Assembly: GCA_014905635.1 (NCBI GenBank)
Contig: JABVCE010000008.1
Location: 248,001-312,000, forward strand
DNA length: 64,000 nucleotides
Source: Scenedesmus sp. PABB004
Lineage: Eukaryota
Direction: 5' to 3'
In this document: piece by piece, positions 1 through 64,000 of the stretch
How positions within the stretch are numbered: the stretch's first letter is position 1
Layout of the letters: each line of letters opens with the position of its first letter
Program-made: the position numbers and the translations under genes
Notes under the pieces: generated by a model
What the model was told of the DNA's origin: nothing
Databases searched by the model: none
Seen by the model: only the letters and a program-made list of their open reading frames with translations

Positions 1-3000
1 CGCGGCCTCGACCTCTGCCTCGGCGCCCGCACCGGCATTGAGGCGGTCGGCGAAGGCCGGTGAGATGGGACTGAGGCGGAGGTAGCCGCTGTACACCAGT
101 GGCGCAGCGCTCAGCGGTTCGGTGAGGGCCACCGACACGCGGAGCCGCTCCGTCGCGCCCGGCGCGAGCACGAGCGCGGCGACGTCGCGCGTGTCGGCGT
201 TGTTGCGGAAGCCCACGCGCGCCGCCGCGCGCAGCGTGGCCTCCTGGCCGTACCACGCGCCCGCGGTCGACACCGCGAGCGCGGGGTCGTGTCCGAGGCG
301 GTACGCCACGGGGCGGTCCCCCGTGTTGGTCAGCGACAGGCTCACGGTCGACGACCGGCCGGTCGGCAGCGGCAGGAACGCGGGCGCAACGGTCACGGGG
401 TTGTCGATGGCGGATCTCACTTGGATGAGCCCTGCGGGGCGCGGCGCAAAGGGGGCGCGTTGGGGAGGGGCGCGCGCGGCGCGAGGCCGCAGCGGCGCCG
501 CTGCGGCCGGCGAGAGCCGGTCAGAGAGCTAGCGGCCGCGCCGCGCGCCGCCGGGCCCGCCCCTCGGCCCCGCACCCGCGCCCGCCACCACGACGGGGTG
601 CATCCAGCGCTCGTCGCCCTTGACCGCCACGGGCGCGGCGGTGGAGATGAAGGAAGCCTTGGCCGCGTCGAGCACGGCGCGGCCGCCGGCCAGGCCCCCG
701 CGCCGCGCCTGCCGCCAGAGCGCGAGCGCGCCCGACGCGTACGGCGTGGCCCTGGCGGGCGCGCGGCGCGGGGCGCGCGGTGCGCGGCGCGCGGCGGTGA
801 CGCAGCCGCGGCGCCGTGCTCTGCGCGCCGCCGCGCCCCCCGCATGCTTGCCCGCCCTCCTCCTACGCGCGCGCGCGCGCGCGGCTGTCCCCCTGCTCAC
901 ATGCTGGTGCCCTGATAGAGCGCGAAGTTGCCGCCGGGGATGCTGGACAGGATGCCGCCGCCGGGCGCGGAGAAGGTGGGCAGCATCCTCAGGTCGGCGG
1001 TCGGGCCCCAGCTGCTGAACCACGACGGCGCGTCGGCGTTGGGGTTGCGGAAGCGCTTCGACGCGACGCGCGTCACGCGGATGCGCTCGCCGCGCTCGAG
1101 CGCGCGCGCGAGCGCGAGCCCCGTGTCCAGGTCGATGGCAAACTGGACGGCGCGGCGCGGCGGCGGCGTGCGCGTCGCTCGCCGGCCGGCGGCTGGTCGC
1201 ACGCGCGCCGCTCCCGCGCAGCCCGCTCCCGCGCGCCCGCCGCTCCCGCGCGCCGCGCCGCGGTGCGGTGCGCGCACCATCTGTGGCGCGGTGCGGCCGA
1301 CGCTCTCGTCGATGTTGAGCGCCTGCCTGAAGGCGGGAAAGGGCCGGTTGTCGTAGAACACCACGCCCACAGCGCCCGCGGCGAGCAGGAAGGACGCCTT
1401 GTCGCTCTCGCTGGGCGGTGGGCCGGGTGCGCGGGACGGGAGGGGGGGGGTGAGTGAGAGAGAGGGGCGCGCACCGGGCTGCGAGCGGCGGTGCCGCCCG
1501 CGCGCTGCGAGGCGCCGGCCGGCCAGCCCCTCGGCCAGGCCCCGGGCGGCCCCGCCGCCGCGCGCTCACGCGCAGTCGCCGCTCGGCACGAGCGCGATGC
1601 GCCCCGCCACCGACGCCGCCGACACCGGCGCGCACGCGCTGCGCGGGCTCGGCAGCGCGAGCGCGCTCGGCAGCGGCGGCAGGCGGTTGGCCATGAGGGC
1701 GCGCGCGGGGGCGTCGACCACGCTGGTGGCCTCGCCGCGCACGCGGATCGTCGAGTCGATGGTCAGCGCCGCGCCAAAGCTGAGGCTGTTGTCGGTCGAG
1801 CCCACGCTCACAGCGTCGGCCTCGGACGCGGGCGCACCGTACGACCAGAGCCCGTCGGCCCCCGAGTTGCCCGCGGCGGCGACGACGATCACGCCCTGCC
1901 TGCGGCGCGGCGGCGGCGGCGGAGCGCTCAGCGCGCCGCCCCCCGCGCCGGCTCTGGGGGGCGCTCTGCTGCCCGCACGCCCACGCCCACGCACCGCGCG
2001 AGGCGCGTCGTGAACTCGACGCCCAGCGGCGCGGCAAAGTTGGTGCCCATGCTGAGATTGATGATCTGCATGCGGTCACGCACCGCCGCCTCGAGCGCGC
2101 TCAGGAGCCACTCGTTGGTCGTCGTGCCTGGCCGCGGCGCGGCGCGGCGCGGCGACGCGGCGCGGTTCTTGAGTGGCCGCACAGCACGCAGCACGCGCAG
2201 CGCACAGCACGCGGCACGCGCAGCGCACGGCACGCGCCGCACCGTCGCAGGCAAACACGCGGTACGCGCCCAGCACGGCCTCCGGCGCGACGCCCTGCCA
2301 GGGCACGGGGCTGGCGCCGCCGCGCGCGTCTCCGGCGATGATGCCCGCCACGTGCGTGCCGTGCGACCCGCACACATCGTACTGCACGCAGCGCGGGGCG
2401 CCGGGCGGCGAATGAGGCCGGTCAGGCGCAGCGGGGCGCCGCAGCCCGTGCGCGCCGCCGCGAGCTCGCTCGAGCGGCGCAGCCCCGCCACACACGCACC
2501 GTGATCTGGTCGCCGTCGGTAAAGTCGCGCCCCGCGACGACGCGGCAGCGCCCGCCCGCGCCGATGCGGGCGCAGGCGCCAAACGCGGGGTGGGTGTAGT
2601 CGAGGCCGTCGTCGATGACCGCGACGCGCACGCCCGCGCCGCTGTAGCGCGCGTGCGCCGCGCCCACGAGCGTCGCCTCGTCCGCGCCGCCCCACACGCT
2701 CGGCTCAGCGGCGCTGCCGGCCGCGTCGGCGGCGGGGCCGGCCGCCGCGGCGCCGACGGCCTCGTCCAGGGTGCGGCCGCGCAGCTCGTCGAGCGGGGCG
2801 GAGAGCTTGAGCACCGGCCGCACCGCCCGGACCGCGGCGTCGCTCCGCAGCAGCTCCGCCAGGCGCGCGCCGTCCTCGGCGCTGCCCACGCCGACGGCGA
2901 GGCCCGTCATGACGTGGCCAAAGGCGCTCACGCGCGTCAGGGCGATGCCCGCGGCCGCCGCGGCGGCGCGGAGCTGCTCGCCCTTGGCCGCCGCGGCGCC

Positions 3001-3252
3001 GGCCTGCGCCGACCCAGCTGCGTGCGCGGCCTCGGGGTCGTCGCTGCTGCTCAGCGCGGCGACCGCGACGGCGTCGCCCACGACGGCCTCGTCCAGGTCG
3101 ACGATGAAGGATGTGGGGTCCACCTCGGTGTCGAGCACGGCGCGCGTGCGGATGCCGAGCTGCGCCAGCGGCTCGCCGGCCGCCGCCGCGCCGCGCGCCG
3201 CGAGCGCCAGCAGCGCCGCCAGCAGGATAACGCAGCGCGTGTGGCGCGCCAT
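1..3252 (-). CDS. Secreted subtilisin-like serine protease (S8, Vpr/C5a-peptidase-like, probable PA insert); multi-exon, 3' end outside the window
   Basis: Signal peptide [19 protein letters not shown]. Catalytic motifs occur in order across exons: [15 protein letters not shown] (Asp), [11 protein letters not shown] (His), VVAAAGNSG (oxyanion Asn), [19 protein letters not shown] (Ser). Confidence 0.9.
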
Positions 3253-3672
3253 GGAGATCAGCCGGCGGGGGGCGCTTCCAGCGCCTGGCCGGGGCGGTGG
3301 CCTCGACGTGCAGCTGCCAGGCCTGGCAGCAGCTGCCGCTCCCTGTACCTACACCCTCAGCCTGCGGCACGGGCGGTGGGAGGTCTGAGAGAGTCCACAA
3401 AGCTGTCGGTGAGCTGCGCGGGCAGCCCCCGGCGCTGTCGCAGCGGCACCAGCGCGTTCCCGCGCGGCCCCCACCCGCGCACCCGCGCCCGTCACGTGAG
3501 GCTGCGCAGCCCGCGGCGAGCTGCCTGGGACACGGGGTATGGACGAGGAGGGCGGGTGCGGGCGCAGAGGCCGAGTGCGGAGTGCGAGTGAGGGAGAGCC
3601 GGGCGGCCGGGAGCTGCACTGCCGGGCAGTTCGCGCGTCGGGCGCGCCTCCCAAGGCCACGCGCAGCGGCCT

Positions 3673-5336
3673 TTACTCCTCCTCACCCAGAAGCGACCGG
3701 CCGAGCAGGGCGTCGAGGTCGGCCGGCGCAAACGGCGCCTCGTCGCCCGCCGCCGCGAGCGCGAGGCCCTCCCGGAAGCTCGGCGCGCGCAGGCGCCCGC
3801 CCAGCAGCGCCTTCAGCTTGGTGTTGGCCACGCGCTTCTCCTCGAGCGGCTCGCCGCCGGATCGCCGCCGCACGCGCGGCGCGTCCGCCGGCGGCTCTCC
3901 GAGGCGCTGCGCCTGCTGCGCACGCCCCGCCTCCCCCTCCGGCAGCTGCTGCTGCTGCAGCTGCTGCTGGTCTGGCTCCGGCTCCAGCGCCAGCGGCGGC
4001 AGCCCCAGCAGCTGCCGCGCAAACGCCTCCACCTCGCCGCGCGGCGCGGGCTCATCGTCCACCACGTTGACGATGTCCACCCAGCCGCCACTGCCGCCGC
4101 CGCTGCCGGCGCCGCCGCCGCCCGCCGTGCGCCGGGCCATGTCGGCGAGGACCGCCGCCGCGACGTCGGCCACGTGGCAGCGCGACGTGAAGCGCTGGCG
4201 GCCGCGCCGCGCCGCGCTGGCGCTCGGCGACGCCTGCGACTGGAGGTTGTGCAGCACGCTGCGGCGTGGCCCGTAGATGCCTGCGCCGGCGCGCATGGCG
4301 CGGGCGGAGCGTGCACGCGGCGCTCGGCGCGCGCGCTGCTAGCTCGTGCACCGCGGGCGGGCGGGCGGGCGGGCGGGCGGGCGGGGCAGCCCGCCGCTGC
4401 CGCCGCGGCGCACCGCCGAGCCGAAAGATGGTGAGCGGCAGCGACAGCTCGGCGGCCAGCTCCGCCCACGCCAGCTCCGCCTCGCGCCGCAGCAGCCCCC
4501 GGGCCGTGGCGGTGCGCGCCTCCGAGCTGCGGGCGCGCCGCGCGGCGGCGCCCGTCGCGGCGCTTGCGCCGCGCTCGCGCCGCGACGCGCGCCGCCGCGC
4601 AGCGCGAGCACGGGCTGCCGCGCGCCGGCGCGTGCGCGGGCCCGCACCTCTCGTCCACCCAGGCGCCGCCCCAGTCGCCGTACACGCCCGTGCTGCTGAG
4701 GTAGCCCAAGCCCCGGATCGCGCAGCCCCCGGGCCCCGCCGTCGCCGCGCGCAGCGCGCGGCGCTGCGCCGCAAGCACCTGCGGCGCCGGCCGAGGGTGC
4801 CCAGCTGAGCAGGGCCCCGCCGCTGCGAGTCACAGCGCCGTGCCGCGGCGGCCGGGCGCCGCCGCCACACCGGGTCGTACAGCTTGGCCGCGAGCGGCGG
4901 CACGCTGGTCAATACGTAGCTGCTGCTCCGCAGCGCAACCAGGCCGCCATCGCTGCGGCGGCGGGGCGGGGGGCCTCAGGACCGGCTGGGCGCAGCTGGG
5001 CGCAGCTGGGGGAGGAGCCGCGCCGCACGCGGCTAGCGGCCGGGCGCGAGCAGGCGGCGGCGACGCACTCGAGCGGCACGCCGCGCCGCTCGAGGGCGAA
5101 CCGCAGCACCCGGTGCGACGCGCTCGTGATGCCAGCGAAGCGCTCGGGGTCGCGCGCGGTGGAGGTGACGCTGGCGCGCCTGTGGGCGGGCCGGCGGGCG
5201 CGCCACTCGCCGGTGAGCGGCGGAGCGCGCCGCTGCTGCCCGCGCCGCACAGCCCGCACCAGGGGTCGCCCGTGGCCTGGCGCGCGACGGCGGTGGTGGT
5301 GTATCCCAGCCCGAAGATGAACAGCGACGGCGGCAT
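3673..5336 (-). CDS. NAD-dependent epimerase/dehydratase (atypical SDR), spliced
   Basis: N-terminal LFIFGLGY, then YLSSTGVYGDWGGAWVDE, IFRLGGIYGP, SRCHVADVA, NVVDDEPA and EKRVANTKLK before the stop at 3673. Confidence 0.85.
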
Positions 5337-6009
5337 GCCGGCAGCGAGCGGCGGCGCGCGGCGAGCCGGCGCTCGAGTGCTGCCGCTCGAGTGCTGCGGA
5401 GCGCGACCGCGCGACTACGGACCCGCCCCCTCTGTTACCCCGCCCGCTGGAACGCGGCCCCCTCAAGAACCGTGGTCGCCGCCGCCCGCCGGCGGTGCAG
5501 CGCGCGTGCGCGCTGGGTGAACCTCGCAAGGGCGCAGCGACAAATACTCGTCGTCGTCATGCTTGCTGCTGATCCGTCCGTCAAGCCGTGCGTGCGTGAC
5601 ACAGTGCGTGGTGTGGGTGGGCCCGCGCGCGCGGCTGGGGCCGCGCCGCCGCCGGGCCGGGCGTCGCGTCGCGCCGCAGCGCAGGCATGCATGTGAGGGC
5701 AAGTGCATGAAGCCATCCACACGGCGCAAGCACCACACCACCAAACGTCGATGCAGGGAAGGTACAGAAGAGCTCAGCGCTGCGGCGGTGCCGCCCCCGC
5801 CGCCTCCGCGAGCCGAGTGCGGAGCAGTGCCGTGGCCGCGCCGTGGCGGCGCCCCGCGAGAGCTCATCGCGCCGCCGCCGCCGCCCGCCCCCCGGCCGTT
5901 GCAGTCCTCGTCGCCCGCACCCGGGCCCCCGCCTGCTCCTCCTCTTTCTCCTCGCGCCCCGCCGGGCGGGGCCATCCATTCGTCACGCCCGCGCGCGCCA
6001 GACGCCCGC

Positions 6010-13718
<7,709 letters not shown>

Positions 13719-13736
13719 ACGCCCGGTCCGGCGGCG

Positions 13737-15214
13737 CTACCGGCAGAGCTTGCGCGTGCTGGCCTGGGGGCGGCTCGTGACGCCCTGGCGGCCCTTGGTC
13801 GTCGGGCACGCCCTGCACGCGCCAAAGCTCGGGACGCCGCCGCTCGTGCGGATGGTCACGGCGCCGTCGTTGTAGCTGTTCCTGGCGCACACCTCGCAGC
13901 GCGTGGTGTTGGCGTTGTAGCCGTAGCCTGGAGAGAGGGGCCCGGCGGGGGTCGGCGGCAGCGGGCGGCGCGGGCGCGGGCGCGGGCGCCGCCGCCGCTC
14001 CCCCAGCCAGCCCCGCCGCGCCGCGCCACGCACCCGGCTGGCAGATGCACTCCTCGATGCGCGCCGCGCGCCGCGCGGTGATCATGTAGGGCTGCGGGCA
14101 CGCCACGCACGGCGTGAGCGCGCCGCCGGGCGAGTAGGTGCCCTTGCCGCAGACCTCGCAGCGCCGGCTGGTGCCGTTGAAGCCGCGCCCGGGCGCGCAG
14201 CCGCACACGACCGCGCCGTCGCCGGCCGTCGCCGCGCCGCTGGGGCAGGGCACGCAGCTCGGCAGGCCGCCGGGGTTGAAGCTCCCGGCGGGGCAGCGCT
14301 GGCACGACGCGCCGTCGGCCGGCACGCCCTGGCCGGCGGGGCAGGCTGCGCGCGCGGGGCAGGCACGGCGCGGCAGGCGGGGCGTGAGGCGCGAGGATGG
14401 TTGGGAGGTGGGGGGGGGGGGGCAGCGACCGCCGGCAGCGTCGCGCCCGCCTGCCAAGCAGCAAGGTGCCCGTGGTCAGCGCCGCCGTCTCCCCCGGGCT
14501 CGCGCGCCGCCGCCGCGCGCCGCACCCGGCTGGAGGCGGCGGGGCCGGTAGAAGCGGTTCCAGCACACGGCTGCAAAGCCCACAAACGTGTCGCCGCCCA
14601 TGGAGCACTCGGGCTTGACCGCCGAGAGCGGCCAGGGGTCGGCCGTCGCGGCGCTCACGCAGCGGTCGTCCGGCTGCCACGGGTCGCCGCACACGTGCTC
14701 GCCCGCGACGCTGCGCAGGAGCAGGCCCGTCACGCGGCGCAGCGTGGGCTCGTAGCACGCGCGCAGCCCGTACACCGCGTCGCCGCGCGGCAGCGTGAGG
14801 TTGACGACGAGCCGGTTGTTGCCGAGCCGCGGCCGGCACGCGACCGAGGTGCTGCCGTCCTCGAGCTCAAAGTCGAGCCGCGCGATCCAGGGCGTCTCGA
14901 AACCCGGGTCGCTGCTCTCTTGGAACACGCAGCGCACCATGGTGACCTTGGAGTCGCCGCAGGCGGCCTGCCCGTCGAGCGAATCGATCGCGTGCAGCGA
15001 CGCGGCCGCGCCTGGCGCTGCGGCGGCGCGCGGAGGCAGCGGAGGGCGCGCACACGGCGAGGAGCGGGAGCCGTGAGATTTGCAGCACCTGGCGCGGCGC
15101 GGCGCCCCCGCTCGCGCGCCGGCGGCGGCGGCGCGACCCCGCTCAGCAGCGGCGCGCACCTGGCGCCGCCGCCAGCGCCAGCAGCAGCAGCGCCGCCCAG
15201 GCGCCGCCCTTCAT
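13737..15214 (-). CDS. Secreted protein: putative jacalin-like N-terminal domain plus ephrin-receptor-like (GCC2/GCC3-type) Cys-rich repeats
   Basis: Signal exon MKGGAWAALLLLALAAAP; domain exon ending FVGFAAVCWNRFY; repeats CQRCPAGSFNPGG..CVPCPSG, CEVCGKGTYSPGG..CVACP, CEVCARNSY; TAG at 13737-13739. Confidence 0.75.
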
Positions 15215-15637
15215 TCTGACGGCCCGTACATCAGCGCGTCCCGACAGCGCTCCAGGGGCCCGCCCCGGCCCCGGGCGGCGCGCTGGCGGGCCCGGGATGC
15301 GCGGGCCGCCCCCTGGCGCGGCCGCGGCTCGGCGCAGCGCTGCAAGCTGACGAGCTGCACGAGCTGGTTTGCCGCGTCACTCCGCGCCAGGCGCTCCAGC
15401 GAGCAGTCCGCTCCTTCCCGCCGGGTTCTCGCGGCAGCGGCGGCGTTCGCGGCGGGCGCGCGTGCGACGGTGAGCTTGTCTGCCGGTGTCCACGAGCTGG
15501 CCGTGCGCGGTGTGAGCCGTCCGGCGACTGGCGGCGGCCCGGCGAGCGCGTTCGGACGCCGTGACGCCGCGGGCTGACTGCCGCCCGCGCGACTGCCGCA
15601 GCTCTGCCGCAGCGGCGTCCCCCTGGCCGCTGGCAGC
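15035..15637. repeat. ~600-bp inverted copy of 28560-29164 (promoter, signal-peptide exon, most of intron 1)
   Basis: The reverse complement matches 28560-29164 almost exactly, including CAGAATGAAGGGCGGCGCCTGG and GTGCTGCAAATCTCACGGCTCCCGCT. The ORF track shows near-identical translations at 15080+ and 28643-. Confidence 0.95.
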
Positions 15638-15648
15638 GGCGCCGCCAG

Positions 15649-15881
15649 CTAGGGAAACACAGATTGAGAGGCAGGGCGGGGCGCCAGGGCGCGGCGGGGC
15701 GCGCTGGCGCGCCCGACGCCCGCCCTGGTCGCGGCCAGCCTGCGCGGCGGACGCGGCGGGCGCGTCCCGGGCGGGGAGGGGCAGCGCACCGCCGCGCGGC
15801 AACGACACCCGCCCCCGGCGCCGCGGGCGCCCGGCAGCTTGCGGCGCTGCGCCCAGCGCGCACGGCCGCCTGCGCCCGCAT
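15649..15881 (-). pseudogene. Truncated duplicate of the PFO 5' end (transit-peptide exons only)
   Basis: Same exon 1 and start of exon 2 as PFO. The reading frame leaves the repeat at 15672 and ends RPASQSVFP* at 15649. Confidence 0.65.
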
Positions 15882-16411
15882 GCTCACCCAAGCGTGAGGG
15901 CGGGCATGGCTCCTGGCGGCGGCGAGGCGGCCCTAGATCGGCGACCGCGCCTCCCGCGCGCTCAGATCAGCGTGGCGCCGCTGCGGGTGGCTGCGTGGAG
16001 CGTGCGTGCTCCGGGCGTATCGCAGAGGTCGGCGGCGGCGGCTCGCGCGGCCTGGGCAGCCTGCACGTATCGGAGAGCAGCTGCGCGCGCACGCGGGTGC
16101 GCTGTGTGGGCGTTTGCTGGTTCCGGCAATCAGTCTTGCTCGCGTGGAGTGAGGAACGCCCGTCGTGCTGCCCTTTTCAGGGGCGCGGGGCCTCCGCAAA
16201 GCCGGGGTTTGTGCCGCCAAAATTCGTTACACGACCATGCTGCGCACTGCATGAGCGCGCCCGCCGTGACGCAACGCCCACCGCGGCGCGCGCAGCAGCC
16301 GTCGCGTGGGCCGCTGCCGGCCGCCGCCCGGCAGCCGCGGGGTCGGCGAGCGGCGGCGGCGCGCTCACACCCACTCCTCCTCGTCCATCGCGTCCTCATC
16401 CCCGCCGACCA
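15672..16411. repeat. Copy B of the ~740-bp direct repeat
   Basis: Matches 12979-13718; contains TTACA at 16227-16231 and the stop of the 16365-17174 ORF. Confidence 0.95.
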
Positions 16412-17174
16412 CGCCCGGGCCCAGCAGCTCCTCCTCGCCAGCCGCGCCCGCCACGCCAGCGCCGGCGGCGTCGCCCGCGTCGCCGCCCTCGCCGGCCACG
16501 CGCGCCCAGCCCGCGAGCTGCGCCGCGAGCAGCGCGGGGTCAGCTGCGATGCGCGGCGCGGGCGCGCGCGCCTGCGGTGCCTGGTCCTGCGGCGGCTCGC
16601 CGTCCACGGCCTCAGGCGGCTGCTCCGCCGCAAAGCGCCGCGCCGCCGCCGCGTCGGGCCGCCGCCGCACGAGCGGGCGCGGGCGCAGCGCCGGCGCCTT
16701 GGCGCCGGGCGGCGCCGCCTGCTCCAGCTGCTGCTGGTCGGCCGCCTGCAGCTGCAGGTCGGCCGCCGTGGAGGTCAGCGCGACGTGGATGCGCTCCGGG
16801 TGCTGCTCCGCGCCCGGCTGCTGCTGCTGCGCCGCCGCGGCGCGCGGGGGCAGCTGCTGCTGCCACGGCTGCGGCGCCCCGCCTCCCAGCGCCAGCGACG
16901 CCGGCTTCACCGCCAGCGCGCCGCCCCTGCGAGCGAGGTCAGGGCGGGCGCAAAGGTCAGGGCGGGCGCGACGCGGGGCGCCCCCGCCGGCCGCCGAGCG
17001 CTGCCGCGGCGGCGGCGGCGCCGGCGGCCCGCACCGCGGCATCGCCGCGGCGGCGCGCAGGTGCGCGATGGCCAGGCCACGCGCGTGCAGCTGCACCGCC
17101 GCGGCGTGGCGCTGCACGTCGAGCAGGTGCGCCGCCTCGGCGTCGGGCTCGTGCGCGGGCGCGTCCGGCAGCAT
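16365..17174 (-). CDS. Hypothetical 269-aa single-exon protein with acidic C-terminus; putative second cistron after VMA21
   Basis: ATG at 17174 opens MLPDAPAHEPDAEAAHLLDVQRH...GGDEDAMDEEEWV*. Composition (Ala/Gln/Glu/Pro) resembles real exons here, and TGTAA follows at 16231-16227. Confidence 0.6.
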   Translation of the reverse strand: MLPDAPAHEPDAEAAHLLDVQRHAAAVQLHARGLAIAHLRAAAAMPRCGPPAPPPPRQRSAAGGGAPRRARPDLCARPDLARRGGALAVKPASLALGGGAPQPWQQQLPPRAAAAQQQQPGAEQHPERIHVALTSTAADLQLQAADQQQLEQAAPPGAKAPALRPRPLVRRRPDAAAARRFAAEQPPEAVDGEPPQDQAPQARAPAPRIAADPALLAAQLAGWARVAGEGGDAGDAAGAGVAGAAGEEELLGPGVVGGDEDAMDEEEWV

Positions 17175-17178
17175 CGCC

Positions 17179-17737
17179 TCAGTCGCGCTTGCCCGCCGGC
17201 TTGCTGCTGCCGTCGCCCTCGCGCAAGGCGACCACCACAAAGCTCGCGATCACCTGCCGCGCCGGCGGCGGCGGCTCAGCTCGCGCGCCAGCAGCGGCGT
17301 CGGCAGGGACTGCGGTCGCCGCCGCGCGCGCACCAGGTTGACGGCCAGCACCGCCAGGCCCGCGCCCAGGTACGACTTGACCTCCCGGCTGGGCACCTTG
17401 CGGCCGGCGAGCGAGAAGAGCGCTGCGGGCGCGCGGGCAGCGGCACGCGCGTCGGGCTGCGCGTGCGCCGCCCGCAGCGGCTGCGTGCGTGCCGCCGGCG
17501 CGCCGTCGCGGTCCCGATCGCGCGCTCACGGTCCAGGCCGCCCAGGAAGGCCGTGAAGAAGGCGCCAAAGGGCAGCACCAGCATGAGCAGGCTGTGCACG
17601 GCGATGTTGAGGACCGTGCTAGGCGCCACCGCAGGCGTGGGCGGCCCAGCGCGGCCCGAGGGCACCGAGTCCGAGGGCTCCACCGGCTCCGCGCGCTCCT
17701 CGCTCGCAGGCGGCTGCCGGGACGCGCGCAGGGCCAT
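17179..17737 (-). CDS. VMA21: VMA21-like V-ATPase assembly factor
   Basis: Three in-phase GT-AG exons (17737-17530, 17422-17334, 17253-17179) give two hydrophobic helices, HSLLMLVLPFGAFFTAF and YLGAGLAVLAVNLVIASFVVVALRE, and a C-terminal GKRD resembling an ER-retrieval signal. Confidence 0.8.
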
Positions 17738-18060
17738 CACGCAACCTGCGCTGCCATGCGGGTGCGCTGGTGGGCGCGGGGCGGGTCGGGGCGGCGTGGC
17801 GGGCGTGGTGTGCGATCGGAGGGGCGGGGCGAGCTCTCCGGCGCGCGTTGCGGGCGGGCAGCGGAGCGGGCGGGGCGCTGCTTTTCTGCGCCCTAAGGGC
17901 CTTGGCGCATGCCAGGCGCTCCCGTAGCGATCCAGGGACCTCACCTGCGGAGGCTGCCAGCGAATGAGGTTGCCAGCTTGCCGCACGTCCTGATCGCCTC
18001 GCGAGCGGCGCCCGTGGCACGCGTCACAGGCACAGGCGTCACCAGGCCGCAGCCTGATAG

Positions 18061-24608
<6,548 letters not shown>

Positions 24609-24887
24609 CCCATTGGTGTGTGGAGCTGGGCTGTCGCGGCGGCGGCGCGTGCAAACGCAGGATGGCGTCCCTTGAACCCCCGCAGCGCGCAGCTCGCGGC
24701 GGGCGGCGCGTGGGGCGGCGCGCGGCGCGCGCCGCCCACACCGACGCGACGGGCTCGTGCAAGTGCAAGCCTCCTACTCTGCAGCGCCGCCCGCCGCGCG
24801 TTGTTGTGGTCACAGCTGCTCCAGCAGCAGCGACGCCGCCTCACCCCTGGCCCGCGCGAAGCCGCTTCCGGGCGCCGGCGCGCCCCC

Positions 24888-27800
24888 ATGGCGACGCCGC
24901 CATGGTGGAACTCCAGCATGCCTGACCGCGTGACGCGGCGGCAGGAGATGCACAGTGAGCCGGGGGATGCGCCGCGAACTCTGGGCGCCGTGAACTTTGT
25001 TCCCGCCCCGATCGGCGGCCCGGGAGGGCGCTCAAAAGTCGGACGAGCCGCTGGGCGTCTCGCCGCGGCACGCCGGTCGCCCTGGGCGCGCCGGGGCGCG
25101 GCGGCAGCTGCTGCTGCCGCGCCGGCGGCCGCGCACGCGCCGATCGGCTCGCGGCTGGCGTGGGGCCTGGAGCCGCAGAGCCGTGTGGGCGCCGGCTGGC
25201 GCGGAAGCAGCGGCGGCGCCGGCCGGTCGCGCGACCGCGGCGCGCAGCTCACGCCGGCGGCGTCCCCCACCGCGCGCCGCAGGCGTGGAGCGGTGGCAGA
25301 CGATGTACGTTCGCTACAAGTGCCAGCCCGAGGCGCAGGTCACGCAGGGCGGGTGGGACCTGGCGATGAGCCAGCGCTACGCGGGTGCGGCGGCGGCGCC
25401 CGCCCGCGCGCAGCAGCGCGCGGCAGCAGGGCGGCGCGCGCCGCCGGCCGACGCCCCGCCGCCGCGCCCACGCGCTGCTGTGCCCACCGCCGCGCCGGGC
25501 CATGCGCGCAGACCAGCTGGCGCTGGAGGAGCAGCAGCCCTACCTCAGCGAGGAGAGCCTGCTGTACAACGGCCTCGCGCCGACGAGCATCGCCCTGCGC
25601 ATCATCGAGGCGCCCGCCGAGTTTGCGGTGCCCGTCAAGCAGGACAGGCGCGCCGCGCGCCGCACGCCGCGCCGCGCCGCGCGGCGCGGCGCGGCGGGCC
25701 GCTGCTCTGCCGGCCGCCGCCCGACCCCGGCGACCGGCCGCTGACGCCGACGCCGCCGGCGCTGCCGCGGCGCGCGGACCGTTGGTGTGCGCCAGGCGGC
25801 TCACGCCCAACTTCCGTGTGCGCGTCGAGGTGGGGTTCCGCAACCGCTGCAGCTTCCCGCTCACGCTCAAGGCCTACGTCATCAGCCAGCAGGAGAAGGA
25901 CAGCGTGCCCGAGTGGGTGCCCGATGACTTCCTGGACCCTGACCTCCCGCAGGTGCGGCGCGGCGCGGCGCGGCGCGGCGCGCGGAGCGGGGCGCGCGGC
26001 GCGGGCGCGGGGCGGCGGTGGGCTGCGGCGCCTGCGGCTCTGCCGCGGCGCGCGACGCCGCCTGCGCCGCCGCCGCCGCCGCCGCCGCTGTCGGCGCGCA
26101 GCGCAAGCCGGTGACGGAGCTCAAGGGCACGATCGTCATCACCCACCACTTTGAGGGCACCGCGTCGGTGCGGCGCCCGCGCTGCGCGCGCCGGCGCGCT
26201 CGCCAGCGCGGCCGGCTTTGCCGTCACCGGCGGCGCGCGGCGATCAGCGAGCGGCGGCGCGCGCCCGCCCGCGCACGCGCAGGGCTCGCCGAAGGTCGGC
26301 GGGCGCAGCAAGCGCGGCGGCGGCGAGGCGGGGCAGCTGGCGCTGCTGGGCGACGGCGCGCAGGCGCTGCTGGCCAAGGGCGCCGACCCGGCGCTGCTGG
26401 CGAGCATGGGCCTGGGCGGCGAGCTGGACGCGCGGCTGGTGGAGCAGGTGCTGCAGGTGCGGCCGCGACGCCAACGCGACGACGACGGCGCCTGCCGCTG
26501 GCCCCGCTTGGCAGCGGCGCCGCGACGGCGGCGGGCGCGCGCAGCCGCGGCCGCCGCCGCCCACATCGCTCCCGCCCGCGTCGCAGGAGTCGGCGCGCAG
26601 CGGCGCGCCCGTCGACGCCGCGACCGCCGCCGCGCTCGCCGCGGCGGCGCAGCTCGGCGGCGCGCCCGGTGGCGGCGACGCGCTCGGCGGCGCGCCGGGC
26701 GTGGTCGCGCACGACTATGAGTTTGCCTCTGTCGAGCTGGTCAAGCCGACGCGCATGAACAAGGTTTACTTGGTCTTTGCCTGCTCAATACTCGAGCAGG
26801 ACCTCATGTTTGTGGTGTACAACATCCCCACCGTCGGCATCTGCCGCGCCGAGCAGCGCATCAAGGCCTGCGCCAAGCTGGGCGTCAACTACGCAGACAT
26901 CGGCGGCGCGAGCGACGCCGCGTTTGAGCAGGGCGGCGGGCCGGCGCCGCTCGGCCTGCCCGCGCCGCGGCCCGGCACGGCGGGGCGCAAGCGCGGCGGC
27001 AGCACGCCGGGCGGCTGGGCGGACGCGGGCGTGCTGCCCATCGACGCGCGGTGCGCCGCGCCGCGCGCGGGCGGCGCACTGCACGGGTGGCGCCGCGCTC
27101 GCGCGGCCGCGCGGCCGCGCGGCCGCGCGCCGACGCCGCCCCGCGCGCCCCGCCCCGCGCGCCGCCCCGCGCAGCGTGTACGGCGCCGACGGCCTCCTGG
27201 CCGGCGGCGGCGCCGCGGCCGAGGCTGGGCTCGCGGCGCTGGCGGCGGCGGGCGACCCTATGGGGCTGTCGCTCATGCAGGCGCGGCGCGGCGCACGCGG
27301 GCTGCCGCCCGGCTGCGCCGCCGCTGCTGCCGCCGCCGCCGCCGCCGCCGCTGCCGCCCGCCCGGCGACGGCCGCGCCCCGCACGCCGCGCGCCGCAGGT
27401 CGACGGCGCGCTGACGGGGCTGACGCCGGAGGCGCTCGCCGCCATGCCCGGCGCGGCGGCGCTCGGCGCGGGCGACGGCGAGGCGTGCTCCCGCGCGGCG
27501 CTGCGGGGGCTGCTGCTGCAGGAGTATGCGGCGACCGGGCTCACGCGCAAGCTCAGCCCGCTGGACATCCAGGCGCTCGAGAGCCACGCCGGCTTCCCGC
27601 CGCACGCGAGCGCGGGCGGCGCGACGATCACGCGCGGCCAGTGGGACGACTTTGTCGCCCAGTACCGCCGCGTGCTGCGCCTGCTGCGCCAGATCGCGAG
27701 CGTGAGCGCCGCGCCGCCGCGCAGCCGCGCCGCCGCGCCGCCGCGCCGCCGCGCCGGCGCCGGCGCCGCCGCCGCCGCGGCCGCCTCCTCCCCGCGCACC

Positions 27801-28234
27801 GCGCTGCGCCCGCCGCACCGCCGCGCGTCCCACGCGCCCTGCCGCGCGCGCAGGTGTGGAACCTGACCAGCCCCTGCGTCGTCGCCGGGTTTGACATGGA
27901 CCGCCTCGGCGCGATCGCGGCGCTCGCGAACGAGCCGGTCGGCACGTTTGTCGTGCGCTTCAGCGTGAGCTCCCCCGGGTCGCTCGTGCTCGCATGCCGC
28001 GTCGCCCCCGGGCACCCCAACGCCGACGCCGACGGCCTGCTGCACGCGATCATCCGCACCGAGGACCTCGCCGCGCGGCGCGTGGAGACGTGGATCCGCG
28101 ACTTTACCGGCGCGAGCCACCTGCTGGATGTGTACACCGCGCGCAGGCTCGACAAGCGAGCCCTCTTCCCCAGCCCCTACGCCCGCCTGCGCGCGATGGA
28201 CCCGCTCGAGGCCTACGACGACATCCTCGTCTGA
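24888..28234 (+). CDS. STAT-like protein: putative Ig-fold DNA-binding region, linker and SH2 domain
   Basis: Exon 1 MATPPWWNSS.. splices in phase to SVERWQTMYVRY. Central YEFASVELVKPTRMNKVYLVF; linker TRKLSPLDIQAL; SH2 VWN..VAGFDMDRLGAIAALANEPVGTFVVRFSVSSPGSLVLAC; tail PSPYARL..EAYDDILV*. Confidence 0.8.
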
Positions 28235-28513
28235 CGGGTTTGAACGCGGCATGCATGCAACGATTGCTGCGTGACGTGACGGGCGTGGAAACGCGGGGGC
28301 GGGGACGAGACCGAAGCGGCGCGGCGCGGCGCCGCGCCGCCCTGCGCTGCCGGGCGGCTGCTTGGATTGGTGGGCCGCCGGATTGCACTTGAGGGCGCAC
28401 TGTGCCTCGCCCGCGCGTCAAACTCACTGTGCGGTGGCGAGCGCACGGGGGTCGCCATCATCAAAGTCAATGGCCTCGCGCCTACCCGCTGTGTTGATGC
28501 TGTCTTATTTCAT

Positions 28514-28518
28514 TGTAA
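28514..28518 (+). terminator. TGTAA polyadenylation signal for the STAT-like gene
   Basis: TGTAA in an AT-rich patch 280 nt after the stop. Confidence 0.6.
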
Positions 28519-28559
28519 CCTCGCCTGGCGGCGGTGCCGCTGCAGCGCTGGCAGTGCCA

Positions 28560-29164
28560 GCTGCCAGCGGCCAGGGCGACGCCGCTGCGGCAGAGCGGCG
28601 GCAGTCGCGCGGGCGGCAGTCAGCCCGCGGCGTCACAGCGCGTCAGGACGCGCTCGCCGGGCCGCCGCCAGTCGCCGGACGGCTCACACCGCGCACGGCC
28701 AGCTCGTGGACACCGGCAGACAAGCTCGCCGTCGCACGCGCGCCCGCCGTGAACGCCGCCGCTGCCGCGAGAACCCGGCGGGAAGGAGCGGACTGCTCGC
28801 TGGAGCGCCTGGCGCGGAGTGACGCGGCAAACCAGCTCGTGCAGCTCGTCAGCTTGCAGCGCTGCGCCGAGCCGCGGCCGCGCCAGGGGGCGGCCCGCGC
28901 ATCCCGGGCCCGCCAGCGCGCCGCCCGGGGCCGGGGCGGGCCCCTGGAGCGCTGTCGGGACGCGCTGATGTACGGGCCGTCAGAATGAAGGGCGGCGCCT
29001 GGGCGGCGCTGCTGCTGCTGGCGCTGGCGGCGGCGCCAGGTGCGCGCCGCTGCTGAGCGGGGTCGCGCCGCCGCCGCCGGCGCGCGAGCGGGGGCGCCGC
29101 GCCGCGCCAGGTGCTGCAAATCTCACGGCTCCCGCTACGCGCCGTGTGCACGCCCTCCGCTGCC
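28560..29164. repeat. Partner of the inverted repeat at 15035-15637
   Basis: Reverse-complement match as described for 15035-15637. Confidence 0.95.
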
Positions 29165-31224
29165 GCCGCGCCGCGCCCCGCGGGCCCTGCGCAGTGCCTG
29201 GCGCGCTCGGCCAGTCGACCGCCACGTGCTCCCCGGGCATCACGCAGCTGGTGCGCTGCTACCTGGACGGCGCCGGGTACGTGGCGGAGCTGGAGTACTC
29301 GAACGGCGCGTCCGCGCCGCTGGCAGCCTGCCGCGCGACGCCCGAGCAGCTGACCGGCCTGGCGGCGCGCGAGCTCGTCGTCGCGGCGGGGGAGACGATC
29401 ACCAGCATCGCCACCTGCACCGCGCCCGGCGGCGTCGCCGGCGTCGAGCTGGGCACCAGCCTGGGCGCGACGCTGCGCTGCGGCGACACGGGTGGCAGCT
29501 GCCGCAAGCACTCGGGCGGCGGCGACCCGCTCGCTGGCTTCGACGCGCGCTGCGGCGAGGCGGGGATTCACACGCGGCTGCTCGCCGTCGCCAGCCCCTG
29601 CTGGAACCCAAACTACACGCCGCCGCGCTCCACAGGTGCGCTGCTGCCACGCGCGGCGCGCGGCGACGGCGCGGGCGGCGCGAGCGCGGCGCCGCGAGCG
29701 ACCCCCACGCGACCGCCCCGCTGCGCCCGCGCAGCCTGTGAGTCTGGCTACGGCACGCCCGGCGGCGGCGCGCCGTGTCGGCTGTGCCTGCCCGGCGAAT
29801 ACTCGCCCGGCGGCCTGCAGCCCTGCGCCACGTGCCCGCCCGGGACGACGACGCTGGCGCCGGGCCGCGCCGCCTGCGGTGAGGCGGCGGCGGCGCCACG
29901 GGGGGCGTTGAGCAGGCGCGCCTGGCCGCCGTCCGTGCTCACGTCCCTCGCTCACCCACCGCGCGCAGTGTGCATCCCGGGGTATGGCCGTGCCGGTGCC
30001 GGCAGCGAGGCCAGCTCTGGCGGGACGTGCAAGCGCTGCGCCGCCGGCTTCTACGCGCGGGGCGGCTCCCTGGCCGCGTGCACCGCCTGCCCCGACGGCT
30101 ACACCAGCGCGCCGGGCGCGCCGTCGCAGCAGTTCTGCGTGTGCAAGCCAGGTGGGCGGGCGCGCGCTCACGTGGCCGCCGCGCGCGATCGCGTGGCCGC
30201 CGCGCGTGCTCACCCGGCCGCCGCGCGCCCCCATGCCCGCCGCCAGGCACCGGCACGGCGGGCAGCAAGTGCGCGACCTGCGCGCGCGGCAGCTACGGCC
30301 CCGGCCCCGACGCGGCGCCGCCGGGCGTGGGCAGTTCGGAAGACAACTCCACCGCGTCGTACGCCTACGCCGGCGCGGACGTGCTGCAGGCCGCCATCTT
30401 TGCGACCGCCGGCGTGCCCGTGAGCGCGCGCGCGTGCACGCCCTGCGGCACCAACCGCACGACCGCCGAGGCGGGCGCCAGCAGCAACATGGCGTGCGGT
30501 GAGCTCCCCGGCTCGCGCATGTGGCGCGCGGCCGCCGCAGCCCTGGGCGTTCGCGCGCGGCTCACCGCCCGCCTCGGCCGCGCGCGCGCGCGTGCGCGGC
30601 AGTGTCCGAGGTCGTGTCCTGCAACGCCGCGGCCAACCTGGTCCCCCTCAACGGCCAGTGCGTGTGCAAGGCGGGCACGCGCCCTACGACCTCGGGCGGG
30701 CCCTGCGCGCTGTGCGGCGCGGGGGCGGCCAAGCCCGCCGCCGGCAACGGCACCTGCACCGCGTGCGCCGACGGCGAGGCCCCCAACGCGAATCGCACGG
30801 CGTGTGTGAGTGGCCGGCGCGCGCGGTCGCGCGCAGCTGCCCGGCGGCCGGCCGCGCCGCCTCGCCGTGCGCGCGCGCGGGCCGCGCGGGCGGCGCCCAC
30901 GCCGCGCCGCCTCACGCCGCCGCGCTGCAGGTGTCGACGGTCGTGAGCAATGCCTGCGTGACGTGCAACACCGCGACGATTGTGTCCACCATCAAGGAGT
31001 TTTGCCAGGGCGGCGCGAGCGACGTGGCGATCGTCGACAGCAGCTGCACGGCGTCGAGCGGCACACCCGTGCTCGACTATGTCGGCGTGCCCGACGCGGT
31101 CGTGCTGGACAGCACGGGCCAGCTCAACTGCACCGCCGTCACGGCGCGGTCGACGTTTGGGCTCGAGGTGCGCGACCCGGTGTGCGACGCGGCGCTCGTG
31201 TTTGACGTCACCGGGTACAAGTGA
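28985..31224 (+). CDS. Secreted protein: putative jacalin-like domain plus ephrin-receptor-like Cys-rich repeats; paralog of 13737-15214
   Basis: Identical signal exon MKGGAWAALLLLALAAAP; domain with LVVAAGETITSI..VAGVELGTSLG..LAGFDARCG..CWNPNY; repeats CRLCLPGEYSPGG..CATCPPG, CKRCAAGFYARGG..CTACPDG; ends FDVTGYK*. Confidence 0.8.
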
Positions 31225-31365
31225 CGGCCAGGGTCTTTTTCGGGGTGCTTAGGGTTGAGAGCGTGCGTGCGTGCGCGGGCGGCGGCGCAAAGGTTCACGC
31301 CTGGGCGGGCGCGTTCGGGGGACGTCGCCGCGCGGCGTGCGTGGGGCGGCGGTTCAGACCCGGGG

Positions 31366-31470
31366 CGCTGCGTCGCTGGGTGGGCGCCGAGGTGCTGGCC
31401 GCCGCGGCTCCAGCAGCTCGGTGGTGCTGCGCGGCGGCCAGCACCTCGGCGCCCACCCAGCGACGCAGCG
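31366..31470. repeat. Perfect 41-bp inverted repeat with 23-nt spacer (hairpin)
   Basis: 31366-31406 CGCTGCGTCGCTGGGTGGGCGCCGAGGTGCTGGCCGCCGCG is the exact reverse complement of 31430-31470. Confidence 0.95.
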
Positions 31471-31683
31471 GGGCCCCTTCCCGGCGACGCAACCGCGCGG
31501 CCGAGCGCAGCGCTGCCGGCGACCGCGCCGCCGCTCCCGCCGCAGCGCGCCCGCCCGCGCAGCGCCGAACTCGCGTCCCGCGTCGCGTCACTGGTAGCCC
31601 GACACGCCCTCATCGGCCCTCACTGGTAGCCCGACGCGCCCGCTCGCGCATAGCAGCAGCAGCAGCGACAGCGGCGGCGGACG

Positions 31684-33375
31684 ATGGCCGCCCTCCCCGC
31701 CGCCGCCGCGGCGGGCCTGGCGGCGGGCTGGGCGCTGCGATGCGCGGCCGGCGGGCTGCTGGAGCCCCTGGTTTCCAGGTGCGCTGCGGCGGCGGCGGCG
31801 CGCCACAGCCTGCGGGGCGCGCCGCTGCCGCGCGGCGCTGCCGCCCGCGCCGCGCCGGCCAACGCGCCGCCGCCGCCCCTTGCCCGCAGCGTCGGCTGGC
31901 TGGGCGGCGCGGCGCTGCTGCTGGCCGGCTGCGGCGCCGCGGTCTGGGCGCTGCTGCGCGCGGACGCCGACGCGGGCCTGCTCCTGCGCGGCACCCACGC
32001 GCCCGACGCATTCCGCGGCAAAGTGGTCTGGATCACCGGCGCCAGCCAGGTGTGCGCGCGGCGCGGCGCCGCAGCGCCCGTCGCCGGGACGCCGGCCGGC
32101 GGTGGCGCCCAGCACAGCGTGCGACGCGCGCCGCCGCCGCTGCCGCCGCGCAGGGCCTCGGCGAGGTCCTGGCGCGGTACTTTGCCGCGCACGGCGCGCG
32201 CCTCATCCTCTCGTCGCGCAGCGCGGAGCGGCTGGAGGCGCGGCGCGCGCGGCGCGCCGCCCGCGCCCGCGCCGCGGCGCCGCGCCCGCCCACCAGGCCG
32301 CCCGCCCGCCCGCCCGCCGCGCAGCGCGTCAAGTCGGGCTGCGCGGCCGACGCCGGCGACGTGCTGGTGCTGCCCTTTGACCTGCTGGACGCGCCGCCGG
32401 CGCTCGCGGCGGCCGCCGCCGCGGCGGACGCCGCGTTTGGCGGCGCCGGCGTCGACTACCTGCTGCACGTCGCGGGTGCGCTGCCGCGACGCGGGTACAA
32501 GCGCCCTCTCACTGGGCTCCGACCACGGCGGGCTCACGCGCGCCCGCGCGCGCGTGCCGCCGCTGCTGCCGCCGCGCCGCAGGCGCGTCGCAGCACGCGC
32601 TCGCGGCGGAGACGACCGCGGCGGCGGCCGACGCGGTGCTGGCGATCAACACGACGGCGCCCATCCGGCTCACGCAGGCGGCGCTGCCGCACATGCTGCG
32701 GCGGGGCCGGGGGCAGCTCGTGGTCGTCGCGAGCATGGCCGCAAAGGTGCCGTCGGCGGGGCAGGCGGCGTACGCCGGCGCCAAGGCGGCGCTGCTGGGC
32801 TATTTCGGGTCGCTCGCGACCGAGGTCGCCGACCAGTGAGCGCGGCGGACCCCCGCGCGGCGCGGTCCCCTTGCCGTCGCAGCGCGCCGCCCACGCGCCG
32901 CCGCCGCGCTGCGCGCCGCAGGGGCGTGGGCGTGACGGTCGTCTGCCCGGGGCCCGTCGCGGCGGCGAGCCCCGGCTGCACGCGTGTCGTGTACGGCCCG
33001 ACGGGGCCGATCACGCGGCCAGAGGAGCCGGACAAGCGCCGCATGCCGCCCGCCCGCGCGGCGGCGCTCATCGCGACAGCCGCCGCCGCGCGCGTGCCGG
33101 AGGCCTGGCTCGCGCGCCAGCCCGTGCTCGCCATGGGTGCGCGCGGGGCCGCGCCGCGCAGCGCCGGCCGCGCCTGCGCGCAGCAGCCGCCGCCGCGCCG
33201 GGCCCACGCCGCCGCCCGCGCCGCGCCCGCGCCACGCCCTGCAGCCTACATCATGCAGTACGCGCCGGCGCTGGGCTGGCGCGTGCTCAAAAAGGTCGGC
33301 CCCGCGCGCGCCCGCGCGCTCGCCGCCGGCCGCAACGGCTACGACGTGGGCGGCCTGCTCAAGGGCGAGAGCTGA
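31684..33375 (+). CDS. Short-chain dehydrogenase/reductase, DHRS7-like, membrane anchored
   Basis: N-terminal hydrophobic anchor; FRGKVVWITGASQGLGE; VVVASMAAK; catalytic YAGAK; VTVVCPGPV. Confidence 0.9.
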   Translation: MAALPAAAAAGLAAGWALRCAAGGLLEPLVSRCAAAAAARHSLRGAPLPRGAAARAAPANAPPPPLARSVGWLGGAALLLAGCGAAVWALLRADADAGLLLRGTHAPDAFRGKVVWITGASQVCARRGAAAPVAGTPAGGGAQHSVRRAPPPLPPRRASARSWRGTLPRTARASSSRRAARSGWRRGARGAPPAPAPRRRARPPGRPPARPPRSASSRAARPTPATCWCCPLTCWTRRRRSRRPPPRRTPRLAAPASTTCCTSRVRCRDAGTSALSLGSDHGGLTRARARVPPLLPPRRRRVAARARGGDDRGGGRRGAGDQHDGAHPAHAGGAAAHAAAGPGAARGRREHGRKGAVGGAGGVRRRQGGAAGLFRVARDRGRRPVSAADPRAARSPCRRSAPPTRRRRAARRRGVGVTVVCPGPVAAASPGCTRVVYGPTGPITRPEEPDKRRMPPARAAALIATAAAARVPEAWLARQPVLAMGARGAAPRSAGRACAQQPPPRRAHAAARAAPAPRPAAYIMQYAPALGWRVLKKVGPARARALAAGRNGYDVGGLLKGES

Positions 33376-33663
33376 TGGGGAGTGACGTGGGGGCCCGGAT
33401 TGCGCGCGCCCTGGGGTCCAGGGTCAGGCAGGCTGAGAGGGACCTGGGCGCTGTGGCGCCGCCCCGACGCTCGTAACGTCGTTCGAAGTGCCGCGCGCGC
33501 GCTGCTGGCCCCGTGCCGAACGCTCCGCTGCCTGGCGCGCCTCACACGCCCGCCTGCCTGTTCGTCGTACCTCGCACGCGGCGCGCGGAGGCAGCTCGCC
33601 GCGCGACAGCGATGTGCCGCGCCGCCGCCGCTGCTGCCGCCGACGCGTGACCGACCGGTCGCC

Positions 33664-36056
33664 ATGCTGCTGGGCGGCGTGCGCGCCTGCGCTGCGCTGG
33701 TGCTGTTGTTGGCGGGCAGCACGGCGCCGTCGGCGCAGCACCGCACGGCGCCGGTGGCAGCTGCAGCGGATGCAGCGCCCGCTGGCGCCGGTGCCGCCGC
33801 CGGCGCGCAGCTGGGCCTGGGCTTGCAGGACGGCCTGGACGTGATGTACGGGCTGCAGGTGCGGCCGGGGGCGGCGCTCCGCGCGGACCCCGAGCGCAGG
33901 GCGCACAGCGCGCGCGGCACGCACGCGTCGCCGCCGCCGCCGCAGGGCGCGGCCGCCGACGCCGTCGAGGCCTGGGCCGCCCCGGGCGCGCTGGCGCCCG
34001 ACGAAGCAGACGCGCTGCCACCGCCGCCAGACGTGGCGCCGCCGCCGGCGCCCGCGCCGGCGCCCGCGCCCGCGCCGCTGCCGGTCGAGCCGGCGCCGGC
34101 GGGGGGCGCCGCCGCCTCCGCGCCCGGCAGGCCGAGCGGCGCCGGCGGCGATGCTGGCTACGACAACGTTGACTTTGACGACGACGACGACAACAGCAAC
34201 GACCCGGCCGGGCAGGACGGCTGGGAGGCCTGGCTCGGCGACGAGCCGTACGGGCCGTTTGACGGCCTCGTGCCGGACGACGAGTACGGCGACGAGTACG
34301 GCGAGGGAGGCGACGGCGACGGCGGCGAGGACGGCGAGGCAGGCGGAGAGGCTGGCGGCGCGGCCGACCCCGGCCTCGCGGCGCCAACAGGCAAGGGCCC
34401 CAAGCACCCGGGCAGGCCGGGGCCGGAGGTGCCCACGCAGCCGGGCAACCCGGGGCCGCGGCCGCCGTGCAAGCGCACGGACGGGCTCGTGCAGTCGGGC
34501 GACATCTGCGTCTGCCTGCCAGGTGCGCGCGTGCTCGCTCGGCCAGCGGCGCTCCGCGCCCCGCGGCGCCCCGCGCTCGACACCCCGAGCCCCGCCGCCG
34601 CCGGGCCCGCGCGCGCGCAGGCTACGGCGCACGCCCGGGGTTGCAGCGCTGCGCGCGCTGCCTGACCGGCTGGGCGAGCCCGGGCGGCGCTGTCTCCACG
34701 ACGCGCTGCCGGCCCTGCCCCGAGTTCACCACCTCCAACAGCGACAACACCGCCTGCGGTGCGGCGCCGCGCGGACGGCGGCGGCCGCCGCGGCCTGCCG
34801 CGCGCCGCTCGCCGCCCCGCCGCGCGTCAGCGACGCGCGCCGCCGCCCGGCCGCAGTGTGGTTTGCGCAGCAGCCCGACGTGAACGACGCGCTCTGCTCG
34901 CGCTGCTTCGACCCGCGCACGCCCTTCCAGCCGCCCGCGTGCTGCCCCAAGGGCCAGGCGCGGCCGCGGCGCGCGCGCGCCGCCCAGCACGCGCGCGCCC
35001 GCCGCCGGGCCCCACGCCGCCGCACCGCCGCGTCGGGGCACCCGGCCGCCGCGGGGCGCCGCAGGTTTGCTGCGGCGAAGTCGGCTGCTGCTCGCCGGAC
35101 AACTGCCACGTCAACGCGACCACCAACTTTCAGCCCTACTGCTGCGACGGCGGGTAGGGTTTAGGTTTTGGAGTTTTGGGTTTACGGTCTAAACCCTGCC
35201 CCTAAACCCTAACCCTAAACCCTAACCCTTAACCCTTAACCGTAGATTTTGTCCCAACGACAACACCGGCCCCCTCGATTGCTGCCCGGGCGGGCAGACC
35301 TGCGTCAACCTCACGAGCTCGGTGCGCGCCCGCGCGGCGCGGCGCGGCGCGGCGCAGCGCGGGTGCCGCCGGCGCGCCGGCGCACGCCCGCCAGCCGGCC
35401 GCCGCCGTTGCCGCGCGCGCGCGCGCAGACGCAGCGGTGCTGCCCGATCGGTGGCGAGTGCCGCATCAGCGGCAGCACGACCGTTGATGCGGTGTGTTGC
35501 AACCCCAGCTACGAGTACTGCTTCATCACCACGCGTGACACCTCTGGCACCGTCATCACCGCGCGCCCGACCTGCTGCAATGACGCGCAGGCGCGTCGGC
35601 GCCGCGCCGCCCGCCGCGCCGCGCCAACGACTCGCGGCCGCCAACGACTCGCGGCCGCCGCCGCCGCGCGGTTGCCCGCAGGTGCCCTGCCCCGCCGATG
35701 GGCGCTGCTGCGCGGTGGGGTCGTACTGCGTCAACGCGGAGCGCTGCTGCACGTCAATCGACTCTGACATCTGCCTCGTCGCGTCGTCAACCTCCACGAC
35801 CAGCTTTGTGCGCGGCTGCTGCGACCCGCCCAAAAAGTGCATCGCCGGGTCGGGCGGCACGGTCCGCATCTGCTGCGAGGCGACCGCCAACTTCCTGTGC
35901 GGCTCGAGCTGCTGCAACTCGACCGTCTCGGAGTGCCTCTACGAATCGATCTGCTGCTCGGCCAGCAAGGTCTGCACGAGCCCGCTGGACTCGAGCATCA
36001 AGGTCTGCTGCGCGTCCACGCAGACGTGCAACGCCGCCACGGGCGTGTGCTCGTAG
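33664..36056 (+). CDS. Secreted protein with Pro-rich and acidic N-terminal half and CC-rich Cys repeats
   Basis: Signal MLLGGVRACAALVLLLAG; PAPAPAP and DDDDD tracts; CARCLTGWASPGG..CRPCP; many CC motifs (CCPKG, CCPGGQTC, CCPIGGEC, CCASTQTC); in-phase exons; TAG at 36056. Confidence 0.75.
35154..35245 (+). repeat. Interstitial telomere-like repeats, head-to-head, forming a whole intron
   Basis: Degenerate TTTAGGG units (GTAGGGTTTAGGTTTTGG..GGGTTTACGG) followed by CCCTAAA/CCCTAA units, ending in CGTAG. Confidence 0.9.
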
Positions 36057-36484
36057 CGGCGGCGGCGCGGTCGCGTGGCCTGGAGGCGGTAAAGCTCAGT
36101 CGGCGGCCCACGAACGACGGCGGTCCTGGTCCTGGCAGCTGGCCGGCCAGCGGCGGCGCCGTGGCTCAGGCGCTGCAGCAGCAGCTGCTGCGCCGCGCTT
36201 GTCGGCATCTCAGAGCTGTCTCCTGACCCGAGCGACCTGCCGCGACTCACAGCGCCGCGCGCGGGAGCCCCCGCCATCGCGCGCCAGCCCGCCCCGTCGC
36301 GCCCCGTCGCGCTGGCAGCTCGGCGCGAGCGTCGGAGGTCGCGAACAAATAGATATTGTCATTGGGGGGCCGTAATGCAGCCTCTGCGGCGTCGAACCGG
36401 GCGCAGCAGCAGCAGCGCTCGCCGGCGCTGAGCGGCGCCGCCGGCGCTGCGCGGCGCCGCCGCGCAGCGCTCGTAGCAGCCGGC

Positions 36485-38473
36485 ATGCCGGCGCGGCGGC
36501 ACGCCCTAGCGGCAGTGGCTCTGCTGCTGCTGGCCGCGGCGCCGCGGAGCGCGCCGCAGCAGGCCGGCGGCGCGGTCGGCGCCACGCTGGCGGGCCTGGC
36601 GGCGGGCGGGGTCGGTGGCGCGCTGCAGCAGCAGCCGCGCCCCCACCGGCCGCGCCGCCAGCCGCCGCCGGTGGAGCAGCAGCAGCAGGAGCAGCCGCGG
36701 GAGGTGCAGGCGGTGTGGCTGCAGGACGGCCCGGCGCCGCTGGTCGCGTGGGGCGGCGGCGCCGGCGACGCGCTCGAATCGCCGGACCAGCAGCTCGGCG
36801 GCGACGGCGCCAAGCACAAGGGCAAGACGCCGCCGGCGGTGCCGGGGCCGCCCTTCAGCGGCGGCCGCCCGCCGTACCACCCAGTGTGCGAGCGCTTCCC
36901 GGGGTGCCAGTTCTGCTCCGCGGCCAAGTGCACGGCATGCTGGTACAACTACGGCCTCGCGCGCTTCGTGCTGCGCAACGGGCGCTGCCGTGAGTGTGCG
37001 CGGCGGCTGGGCGGGCGCAGCGCGCGCAGCACGCGGCCCCCGACGCTCGCCCGCCCCCCGCGCCGCGCCGCGCGCAGAGTGCCCGCCGGGCTTTGGCCGC
37101 TGGCCGCTTGTCAACGGCTCCGACCCGACGCAAGACTACCTGCGGGGCGGCAAGGGCATCATTCTGCCGCCCATCGAGGGCCTCCCCAGCTGGGCGGGCC
37201 GCTGCCTGCCCTGCCCCGAGGGCTTCTTCTCGTCCGGCGGCCCCATCGGGCAGGCGCAGTGCGAGAAGTGTGCCAACGGCACGACCAGCAACCGCGCCTC
37301 GCCGCGCTGCAACAGTGAGCGCGCGGCCGCACGGCGCGCGGCGCGCGGCGCACGCGGCGCGGCCAGCAGCCGCCGACGCGCGGCGCGGTGGCGTCGCCCT
37401 GCTGCCGCCCCTCGCGCGCAGTCAACACCGGGTGCCAGCCCGGCGAGGAGCCGGACTTTTACTCGCAGCCGGCGAGCTGCGTGGCGTGCCCGACCGGCTC
37501 GTTCCAGCCGCACCAAAACAGCACAAAGCCGTGCACGCAGTGCCCCGCGGGCTACACGACCAACCAGGCGGACGGGCAGCCCAAGGTGTCGCGCACGCAG
37601 TGCAACGGTGAGCCCGCCAGCGGCGGCGGCGCCAGGCCAGGCGCGGCGCCGGGCCCGGCCCGGGCGCCAGCGCCGCCGCCGCCGTTGACGCCACCGACGC
37701 CGCCGCCGCTGCCACCACGCCCGCGCGCAGTGGTGGTGTGCCCCGGGGGCTGGGAGCTGACCACGTTCCGGCCGCCCAACCCGCTCGCGGACGAGGCGTG
37801 GTGGTGCAAGGAGTGCACGGGCACCAACTACTCGCTCCCTGGGTTCGCCGACCAGGGCACGCGGCAGCCGCGCTGCAAGCCCTGCCCCTACCCGTCGGTC
37901 CCCAACCTCAACCGCACCAAGTGCTTCGAGTGTGAGCGCTGGCCGCGCGCGCGGCGCGGCCGGGGCGGTCGAGCGCGTGGGCGCCGCGCAGCCAGGCCCC
38001 GCCCCCGCGCCCGCGCGCGCACGCCGCGCGCACGCACGCCGCCGCCACCGCCGCTGCCCGCGCGCCCTCCTCCTCCAGGGATCTGCCCGCCGCCGGACGC
38101 GTTCACGATGACCTGCCGCGGCGCGACCAACGTCACGTGCACGCCCGGCGCCGACGCGACGTACCTGCCCTCCTTCTGCACCGCGTCGCCGCCGGGCGCG
38201 GTGATCGAGTGGTTCAAGGGCTACCCCAGCTCGCCGGGCACGCCAGACACGAGCACGGTCATATACCCGCCCCTCGCGGCCTGCCCGAGCACTGCTAATA
38301 CGACAGAGGTCTACTACCCCTTTATCACAGAGTTCAACGGCCGCACCGACTGCCTCTGCACCAAGGACAAGGTCAACTGCCTCTTCGTGAACGGCATCGT
38401 CGTCCCCGGCGACTACGAGCCAATCACGCAGGCCAAGCCGACCGTGTCGGTGCGCGTGACGTCGCCGCCGTGA
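36485..38473 (+). CDS. Secreted Cys-rich protein with ephrin-receptor-like/furin-like repeats
   Basis: Signal MPARRHALAAVALLLLAAAP; GCQFCSAAKCTAC; CLPCPEGFFSSGG..CEKCANG; CVACPTGSFQP..CTQCPAGYTT; CKECTGTNYS; TGA at 38473. Confidence 0.8.
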
Positions 38474-38598
38474 GAGGGCTCGCGGCGGCGGCGGCGCTTG
38501 GCGCGGAGGAGCTGGGCGCGGCCGCTGTGGTCGGGCGCGCGTTGCGTGCGTTGCCCATGAAATGGCCCCCCGCCGCCGCCGCCGCCGCGAGAGGGGCG

Positions 38599-39095
38599 TC
38601 ACTGCTCGCCGCGCCCGCCGCCCGCCGCCGCCGCCTCGGCCGCTCGCTGCAGCTCCCGCTGCCGCGCGGCGGCCCGCCACGGCGGCTCCTCGTCCCCAGC
38701 TGGCTCCTGCTGCTGCTGCCGCCGCTGCTGCTGCTGCTGGGGGTCTGCTGCCGCCGCCGCGGCCTGCCGGGCCGCCATCTCCTGCGGGCGCGGCCGGCCG
38801 GGCAGCGGCGGCGCGTCGGCGGAGTGGGCGCGCACGCCAGCGCTCGCCACCGCTCGCGATGCTGCGCCCGCCCGCACGCGCTGCCCACTCTCAGCGGCTC
38901 GTCAAAGGTGTAGAAGCCGATGCCCACGCCCAGCCTGCGCACGTGCGCGGCGAGCGGCGAGCAGCGAGCAGCGGCGGCGGCGGCGTGAGCTGCCGCAGCG
39001 CGTGGCCGGCGTCCCCTGCGCGCAGGGTGGTGCTGGCCACGCGGGCGAGCTCACATGGAGGCCAGCAGCAGCGAACCATAGCGGCGCAGCGCCAT
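38599..39095 (-). CDS. 89-aa single-pass membrane microprotein, PIGBOS1-like
   Basis: Three in-phase GT-AG exons 39095-39055, 38934-38889, 38781-38599 give MALRRYGSLLLASMLGVGIGFYTFDEPLREMAARQ...GRGEQ*. Confidence 0.7.
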
Positions 39096-39407
39096 TCGCA
39101 GCGCCGAACTGCAAGCGCCGCTGCTGCCGCCGCCGCCGCCGCTCTCGAGCCGTCGCGCACGGTGGAGCTGCTGGGTATGGGATTGACAGCTCGCTGGCCG
39201 CAGCAGGACAGGCCGCCCGCGGCGTGACGCCCGGCGCACGTCATCGACCGCTCACACGCCGCCCCGCCGCGCCGCCTCGGGCCCCCCACGTCCGCCGCCC
39301 CAACCGCCACCACGTGCCACGACGCCCACGCGCACGCACGCCCGCACCTCGCACACGCGCGCCGCGCCGCCGACGCTCGCACTTGCGACCTCGTCGCCTC
39401 GCGCAAG

Positions 39408-40352
39408 ATGGCAGGCGCGACAGCCATCCGCTGGGCGCTGGGCGCCCTGCTGGCGGTCGCGTTTCTTTCCTGGATCCTGCAGCTCATCGGCCTCGCGGGC
39501 CTGCAGCGCGCGTGCTACTCGTCGACCCCGTTCGGCGGCGGCGTCGCGAGCGACGGCTCGCCGCTCGCGGGGTCCCTGCCCCACGTCGGCCTGCGCGGTG
39601 CGCAGCCTCTCCCGCACCGCCGCCTCGCCGCTGCCGCCGCGCTGCGCCGCCACGCTGCGCCGCCGCCGCGCGGGCACGCTGTGCCGTGCTCCCCCGCCGC
39701 GCGCAGGCTTCAACCGCTCCTACGGCTGCCCCGCCATCTACCGCTATTACTGGTTCATGCTGGCCATGCAGGCGCGCTATTTTCGTTCAAGCGGGCACGC
39801 CCAGCGCGCTGAGCCACGCAGCCGCACACTCCCGCGCCGCCGGCGCCGCAGCTCGTGACGCTCATCGGCCTCACCGCGCTCGCGGGCGCGCGGCTGCTGG
39901 CGGCGTCGGCGCTGAGCTGGATGGCCTGGCTCACGGTGCTCACGGTGCTGCACATCCAGGGCTCCGACTCGTTCCTCGCCCTCACGCGCGTGTCGTACGG
40001 CCTGGTGCGCGCCACGCGCCACGCGGCGGCCCGGCGGCAGGTCGGGCGCCGCCTTGTCGGGCCGCGCGCACGCCGCAGCCGCCGCCGCGCCGCGCGCGCG
40101 CAGGGCGGCAACTCGTACCCCTACGGCCGCCTGACCAGCGCGGGGTGGATCATCACCGCCCTGACCAACCTCGGCCTCGTGAGCGCCCCGCGCCCCGCGC
40201 GGCCCCGCCCCGAGCCCGGCTGGCGCGCCGCACCACGCGCCTCGCCCCCGCCCACGCGCCCGCCCACACGCCCGGCGCCCCCGCAGATTTTCCTGCTCGG
40301 ATGGCGCCCCCGCCGCGTGTCGTCGACGCCGGGCGGGCCCATCAAGTACTGA
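39408..40352 (+). CDS. Four-TM membrane protein, LCI1/Sho1-TM-like
   Basis: Spliced product has four hydrophobic segments: ALLAVAFLSWILQLIGLAGLQ, IYRYYWFMLAMQLVTLIGL, SWMAWLTVLTVLHIQ, AGWIITALTNLGLIFLLG. Family assignment is from recalled motif pattern. Confidence 0.65.
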
Positions 40353-40650
40353 GCAGCCACAGCATGCTCGGTCCGTCGAGGTGGCGCCGGCGGAGCGCGA
40401 GGCGGCAGCGGCGGCAGCGCAGCCGCACGCTGCGGGGGCGGGCGGCCCGGCGCCACGGTCGCTGGGGCGGGCGCCCGCGCGGGCTGGGGGGGGGGGCGGT
40501 AGGTTGACCAGGCCTCGGCGGCGGCGGCAGCGGTTGACCAGGCGGCCAGGCGGCGGTTGTCGGGCAGAGGAGTTGCAACCCAGCCGTTGGCTGGCCGCCC
40601 GGCCGCGCGCGCCCCGATGCACGCACGCGCCTCCGCGCCACGACCCAGCG

Positions 40651-41618
40651 TCACGACCAGCGCCGGTTCTCCTCGGTCGGGTCGGCCGGCGTGTACCAGG
40701 CCGGCCGCCCACGCAGCGCGGGGCTGAGGCGATAGTTGAGCAGAACCTCGGTCCCCGCCGCGAGCGGCGCGACCGCAACGAGCCCCACGCACGACACCTC
40801 CTGCGGGCGCACGGCGACGCGGCACGCGGCGACGCGGCGCGCGGCGACGCGGCGCGCTCGGGGCCGCGCGGCGCGCAGCGCAGCGCGCGGGCTGCGCTCG
40901 CGGCCAGGCCGGCGCGCGCACGGTGGTGAGCAGGTGCTCCAGGGTGGCAGCCTGCGTGTAGTCAATGTTGGGGGCGTACGCGCGCGCCCAGGGCTGCGCC
41001 GCCGCGCCGGCCGCGCCCCGCGCCGGCAGCGCGGCCTTGAACGACGCGATCACCACGTTGGGCGCCACGCCCGGCGGCGGGTGGTTGGCAAAGTGTGCGA
41101 GCGCCAGCGGGTGCCGGCCCTCGAGCAGCTCCAGCGCCGCGGCCTCGCCCGTCGTCGGCGTCACCCAGGCGGTCTCCGGGACCGGCGCCGCGGGGCCGTC
41201 GGACGCGGCGACGATGCGCCCGACCAGGCCCTTGCGCGCTGGCGCGACGGGCGCGCGCGCGCCGCTGCCCTGCGAGCGGCGACGCCCGGCGGCGCCCGGC
41301 GGCGCGGCGCGTGGGCGGGCGCGTCGTCGCGAGCGGCCACCCCCGCCGCCGCGCGCCCCGCGCTGCGCCCCCCAAGCCCCACGCGCCTGCGTCGTGCCGT
41401 CGGCCGCCCAGCCGGCGCCCCAGGGCAGCGAGTCGACGATGCCGCCGTCGTAGCGCGCGGTGAGGTAGGGGTTGCCTGCATCAATGCGGGGGTAGCCAGG
41501 CATGCGCCTGGCGGCGCCGCGGGGCGGCGCGGCGCGGCGCGGCGCGGGGCGGGGCAGACTGGAGGGCTCGCACCGCTGGCAAGGCTGGAGGGCTGCGAGG
41601 GCGGCACGTGCACACGCA

Positions 41619-41691
<73 letters not shown>

Positions 41692-42649
41692 GCGTGCGTG
41701 CGTGCGTGTGCGGCGGCGCGCACCGGTAGACCGCCTTCGAGTACACCAGGCCCGGGAACAGCGCGACCAGCGCGCCCGGCAGCGCCGCGCCCTCGACAAA
41801 CAGGCCCAGGCCTGGCGCGCGCGGCGCAGCGCAGCACAGGCGGCCGCGGGCGTCTGCAGCGCGCGGCAGGCGGCGCGGGCGGCGCGCGGCAGGCGCGGCG
41901 TCACCCCGCACCCGCTTGCTGGTGCCCGATCAGCGACGGCTGCACGTCGAGGCTGTAGCCCAGCCGCTGCTGCACCGCCGCGCTCAGCTGCCGCTGGCTC
42001 AGCAGCGGGCCCCCGGCTTGCCCCGCCTTCGCCGCCGGCGCGCCAGGGCTGCTGCCGAGGCTGCCGGCGCCGCCGCCCTGCTGCGGGTGCAGCCGCTGCC
42101 ACGCCTGCTCCAGCGCGGCCGCCGCCGGCCGCGGGTCGCGCGCCTGGCGGGGCAGAGGGCCAGGCCGTGAGCGTCGGCGGGGCGCCGCCGCGCGACGCCG
42201 GCCGCGCCGCGCGGCCGTGCGCTGCTCGCGCGCGCACCTCCACGAGGCAGCCGTGGACGCCGGCCGCGATGTCGGCGAGCTGCTGCTGCAGCTGGGCGTG
42301 CACGTGCGCACGCTGCTCCTCGAACGACAGCCCCTGGGCGCGCTCGATGAGGTGCTCGGTGAAGCCGTCCGGCAGGCGGCCGCCGAGGAGCTTCTCCGCG
42401 TGCAAGCTGGTGAACAGGAAGAGCCTGGCGGCGGCGGCGGCGGCGGTGACGGCGGCGGCGGCGGCGGCGGCGGCGCGTGAGGCGCGCGCTGCTGCGCGCC
42501 GGGCGGAGCAGCTTTGGCTGCGTCGCCGCCGCGCTCGCGCGCCTGTGCACGTCTGCCGCCTCCTGCAGCGCCCGCTTGTCGCCGCCGCCGAACATGCGGC
42601 CGAGCTTGAGGTTGATTGAGCGGTTCAGGTCGCGCAGCCAACGCGCCAT
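40651..42649 (-). CDS. SET-domain protein, SETD9-like
   Basis: QPSLIGHQQAGLGLFVEG..GALVALFPGLVY; NPYLTARYDGGIVD; SET motifs PLALAHFANHP..PNV and GTEVLLNYRLSP; PAWYTP..EENRRWS*. Confidence 0.85.
41620..41708. repeat. Intronic (GCGT)n microsatellite
   Basis: About 20 tandem GCGT units in an intron of the SET gene. Confidence 0.95.
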
Positions 42650-42938
42650 CGGCGCGGCGCGCCGGGAGCAGCGGCGGGCGGGTGGCGGCGCGCGCGGCAG
42701 CGGCTGCCGAGTTGGTGTGTGGCGCAGACCGAGCTTGCGCACCCTCTCGGCGACCGCGGTGGGGGCGTTGAGGCGCAGGAGGCCGTCGCAAGCTCGAGCG
42801 GAGACCTGCGCCCTGCTCGCCGCCCTCTGCTCCCCCGCCGCCCGCTGCCCACGCCTGCCCACGCACCAGTTGCGTGCGGCTCGCAGGCAGCCCCTCGGCC
42901 GCCCCTGGACCGCCACAGCGGCCGCTGGGCGCTGGGCG

Positions 42939-45900
42939 ATGGCGGAGCAGGCCCCGGAGCGGGGCACCGCGGCGACGCCCGAGGCCGTCCGCGACTGGCC
43001 AGGCACGTGGTGGCCGGCGGGGCGGCGCCTGGTGGGGCGCGCTCGCGGGCGGCCCGCGCCCAGCTCGCTGCTGCCCCCGCGCGCCCCGCAGCGGCCCTGT
43101 TCGGATGCCTGGACTACGCAAACTCCCGGCGCGACCCCCAGGTGCGTCGCCGCCCGGCCGCGGCGCCTCGCTGCTGGCGGGCGGCGGCGGCGGCGAAACA
43201 GACGCCGCGCTGCGTACTGCCCCGCGCTGCCGCAGGGCTCCTCCTGGCTCTGGTTCCTCGCCAAGGTGGGCCCCCGGCCTGCGCCGCGCCAGGTCGTCGG
43301 CGCCGCGCAGCCTGACGCCGCCGCCGGGCGCCGCTCGCCGCCGCGCGCGCAGGCGTCGCTGTGCCCCGCCGCGGCGCTGGGAGCGAACGAGACGCTGTAC
43401 CAGCAGGAGGAGCCGGCAGACATCTGCTGCCTGCAGCCCCACTCGCTCTGCGGCCCGGCGTGCAGGCGCGGCGGAGAGAGCTGCGGCGCCGTGCGCTCGC
43501 GCGGCGCCGCCGCGCCAGGCTCGGCCGACCCACCCGCCGACGCGCGGCCGCAGGGAGCTCAACGCGGCGCACTGCGGCCTGGGCAATGAGGGGCTCAAGC
43601 TCTTCGCGCACACGTGCATGCTGCAGGCGGCGTGCAGCTGGTGCGCCCCGCGCGCGGCGCGCCGACGCGTGCACAGCGCGCGGCCAGTCGGCAGCGCCGA
43701 CGCCGCGCCCGCCGACGCCGCGCTGCGCCCGCGCAGCATGTGCCTGGGGCTGCCGCTGGTGGCGTGGCTGGCGGCGCTGCAGCGGCAGCGCGTGGCGGCG
43801 CGGCACGCGGTGCAGGAGGGCGGCGAGCCTTGGTGGGCGGCCGCCGCGTGCTTCCCCCTCAGCCTGCTGCAGGTGCACGCGCTGCTCCACGAGCTGCACG
43901 GCCCGCCGCAGCCGGCGGCCGGCAGCGACGCGCCGGCACTCAAGCCGCCCCGCGTGCAGCAGATGACGGGTGCGCCGGTGCTGGATGCGGCGGGCGGCAG
44001 CTGCGGGGCGTTGTCGGCAGGGCCCGGCCGGCAGGCTGGCAGGCGCTGCCACGCTGCAGGTCACGAGCCGCGCCGCCCACGCCGCCCGCGCCGCCCACGC
44101 CGCCGCGCACGCAGCCACGGAGTCGCTGCTGCAGGCGCCCAGCCAGGCGCAGAGCGTGGCGGGCCCGCTGACCAGCAACATCAGCACGTCCCGGCTGCTG
44201 CGCGCGGTGCACACGCACTCGGTGCGCAGCGAGAGCATCGCGCCGCGCCGCGACGCCGGCAGCCGCCTGGGCGACAGCGTGAGCAGCGACACTTCCTCCG
44301 GCGTCGTCGACAACCCCTATGGCTGCAACGATGAGCGGTGTGGCGAGGACGACGAGGCGCTGCACGAGGGCGCGGCTGGCGCGGCAGCGGCGGCCGCGCG
44401 GAAGCAGCAGCAGGAGCAGGAGCAGCTGGACGTGCCTGGCGGCCTGCCGGCGTGCGCCGGCAGCAGCAGCAGGCTGGCGGCGTCGGTGGAGGGCCCGCTG
44501 CACCTGGGCCCCGCCTGCCTGTCTGCGCGCAGCGTCGGTGGGCGCTGGGAGAGCCCGCGGCCCAGCAGCCACGACGCCGCCGGCGGCGAGGCTGCGCCGC
44601 TGCCGGCGCGGCGGCGCTCGTCAGCGGCGGGAAGCAGCGCACGGCCGCAGCTGCCGCCCAAGCCGCGGTCCAGCCTGCGGGAGCGGCCGGGCAGCGCGGC
44701 GGGCGCCGTCAGCGGCCCGCCCGTGCCGCAGCAGGCGGTCAGCCCCGAGCCTGGCGGCAGCAAGGCTCCATCGCCTGGAGGCGGCGCGCAGCCGGCCGCC
44801 ACTGGCGGCGCTGCGCGCGAGCGTCGCAGCGCGTTCGGCCCGGCGGCGTCCGCTGAGCTGTCCGGCAGCCGGCTGAGCCTCGCTGCCGCCAAGATGCAGC
44901 TGAGCCAGGAAGACGTGCCGCTGCTGGCGATCAAGCCCAGCCCCAACCGGCGCAGCGAGGCCAACGGCCTCAGCGGCACCCGCGGCACGCTCGCCAAGGC
45001 CGCGCTGACGGGCAGCTGGCGCGGGGACGGCCCGCCCGGCGCCGCCAGCGCCGCCAGCGGCGACGTCGCAGCGCCGCCGGCGGAGGCCATCGCAGCCGCG
45101 GCGCAGGAGCAGCGGCAGCAGCTGCTCGAGCCTGCGCAGGTTGGCACGGTGCAGCAGTGCGACAGCATCTGCAACTACGCCAGCTGGCTCGGCGCCGGAC
45201 CGAGCGCCCTGGACCTGGGCGCCGACCCGGCCTCCTGCGGCCAACAGCAGCAGCAGCAGGAGGAGGAGAGCCCGGCGGGCTCGCAGCCGCCCACGCCGCC
45301 GCCGCAGCGCCAGGCCTCGCGCGGCGGCGGCTCGGCCGGCGGCAGCAGCAGCGAGGAGGAGCAGCTGCCACCCATGTGCCGGCAGGACTCCGACCAGCCC
45401 GCCGCCGCGCTGGGCGGCGCTGGCGTCAGCCCCATCGCGTCCGGCGCGGTGGCGCGCAGGGACGCGCGGCGGCCGCCGCCGTCCGTGCTCGCCAGCGCGG
45501 CGCAGGGCGGCAGCAGCGGCGGCGGCGCGCCGGGCGCGGGCGTCGGCCTCCTGGCGCCCCGCGCTCGCATGTCGGACTGGGCCTACATGTCTGACCTGTG
45601 CAACCTGGGCGGCTCGTTCGAGGCCAACTGCAGCGGCGGCCTCGCCGCGGCGCTGGGCCGCCTGGCGGAGCAGGGCGGCCACTCCGGCGGCGGCGGCGCG
45701 GCAGAGGGCGAGCCCAGCCAGGAGGAGCCGGCGGGCACGCCCGCGAACGGCGCGCAGCGGGGCAGCGCGCAGCGGCGGTCGGCGGCCGCGCGGCCGGCGG
45801 CGTCCGGCAGCTGGCCGGACGCCAACCCCAGCCCGTCGTCGACGTCGCTGCACAACACGCTGGAAAGCCAGCCGGCGTCGGGCGGGGCAGCCGCGGCGGC

Positions 45901-47011
45901 CAGCGCGCCCGCGGCGGCGCGCGGCGCGCCCGCCGGCGGCGCCAGCCCTGGGGCGGCCGCGGCCAGCGGCGGCGCGCGCGGCGCGGCTGCGCAGCTGGAC
46001 CGCGCCACGCTGGCGGCCGTGACCGGCACCAGCGGCGCCGAGGCGCTCACCGCTTCGCAGGAGGAGCTCGCGGCCAAGCTCGCGCGGCTCGCGTTTGCGT
46101 CGCCCGGCGCGGCCGCCGCGCTCGCGGCGCAGCAGCAGCAGCGCGGCGGCCACCCGCGCCCGAGCGCCGGCGGCGGCTGGGCGGGGTGCGTGGAGGACGA
46201 GCCCTTCTATCCCACGATGATGAGCGACGTCTGCAACCTCGCAGACCTCGAAGACCCGCTCTTCGGCGGGCCCAGCAGCAGCGCCGGCGGCGGCGGCGGC
46301 GGGCCCAGCAGCGGCGGCGGCGGCGGGCCCAGCGGCGGCGGCGCGGCGCGCGCGGTGGCGGCGGCGGCCGCCGCCGCGCAGCGCCAGTCGCGCCACGCGC
46401 GCGGCGCCGGGGGCAGCGCGGGCGGCGCGCGGCGCGCGCCGCTCGGGGGCGGCTCGTCGGGCGGCGGCGCCGCCGGCCCGCTGCAGCGCGCGCTGCTGGC
46501 GCGCGGCGGGCAGGCGCCGCCGCCGGGCGGCCCGCGTGCGCCGGGCGGGCCGCGCCAGGTCGGCGGGCCGCGCGCGCCCGCGGGCGGCGCCGACTCGTTT
46601 GACTCGTTCGCCCCCGGCGCGGGCGTCAGCTACGCGAGCGTCGACGCCGCGCCGGGCGCGCCGCGGCCGGGGCGGCTGGGCAAGACGTTCACTGTCACAG
46701 ACGGGGGCGTCGTCGAGACGCCCGGCGTGGGCGAGTTTGCCGGCGGCGGCGACGGCGTGGTCGTCGTCAACCCGCTGGCCGGCGGCTCGCCGCTCAAGAG
46801 CCCGCGCCGCGCGGGCGGCGCGCCGCTGCGCTGCGAGAGCGCGGCGGCGGCGGCCGAGCGCGGCGACGCCGACTGCGACGTCGGCGTCGGCTGGCGGCCG
46901 GACTCCGTGTCGCGCGGGTGCAGCCTCGTGCCGGACGAGCCCGAAAAGCCCGGCTGGGCGGCGGTCGTGGACGCCGCGGCGTCGGGCGCGGACGCCGCGT
47001 GGCAGGGCTGA
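42939..47011 (+). CDS. PLAC8-like N-terminal domain fused to a ~980-aa low-complexity tail
   Basis: Small exons give LCPAAALGAN, QRQRVAARHAV, ACFPLSLLQ, PPRVQQM (PLAC8-type pattern), followed by one ~3-kb exon rich in Ala/Gly/Ser/Pro. Confidence 0.6.
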
Positions 47012-47344
47012 GGGTCCGGCGGCGCCAGGGCTTTGCGCCGTTGTGACGCGCGCGCGGCGGTGTGCCTCCGCGCAGCACATCGATCAGGCGAGCATGCCGA
47101 CCACTTAAGCCGCTGCTTCAACGGCTCAGTGACTCCCCTGCAGCCCCGCGCTCGAGACCAGCAGCTGAGCTCCGCACGCCCGCGCACCTGCGCAGCGCAC
47201 CGCCGCCGAGCGATACTGCAGGGAGCGCGTCGCCCGAAGGGCGCCCCGCCAGCCTCCGGGCCCGCACGGCAGGCGCTCGCCGGCAGCGCAGCGGCAGCAG
47301 CGCTCCGCGCCCGGCGCCGGCGCCGCCCCGCGCAGCCGCGAGCC

Positions 47345-48760
47345 ATGAGTCAGGCGGAGGCGGAGCCAGCGCTCAAGCGGCCGCGCCTGGACGGCGAGCC
47401 GGAGCCGCAGGAGCCGCAGGAGCAGCCGCTCGCGCAGCAGCAGCAGCAGCAGCAGCAGCAGCCGCCGCTGCCGACCGGGCCGCGCCTGGCGGCGCTGTTC
47501 CAGGTCTCCGCCGGCCTGCCGCGCGAGCCGTCGCCGGGCGCGATGCACGGCTGCCGCATCGCCGCGTGGGCGCCGGGCGGCGGCGGCTACGCCGCGGCGC
47601 TCGCGTCGGGCGCGCGCGTGTACTGGTCGCAGCTCGAGCTGGGCGGCGCCGGCGCGCCGGCGGCGGGCAAGGAGGGCATCGCCCTGCCCTGCCGCCGGCG
47701 CGCGCCGCCGGCGGCCGCGCTGGACGCGCTGGCGCACGCGGGCGAGGTGCAGGCGCTCGCGCTCGCGGCCGCGCCGGCGGCGGACGACGGCGAGGTGCTG
47801 CTGGCGAGCGTGGACGCGTTTGGCGTGGCCAACCTGGCGCGCCTCACGCTCCCGCGGCGCGGCGCCGCGGCCGAGGACGAGGCGGCCGAGGCGGACGGCG
47901 CGGCGGGGGGCGCGCCGGCGCCGGCGCCGCGCGTCGCGGCGCCGGCGCGGCTGCGCCCCGCGGACGGCTGCCGCGAGGGCGGCTGGGCGGGCGTCGCGCT
48001 CGGCGGCGCCGGCGGCGGCGGCCTGCTCGCGGCCACGGCGCGCGGCTTTGCGCGCGACGTGAGCTTGTACGACGCGGCCAGCGGCGCGGCCGTGCGGAGC
48101 TGGGGCTGCGCGCTGCACCCCTACGCGCTGACCTTCCTGCCCGACGGCGTGTGCGGGCCGGGCGGGCTGCTCGCGGTGGCGGAGGGCCACACCGTGTCGC
48201 TCTGGGACGCGCGCGCGGCGGGGTGCGCGGCCCGCGTCGTGCCGGGCGGCGTGGGGCAGCCGCTGTTTGCGCTCGGCTGGTGCGGCGCGCAGGGCGGCCT
48301 GCTCGGCGCGGCGGGCGCGGAGCGCGGCCTGTACCTCACCGAGCCGCGCAAGTGGCGCCAGCTCGCCAAGTGGTCCGGCGCGACGCGGCTCGCGGTGCAC
48401 AGCCTCGCGTTCCTGGACTCTGACCCGCGCTGCGCGGTGCTCGCCGGGCTTGACCTCGAGGTGCTCTGCGGCCGCTGGGACCGCCCCGGCGGCGGCGGCG
48501 CGCGGCCGTTCCCCTCGAGCGGCCCCGCGCCCGAGGACGGCCCCGGCCCCGCGCACGCCGCGGCGGGCGCGCCGGGCAGCGGCGACCGCAGCCGCGGCGG
48601 CGGCTGCGCGCCGGCGGGTGGGGCGGCGGCGGCGGAGCCCGCGCCGGGCTTCTCGTTCCGCGGCGACGCGCGCTGGCTGGGCGTGTCCAAGGCGCCCGGC
48701 GCGGACGTGCTGGCGGGCTTTGCGGCGTCGGGGAACGTCGTGTATGCGCGCGTCGTGTGA
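47345..48760 (+). CDS. Intronless WD40-like beta-propeller protein with NLS-like N-terminus
   Basis: PALKRPRL; AHAGEVQALAL..LLASVDAFG; VSLYD; VSLWDAR; TGTAA at 48782-48786. Confidence 0.7.
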   Translation: MSQAEAEPALKRPRLDGEPEPQEPQEQPLAQQQQQQQQQPPLPTGPRLAALFQVSAGLPREPSPGAMHGCRIAAWAPGGGGYAAALASGARVYWSQLELGGAGAPAAGKEGIALPCRRRAPPAAALDALAHAGEVQALALAAAPAADDGEVLLASVDAFGVANLARLTLPRRGAAAEDEAAEADGAAGGAPAPAPRVAAPARLRPADGCREGGWAGVALGGAGGGGLLAATARGFARDVSLYDAASGAAVRSWGCALHPYALTFLPDGVCGPGGLLAVAEGHTVSLWDARAAGCAARVVPGGVGQPLFALGWCGAQGGLLGAAGAERGLYLTEPRKWRQLAKWSGATRLAVHSLAFLDSDPRCAVLAGLDLEVLCGRWDRPGGGGARPFPSSGPAPEDGPGPAHAAAGAPGSGDRSRGGGCAPAGGAAAAEPAPGFSFRGDARWLGVSKAPGADVLAGFAASGNVVYARVV

Positions 48761-48995
48761 AGGCTGCAGCAGGCCGGGCGGTGTAAAAACCCGGCACCGG
48801 CGGCGTTGCGGCGTGGGCCGCGCGGTGCGGCGAGCGGCCGGCAGCGCGCGCGACCACCACAGCGACAGGGCAATTGCACCTGCGACACGCCGCGTGGCGC
48901 GGCGGGCCTCTCTCCCCTGTACACGCGCCCGCCGCCGCCGCCGCCGCCGCACGCCGCTCACGTGACACACGCGCGCCGCGCCGCGCGCGTGATCA

Positions 48996-51900
48996 TCACG
49001 TGAACACCGTGATCCAGGTCGCGGCGTTGCTGTTGGCGCCGTCGGTGTCGCGCTGCCCGTACGCGCTCTCGACCGCGCTGAGCACGCGCGTGCCGCCCGG
49101 GTGCACGTCGGCGCCGCTGTAGCCCCACTGTGGCATGCCAAACTGCCGGATGCAGCCCGCGTTGGGCTCCGCGCCGGGGACCTTGGCGTAGGCGATCTCG
49201 TAGTTGCCGTTCTGGCCGTCCGGGGGGATGAAGGTGAAGCCCACGCCTGCGCCGCAAACGGGGGGCGTTGACCGGGCGTTGACCGGGCGTTGACCGGCCG
49301 CGCCGCGCCGCCGCACGCGGGGGCGGCGCCTCAGCGCAGGCAGCGGCGCCGTTGCCGCACGCACCGGGGTAGGCGAGCGGCGCGCCGTCGGTGTCGGGGA
49401 GGCCGGCGGGGCCGGAGAAGCTGAAGATGACGAGCATGCTGCCGCCGACCACCGCGACGGCCGGGTACGCGACGCCCACGGGGTTGGCCTGGCAGCGGCG
49501 CGGCGGTCGCGGCGGCGGCGCGCGGGCGGTCGCGCGGGCCGGCCAGCGCGCGCCCTGCGCCCCCGGCGCACCTGGTTGGTCACGTACTCGAGCACGCCCC
49601 GCCGGCTCACGATCGCGCCAAAGGTGATCTCGTTGTCGATCGCCCAGTCCTTGTAGTACTTGCACGGGTTGTCCTGCCGGCGGGCAGGCGGGCGGGCGGC
49701 GGGCGGGCGGGCGGGCGGGCAGGGGTGAGCCGGCGCGGCCGCGCGGTGTGGCGCTCCCCCGCCGGCCCGCGCCGCCCGTTATCGCGCCGCTCAGCGTGGG
49801 CGCGCCTTGGGCGGGACGCGGAGGTTCATGTAGAGGTTTCGCAGGAAGAAGTGCTCGCGCCAGTAGTCGTAGTAGCCGAAATAGTTGGCCCCGCTGTCGT
49901 AGCCCCAGCCCGTGAAGCCGCGCCAGCCGCCGATCGGCGCGCCCGCGCTCGCGCCGAGGAATATGTTGCTCACACTCGCGCCGCCGCCCGATCCGCCGCC
50001 CGATCCGCCGGCCGGCGGCGCGGCGGCCGGCGCGGCGCGCGCCGCGGCGGCGCCGAGCGGCCGGGTCGCGTTGGGCGCGCCGCCGGCCGCGGCAAACTGC
50101 GCCGCGCGCGGGCCGCCGAGCAGGCCGCCGTATGCGGCGTCGTTGGCCGACGCGACGCCCACGAGCGCAGCGCTGTGCAGGGGCGGCGCCGGCGGCGGCG
50201 GCGGCGCCTCGGCTGACGGCCGGCCCGCCTCCATGCGCGCGAGCGCGGCGCCCAGCGCGTCGGCGAGCGCCTCGCGGCTGCGGACGGGGCCGAGGCTGGC
50301 GTAGACGCTGGTGGCGATCAGCGAGTCGCGCAGCGCCGCGGGCGACGCGTATGGCACGCCCGCAGCGTCGCGCCCGAGCGGCGCGCCCGCGTCGGCGGCG
50401 GGGGCGCCCCCGGGCGCCGCCTGTGCGGGCGCGCCGCCGCCGCCGTCGAAGAAGGCTTGCTGCGCATCCGGCTCGCCGCGGAGCAGGCGGCGGCCGTGGA
50501 AGTCCTGGCTCGCGGCGAGGCTGTCGCCGGGGTACAGAAAAACCTGCGCGCCAGAGGGGCGGCGGCGGCGGCGGCGGCTGGGCGTCAGGGAGGGGGGGGG
50601 GGGCTGCCGCGGCGCACCGCGTGGCGGGCGCCGGTCGCGCTGCGCCATGTGTGTGGTCAGTCAGTTGAGACTGACTCGCCTGGTTGTAATAGGAGGGGTC
50701 GGTGTAGCCCGCCTTGCCGCGGTCGCTGTCGGACGCCCACGTGCCGGTCGCCCAGCTCCAGCCGTCGTCCCAGCCCCAGTCGGTGCCGAACCAGGGCGCG
50801 CAGGGGCCGGAGACGCAGAACGAGGGCGTGAGCTCAGCCCAGTAGATGCTGGGCAGCGTGATGTTGTCGCCCCACACGTCGTACGAGGTGCTGACCAGGT
50901 CGGGCCCCCGGTCAGCGATGTAGAGCGTGTTAGCGTACAGCGCCGCCTGCGCCGCGGCGCACACGGTGCGGCGGCGGCGGCGCGCGGCGGGTGTCGCGGC
51001 GCGCGGGGCGCGGCGCGGGGCTGCATGCGGCGCAGGACCGCGCGCGGGCCGGCGCGGGCGGGCTGGCGCGCGCTGCGGAGGCGCGCACGCAGGCACGCAC
51101 CCCGCCGTCCCAGAGGCCCGGCGGCCGCATCGCGCCGGCGTCGAGCAGCTGGCACTGGTCCGCGGGGATCGGCGCGACGCCCGGGCCGTACTGCTGTATC
51201 GGCTGCACCAGCTTGGTCGACGGCACCGCGAGGCACGACTGCCCGCGCCCGATCACGCGCGAGACGAGCAGCGGCGCGGGCGAGGGCGAGTTGGGCCCCT
51301 CGTAGAGCCAGAGGGAGCCGGTGTTGATGAGCGCGACGACGGTCATCTCGGTGCGCTGCAGGGGGAAGAGGTAGTTCAGGTTCTGCGCGGGGTTGAGGCG
51401 CGGGAGGGAGAGCGAGAGCGAGGCGCGGGAGGCGCGTGCAGGTTGAGTGAGCAAGAAGTTGGGGCAAGGATTGGGGCGGTGAGTGACTGACTGAGTGAGG
51501 GAGAGAGGGAGGGGAGGGAGGGAGGGAGCAGGGGGGGACCCGGCCCGTCGCGGCGCCAGCCGGCCAGCGCGGCCGCAGCCAGCCAGGGGTGCGCCCGGGC
51601 GCGCCCCAGCTCGTGGGCGCGGCGCCTGGGGGCTCCTCCCCCTTCCTGGGCCTGGGCCGCCCCCCCCCCCCCCCCCCCGGGCTCACGTCGCTGACCCAGT
51701 ACGCCACCTCCGCCTGCACGTCGGCGGCGCGCTGCGGCAGCGCGGGCTGGAGCTGCAGGAAGGCGCCCGGGTAGAGCGCCTCTGTGTTGAGCTGCCCCGT
51801 CGCGTTGTAGATGTCCCACGCCGTCCACACGGGGCCGTAGAACCAGGTCGCGCCCTTGTAGACGGCCCACTTGGGCAGGGCGAAGAGGATCGCGCCCGTC

Positions 51901-53715
51901 GCGGTCTCCTGGTTGTCGGGGCAGTTTTGCACAAAGCTCAGGAACACGCCGTCCTGGTTGTAGCTGACCTGGCTCTGCAGCGACACCGGGTAGCCGCCGC
52001 ACGCCATCGGCGTGCGCTGCGTGACCTCGCCGGGGAAGGAGAAGAGCAGCCAGGTGCCCGTCGCGGAGGGCCCCGTGCTCACGGCGAGCATGACCTGGTT
52101 GGAGTCGTAGCCGCAGATGGCGGTCAGCAGGAAGCGGCCGATGAGCTTGTCGTACGTGGCCGCGGGGTAGATGTAGCCCCCGGTGCAGGGGCTCGCGACG
52201 AGGCCAAACCAGTCGGGCAGCGGGATGAGCCGGCGCTGCCCCGGCGACCGGGGCGAGAGGTCGATGCCGCCGCTCGGCGTGAGGGGGATGATCGACACGA
52301 GCGAGTTGACCACGTGCAGCGCGTGCGCGGGGCCGACCGCGATCGTGGCGTCGGGCGGGACGACGTTGGTCGACGACATCGTGATGCCGACCTGGCCAAA
52401 TGTCGCGTTGAAGCTGTACTTGACCGGGTTGGGCGGCTCCACGGGCGTCGGCGTGCCCTTGTTGCACACGGAGCGCCCCGGCGAGGGGCCGCCGGCCTGC
52501 TGCAGCCGCCGGCGCGCGCGCGGCGGCTGCGCGCGGCCCGCGGCCTGCGCCGACGTCTGCTGCTGCTGCTGCTGCTGCTCCGACTGCTGCTCGGACTGCT
52601 GCTGCTCGGACTGCTGCTCCTCCGGCAGCTGCTCCTCCGGCAGCGGCTCCTCCGGCTGTAGCTCCTCCGGCTGCTGCCCCTGCCGCTGCCGCTTCTGCCA
52701 AGGAGGCCCGGCCGGCCCGTCGGCAGCAGCCTCGGGCGCCGGCTGCCCGGCCGCCCGCGCCGCTGCCGCGACCAGGACCGGGTCCAGCTCCAGCGCCGCC
52801 GCGTCGCCCGGGCCCACGCTGGCCACGCCCACGCCGCCGCCGGCCGGCACGGATGCGGTCGACACCTCTGCCGCCGGGCGGGGGATGATCAGGGTGCTGC
52901 CCCAGCCCGCCGGCGGCGGCGGCGGCGGCGGGGGAGGCTGCTTCGGCGCGCGCGCCGCGCCTCCCTGCCAGCCCCGGCCGCCGCCGGCACCGCCGCCGCC
53001 GCGCTCCGGCGCCCCGGCGCGCGCCTGGCCCGGGCGCTGCCTGCCGCGCCCCCCGCTGCGCGGGCGCCGGCCGCCTGGCGGCCGCGACGCCGCCGCCGGC
53101 CCCGGAAGCGGCGCCGGCTCCGGCGCGGCCGCCGCGCTGCCCCCGCCGCCGCCGCCGCCGCTGCTGCTGCTGCTGTCGCCGCTGGTGCCGGCGGTGGTGT
53201 CCTCGTAGTCCTGCTCGATCCAATTCGGGTCGCCGTTGTTGTCAGCGATGAACCAGGGCGCCAGCATGCCCTCCAAGCTCGCGCGCAGGCCCAGGCTCGC
53301 CGCCTGCATCTCGGGCGTGACGTAGCCGTCGTACTCGGGCAGCTGCGACACCTCCATCTTGCACACTGACGCGTGGGCGCGCGGCGGTTGCGCGCGGACG
53401 CAGCGGCAGCAGCGGTTGCGGTGACGCCGGCGCCCCCGCAGCGCGAGCGCGCGCCGGCGCGCGAAAGCGCCGAGCTGACAGCCCCATCACCATGGCCGGG
53501 CGGGGCGCCCCCCGCGGCGCGCAGGGCGCCGCTCGGCGGCGCTGCGGCGGCGGCGCACCGTACAGCGGCTGGACGTAGGCGGACGGCGCCACCGCGTTGG
53601 AGCCTTGATCCTGGCAGAACGTGCGCCCCGGGCCCTGAATCAAGCACGCCAGCGCCGCCCAGAGCGCCGCCACGCGGCGCCGGCGCCGGGCGACGGTTGG
53701 CCGCGTGCTGCCCAT
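48996..53715 (-). CDS. Large secreted protein with a PPD..AVGP.H..VVN domain of unknown function
   Basis: Signal-like VAALWAALACLIQG; low-complexity pro-region ending RRRLQQ; PPDATIAVGPAHALHVVN; YDKLIGRFLLT; LAVSTGPSATGTW; C-terminal QWGYSGAD..AATWITVFT*. Confidence 0.7.
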
Positions 53716-54076
53716 GGCGCTCGCTGCGGGCCCGCGGCGGCGCGCACGCTACCGCAAAGTCATTCTTGAGTTGAACAGTCGGCCTAGGCGCCGACTGACG
53801 GGCTGGCTCGCGAGCAGCAGCGCGGCGCGGGTGAGGTGGCAGGCAGGACGGCTGCTGGTGCGGCCGGCTGGCTCGCACTGTGGCCTGGCGGGAGCGCGCG
53901 TGAGCTGGCGATGGCGCCGCGGCTGCACTGGCAGGCACCTGAAGCACGGGCGCGCCCGGCGCGCCCGGCCGTCTTCGCCTGCCGCTGCACCTGGCTGGCT
54001 GCGGCCGGCGCAGCTCCCGGCCGGCGTCGCGGACGGAACTCACTCCCTCGCGAGCTCACCCGCAGCCCGTGCCGAC

Positions 54077-57000
54077 TCACTGTATCCCGCCCAGCGCCTC
54101 CGGCGGCAGGCCTGCGGGCACCGCGCCGCCGCCGCCGCCGGCGCCGCCCGAGAGCACGCCCGCGTTTGTGATCACGCCGCCCCCGGGCAGGCCCAGCCCC
54201 GTCGTCGTGCGGCCGCCGCCGGCGCCCGGGATCATCGCGGGCACCGCGCCGCCGGCGCCGGGGCCCTTTGTGAGGCCGCCCAGCACGGCGCCGAGGCCGG
54301 AGAGCACGCTGCGCGCGCTGACCGACGGCGCGACGGCGCTGCCGCCAGACGGCGGCGGCAGGCCGCCGAGTGCGGCCGTCACGCTCGAGGGCCAGCCTGC
54401 GGCCGACACCACCGACTCCTTGGGGTTGGAGATCGCGGTCGTGGGCACGCCAAAGTAGCTCGCCTGCGCCGCGGCCTTGGCCTGGTTGGCGAGCCACGTG
54501 TTCTGCCCGACCGGCACGCCCACGCCGCCCTTGATCGACGGCGCGACGCTGCTGTACGCGCTCACGCTGCTCGTGCGGAACAGCCCCGGCGCGGGCGGGC
54601 CGCCGTCGGACGGCGGCAGGCTCGCGGTCCAGAAGCTCGGCGGCGGCGGCGTCGGCGCGCAGCCGGGCGGGCCGTAGTGGATGATGGTGCCGTCGAGCGT
54701 CTTGACGTCCTTGCACAGCGGCTCGCCAAACTGCTTGTCGACGCACGCGTTGCCGTTGGCGTCGCGGCCGTTGACGCACCCCGCCTTGGCGTTGACCGGC
54801 AGCGTCACGGTCTTGGCGACGAGGCCGTCGTCCTCCACGCTCGACACGTCGATCATGTACACCGCGCCCGTCTGGTTGTCCATGTTGCTGTCCCACGCCG
54901 TCGGCGCGCCAACCGCGAGCAGCTTGCCGTTGGCCGAGAGCGACACGCCCGCGCCGTAGTTGGAGAACGGGTCGGCGTGCGTGTGCTTCTCCGCGGGGCG
55001 CCAGGGGCAGCTGCCGTCCTTGGGGCCCTGCGCGCGCGCGCGGCAGCGGCGGCGGCGGGGGTCAACCACGCGGGCGCACGCCGCGCTGCGCCCGCCGAGC
55101 CGTGCCGGGCAGCAGCAGCGCTGCTGTTTGAGCTCACGTCCAGGTAGTAGAGGAAGACTGCCATCTGCTCGGGCGCGCCCGCCAGGTCGCCGACGTACGC
55201 GCCGATCGCGAGCTTGACCATCACCGGCCCCGCCTCGACGATGCTCATGCTCGCCGCGCCTGCGCGGCGGCGGCGCCAGCGGCGCGGCGGCGCGCGCTCG
55301 GCGGGGGCTGGTGCGGCGCGTGCTGCGCGGCGCGGCGCGTGCCGTGCGGCGCGCGCGCCGCGCCGCGCACTCATGCGGTAGTTGTAGCCCGGCGGCGCCG
55401 CGATCTGGCAGCGGCGCAGCCAGGTCGTGGTCATGCCGGCGCCCTGCGCCTCGTACACGACCAGGCGGCCCGCCTCGACGCGCATCAGGAACTTGCCGCT
55501 CTGCGTGATCGCGAGCCCGTTGTCCACGTTGACGCCCTGCGCCGTCGCGGCGGGCCAGGGATCGGACCAGGCCTCGCCGTTGGCGATGGAGCTCACGATG
55601 CGGAAGCGGTCGGTCGCCGGGTCGCGCTTGTACAGGTAGGTGTACTTGGCCAGCTGGTTGGCGTATGACGCGGTCGACACCGCGATCGTCTGCGCGTCGC
55701 TCGTGACTGCGCTCGACGCGCCAAAGTGCACCGAGATGCCTGCCGCGGCGCGGCGGCGCGCGTTGGCGCGTCGGCGGCGCGCGCGCGCGCCGCGCGCGCC
55801 TGGCCCGCGCGCGCCTGGCCCGCGCGCTGGCCCGCCGCCGCCGACGCCGCGCTGGGCCGCCGCGTTGCTCCGCGCACCTGCTGGCATGTTGAGCAGCGCC
55901 AGGTCCTGGATGAAGCTGTAGCGCCAGGCCTTGGGGTCCCAGTAAAACACCTGCGCCCCGCGCGCCCCGCGGGCGCGGCGGTGAGGGCGCCGCGGCCGGC
56001 GGCGGCGCCGCCACCCCAGCCGCGCCGGCGCCGCCGCCGCCGGCGCAGCGTGCCGCCCGGGCCCGGCCCGGCCCGCGCCGCGCGCGCGCCTGCGCGCTGC
56101 CGCGCTTGTCCGGGTAGCCCTCGCCGACGCTGAACGACACGAGGATGACGCAGCCGTCGCCGCTCACGCTCACGGCCATGGCGGCGGCCATCGCGGCGCG
56201 CACCTCAACGGCGAGCGACTGCAGGTACTTGAACCCCTCGCCCGCGACCGCCTTGTACACGTGCACGACGGGGCGGTTGCCCGCGGCGGTCGTGTTGACG
56301 ATGCAGAGCCGCGGCGTCGTGCAGTTGGGCCGCCCGCGCACCGCCTCGACGCCGTCCATGACCGCCATGGTCGTGCCGTCCTCGCTGAGCGCGACCTGGG
56401 CGCCAAAGTAGCGGTAGCTGTCGCGCGGCTGCCACAGCGGGCGGGCGCGGTACTCGCACGTCTTCGCGTTGAGCGACGTCAGCAGCAGCGCGCCGCCGGG
56501 CGACGTCACGTTGGGCGAGTTGAGCGGCGCGCCCGCCGCGACCAGGCTCGCGTCGGCGTTTGACGCGAGGCTCAGCCCAAACATGGAGCCCTGCTCGGTG
56601 AAGTAGTTGGGCACGTACGTGCCGAGCTTGCCGCACAGCGCGGGCGCCTCCTGCTTCAGCCGCCGCGCGCCGCCGCCGCCGCCGCCGCGCGCCGGGAGCC
56701 GCGCTGCCGGCGGCGCGGCGTACTCGAGGCCCTGCTCCGTCACCTCCTGGCGGTAGGCGCCGTGGTGCCCGAGCAGCGGCGGCGGCGCCGGCGGCGCCGG
56801 CACGGCGGGCAGCTGCTGCTCCTGCTGTGCGCGGGCATGGCGCCCCGGCTGCCCGCCAGGGCCGCCGGCAGGGATGGCGAGGCTCCTGCCGCTGATGGTG
56901 CTGCTGGCGCCATGCGCCGGCCTGCGGGCGCGGCGCGCGGCGCGGCGCGGTCGGCGAGGCGGCACGGCAGCAGCGCCCCGCTGCCGGCGCCCAGCGGGGC

Positions 57001-57214
57001 CGACGGCGCGGCGCTGCAGGGAGCGCGGTGGCGTCATGAATGCCCCATCAGAGCCCTGGGCGTGAGCATCGCCTGCGCGGGGCCGCGGGCGCGGCGCCAG
57101 GCCGCTCGCGCCATTCGCTGCGGAGCAGCCCCGCCAGCCCCACCTGCAGGCGCCCGCGGCGACCAGGGCCAGCACGAGCGCAATCAGTCGTGGGTGGGGG
57201 AGCTTCAGGCGCAT
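54077..57214 (-). CDS. Secreted FG-GAP (integrin-alpha-type beta-propeller) repeat protein with Gly/Pro-rich tail
   Basis: Signal MRLKLPHPRLIALVLALVAAG; repeats MFGLSLASNADASLVAAGAP, YFGAQVALSEDGTTMAV, AVSVSGDGCVILVS, HFGASSAVTSDAQTIAVS, NYGAGVSLSANGKLLAVGAP..GAVY. Confidence 0.8.
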   Translation of the reverse strand: MRLKLPHPRLIALVLALVAAGACRWGWRGCSAANGASGLAPRPRPRAGDAHAQGSDGAFMTPPRSLQRRAVGPAGRRQRGAAAVPPRRPRRAARRARRPAHGASSTISGRSLAIPAGGPGGQPGRHARAQQEQQLPAVPAPPAPPPLLGHHGAYRQEVTEQGLEYAAPPAARLPARGGGGGGARRLKQEAPALCGKLGTYVPNYFTEQGSMFGLSLASNADASLVAAGAPLNSPNVTSPGGALLLTSLNAKTCEYRARPLWQPRDSYRYFGAQVALSEDGTTMAVMDGVEAVRGRPNCTTPRLCIVNTTAAGNRPVVHVYKAVAGEGFKYLQSLAVEVRAAMAAAMAVSVSGDGCVILVSFSVGEGYPDKRGSAQARARRGPGRARAARCAGGGGAGAAGVAAPPPAAAPSPPRPRGARGAGVLLGPQGLALQLHPGPGAAQHASRCAEQRGGPARRRRRRASARARRARARRARRARAPPTRQRAPPRRGRHLGALWRVERSHERRADDRGVDRVIRQPAGQVHLPVQARPGDRPLPHRELHRQRRGLVRSLARRDGAGRQRGQRARDHAERQVPDARRGGPPGRVRGAGRRHDHDLAAPLPDRGAAGLQLPHECAARRARRTARAAPRSTRRTSPRRARAAAPLAPPPRRRGEHEHRRGGAGDGQARDRRVRRRPGGRARADGSLPLLPGRELKQQRCCCPARLGGRSAACARVVDPRRRRCRARAQGPKDGSCPWRPAEKHTHADPFSNYGAGVSLSANGKLLAVGAPTAWDSNMDNQTGAVYMIDVSSVEDDGLVAKTVTLPVNAKAGCVNGRDANGNACVDKQFGEPLCKDVKTLDGTIIHYGPPGCAPTPPPPSFWTASLPPSDGGPPAPGLFRTSSVSAYSSVAPSIKGGVGVPVGQNTWLANQAKAAAQASYFGVPTTAISNPKESVVSAAGWPSSVTAALGGLPPPSGGSAVAPSVSARSVLSGLGAVLGGLTKGPGAGGAVPAMIPGAGGGRTTTGLGLPGGGVITNAGVLSGGAGGGGGAVPAGLPPEALGGIQ

Positions 57215-57935
57215 GGGCACCCACTCCTCATCACGCGCACGGGCGGGCCAGTACGAGTTGGCGCCTCCCTCGCGCGGCTCGCTGGCGCGGGTCGGGGACG
57301 CTTGTTGGTCGTGAGGGATTGCGAGACGCTGCGTGGAGAGGCGTGGAAGGCAGAGGAGCGGCAGCTGACCGGGCCGGCGGCGGGCGGCGAGCCCTGGCGA
57401 GTGTGCGGCAGGGCCGGCGGCAGGGCCGGCGGCGTGCGCCCGAGCCTGGCCGCGTGTGTGCGTGGCGGAGGGCGCCTGACGGGAGCTGCTCCCGCGCATG
57501 CGGGCTGCCTCCCACGGCTGGCGGCGCGCGGCTGGCTGCCAGCGGCCCGGCGATCGCCGGGCCGCGCTCGCGAGCGCGCCTTGGTGTGTGTGCGCGGCCG
57601 GCGCCGAGGCCCAGCCTGCTGCTGCTGATGCGCCTGATGCTGCTCCTGCTGCTGGTGCCGCCCCGGCGCCTGCCGCCGCCGCGGCGGGGCGCGCCCGGCC
57701 GCCGCGCTCGGGCCGGGCCGCGGCGCTCAACCGCTCGCCGGCGCGGCCGGCATGGCGGTGCCGCGCGCGCCCGACCGGGCCGCACACGCCTCGCCTGCGC
57801 CAGCCCGCCCGCTGCGGTTCGCGCCTCGCTGCCGGGGGCTCCTCAACGGCCCGGCCCGCCCTCGCCTGGCGCTCGCGGACAGCGTCGCCGGCCCTCCATG
57901 CCCTAACCGTCAGCACAGCAGCCAGCACAGCGTGC

Positions 57936-60900
57936 ATGGCGCTGCAGCGCGAGCCGTGGCGGCGCGGCGGCGGCGGCGGCGCGTTGGCGCCGCTGCTGCT
58001 GCTCGGCCTGCTGCTGTGCGCCCTCCTCGCGTGCCGGGCGGCCGCGCAGCCTGGGCTCGACGCGCCCGACAGCGCAGCGGGCGTCGGACCGCAGCTGGCG
58101 CACCACCGGCACCGGCGCAGCAGCAGCGCCGCCGGCGCGCCGCCGCCGCCGCCCGTGAGCATCATCGTCACGGGCGAGGTCGGCACCGCCGCGCCGCCGC
58201 CCCCGCCGCCGCCGCCGCCGGGGCCGCCGGGCGCCGGCGGGGACGCCGCCGTGGCCGGCGAGGGCAACGCCACGAGCATCGCCGAGGCGTTTGACAAGGC
58301 GCTGGCCAAGGAGTTTGCCGCCGACACCAAGGAGGCGGAGAGCGAGAAGGGCAAGACCTTCAACGAGACCGTCGCGAACGAGGAGGTGCGGGCGCGGGGC
58401 GCGGGAGGGGAGCAACAAGCAGCAAGCGCTGAAGCGCCGCGCCACCGCAGGGCAAGGTCGAGACGGTCGTGCGCATCAGCGGCAGCACCACCACGGGCGA
58501 GGGCGACGGCGGCGACGGCGCCGGCGGCGCGGGCGGCCCCGGCGCGGGCGGCGCCGGCGCGGCCGGCGGCGCCGAGGCGCTCCCCGAGATTGAGCTCGGC
58601 GTCGACCGCATCATCGACTCCCACGACAACGAGTTTGTGCTCTCCGCGCCCAAGGACAACGTCGCGACGCTCACGCTCGACCCGCTGCTCATACAGGACC
58701 TCACCTTCCTCTTCTTCTCGGCAGCGGTGCGGCGGCGCGGCGCGGCGCGGCGCGCGGCAGCAGGGGTCCTGCAGCCGCGGCGGCGCCGCGCCGCGCCGCG
58801 CGGCCCGGTGCCGGCGGCGCCCGCGCGCCCGCGCGTGCGCGTGCGTGCACCCACACCCACGCGCGCCCGGCCCTGGACCTGCGCGCAGGTGATGGGCATG
58901 GTGTTTGAGAGCATCAAGCAGCCCGTCATCAACGGCTACCTCGTGGCCGGCGCGATCGTCGGCCCGGGCGGCCTGCAACTCATCAAGGAGCTGGTGCAGG
59001 TGCGGCGGCGGGGCGGGGCGCGCTGCGGGCGGCGCGGCGGGCGGCGGACGCGGCGGCGGCGGCGGCGGCGGGTGCAGAGGCGCAGCGGCGCGCGCGCTGG
59101 CCGACGCGCGCGGCCGCCGGCGCAGGTCGAGTCGCTCGCGCAGCTGGGCGTGCAGCTGCTGCTCTTCCAGCTCGGGCGCGAGCTGTCGTTCAAGAAGCTG
59201 CGCAGCGTGTGGACGGTCGCGCTGCTGGGCGGCAGCATCCAGATCGGCGCGCTCATGTGCCTCGGCGGCCTGCTCGCGGCGGCGCTGTCGAGCAACGTGC
59301 CGCAGGGCATCTTCCTCGGCGCGCTGCTGAGCATGAGCAGCACGAGCGTCGTGGTCAAGTGCCTCGAGGCCTACCGCATGACCGGCACCGCGTACGGCCA
59401 GATCACGATCGGCACCCTCATCCTGCAGGCGCGGGCGCGCACGCGGCAACGCGAACGCGCGCGCGGCAGAGCGCGCGCGCGCGCGGCAGCACGCGCGCCG
59501 AGGGGTGCCGGCGCGGCGCTCAGCGCGCCGAGCCCACGCGCCCACACGCGCCTGCTCATCATCCTGCAGGACTGCTCGGTGGGGCTCATGTTTGCGCTCA
59601 TGCCGGCCTTTGGCGCGGCGGCGGCCGGCGGCGGCGGCGGCGAGGCCGCGGCCGGCGCGACGGCGGCGGCGGTCGCCGACGGCACCGCGACCGCGCTCGC
59701 CAACAGCGCGCGCGACGCGGCGCTGCTCGGCGCGTCGCTGCTGCTGGTCAAGGTGGCGGCCAAGCTGGTGCTCGTGCTGGCCGTGGCGATGACGGCGGCG
59801 CGCTCGGTGCTGCCGGCGCTGCTGCGCGTCCTGCTGCGGTGAGGCACCGGCGCGGCGCGCGGCGCGGGGCGGGGGGCGGGGGCGGGGAGCGCCGGCGGCA
59901 GGGGGCCAGCACCCCCGCGCGCGCGGCGGCAGCCATCGCTCACGACCCCCGCGCGCGCATCCGCGCGCACACGCGCGCAGGCACGGCAGCAAGGAGCTGG
60001 TGCAGCTGAGCCTCGTCAGCCTCTGCCTCATCTCGGCGTGGCTGTGCGGGCAGCTGGGGCTGTCGGAGGAGCTCGGCGCCTTCATTGCCGGCGCGATGAT
60101 GAGCGTGGCGGAGCGCAAGCTCGTCGCCGCGGGCCTGCTCCTGCCGAGCCCGCACCACGGCGGCGGGCCCGGCGCGCCCGGCACGCCCGCGCCGGCGTCG
60201 CCCAAGGCCGGCGACGGCCCGCCGCACCACCACCACCTGCGCGCGCACGCCGGCGCGGAGCCGCCGCCCGCGGCGGCGGCGGCGTACGCCGCCGCCGGCG
60301 GCAGCCCCGGCGCGCCGCTGCGCAGCCAGCTGTCGGGCGCGGAGGGGCTGCCGCTGCTGCAGCCGCAGGCGAGCGGGCTGTCGTCGCACGCGTTTGGCGC
60401 GGCCGCGCCGCACCACGTGCCGCCGCCCGGCGCGGGCGGCGGCGCGAGCGACGGCGGCGGCGGCGCCGACCCCGCGGTCAGCGTGTGCGCAAACATTGAG
60501 TCCATCCAAAACGTGCTCGTCGCGCTCTTTGTCGCGAGCATGGGGCTCATCATGAGCCCCGTGTTCCTGCTGCACCACGCGGCCGTGCTGCTCGCGGGCA
60601 CCGCGGTCGTCACGCTCGTCAAGGCCGCGGTCGTGACGCTCGTGGTGCGGCTCTTCGGCGTGCCGCTGCGCCTCGGGCTCGCCGTCGCGCTGAGCATGGC
60701 GCACGTCGGCGAGTTCAGCCTCGTGCTGCTCTCCATGGCCAACCAGCTCAAGCTGCTCTCCGCGCAGGCGCGGCCGCCGCCTGCGCGGCGCGGCGCCGCG
60801 CTCGCGCCGTCCGCGCGCCGCGCGCCCGCAGCCGCGTCGTGCGCCCGCAGCCGCGCCGCCACGCGCGCCGCCGCGCGCGCCCGCGCAGCTGTACATGCTG

Positions 60901-61221
60901 CTGCTGGGCGTGACGACGATGAGCCTGCTGACGACGCCGTTTGTCATCCTCGCCGCGGTGCGCCTGCTCATCCGCGAGGGCCACCACACGCTGTACATCT
61001 CGGGGCCGCGCCTGCGGCTGAGCTCGGTCGCGGGCGACGCCGGCGCGCGCGCCGGCAGCGGCGCGGACTGGGCGGTCGTCATGCTCGACGGCCAGGCGCT
61101 GCTCGGCACCGCGGCGACCGCGTTCACGCGCGCGGGCGGGCGCGACATCCGGCAGAGCCACGCCGCGGGCGGCGAGCGCGCGAAGCGGCAGCCGCGCCCG
61201 CCGCCGCCCGGCGGCGCGTGA
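57936..61221 (+). CDS. K+/H+ antiporter of the CPA2 family, KEA4/5/6-like
   Basis: Signal peptide; SIAEAFDKALAKEF; IDSHDNEFVLS..LDPLLIQDL; QPVINGYLVAGAIVGPGGL; AQLGVQLLLFQLG; LSMSSTSVVVK; GTLILQDCSVG; GLSEELGAFIAG; AHVGEFSLVL. Confidence 0.92.
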
Positions 61222-61957
61222 GGCGTGCCCGCGCGCGCGCGCGCGTTGTACAGAGATCGGTTGGCGGCCTGCAGCAGCAGCACGGCCCGCGTAATTCTTT
61301 CCTTCTTTGCGCGCGGCAGCGCGCGGCGGGCACGGCGCGCGGCCGCCAGCGTGCTCGGCGCCAGCGCCGGAGCCAGCCCGGCCGCGTGGGAGCAGCTCCA
61401 GCCAGGCGCGCCCTCCAGCACTCACACACGCGGCCAAGCTCGGAGCCACGCCAGGTCGCCCGGTCGGGCCCGCAGCTCGCCAGCTCCGCGCGCCGGTGGC
61501 CCGCGCGTGCTGAAGGAGGCGACGGCCGCCCTTTTCCCGATGTGAGCGCCGCACTCGTGTTCGATCGGCCGCTGTGCGGGCGAGGTTTTCGGGGCTTGCA
61601 CCGCCGCCTGCTCATGCTGGCCCGCCGCGCCGCGCCCGCCCTCTTCCCGACCCAGCAGGCACCGCGCGAGCACGCCTGGGCAGCCAGCCAAGGTGCGCGG
61701 GCGGCGCGCGGAGCAGGCGGGCGCGGGCGGCGGCTTGGCGCGCCGTGGGGGCGCGCTCGCGGCGCCCTGCGGGCGGCGGAGGCGCGGGTCGGGCGCTGCG
61801 GTGGCGCGCGCGCCGCCCCGGGGCGTGGGGCGCCGGCCGGGCGCGGGCGGCGGGGGCGCGATGCGCCTCGCTGCTGCTCGCGGCCGGCGTGGCCCGCTCC
61901 GGCGCCCGGCGGCGGCCGGCGGGGCGCCCGCTGACGGGCGGGCCGCCGGACGCGCAG

Positions 61958-62719
61958 ATGGTTAAGAGCAAGGAGCGCCGCTCGAAGGAGGTGGTGACCC
62001 GGGAGTACACCATCAACCTGCACAAGAAGCTGCACTCGCTCAAGTTCAAGAGCCGCGCCCCCCGCGCCATCAAGGAGATCAAGAGCTTCGCCAAGAAGAT
62101 CATGGGCACCAAGGACGTGCGCATCGACGTGGCGCTGAACAAGGCGGTCTGGAGCAAGGGCATCAAGAACGTCCCCAACAAGCTGCGCATCGTCATCAGC
62201 CGCCGCCGCAACGACGACGAGGACGCCAAAGTGCGCCGGCGCTGCGGGGAGCGCGCGGGGGCGAGGCGGGGGCGCAGGGGCGCGCCGGCAGCGGCGCGCG
62301 CGACGAGCAGCAGCGAGCGCGCGCGTGCGCCGAGCAGCGGCGAGCAGCGGCGGGCGCAATTCAGCGGCGGCAGCGGCAGCCAGCGGGCGTGCGCAGCGCC
62401 AACGCACGGCGCCGGCGCAATCCCGCCGGCGGCGTCGGCGCTGGAGGCGGCAGCGGCGGCCCGGCGCGGGCGAGCGCCCGGCGAGCGGCGGCGTGGCCGC
62501 CCGCCGGCGGAGTGGCGGCCGGCGCTGCAGTGCGCAGGCGCACCCAGCCGCCGCGCTGTGCTGACGCCAGCCCTGCAGGGAGGCAGCCATGTGGCCCTCG
62601 CCCGCCGGCAGCGGCAGCGACGGTGCTCGCAGCGCCGCAGCAGCAGCGGCGGCGGCACGGCGCTCGCCGCGGCAGCTGTGCTGCGGGCCCTCGCGTCGAC
62701 GCCAGCGCTGGCATCAGCG

Positions 62720-62782
<63 letters not shown>

Positions 62783-63003
62783 GCTGCGGGCGGCCCCCGT
62801 CGCCGCCGGTGCAGCGGCCAGCGGCCCTCGCGCCCCCCCCCCTTCCCGTCGCCGCGCGGCAGCAGCCGCGCCGGGCTCACGCGCCCGCGTGCCCGTGCGC
62901 CCGCGCGCCCACGCGCCCGCAGGAGGAGATGTACAGCTTTGTGACGACCGCGCAGGACCAGAGCTCGAAGGGCAAGGGCACCACCGTCGTGCAGGACAGC
63001 TGA
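61958..63003 (+). CDS. RPL31: 60S ribosomal protein L31 (eL31); coding exons 61958-62230 and 62923-63003
   Basis: [69 protein letters not shown]. Confidence 0.97.
62715..62781. repeat. (GCA)n microsatellite in the RPL31 intron
   Basis: About 20 GCA units with one interruption. Confidence 0.9.
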
Positions 63004-63587
63004 GCGGCCGGCGCCCCCCCCCCCCCCCTGCAGGACGACGGCGCGCGCCGCCGCCCGAGCGCCGCAGCGGCGGCGCGGCGGCGGCGGCGCGCGCGCGGGG
63101 CGCGGCGGCGGCCGGGGCGGCGCGCTGCGAGGCGCGCGGCGCGCGCCCGCAGCAGACGCGCTGCGCCCGGCGCCGGCGCGCAGCGGCTCTTGGCGTGTTG
63201 TTGGTGTCGGTAACCTCCTTTCCCACGTGTGTGACCGCCGGTCGGGCCCCGAACGCGCTCCTCGACGAGGGCGGGCCGGCGCGTGTTGAACCGCCCGTTC
63301 CGCTGGCCGCTGGCATCGCCGCGGCCCGCGCCCGCTGCCCCGCAGAGCGCCGACCTCCCACACCGCGCGTGGCACGCCGGAGGCGGACGGCGAGGTCGCT
63401 GGGAGAAAACTGCTGCTCTCCGTCTGCAGGCAGCAGCCCGCGGCCGCATTGTCTGCGCACACCACGCGCGGCGGGGCCCCCAATTGGCCGCACCACGCCC
63501 GCAGCGCCCCCCTCAACTAGCGGCGCGCGGGCAGCAGCAGCGGGCGCGCAGCAGCAGCAGCCCGCGCGGGCCCTGGCGGCAGGCGGC

Positions 63588-64000
63588 ATGGCGATGGGCA
63601 CGGGGCACGCCATCGCCCGCGGCGCCGGCCGGCCGGGCCTCCCCGGCGCGCCGCGGCGGGGGCGGCTCGGGATGCTCCTCCGGCCAGCCTGCGGCGCCCC
63701 CTGGCCCGCAGCGGGCGGCCGACCCGCCGGGCGCCGCGCGCGGGTCGCCCTGAGCGCGGAGGGCGGCGGCGGCGGCGAGCCGGAGCGCGGCGGCGCGGCG
63801 GCGGGCGCCACCGCGGCGGCAGCAGCGGCGCCGCTGCCGCCCCGCCGGCGGCGCAGCCGGAGCCCGCCGTGGCGCCGGCGCCGGCGCCGCCCGCGGCGCA
63901 GCAGCACACCAACGGCGGCGGGCTGCAGCTGGAGCGCGAGGCCGCGGCGGCGGCCGCCGAGGCCGCGGGCGCGGCGGGCGGCGCGACCGCGGCGGCGGCG
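63588..64000 (+). CDS. Possible 5' end of a gene with a transit-peptide-like N-terminus, truncated by the window
   Basis: MAMGTGHAIARGAGRPG..RRARVALSAEGGGGGEPE. Coding-like character seems to shift frame near the C run at 63840; no recognisable domain. Confidence 0.35.
   Translation, partial: MAMGTGHAIARGAGRPGLPGAPRRGRLGMLLRPACGAPWPAAGGRPAGRRARVALSAEGGGGGEPERGGAAAGATAAAAAAPLPPRRRRSRSPPWRRRRRRPRRSSTPTAAGCSWSARPRRRPPRPRARRAARPRRR

What the first reader, a model, noticed from the sequence alone, without database searches (positions are those of the whole stretch)
24888..28234. STAT-like transcription factor with intact SH2 pocket and C-terminal tyrosines in a green alga
Seen: a STAT-type linker-SH2 (R.LS..D+..L; W....+.GF..R..A...L..EP.GTFVVRFS...PG) with the invariant betaB5 Arg, followed by PSPYARL and EAYDDILV. 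It is preceded by a beta-rich region with F..+.+...TRM..V.L.F, recalling amoebozoan STAT/CudA DNA-binding domains. Established: SH2 domains are rare in Viridiplantae, which lack JAKs, and STATs dimerise via a Tyr just after the SH2 domain. Inference: a phosphotyrosine-controlled STAT-like switch in a chlorophyte with an unknown kinase.
Basis: partly seen in the sequence, partly recalled or inferred. Interest (0 to 1): 0.7.

Follow-up and report, generated by a model that had tools for sequence, protein, structure and literature searches.

The report
Green-algal STAT-like SH2 transcription factor
A ten-exon gene of a very GC-rich green alga encodes a protein built like the core of STAT transcription factors (DNA-binding beta-sandwich, helical linker, phosphotyrosine-reader SH2 domain); the family is widespread in green algae, but its tail tyrosine is not conserved, so a STAT-style phosphotyrosine switch remains unproven.

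Summary
Window 24888-28234 (+) is a 10-exon, 651-aa gene, and every quoted motif is present. It is one of a large green-algal family: 579 database hits, and 30 of 30 named clusters are chlorophytes.

Against the full reading:
- The first tail Tyr (Y634) sits at the structured edge of the SH2 module.
- The second (Y646) occurs in only about 5 of about 30 relatives, replaced by Met or Phe in near kin.
- No STAT coiled-coil domain is present, and Pfam STAT_bind does not match.
- No kinase lies in the window.

Verdict: a new member of the known STAT-like kind. The pTyr switch is unproven.

The parts
24888..28234 (+). Whole coding gene, ATG to stop: 10 exons, 651 aa. Exons: 24888-24954, 25283-25384, 25512-25647, 25796-25952, 26102-26167, 26283-26456, 26587-27050, 27175-27280, 27399-27701, 27854-28234.
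   Evidence: Collinear tblastn with ortholog P0014. Splice model with no internal stop, 7 GT-AG and 2 GC-AG introns. GC3 periodicity in all 10 exons.
24888..25564 (+). N-terminal conserved block (aa 1-74; exons 1-2 and the start of exon 3), with motifs WW..(P)..RR..M(H/P).VERWQ..YVRYK. In the ortholog model it packs with the DNA-binding sandwich. It is not a STAT N-domain or coiled coil.
   Evidence: Conserved in 11 orthologs. pLDDT above 90 for residues 1-60 of the P0014 model. The MYRF match spans model residues 11-288.
25565..26167 (+). First half of the DNA-binding-type beta-sandwich (aa 75-176; exons 3-5, introns included in the range), with motifs APAEFAVPVKQDRRLTPNF and ELKG..VITHHFE.
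   Evidence: Invariant columns. Strands E81-88, 107-115, 118-131 and 166-174 in the ortholog model. Beta-type hydrophobic periodicity 1.38 against 0.78 for alpha.
26283..26688 (+). Low-complexity insertion that splits the sandwich (aa 177-268; exon 6 and the start of exon 7; intron 6 lies within the range).
   Evidence: The insert is 74-396 aa long in the 9 clade-A rows measured. pLDDT is below 60 in the ortholog model. Coding periodicity is kept.
26689..26922 (+). Second half of the sandwich plus two helices (aa 269-346; within exon 7), with motifs HDYEF, KPTRMNKVYLVF and IPTVGICRAEQRIKA.
   Evidence: 21 homologs at E 3e-34 to 1e-17. Strands and helices at pLDDT above 95 in the ortholog model (P0014 240-314).
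26986..26994 (+). R368-K-R basic patch in the disordered spacer: a candidate nuclear localisation signal (inference only).
   Evidence: A single RKR-type patch sits at this place in 8 of the 9 clade-A rows where all anchors were found.
27489..27701 (+). Helical STAT-type linker (aa 455-525; second part of exon 9), including 'RKLSPLDIQAL' and the long last helix that ends at the junction Trp (W527).
27854..28177 (+). SH2 domain (aa 526-633). Pocket residues: R542 (27902-27904), R560 (27956-27958), S562 (27962-27964), H589 (28043-28045).
   Evidence: Pfam SH2 E 5.8e-4, 20.3 bits against a cut-off of 21. Alignment to Crk SH2 shows all four pocket residues. Model of this exon has pLDDT 83. Best fold matches are STAT SH2 domains.
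28178..28180 (+). Y634, the first tail Tyr ('PSPYARL'), at the C-terminal edge of the structured SH2 module.
   Evidence: Kept in 29 of 30 clade-A tails and 35 of 71 family rows. The equivalent Y709 ends helix 701-710 in the ortholog model.
28214..28216 (+). Y646, the second tail Tyr, in the C-terminal acidic-hydrophobic motif EAYDDILV. It is the only candidate for a STAT-like activating tyrosine.
   Evidence: Found only in the window, P0001, P0002 and P0046, and shifted by one residue in P0035. It is Met in P0014 and Phe in P0038. pLDDT is about 50. The last aligned pair with STAT6-DNA 5d39_A is model 121 (= Y646) against residue 641.
28514..28518 (+). TGTAA, a candidate chlorophyte-type poly(A) signal 280 nt after the stop.
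   Evidence: It is the only TGTAA in 28235-29500. UGUAA is named as the main Chlamydomonas signal in the abstract of PMC4025486, seen in the search listing.

Best explanation
The gene encodes a chlorophyte STAT-core protein. An Ig-like beta-sandwich of the DNA-binding kind, split by a disordered insertion, is followed by a disordered spacer with a basic patch, a helical STAT-type linker, and a STAT-type SH2 domain with a complete phosphotyrosine pocket.

It most likely acts as a sequence-specific transcription factor. Its SH2 domain would read a phosphorylated ligand on a partner or on another subunit, and so control its assembly, location or activity.

Shown here: the gene model, the family, the domain order, the fold matches and the conserved pocket. 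Inferred: DNA binding, nuclear import, a phospho-ligand, and regulation by phosphorylation. The conserved part of the mechanism cannot be the tail tyrosine, because it is not conserved.
For: - Gene model and orthology.
- Family size and range: 579 hits at E<=1e-3 with an 11-sequence profile. All 30 clusters looked up by name are chlorophytes or unnamed. Named ones include Raphidocelis, Ostreobium, Chlamydomonas, Volvox, Haematococcus, Dunaliella, Ulva, Bryopsis, Tetraselmis, Myrmecia, Micractinium and Botryococcus.
- Ortholog model: 374 of 743 residues at pLDDT>=90, covering all conserved blocks.
- Foldseek against PDB: 24 matches at E<=1e-3, and all 19 listed rows are STAT chains. Some alignments are about 650 columns long.
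- Family profile against PDB sequences: STATa E 2.3e-10, STAT5B 7.9e-8 and STAT6 5.5e-6 all start 70-90 columns upstream of the SH2 core. Every non-STAT hit shown starts at the core.
- Pocket residues: Arg alphaA2 in 63 of 71 rows and His betaD4 in 66 of 71. Arg betaB5 is in 69 of 71, but the rows were chosen by a pattern that nearly requires it.
- Language-model look-alikes of the sandwich of a clade-B member: STAT_bind at 0.87, with 186 and 179 shared features. This is a lead only.
Against: - Pfam STAT_bind and STAT_linker match none of the 55 family members even at E<=10. STATa_Ig matches 1 of 55 at E 0.41, which is not significant.
- HMMER profiles put no stretch on any STAT DNA-binding domain.
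- The full-length model is of an ortholog about 60% identical, not of the window's own protein.
- There is no STAT N-domain or four-helix coiled coil. The STAT1 alignment begins at its residue 316, and only about 75 residues precede the sandwich.
- No protein kinase, tyrosine phosphatase or second SH2 was found in 334 of the window's 358 long ORFs scanned. The other 24 lie in the gene itself.
- The review PMC8331091 (passage read) holds that plant STAT-like proteins may lack pTyr-dependent function.
Confidence: 0.68

Rival explanations
1. Canonical STAT switch in this lineage. An algal tyrosine or dual-specificity kinase phosphorylates Y646, two subunits bind each other's pY646 through their SH2 domains, and the dimer enters the nucleus and binds DNA.
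For: - The pocket is intact.
- Y646 lies in a flexible tail with pLDDT about 50.
- In the VIA alignments, the last aligned pairs put exon residue 121 (= Y646) opposite STAT6 residue 641 (5d39_A). They put it within two residues of STAT5a 694 (7tvb, 123 against 696) and of STAT1 701 (8yyu_A, 120 against 702). That these residues are the activating tyrosines is established knowledge that I recall, not a call result.
- The motif AY[DA]D[IV][LY][VI]-COOH is shared by 4 sequences.
- Putative tyrosine kinases are reported in Chlamydomonas (PMC4342544, passage read).
Against: - Only the window, P0001, P0002 and P0046 have this Tyr. P0035 has it one residue off.
- The closest named ortholog has Met and P0038 has Phe at the same place. 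Most clade-A tails have no Tyr after the SH2 module: 23 of 30.
- The range ends come from a low-confidence part of the model, and a range gives only the first and last aligned pair.
- The residues after Y646 (DDILV) do not resemble STAT sites.
- No kinase lies nearby.
Confidence: 0.15
2. A constitutive or otherwise regulated transcription factor. The SH2 domain docks on a phosphorylated partner other than its own tail, or serves mainly as a structural or dimer interface.
For: - Tyr, Met and Phe alternate at one position within a conserved L-[DE]-x-(Y/M/F)-[DE]-x-[ILM]-[LV] pattern.
- Paralogs exist with the sandwich but no SH2: 4 of 4 have no Pfam SH2 at E<=1. One has Trp in place of Arg betaB5 (P0118). 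The DNA-binding part can therefore work without a phospho-reader.
- The review PMC8331091 (passage read) doubts pTyr dependence in plant relatives.
Against: The pocket residues are kept over the deep split between clades A and B, which argues for a ligand that needs them.
Confidence: 0.3
3. Not a transcription factor. The beta-sandwich is a lipid- or protein-binding module, and the protein is a cytoplasmic SH2 adaptor.
For: - The GM2-activator beta-cup appears among the Foldseek matches (E 4e-3 to 2e-2, probability 0.6-0.87).
- No DNA-binding family matches by sequence.
- The Atlas's own low-confidence model gave only generic beta-sandwich matches with TM below 0.4.
Against: - 9 of 9 sandwich-only rows in the VIA top 50 are DNA-binding domains.
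- A conserved basic patch fits a nuclear signal.
Confidence: 0.05

Closest known systems
Metazoan and Dictyostelium STATs (solved: STAT6 4y5u/5d39, STAT5a 7tva/1y1u, STAT1 1yvl, Dd-STATa 1uur/1uus)
   Same: The order is the same: Ig-like DNA-binding sandwich, helical linker, SH2. The SH2 is STAT-type, with helices directly after strand betaD and extra C-terminal elements. A junction Trp precedes the SH2. The phosphotyrosine pocket is intact.
   Different: - There is no N-domain and no four-helix coiled coil.
- The sandwich is split by a 74-396 aa disordered insertion.
- Pfam STAT_bind and STAT_linker do not match.
- The activating tail Tyr is not a family feature.
- Sequence identity is only about 20-27% in linker-SH2.
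Land-plant STAT-like proteins (STATL; Arabidopsis SH2 domain protein A, At1g17040, and B, At1g78540; the 'STAT' family of PlantTFDB)
   Same: By published description they are SH2 proteins of Viridiplantae with a STAT-type linker-SH2. Their upstream DNA-binding domain and Tyr sites are poorly conserved relative to animal STATs (PMC8331091 and PMC3670131, passages read). The name of At1g17040 was seen in PMC3981707.
   Different: Surveys with plant-derived models report STAT as absent from Chlorophyta (PMC5154493, passage). A 2026 study places its origin inside streptophytes (PMC12866927, table passage). The chlorophyte family therefore lies outside the current catalogue.
Dictyostelium and Entamoeba CudA-type transcription factors
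   Same: CudA is a nuclear DNA-binding protein with 'distantly related proteins in plants' (PMC3188802, passage read). I recall, but did not see, that Yamada et al. 2008 (Development 135:3093) linked the CudA core to the region upstream of the SH2 domain in the plant proteins. Green algae also have sandwich-only paralogs with a CudA-like layout.
   Different: No CudA sequence could be compared. The only hint is a sub-threshold look-alike, Pfam DG1062_N, at 0.87. CudA lacks an SH2 domain.
Cbl tyrosine-kinase-binding domain (EF-hand plus SH2)

Membership tests
STAT family (metazoan/Dictyostelium) | Ig-like DNA-binding domain directly N-terminal of the linker, in the same order | tested here: met
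STAT family (metazoan/Dictyostelium) | Sequence match to Pfam STAT_bind (PF02864) or STAT_linker (PF21354) | tested here: not met
   0 of 55 family members match at E<=10. None of the window's exons match.
STAT family (metazoan/Dictyostelium) | Helical linker continuous with the SH2 domain (linker-SH2 unit) | tested here: met
STAT family (metazoan/Dictyostelium) | STAT-type SH2 topology (helices after betaD in place of strands betaE and betaF) | tested here: met
STAT family (metazoan/Dictyostelium) | Conserved activating Tyr shortly after the SH2 domain | tested here: not met
   As a family feature it is absent: a Tyr beyond Y634 occurs in 7 of 30 clade-A tails, and only 4-5 of these are alignable with Y646. 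Met or Phe occupies the place in near kin. For the window itself the position fits STAT spacing, so the local case stays open.
STAT family (metazoan/Dictyostelium) | N-terminal domain and four-helix coiled-coil domain | tested here: not met
   Only about 75 residues precede the sandwich, and they are modelled as part of it. The STAT alignments begin at the DNA-binding domain.
STAT family (metazoan/Dictyostelium) | Tyrosine phosphorylation, SH2-mediated dimerisation, DNA binding | not testable with these tools
No RNA run or proteome data were reachable.
SH2 domain (Pfam PF00017) | Match to the family model, and the pocket residues Arg alphaA2, Arg betaB5, Ser betaB7 and His betaD4 | tested here: met
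   The window exon scores 20.3 bits, just under the cut-off of 21. 41 of 55 relatives match, best E 2.3e-8. The family profile finds SHP2 SH2 at E 2e-10. The four residues are seen in the Crk alignment and conserved. The fold is confirmed.
Plant STATL / PlantTFDB 'STAT' family | Sequence homology to Arabidopsis At1g17040 and At1g78540 | not tested
   No land-plant sequence appeared among the 30 clusters named.
CudA-type DNA-binding domain | Homology of the sandwich to the 120-aa CudA/ECudA core | not tested
   No CudA sequence was reachable. There is only a sub-threshold look-alike to Pfam DG1062_N (0.87), and its relation to CudA is not established here.
Ig-like (p53/Rel/Runt/STAT class) DNA-binding domains | Beta-sandwich fold shared with solved members | tested here: inconclusive

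The most novel reading that the evidence does not exclude
Green algae keep a working STAT-type phosphotyrosine pathway that needs no JAK. In the window's lineage a C-terminal Tyr (Y646), at the same distance from the SH2 domain as the activating Tyr of STAT6, STAT5a and STAT1, would be phosphorylated by an algal kinase and drive reciprocal SH2-pTyr dimerisation. That would place the STAT core (sandwich, linker, SH2) and its logic before the divergence of plants and animals. It would also move the origin of the plant 'STAT' transcription-factor family from streptophytes back to the base of Viridiplantae.
Probability: 0.15. Interest if true: 0.8.

Novelty: new member of a known kind. Interest (0 to 1): 0.42.

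Why it matters
SH2-based phosphotyrosine signalling is usually treated as an invention of animals and amoebae, and plant STAT-like proteins as a curiosity of doubtful function.

This work shows a large chlorophyte family in two deep clades, plus paralogs that have lost or degraded the SH2 domain. Its modelled structure matches the STAT core from the DNA-binding domain through the SH2 domain, and its phosphotyrosine pocket is conserved.

Surveys based on land-plant models report the STAT family as absent from Chlorophyta, or as arising within streptophytes (PMC5154493 and PMC12866927, passages read). If the chlorophyte family proves homologous to the plant proteins, that origin moves back.

It also gives tractable algae (Chlamydomonas, Raphidocelis, Ulva) in which to ask what a plant-lineage SH2 domain reads.

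Tried and rejected
- Whole genome: none is held for this window, so kinases, phosphatases and paralogs elsewhere in the genome could not be sought.
- RNA evidence: no RNA holder was listed for 24800-28400.
- Complex prediction (homodimer of the SH2 exon) was not available.
- Word-based homolog searches reached only chlorophytes.
- The metagenome scan gave one weak locus, L001 (47% over 30 aa), which was not used.
- Single-exon searches of solved structures: the linker exon and the exon-7 sandwich half gave nothing significant. The top hit of the SH2 exon, a designed repeat protein (5cwi), rests on the short 'HPNAD' stretch and is spurious. A TATA-binding-protein hit is a polyQ artefact.
- Pfam on 55 family members: no STAT_bind and no STAT_linker.
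- Kinase next door: none was found in 334 of 358 long ORFs.
- Earlier findings of the scan: nothing on this genome or on this sequence.
- Papers not held: Yamada 2008 and Liu & Nash 2012. It may already list green-algal STAT-like proteins.
- PMC11865428, PMC5804921, PMC12470777, PMC4788957, PMC12247862 and PMC10172295 held nothing relevant.
- PMC8607625 calls GRAS proteins the plant STAT relatives. I did not follow this.
- A Crk-based reading of the C-terminal half of the SH2 domain as Src-type (E 0.055) was dropped in favour of the STAT-type reading, after the models and fold searches.
Full report
**1. The observation.** The window is about 79% G+C throughout and carries spliced genes.

Guided by a collinear tblastn with the Raphidocelis protein P0014, I built a gene model of 10 exons from ATG 24888 to stop 28232-28234. 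It gives 651 aa with no internal stop. The introns are 115-328 nt long: seven GT-AG and two GC-AG.

All ten exons show strong coding periodicity (GC3 0.91-1.00 against GC2 0.37-0.60), and the introns do not. The introns are largely G+C microsatellites. The junction of exons 3 and 4 (a GC donor) reproduces the invariant 'KQDRRL' of the orthologs. The 3' end of exon 8 (the other GC donor) is the least certain boundary, and it lies in an unconserved stretch. The model aligns end to end with a 645-aa relative (E 1e-160).

**2. The family.** The exon-10 peptide and the conserved core of exon 7 find relatives at E 3e-54 and 3e-34. Full-length relatives of 645-1000 aa share these parts:
- an N-terminal block;
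- a first conserved beta-rich block;
- a variable low-complexity insertion;
- a second conserved block ('KPTRMNK', 'GICRAEQR');
- a disordered spacer;
- a linker;
- an SH2 domain.

A profile of 11 of them, run over 1.84 billion representative proteins, found 579 proteins at E<=1e-3, 329 at E<=1e-10 and 96 at E<=1e-30. Only the best 150 were listed.

I looked up 30 clusters by name. Every one that carries a name is a chlorophyte, annotated as 'hypothetical' or 'SH2 domain-containing protein'. No land plant or amoebozoan was seen among them, which says little, since 429 hits were not listed.

Trees split the family into two clades (FastTree, 39 rows; IQ-TREE LG+G4, 21 rows chosen from the 39 to be near full length). 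Clade A holds the window, which is sister to Raphidocelis at 100/99. Clade B is separated at 100/98, and Tetraselmis striata has members in both. The two clades are homologous along the whole length (hhalign E 6e-54, 454 columns).

There are also paralogs with the N-terminal block and the sandwich but no SH2 domain. Three are numbered consecutively in Ulva mutabilis and one is in Haematococcus. All 4 lack a Pfam SH2 match at E<=1. Other paralogs have a degraded pocket, for example Trp at betaB5 in P0118.

**3. Linker and SH2 by sequence.** Pfam SH2 matches the window's exon 10 at 20.3 bits, just below the cut-off of 21. It matches 41 of 55 relatives, best E 2.3e-8.

The alignment to the Crk SH2 domain shows Arg alphaA2 (R542), Arg betaB5 (R560), Ser betaB7 (S562) and His betaD4 (H589). 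Among 71 distinct family rows, Arg alphaA2 is kept in 63 and His betaD4 in 66. Arg betaB5 is kept in 69, but the rows were picked by a pattern that nearly requires it, so that count is biased.

Against all solved chains, the 55-sequence family profile finds these:
- SHP2 SH2 at E 2e-10, over the SH2 core only (columns 390-445);
- Dictyostelium STATa at E 2.3e-10, over columns 316-443;
- STAT5B at 7.9e-8 and STAT5A at 2.7e-7;
- STAT6 at 5.5e-6, over columns 301-481.

Only STAT chains extend 70-90 columns upstream into the linker. The clade-B profile and the clade-A profile (STATa E 0.0014) behave the same way. No stretch falls on a STAT DNA-binding domain. Pfam STAT_bind and STAT_linker match none of the 55 members at E<=10.

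**4. Structure.** The spliced protein could not be handed to the fold tool, so I folded the closest named ortholog, P0014. It is about 60% identical to the window's protein in the conserved parts and was folded with a 55-sequence alignment. Mean pLDDT is 72.9, and 374 residues are at 90 or above: all conserved blocks are confident and all low-complexity parts are not.

The region 81-284 is a seven-strand beta-sandwich, with its strands on either side of the insertion, followed by two helices. The linker has three to four helices. In the SH2 domain, helices follow strand betaD directly.

Foldseek against the PDB gave 24 matches at E<=1e-3. All 19 listed rows are STAT chains. They are of two kinds: about 200 columns at rmsd 3-4 A (linker-SH2), and about 650 columns spanning the whole core.

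VIA-align against 48,161 representative chains gave:

By recall, STAT1's DNA-binding domain begins at about residue 317, so that alignment starts where the domain starts. The rmsd of the two long alignments is 15-17 A, so domain orientation differs or is not well predicted. The equivalence is one of order and fold.

Independent, weaker support comes from two sources. Hydrophobic periodicity on a 14-sequence alignment is beta-type in the first sandwich half (1.38 against 0.78) and alpha-type in the linker helices. Language-model look-alikes of a clade-B sandwich are led by STAT_bind at 0.87, with 186 and 179 shared features and 7 of 10 hits in one clan. This is a lead only. For the clade-A sandwich the leads were DG1062_N at 0.87, LAG1-DNAbind at 0.84 and STAT_bind at 0.79.

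**5. The window's own SH2 exon.** Folded with 35 sequences, it reaches pLDDT 83.2 and pTM 0.74, and its tail (residues 105-126) falls to about 50. Foldseek gave 15 matches at E<=1e-3. All 13 listed rows are STAT chains aligned over 86-118 columns (TM by query 0.50-0.68). Nearly all classical SH2 domains align over only 54-67 columns (TM 0.33-0.43).

**6. The tail tyrosines.** Among 30 clade-A C-termini (the window included), Y634 in 'S-x-Y-x-R-L' is present in 29. The exception looks like a mis-called gene. Across both clades it is Tyr in 35 of 71 rows. In the ortholog model its equivalent ends helix 701-710. It therefore belongs to the folded module.

A later Tyr occurs in 7 of the 30 tails. 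Alignable with Y646 are only the window, P0001, P0002 and P0046 (from the separate 35-row alignment). All four end in AY[DA]D[IV][LY][VI]. P0035 has the Tyr one residue off. Raphidocelis has Met and P0038 has Phe at that place.

On the other hand, the VIA ranges end at exon residue 121 (= Y646) against STAT6 residue 641. They come within two residues of STAT5a 694 and STAT1 701, and those are the activating tyrosines by established knowledge (recalled). The spacing is thus STAT-like. But it comes from a low-confidence part of the model, and from range ends only.

**7. Surroundings.** I scanned 334 of the window's 358 stop-to-stop ORFs of at least 120 aa against Pfam. The other 24 lie in the gene itself. 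No protein kinase, tyrosine phosphatase or second SH2 was found. No whole genome is held.

**8. What is known.** These statements come from passages I read:
- Plants have STAT-like (STATL) proteins besides SPT6L. Their DNA-binding domain and Tyr sites are poorly conserved. [quoted passage not shown]
- A distant relative of the STAT linker-SH2 occurs in Arabidopsis (PMC3670131).
- CudA is a DNA-binding nuclear protein with distant relatives in plants (PMC3188802).
- Putative tyrosine kinases exist in Chlamydomonas, and the SH2 domain is pan-eukaryotic (PMC4342544).
- The plant STAT DNA-binding model comes from PlantTFDB or PlnTFDB (PMC4827209).
- A 2026 study places its emergence at 'Phragmoplastophyta + Klebsormidiophyceae' (PMC12866927).

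I did not see Gao et al. 2004, Williams & Zvelebil 2004 or Yamada et al. 2008. What I say of them is recalled or taken from the citing passages. My searches for a description of the chlorophyte family found none. Liu et al. 2011 could not be read and may list such proteins.

**9. Verdict.** The gene is a chlorophyte member of the STAT-like kind: a STAT core without N-domain and coiled coil, with a split sandwich and an intact phospho-reader pocket. A transcription-factor role with a phospho-ligand-reading SH2 domain is the best-supported mechanism (0.68). A canonical reciprocal pTyr switch through Y646 is possible in this lineage but weakly supported (0.15).

Noticed in passing
related proteins P0077, P0093, P0096 (Ulva mutabilis UM101_0012/0011/0010), P0036 (UM101_0025), P0112 (Haematococcus): Green algae also have paralogs with the N-terminal block and the DNA-binding-type sandwich but no linker-SH2, a CudA-like layout. 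Three of them carry consecutive gene numbers on one Ulva scaffold, which also holds an SH2-bearing member.
   Followed up: partly
related proteins P0054, P0055, P0059, P0067, P0070, P0072, P0073, P0079, P0131 (clade B); P0118, P0101, P0141: A second ancient clade has different motifs (KSSRMNKRW, LPTIVLSR..DQ.DKA, GTFLVR.CSEPG) and a tail of 200-550 aa after the SH2 domain. Some divergent members have a degraded pocket: Trp at betaB5 in P0118. Tetraselmis striata has members of both clades.
   Followed up: partly
window 28969-30420 (+) and 13675-14475 (-): Two ORFs carry cysteine-rich Ephrin_rec_like / TNFR-like repeats (Pfam E 1.4e-5 and 4.3e-10). One begins about 735 nt downstream of the STAT-like gene. 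No kinase domain was found with either.
   Followed up: partly
window about 8500-13300 (-): A pyruvate:ferredoxin oxidoreductase gene (POR_N E 2.6e-49, PFOR_II, POR, Fer4). It is an anaerobic-metabolism enzyme known from some green algae.
   Followed up: no
window about 21000-23300 (+), perhaps to 24600: The upstream neighbour is an AAA ATPase gene (AAA, AAA_lid_3). By eye its last exon resembles an FtsH C-terminus, but no Peptidase_M41 domain was found.
   Followed up: partly
window 23104-23227 and 23471-23613: A (CT)62 microsatellite and C-rich repeats (CCCTCTC, CCCA) lie within or just after the AAA gene. Read in frame they give the long 'SLSLSL' run.
   Followed up: no
window 25648-25795 and 27281-27398: Two of the gene's nine introns use GC-AG boundaries. 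Most introns are made of G+C-rich short tandem repeats.
   Followed up: partly
window 63765-63860 (-): ARAGORN calls a 96-nt tRNA-Ser(GCT). Rfam finds no tRNA there at the gathering score or at E<=1, so it is probably a false call in G+C-rich DNA.
   Followed up: yes
window 54080-60943 (-): An open frame of 2288 codons has no Pfam match and runs antisense to a Na+/H+ exchanger gene (58433-61931, +). It is most likely an artefact of 79% G+C, where stop codons are rare in all frames.
   Followed up: no
window about 61990-62230 (+), 32576-32836 (+), about 2250-2380 (-): Other recognisable genes: ribosomal protein L31e (E 9e-39), a short-chain dehydrogenase (E 9e-19) and a subtilase fragment (E 2.7e-6).
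   Followed up: no

What the first reader, a model, noticed from the sequence alone, without database searches (positions are those of the whole stretch)
35154..35245. A spliceosomal intron built from head-to-head telomere repeats
Seen: a 92-nt AT-richer island whose left half is degenerate TTTAGGG and right half CCCTAAA/CCCTAA, so it can fold back. It begins and ends with GTAG. Removing it joins ..YCCDGG to FCPNDNTGPLDCCPGG in frame, while retaining it gives an immediate TAG. The donor GT lies in a telomere-like unit and the CCCTAAC variant offers a CTAAC branch site. No other intron here looks like this. Inference: intron gain by telomerase addition at both ends of a double-strand break followed by fusion, or a tiny introner-like element with telomeric ends.
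Basis: partly seen in the sequence, partly recalled or inferred. Interest (0 to 1): 0.75.

Follow-up and report, generated by a model that had tools for sequence, protein, structure and literature searches.

The report
Intron made wholly of telomere repeats
A 92-base predicted intron in a gene of a GC-rich eukaryote, probably a green alga, is built end to end from two facing runs of the cell's own chromosome-end repeat, most likely the scar of a break in an exon that telomerase capped on both sides and the cell rejoined, which would make telomerase a source of new introns.

Summary
The element is real. It is 92 nt at 47% GC in a 78% GC genome: a G-strand arm, then a C-strand arm of this genome's telomere unit (TTTAGGG), with GTAG at both ends. 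An ab initio model predicts exactly this intron. It is the most telomere-like of 1,197 sampled introns and the only one whose first and last four bases match. It is not isolated. 45 of 1,197 introns carry telomere-like arms, G-strand in the 5' half and C-strand in the 3' half, and 25 of 30 other head-to-head junctions lie inside ordinary predicted introns. In metagenome contigs, 18 of 75 head-to-head arrays are flanked by direct repeats (control 0.2%), the mark of a staggered break capped on both sides. Best reading (0.5): intron gain by two-sided telomerase addition at a staggered exon break. Main rivals: an old intron overwritten by repeats (0.22), or an insertion not spliced at these sites (0.15). 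An introner origin is not supported. Splicing and the empty ortholog could not be tested: no RNA run and no homolog were found.

The parts
35154..35245 (+). Predicted phase-2 spliceosomal intron made wholly of telomere-like repeats
   Evidence: Predicted at exactly these ends by a self-trained gene model with a strand-symmetric intron state; removal keeps the frame, retention gives a stop. No RNA evidence.
35155..35191 (+). G-strand arm, degenerate TTTAGGG units (TAGGG, TTTAGG, TTTTGG, TTTTGGG, TTTACGG)
   Evidence: Local alignment score 44 to (TTTAGGG)n; units listed
35189..35244 (+). C-strand arm, degenerate CCCTAAA units; not a mirror copy of the G arm
   Evidence: Score 75, the highest C arm among 1,197 introns; units differ from those of the G arm
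35154..35157 (+). GTAG, left copy: supplies the donor GT; candidate target-site duplication; its TAG is in register with the repeats that follow
   Evidence: Sequence; only 1 of 1,197 introns has first four = last four bases, 0.008 expected
35242..35245 (+). GTAG, right copy: supplies the acceptor AG
   Evidence: Sequence; TAG acceptors are 7 of 1,197
35222..35226 (+). CTAAC, candidate branch site about 20 nt before the acceptor
   Evidence: the CTRAY consensus is recalled, use not tested
35209..35213 (+). Second CTAAC, alternative branch site
35065..35153 (+). Upstream exon (Cys-rich)
   Evidence: its last 38 nt score as coding, +7.3, against -6.3 to -1.4 at the 5' ends of five neighbouring introns
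35246..35321 (+). Downstream exon (Cys-rich)
   Evidence: its first 52 nt score as coding, +8.0, against -7.1 to +1.5 at the 3' ends of five neighbouring introns
33664..36056 (+). Host gene: single-copy, Cys-rich protein of no named family; 505 codons open from 33946 to the stop; 5' exons uncertain
   Evidence: no Pfam family at cut-off for 7 exons; no homolog

Best explanation
A new intron made during repair of a double-strand break in an exon. Steps: (1) a staggered break at a GTAG site leaves GTAG on both fragments (inferred); (2) telomerase adds repeats to both 3' ends, priming on TAG on the left (inferred); (3) the two short telomeres are joined, giving G arm then C arm (arrangement shown, cause inferred); (4) the product is spliceable, with GT from the left GTAG, AG from the right GTAG and CTAAC variants in the C arm (signals shown, splicing predicted only); (5) splicing removes both GTAG copies, so one extra G in the run before the donor restores the frame and the protein ends up one residue shorter (inferred). 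It is the rare exonic outcome of a process that in this genome usually lands in existing introns.
For: Exact ab initio prediction and coding-like flanks. Unit matches the real telomere, and 7-mers outnumber branch-like 6-mers in introns, CTAAACC 50 hits against CCTAACC 4. Arms are not mirror images, so not a fold-back. Both signals are atypical: GTA donor 6 of 1,197, TAG acceptor 7 of 1,197, whereas 43 of the other 44 arm-bearing introns start GTG or GCG and all 44 end CAG, and five neighbouring introns of the gene are 87-93% GC with standard ends. First four = last four bases in 1 of 1,197 introns. No ordinary intron remnant. The region lacks the background class (1 of 120 window introns). 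Mechanism seen elsewhere: 18 of 75 metagenome head-to-head arrays have flanking direct repeats, 0.2% in permuted pairs, 1 of 75 inverted; exact abutting repeats of 8 nt or more in 12 of 73, 0.7% control; a 22-nt duplication around L146 in this genome. G-then-C loci outnumber C-then-G 31 to 8. 9 of 12 distinct chromosome ends begin at CTAG or CAG (by eye, no control). The C arm supplies the predicted TAG acceptor in 4 of 32 loci examined and in L144. Weak hint: CC-to-C spacing is 4 here and the mode in the protein is 5 (7 of 15 units).
Against: No intron-less ortholog or paralog was found, so gain is not shown. No RNA. 25 of 30 other head-to-head loci lie in introns with ordinary ends, and L043 is almost wholly telomere-like between a standard donor and a CAG acceptor, so overwriting of introns can go far. 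A 4-nt repeat is short: with 6 nt of slack, repeats of 4 nt or more arise in 26% (metagenome) and 47% (own genome) of permuted pairs, and the first-equals-last test was made after seeing the feature. Target duplications are not enriched in this genome as a whole (0 of 27 exact at 8 nt or more; 1 of 29 at score 15 or more, control 1.4%). The model needs an extra G. The right arm starts after CTAC, a poor primer, and TACGG also occurs as a variant unit inside the G arm. Splice signals are weak (only 20 of 1,197 introns score lower), a 182-nt alternative scores slightly higher on signals alone (3.5 against 3.0), and the donor is predicted to be base-paired. Two other units in the protein also have spacing 4. 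In the metagenome cases read in detail I found no confirmed new intron: L200 is an array absorbed at an existing acceptor.
Confidence: 0.5

Rival explanations
1. An old ordinary intron was overwritten. Telomere-like tracts accumulated from both ends, as in many introns of this genome, until no ordinary sequence and neither standard splice signal remained.
For: 45 of 1,197 introns carry arms with the same polarity: G arms 14 of 14 in the 5' half, C arms 30 of 32 in the 3' half, p 5e-10. 25 of 30 other head-to-head loci are in ordinary introns; L043 is nearly complete. Acceptors can be replaced by the C arm, and a duplication can move an acceptor (L146). The length, 92 nt, is like that of its neighbours (91-107 nt).
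Against: Needs both splice sites replaced, while 43 of 44 other arm-bearing introns keep a GTG or GCG start and all keep CAG. Does not explain the matching GTAG ends. The background class is nearly absent from this window and clustered on other contigs.
Confidence: 0.22
2. A telomere-array insertion into an exon that is not spliced at these sites: either the allele is disrupted, or a larger 182-nt intron (35116-35297, GC to CAG) is used and 30 codons are lost.
For: The 182-nt pair keeps the frame and scores 3.5 against 3.0 on splice signals. The donor is weak and predicted paired. No expression data.
Against: The flanks that the larger intron would discard still score as coding. The arms are degenerate, which suggests some age, yet the rest of the 505-codon frame is open. 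The insert begins GT, ends AG and restores the frame exactly.
Confidence: 0.15
3. A small introner or non-autonomous DNA transposon with telomere-like inverted ends and a 4-nt target duplication.
For: Complementary arms, a 4-nt direct repeat and co-opted splice sites resemble introners (recalled); fold z -2.9.
Against: The only full-length match in the genome is itself; other matches are partial, to telomere arrays (150 of 364 rows listed). A whole-element pattern finds 1 hit. The 30 other head-to-head loci share no sequence beyond the unit (by eye). The arms are not mirror copies.
Confidence: 0.05
4. The arms were selected as an intron-bridging hairpin, like the (AC)m-(GT)n introns of fish.
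For: Complementary arms at opposite ends; raw co-occurrence odds ratio 7.6.
Against: Co-occurrence disappears when tested within loci: 9 observed against 6.4 expected, p 0.13; 3 against 2.2, p 0.37. Most arm-bearing introns have one arm only (3 of 45 have both).
Confidence: 0.05
5. Assembly misjoin of two contig ends.
For: No read spanning the element was seen (skipped it).
Against: The arms are far more degenerate than the terminal arrays, and the flanks form one continuous frame with exact GT-AG ends.
Confidence: 0.03

Closest known systems
Short interstitial telomeric sequences inserted by telomerase during double-strand-break repair (Santagostino et al. 2020, PMC7215372; passages and section 2.5 read)
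   Same: Short arrays of the species' own unit at internal sites; in-register bases at the break (31 of 40 horse loci); occasional direct duplication of the target.
   Different: There, no human ITS is in an exon, the 31% in introns fits random placement, and head-to-head cases come from chromosome fusion (2q13) or from inversions. Here two arms face each other directly, appear to form a whole intron, and across the genome the unit is concentrated in introns (50 of 52 hits) with strand polarity.
Intron gain during repair of staggered breaks (Farlow et al. 2011, PMC3020277; Li et al. 2014, PMC4202315; Yenerall and Zhou 2012, PMC3443670; passages read)
   Same: A new intron with weak signals and a short direct repeat at its ends (4-12 bp in Daphnia).
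   Different: The filler there is captured or unexplained DNA; 'telomer' occurs 0 times in the main text of Li 2014 and Yenerall 2012 and once, in a reference title, in Farlow 2011. There the repeat has one copy in the exon; here both GTAG copies lie inside the intron, so the gain would not be scarless.
(AC)m-(GT)n bridged introns of fish, and G-triplet/C-triplet introns of humans (Lin et al. 2016, PMC4691745; passages read)
   Same: Complementary simple repeats at opposite intron ends, G-rich 5' and C-rich 3' in the human case.
   Different: Those co-occur across introns beyond chance; here they do not once locus is controlled, and the unit is the telomere 7-mer.
Plant telo-boxes (Gaspin et al. 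2010, PMC3022908; passages read)
   Same: Short interstitial plant-type telomere motifs near genes.
   Different: In Arabidopsis and rice they are enriched in 5' UTRs and not in introns (Table 1); here 26.4 per 100 kb in predicted introns against 1.6 in intergenic or UTR sequence.
Introner elements (recalled; PMC4540971 seen as a search listing only)
   Same: An insertion that supplies or co-opts its own splice sites.
   Different: Single copy, no family.

Membership tests
Spliceosomal GT-AG intron | GT and AG ends whose removal restores the frame | tested here: met
Spliceosomal GT-AG intron | Spliced in RNA | not testable with these tools
   No RNA holder listed
Short ITS inserted by telomerase at a break | Unit equals the species' telomere | tested here: met
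Short ITS inserted by telomerase at a break | Empty orthologous locus | tested here: inconclusive
   No homolog found; related contigs do not cover the site
Short ITS inserted by telomerase at a break | In-register bases at the primer ends | tested here: inconclusive
   Left TAG is in register, right end is not; the empty allele is unknown
Intron gained in staggered-break repair | Short direct repeat at the ends | tested here: inconclusive
   GTAG twice, 1 of 1,197, but only 4 nt, both copies intronic, and common by chance with slack
Intron gained in staggered-break repair | Absent from outgroups | not testable with these tools
   No eukaryote relatives are held and the metagenome scan found none
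Introner element | Many similar copies at unrelated sites | tested here: not met
Introner element | Conserved terminal inverted repeats | tested here: not met
   Arms share the unit but not the order of variants
Bridged (repeat-paired) introns | Complementary repeats co-occur across introns beyond chance | tested here: not met
   p 0.13 and 0.37 within loci; small numbers
Bridged (repeat-paired) introns | Splicing depends on the pairing | not testable with these tools
   Needs a minigene
Chromosome-fusion ITS (2q13 type) | Flanked by subtelomeric sequence of two chromosomes | tested here: not met
   Flanks are two halves of one reading frame, 283 kb into a 1.46-Mb contig

The most novel reading that the evidence does not exclude
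Telomerase is a recurrent builder and remodeller of introns in this lineage. Breaks capped on both sides and rejoined leave a G-arm/C-arm insert with a target duplication that is pre-adapted to splicing (GT early in the G arm, CTAAC variants and a terminal TAG in the C arm). In exons it occasionally makes a whole new intron, as here; at or near splice sites it is absorbed and leaves the polar tracts seen in about 4% of sampled introns.
Probability: 0.35. Interest if true: 0.82.

Novelty: new variant of a known kind. Interest (0 to 1): 0.62.

Why it matters
Where the sequence of a new intron comes from is a long-standing open question outside introner-rich genomes. Break repair is a proposed route, but the inserted DNA usually has no known source. 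An intron made wholly of the telomere unit names the source and the enzyme, and makes sharp predictions: an empty allele in a relative, and new introns at cut sites in telomerase-proficient but not telomerase-null cells. The genome-wide polarity of telomere tracts at intron ends is a second result, measured here, that does not depend on this one intron being new.

Tried and rejected
RNA: no RNA holder listed; this is no evidence on expression. DNA runs X1 and X2 hold a near-identical organism at depth under 3 over the last exon only; 35010-35385 has no cover and the repeat was skipped, so nothing follows for the intron. One X2 contig shows a change to a stop near the end of the last exon; one contig at depth 2.9, disregarded. 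Homologs of the host: none in two protein searches with the last exon, the own genome, metagenome contigs, Pfam (one weak hit at E 0.38, below cut-off) or the ESM Atlas; only the last exon was used in most, and these blanks do not show absence. One search was translated in the wrong frame and not used. Introner family, fold-back duplication, chromosome fusion and selected bridging were tested and not supported. A pure branch-point origin of the C arms was considered and is disfavoured by the excess of 7-mers. Local GC and GC3 do not explain where arms cluster (rho -0.08 and -0.12, not significant; GC of motif-free introns rho -0.27, p 0.03). A search for new introns among 27 of the 80 metagenome loci (picked by eye for GC content or duplications) gave candidates with a splice site inside the duplication (L158, L218, L230) but no confirmed coding context. 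No second wholly telomeric intron with non-standard ends turned up; degenerate ones could be missed. The systematic sample is 60 stretches (600 kb) from 12 contigs plus 60 kb of the window, smaller than planned, and over-represents mid-sized contigs.

Full report
Observation. The 92-nt element at 35154-35245 is as described: 47% GC in a window of about 78%, GTAG at both ends, a G-strand arm of about 37 nt and a C-strand arm of about 56 nt. Removing it gives a continuous Cys-rich frame; keeping it gives a stop at once. The genome (G000, 40 Mb, 80 contigs) ends its contigs in TTTAGGG (275 of 470 units). That it is a green alga is my inference from this unit, the GC content and the gene style; I did not test it. 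The fold-back is modest (z -2.9, centroid -7.7 kcal/mol).

Is it an intron? I trained a small gene model on 60 genome stretches of 10 kb and 60 kb of the window, with a strand-symmetric intron state and short splice matrices so that arm polarity could not be built in. It predicts this intron at exactly these ends. Four splice pairs in the region keep the frame; a 182-nt pair scores slightly better on signals (3.5 against 3.0), but the flanks it would discard score as coding (+7.3, +8.0) unlike true intron ends. No RNA run was listed and two DNA runs do not cover the site. All intron calls below are predictions.

How unusual is it? Among 1,197 predicted introns with flanking exons of 40 nt or more and length up to 600 (of 1,380 predicted), it ranks first for telomere content. 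Its GTA donor (6 of 1,197) and TAG acceptor (7 of 1,197) are both rare, and it is the only intron whose first and last four bases match (0.008 expected; a test made after the fact). It has no second copy.

The genome-wide background. TTTAGGG on either strand falls in predicted introns 50 times of 52, in intergenic or UTR sequence twice and in exons never: 26.4, 1.6 and 0 per 100 kb. 45 of 1,197 introns have an arm; outside the window, 14 of 14 G arms lie in the 5' half and 30 of 32 C arms in the 3' half. A strict pattern finds 31 G-then-C loci and 8 C-then-G loci in the genome. Of the 30 besides this one, 25 lie inside predicted introns that keep ordinary sequence and a standard-type donor, and 5 lie outside (C2:448 judged by eye). 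L043 is almost wholly telomere-like but keeps a standard donor and a CAG. Arms cluster: 15 of 59 introns on C10 and 12 of 92 on C8, against 1 of 245 on C1 and 1 of 120 in the window. Once locus is controlled, G and C arms do not co-occur beyond chance, so selected bridging is not shown. The C arm's terminal TAG is the predicted acceptor in 4 of 32 loci examined (32 of the 41 hits) and in L144.

Mechanism from other organisms. After dropping 2 duplicates and 3 with short flanks, 18 of 75 have flanking direct repeats at score 12 or more, against 0.2% of permuted pairs and 1 of 75 in inverted orientation. With two more probable duplicates dropped, 12 of 73 have exact abutting repeats of 8 nt or more, against 0.7%. 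That is what a staggered break, telomere addition to both ends and rejoining would leave. In this genome only L146 shows it clearly: 22 nt spanning an acceptor are duplicated, so the array was absorbed into the intron; the set as a whole is not enriched. L200 in a metagenome contig shows the same absorption. I confirmed no new intron among these contigs.

Most likely history. A staggered break at GTAG in an exon; telomerase extends both ends (9 of 12 distinct chromosome ends here begin at CTAG or CAG, by eye and without a control); the ends are joined; GT and AG come from the two GTAG copies, the branch from a CTAAC variant; one extra G keeps the frame at the cost of one residue. The CC-to-C spacing at this spot is 4 where the protein's mode is 5 (7 of 15; two other units have 4), a weak hint. 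Shown: arrangement, unit identity, frame, rarity, background, duplications elsewhere. Inferred: telomerase, order of events, splicing, gain. I put this at 0.5, overwriting of an old intron at 0.22, non-splicing at these sites at 0.15, introner 0.05, selected bridging 0.05, misjoin 0.03. For the background polarity I think two filters are likely, neither tested: telomerase primes on G-rich or AG ends, and intron 3' halves are C-rich on the sense strand (G-C skew +0.06 to -0.26 from first to last fifth); and G arms near an acceptor would add competing AG sites. The scarcity outside introns and the clustering by contig remain unexplained.

Comparison with print. It works like a short ITS (PMC7215372, passages and section 2.5) and like intron gain in break repair (PMC3020277, PMC4202315, PMC3443670, passages); membership of either needs an empty ortholog, which I could not obtain. 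It fails the tests for introners, bridged introns (PMC4691745, passages) and fusion ITS. Plant telo-boxes are not intron-enriched (PMC3022908, passages). Passages of PMC8226300, PMC6549138, PMC13685798, PMC8287931, PMC6410037 and PMC6726248 held no intron made of telomere repeats. Ten searches listed no title or abstract start describing one; I saw listings only for the rest, the library lacks most subscription papers, and I read no supplements (those of Li 2014 list the new introns and could bear on this). Earlier notes of this scan report similar introns with target duplications in marine microbes and head-to-head arrays in rotifer introns; they are unchecked AI notes seen after my analysis and add no independent support, but they mean the idea is not unique to this window.

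Verdict. A real and extreme case; a new variant of known kinds; interest 0.62. One RT-PCR and one PCR in a sister strain would decide it.

Noticed in passing
G000 contigs C8, C10, C12, C2, C9, C14 against C1, C13, C24, C67, C76: Telomere-like intron arms are strongly clustered by contig: 4.7-10 array starts per Mb against 0-0.8, often in several introns of one gene; many host genes looked like conserved housekeeping enzymes (recalled from translations, not tested).
   Followed up: partly
L146 (G000:C29:221790-223190), about 660-727: Head-to-head array between two copies of a 22-nt stretch spanning an acceptor; the acceptor seems to have moved downstream.
   Followed up: yes
L043 (G000:C7:902921-905958), 1448-1567, minus strand: 120-nt predicted intron almost filled by G and C arms but with a standard donor and CAG; best candidate for an ortholog test, since the gene looks conserved (PEP carboxylase-like, recalled).
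   Followed up: partly
L148, L149, L150 (C52:467-519, C52 about 14900, C64 about 530) and L009 (C2:443-525): Clean head-to-head arrays outside predicted genes, three of them a few hundred bases inside chromosome ends; the C52 and C64 copies share their flanks.
   Followed up: no
G000:C76:1199888-1204644 (L277): Four matches about 1,571 bp apart of a short G-then-C motif; the first lies next to a tRNA-Pro(CGG) gene, suggesting a tandem tRNA array.
   Followed up: partly
Sampled introns: About 22% of predicted introns (263 of 1,197) start with GC, far above the usual share; prediction only, and the starting matrix allowed 15%.
   Followed up: no
L228 (metagenome contig), 172-250: A near-perfect telomere-like palindrome between two frames that read like bacterial ATP synthase beta and epsilon (recalled, not tested): possibly a bacterial intergenic repeat.
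   Followed up: no
L200 (metagenome contig), 540-720: Array between two copies of a 58-nt stretch spanning an acceptor, in a gene whose introns look like introner elements (recalled).
   Followed up: partly
L158, L218, L230 (metagenome contigs): Arrays whose target duplication contains AG-G, so that splicing would restore the original sequence exactly; coding context not confirmed.
   Followed up: partly
L005/L008 and L010/L011: Pairs of contig ends (C68 and C3 left; C69 and C2 right) share the same subtelomere and proximal repeat variants.
   Followed up: no
window 36485-38470: The next gene has a similar build (Pro/Gly-rich start, then Cys-rich modules) but no match to the exons around the intron.
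   Followed up: no
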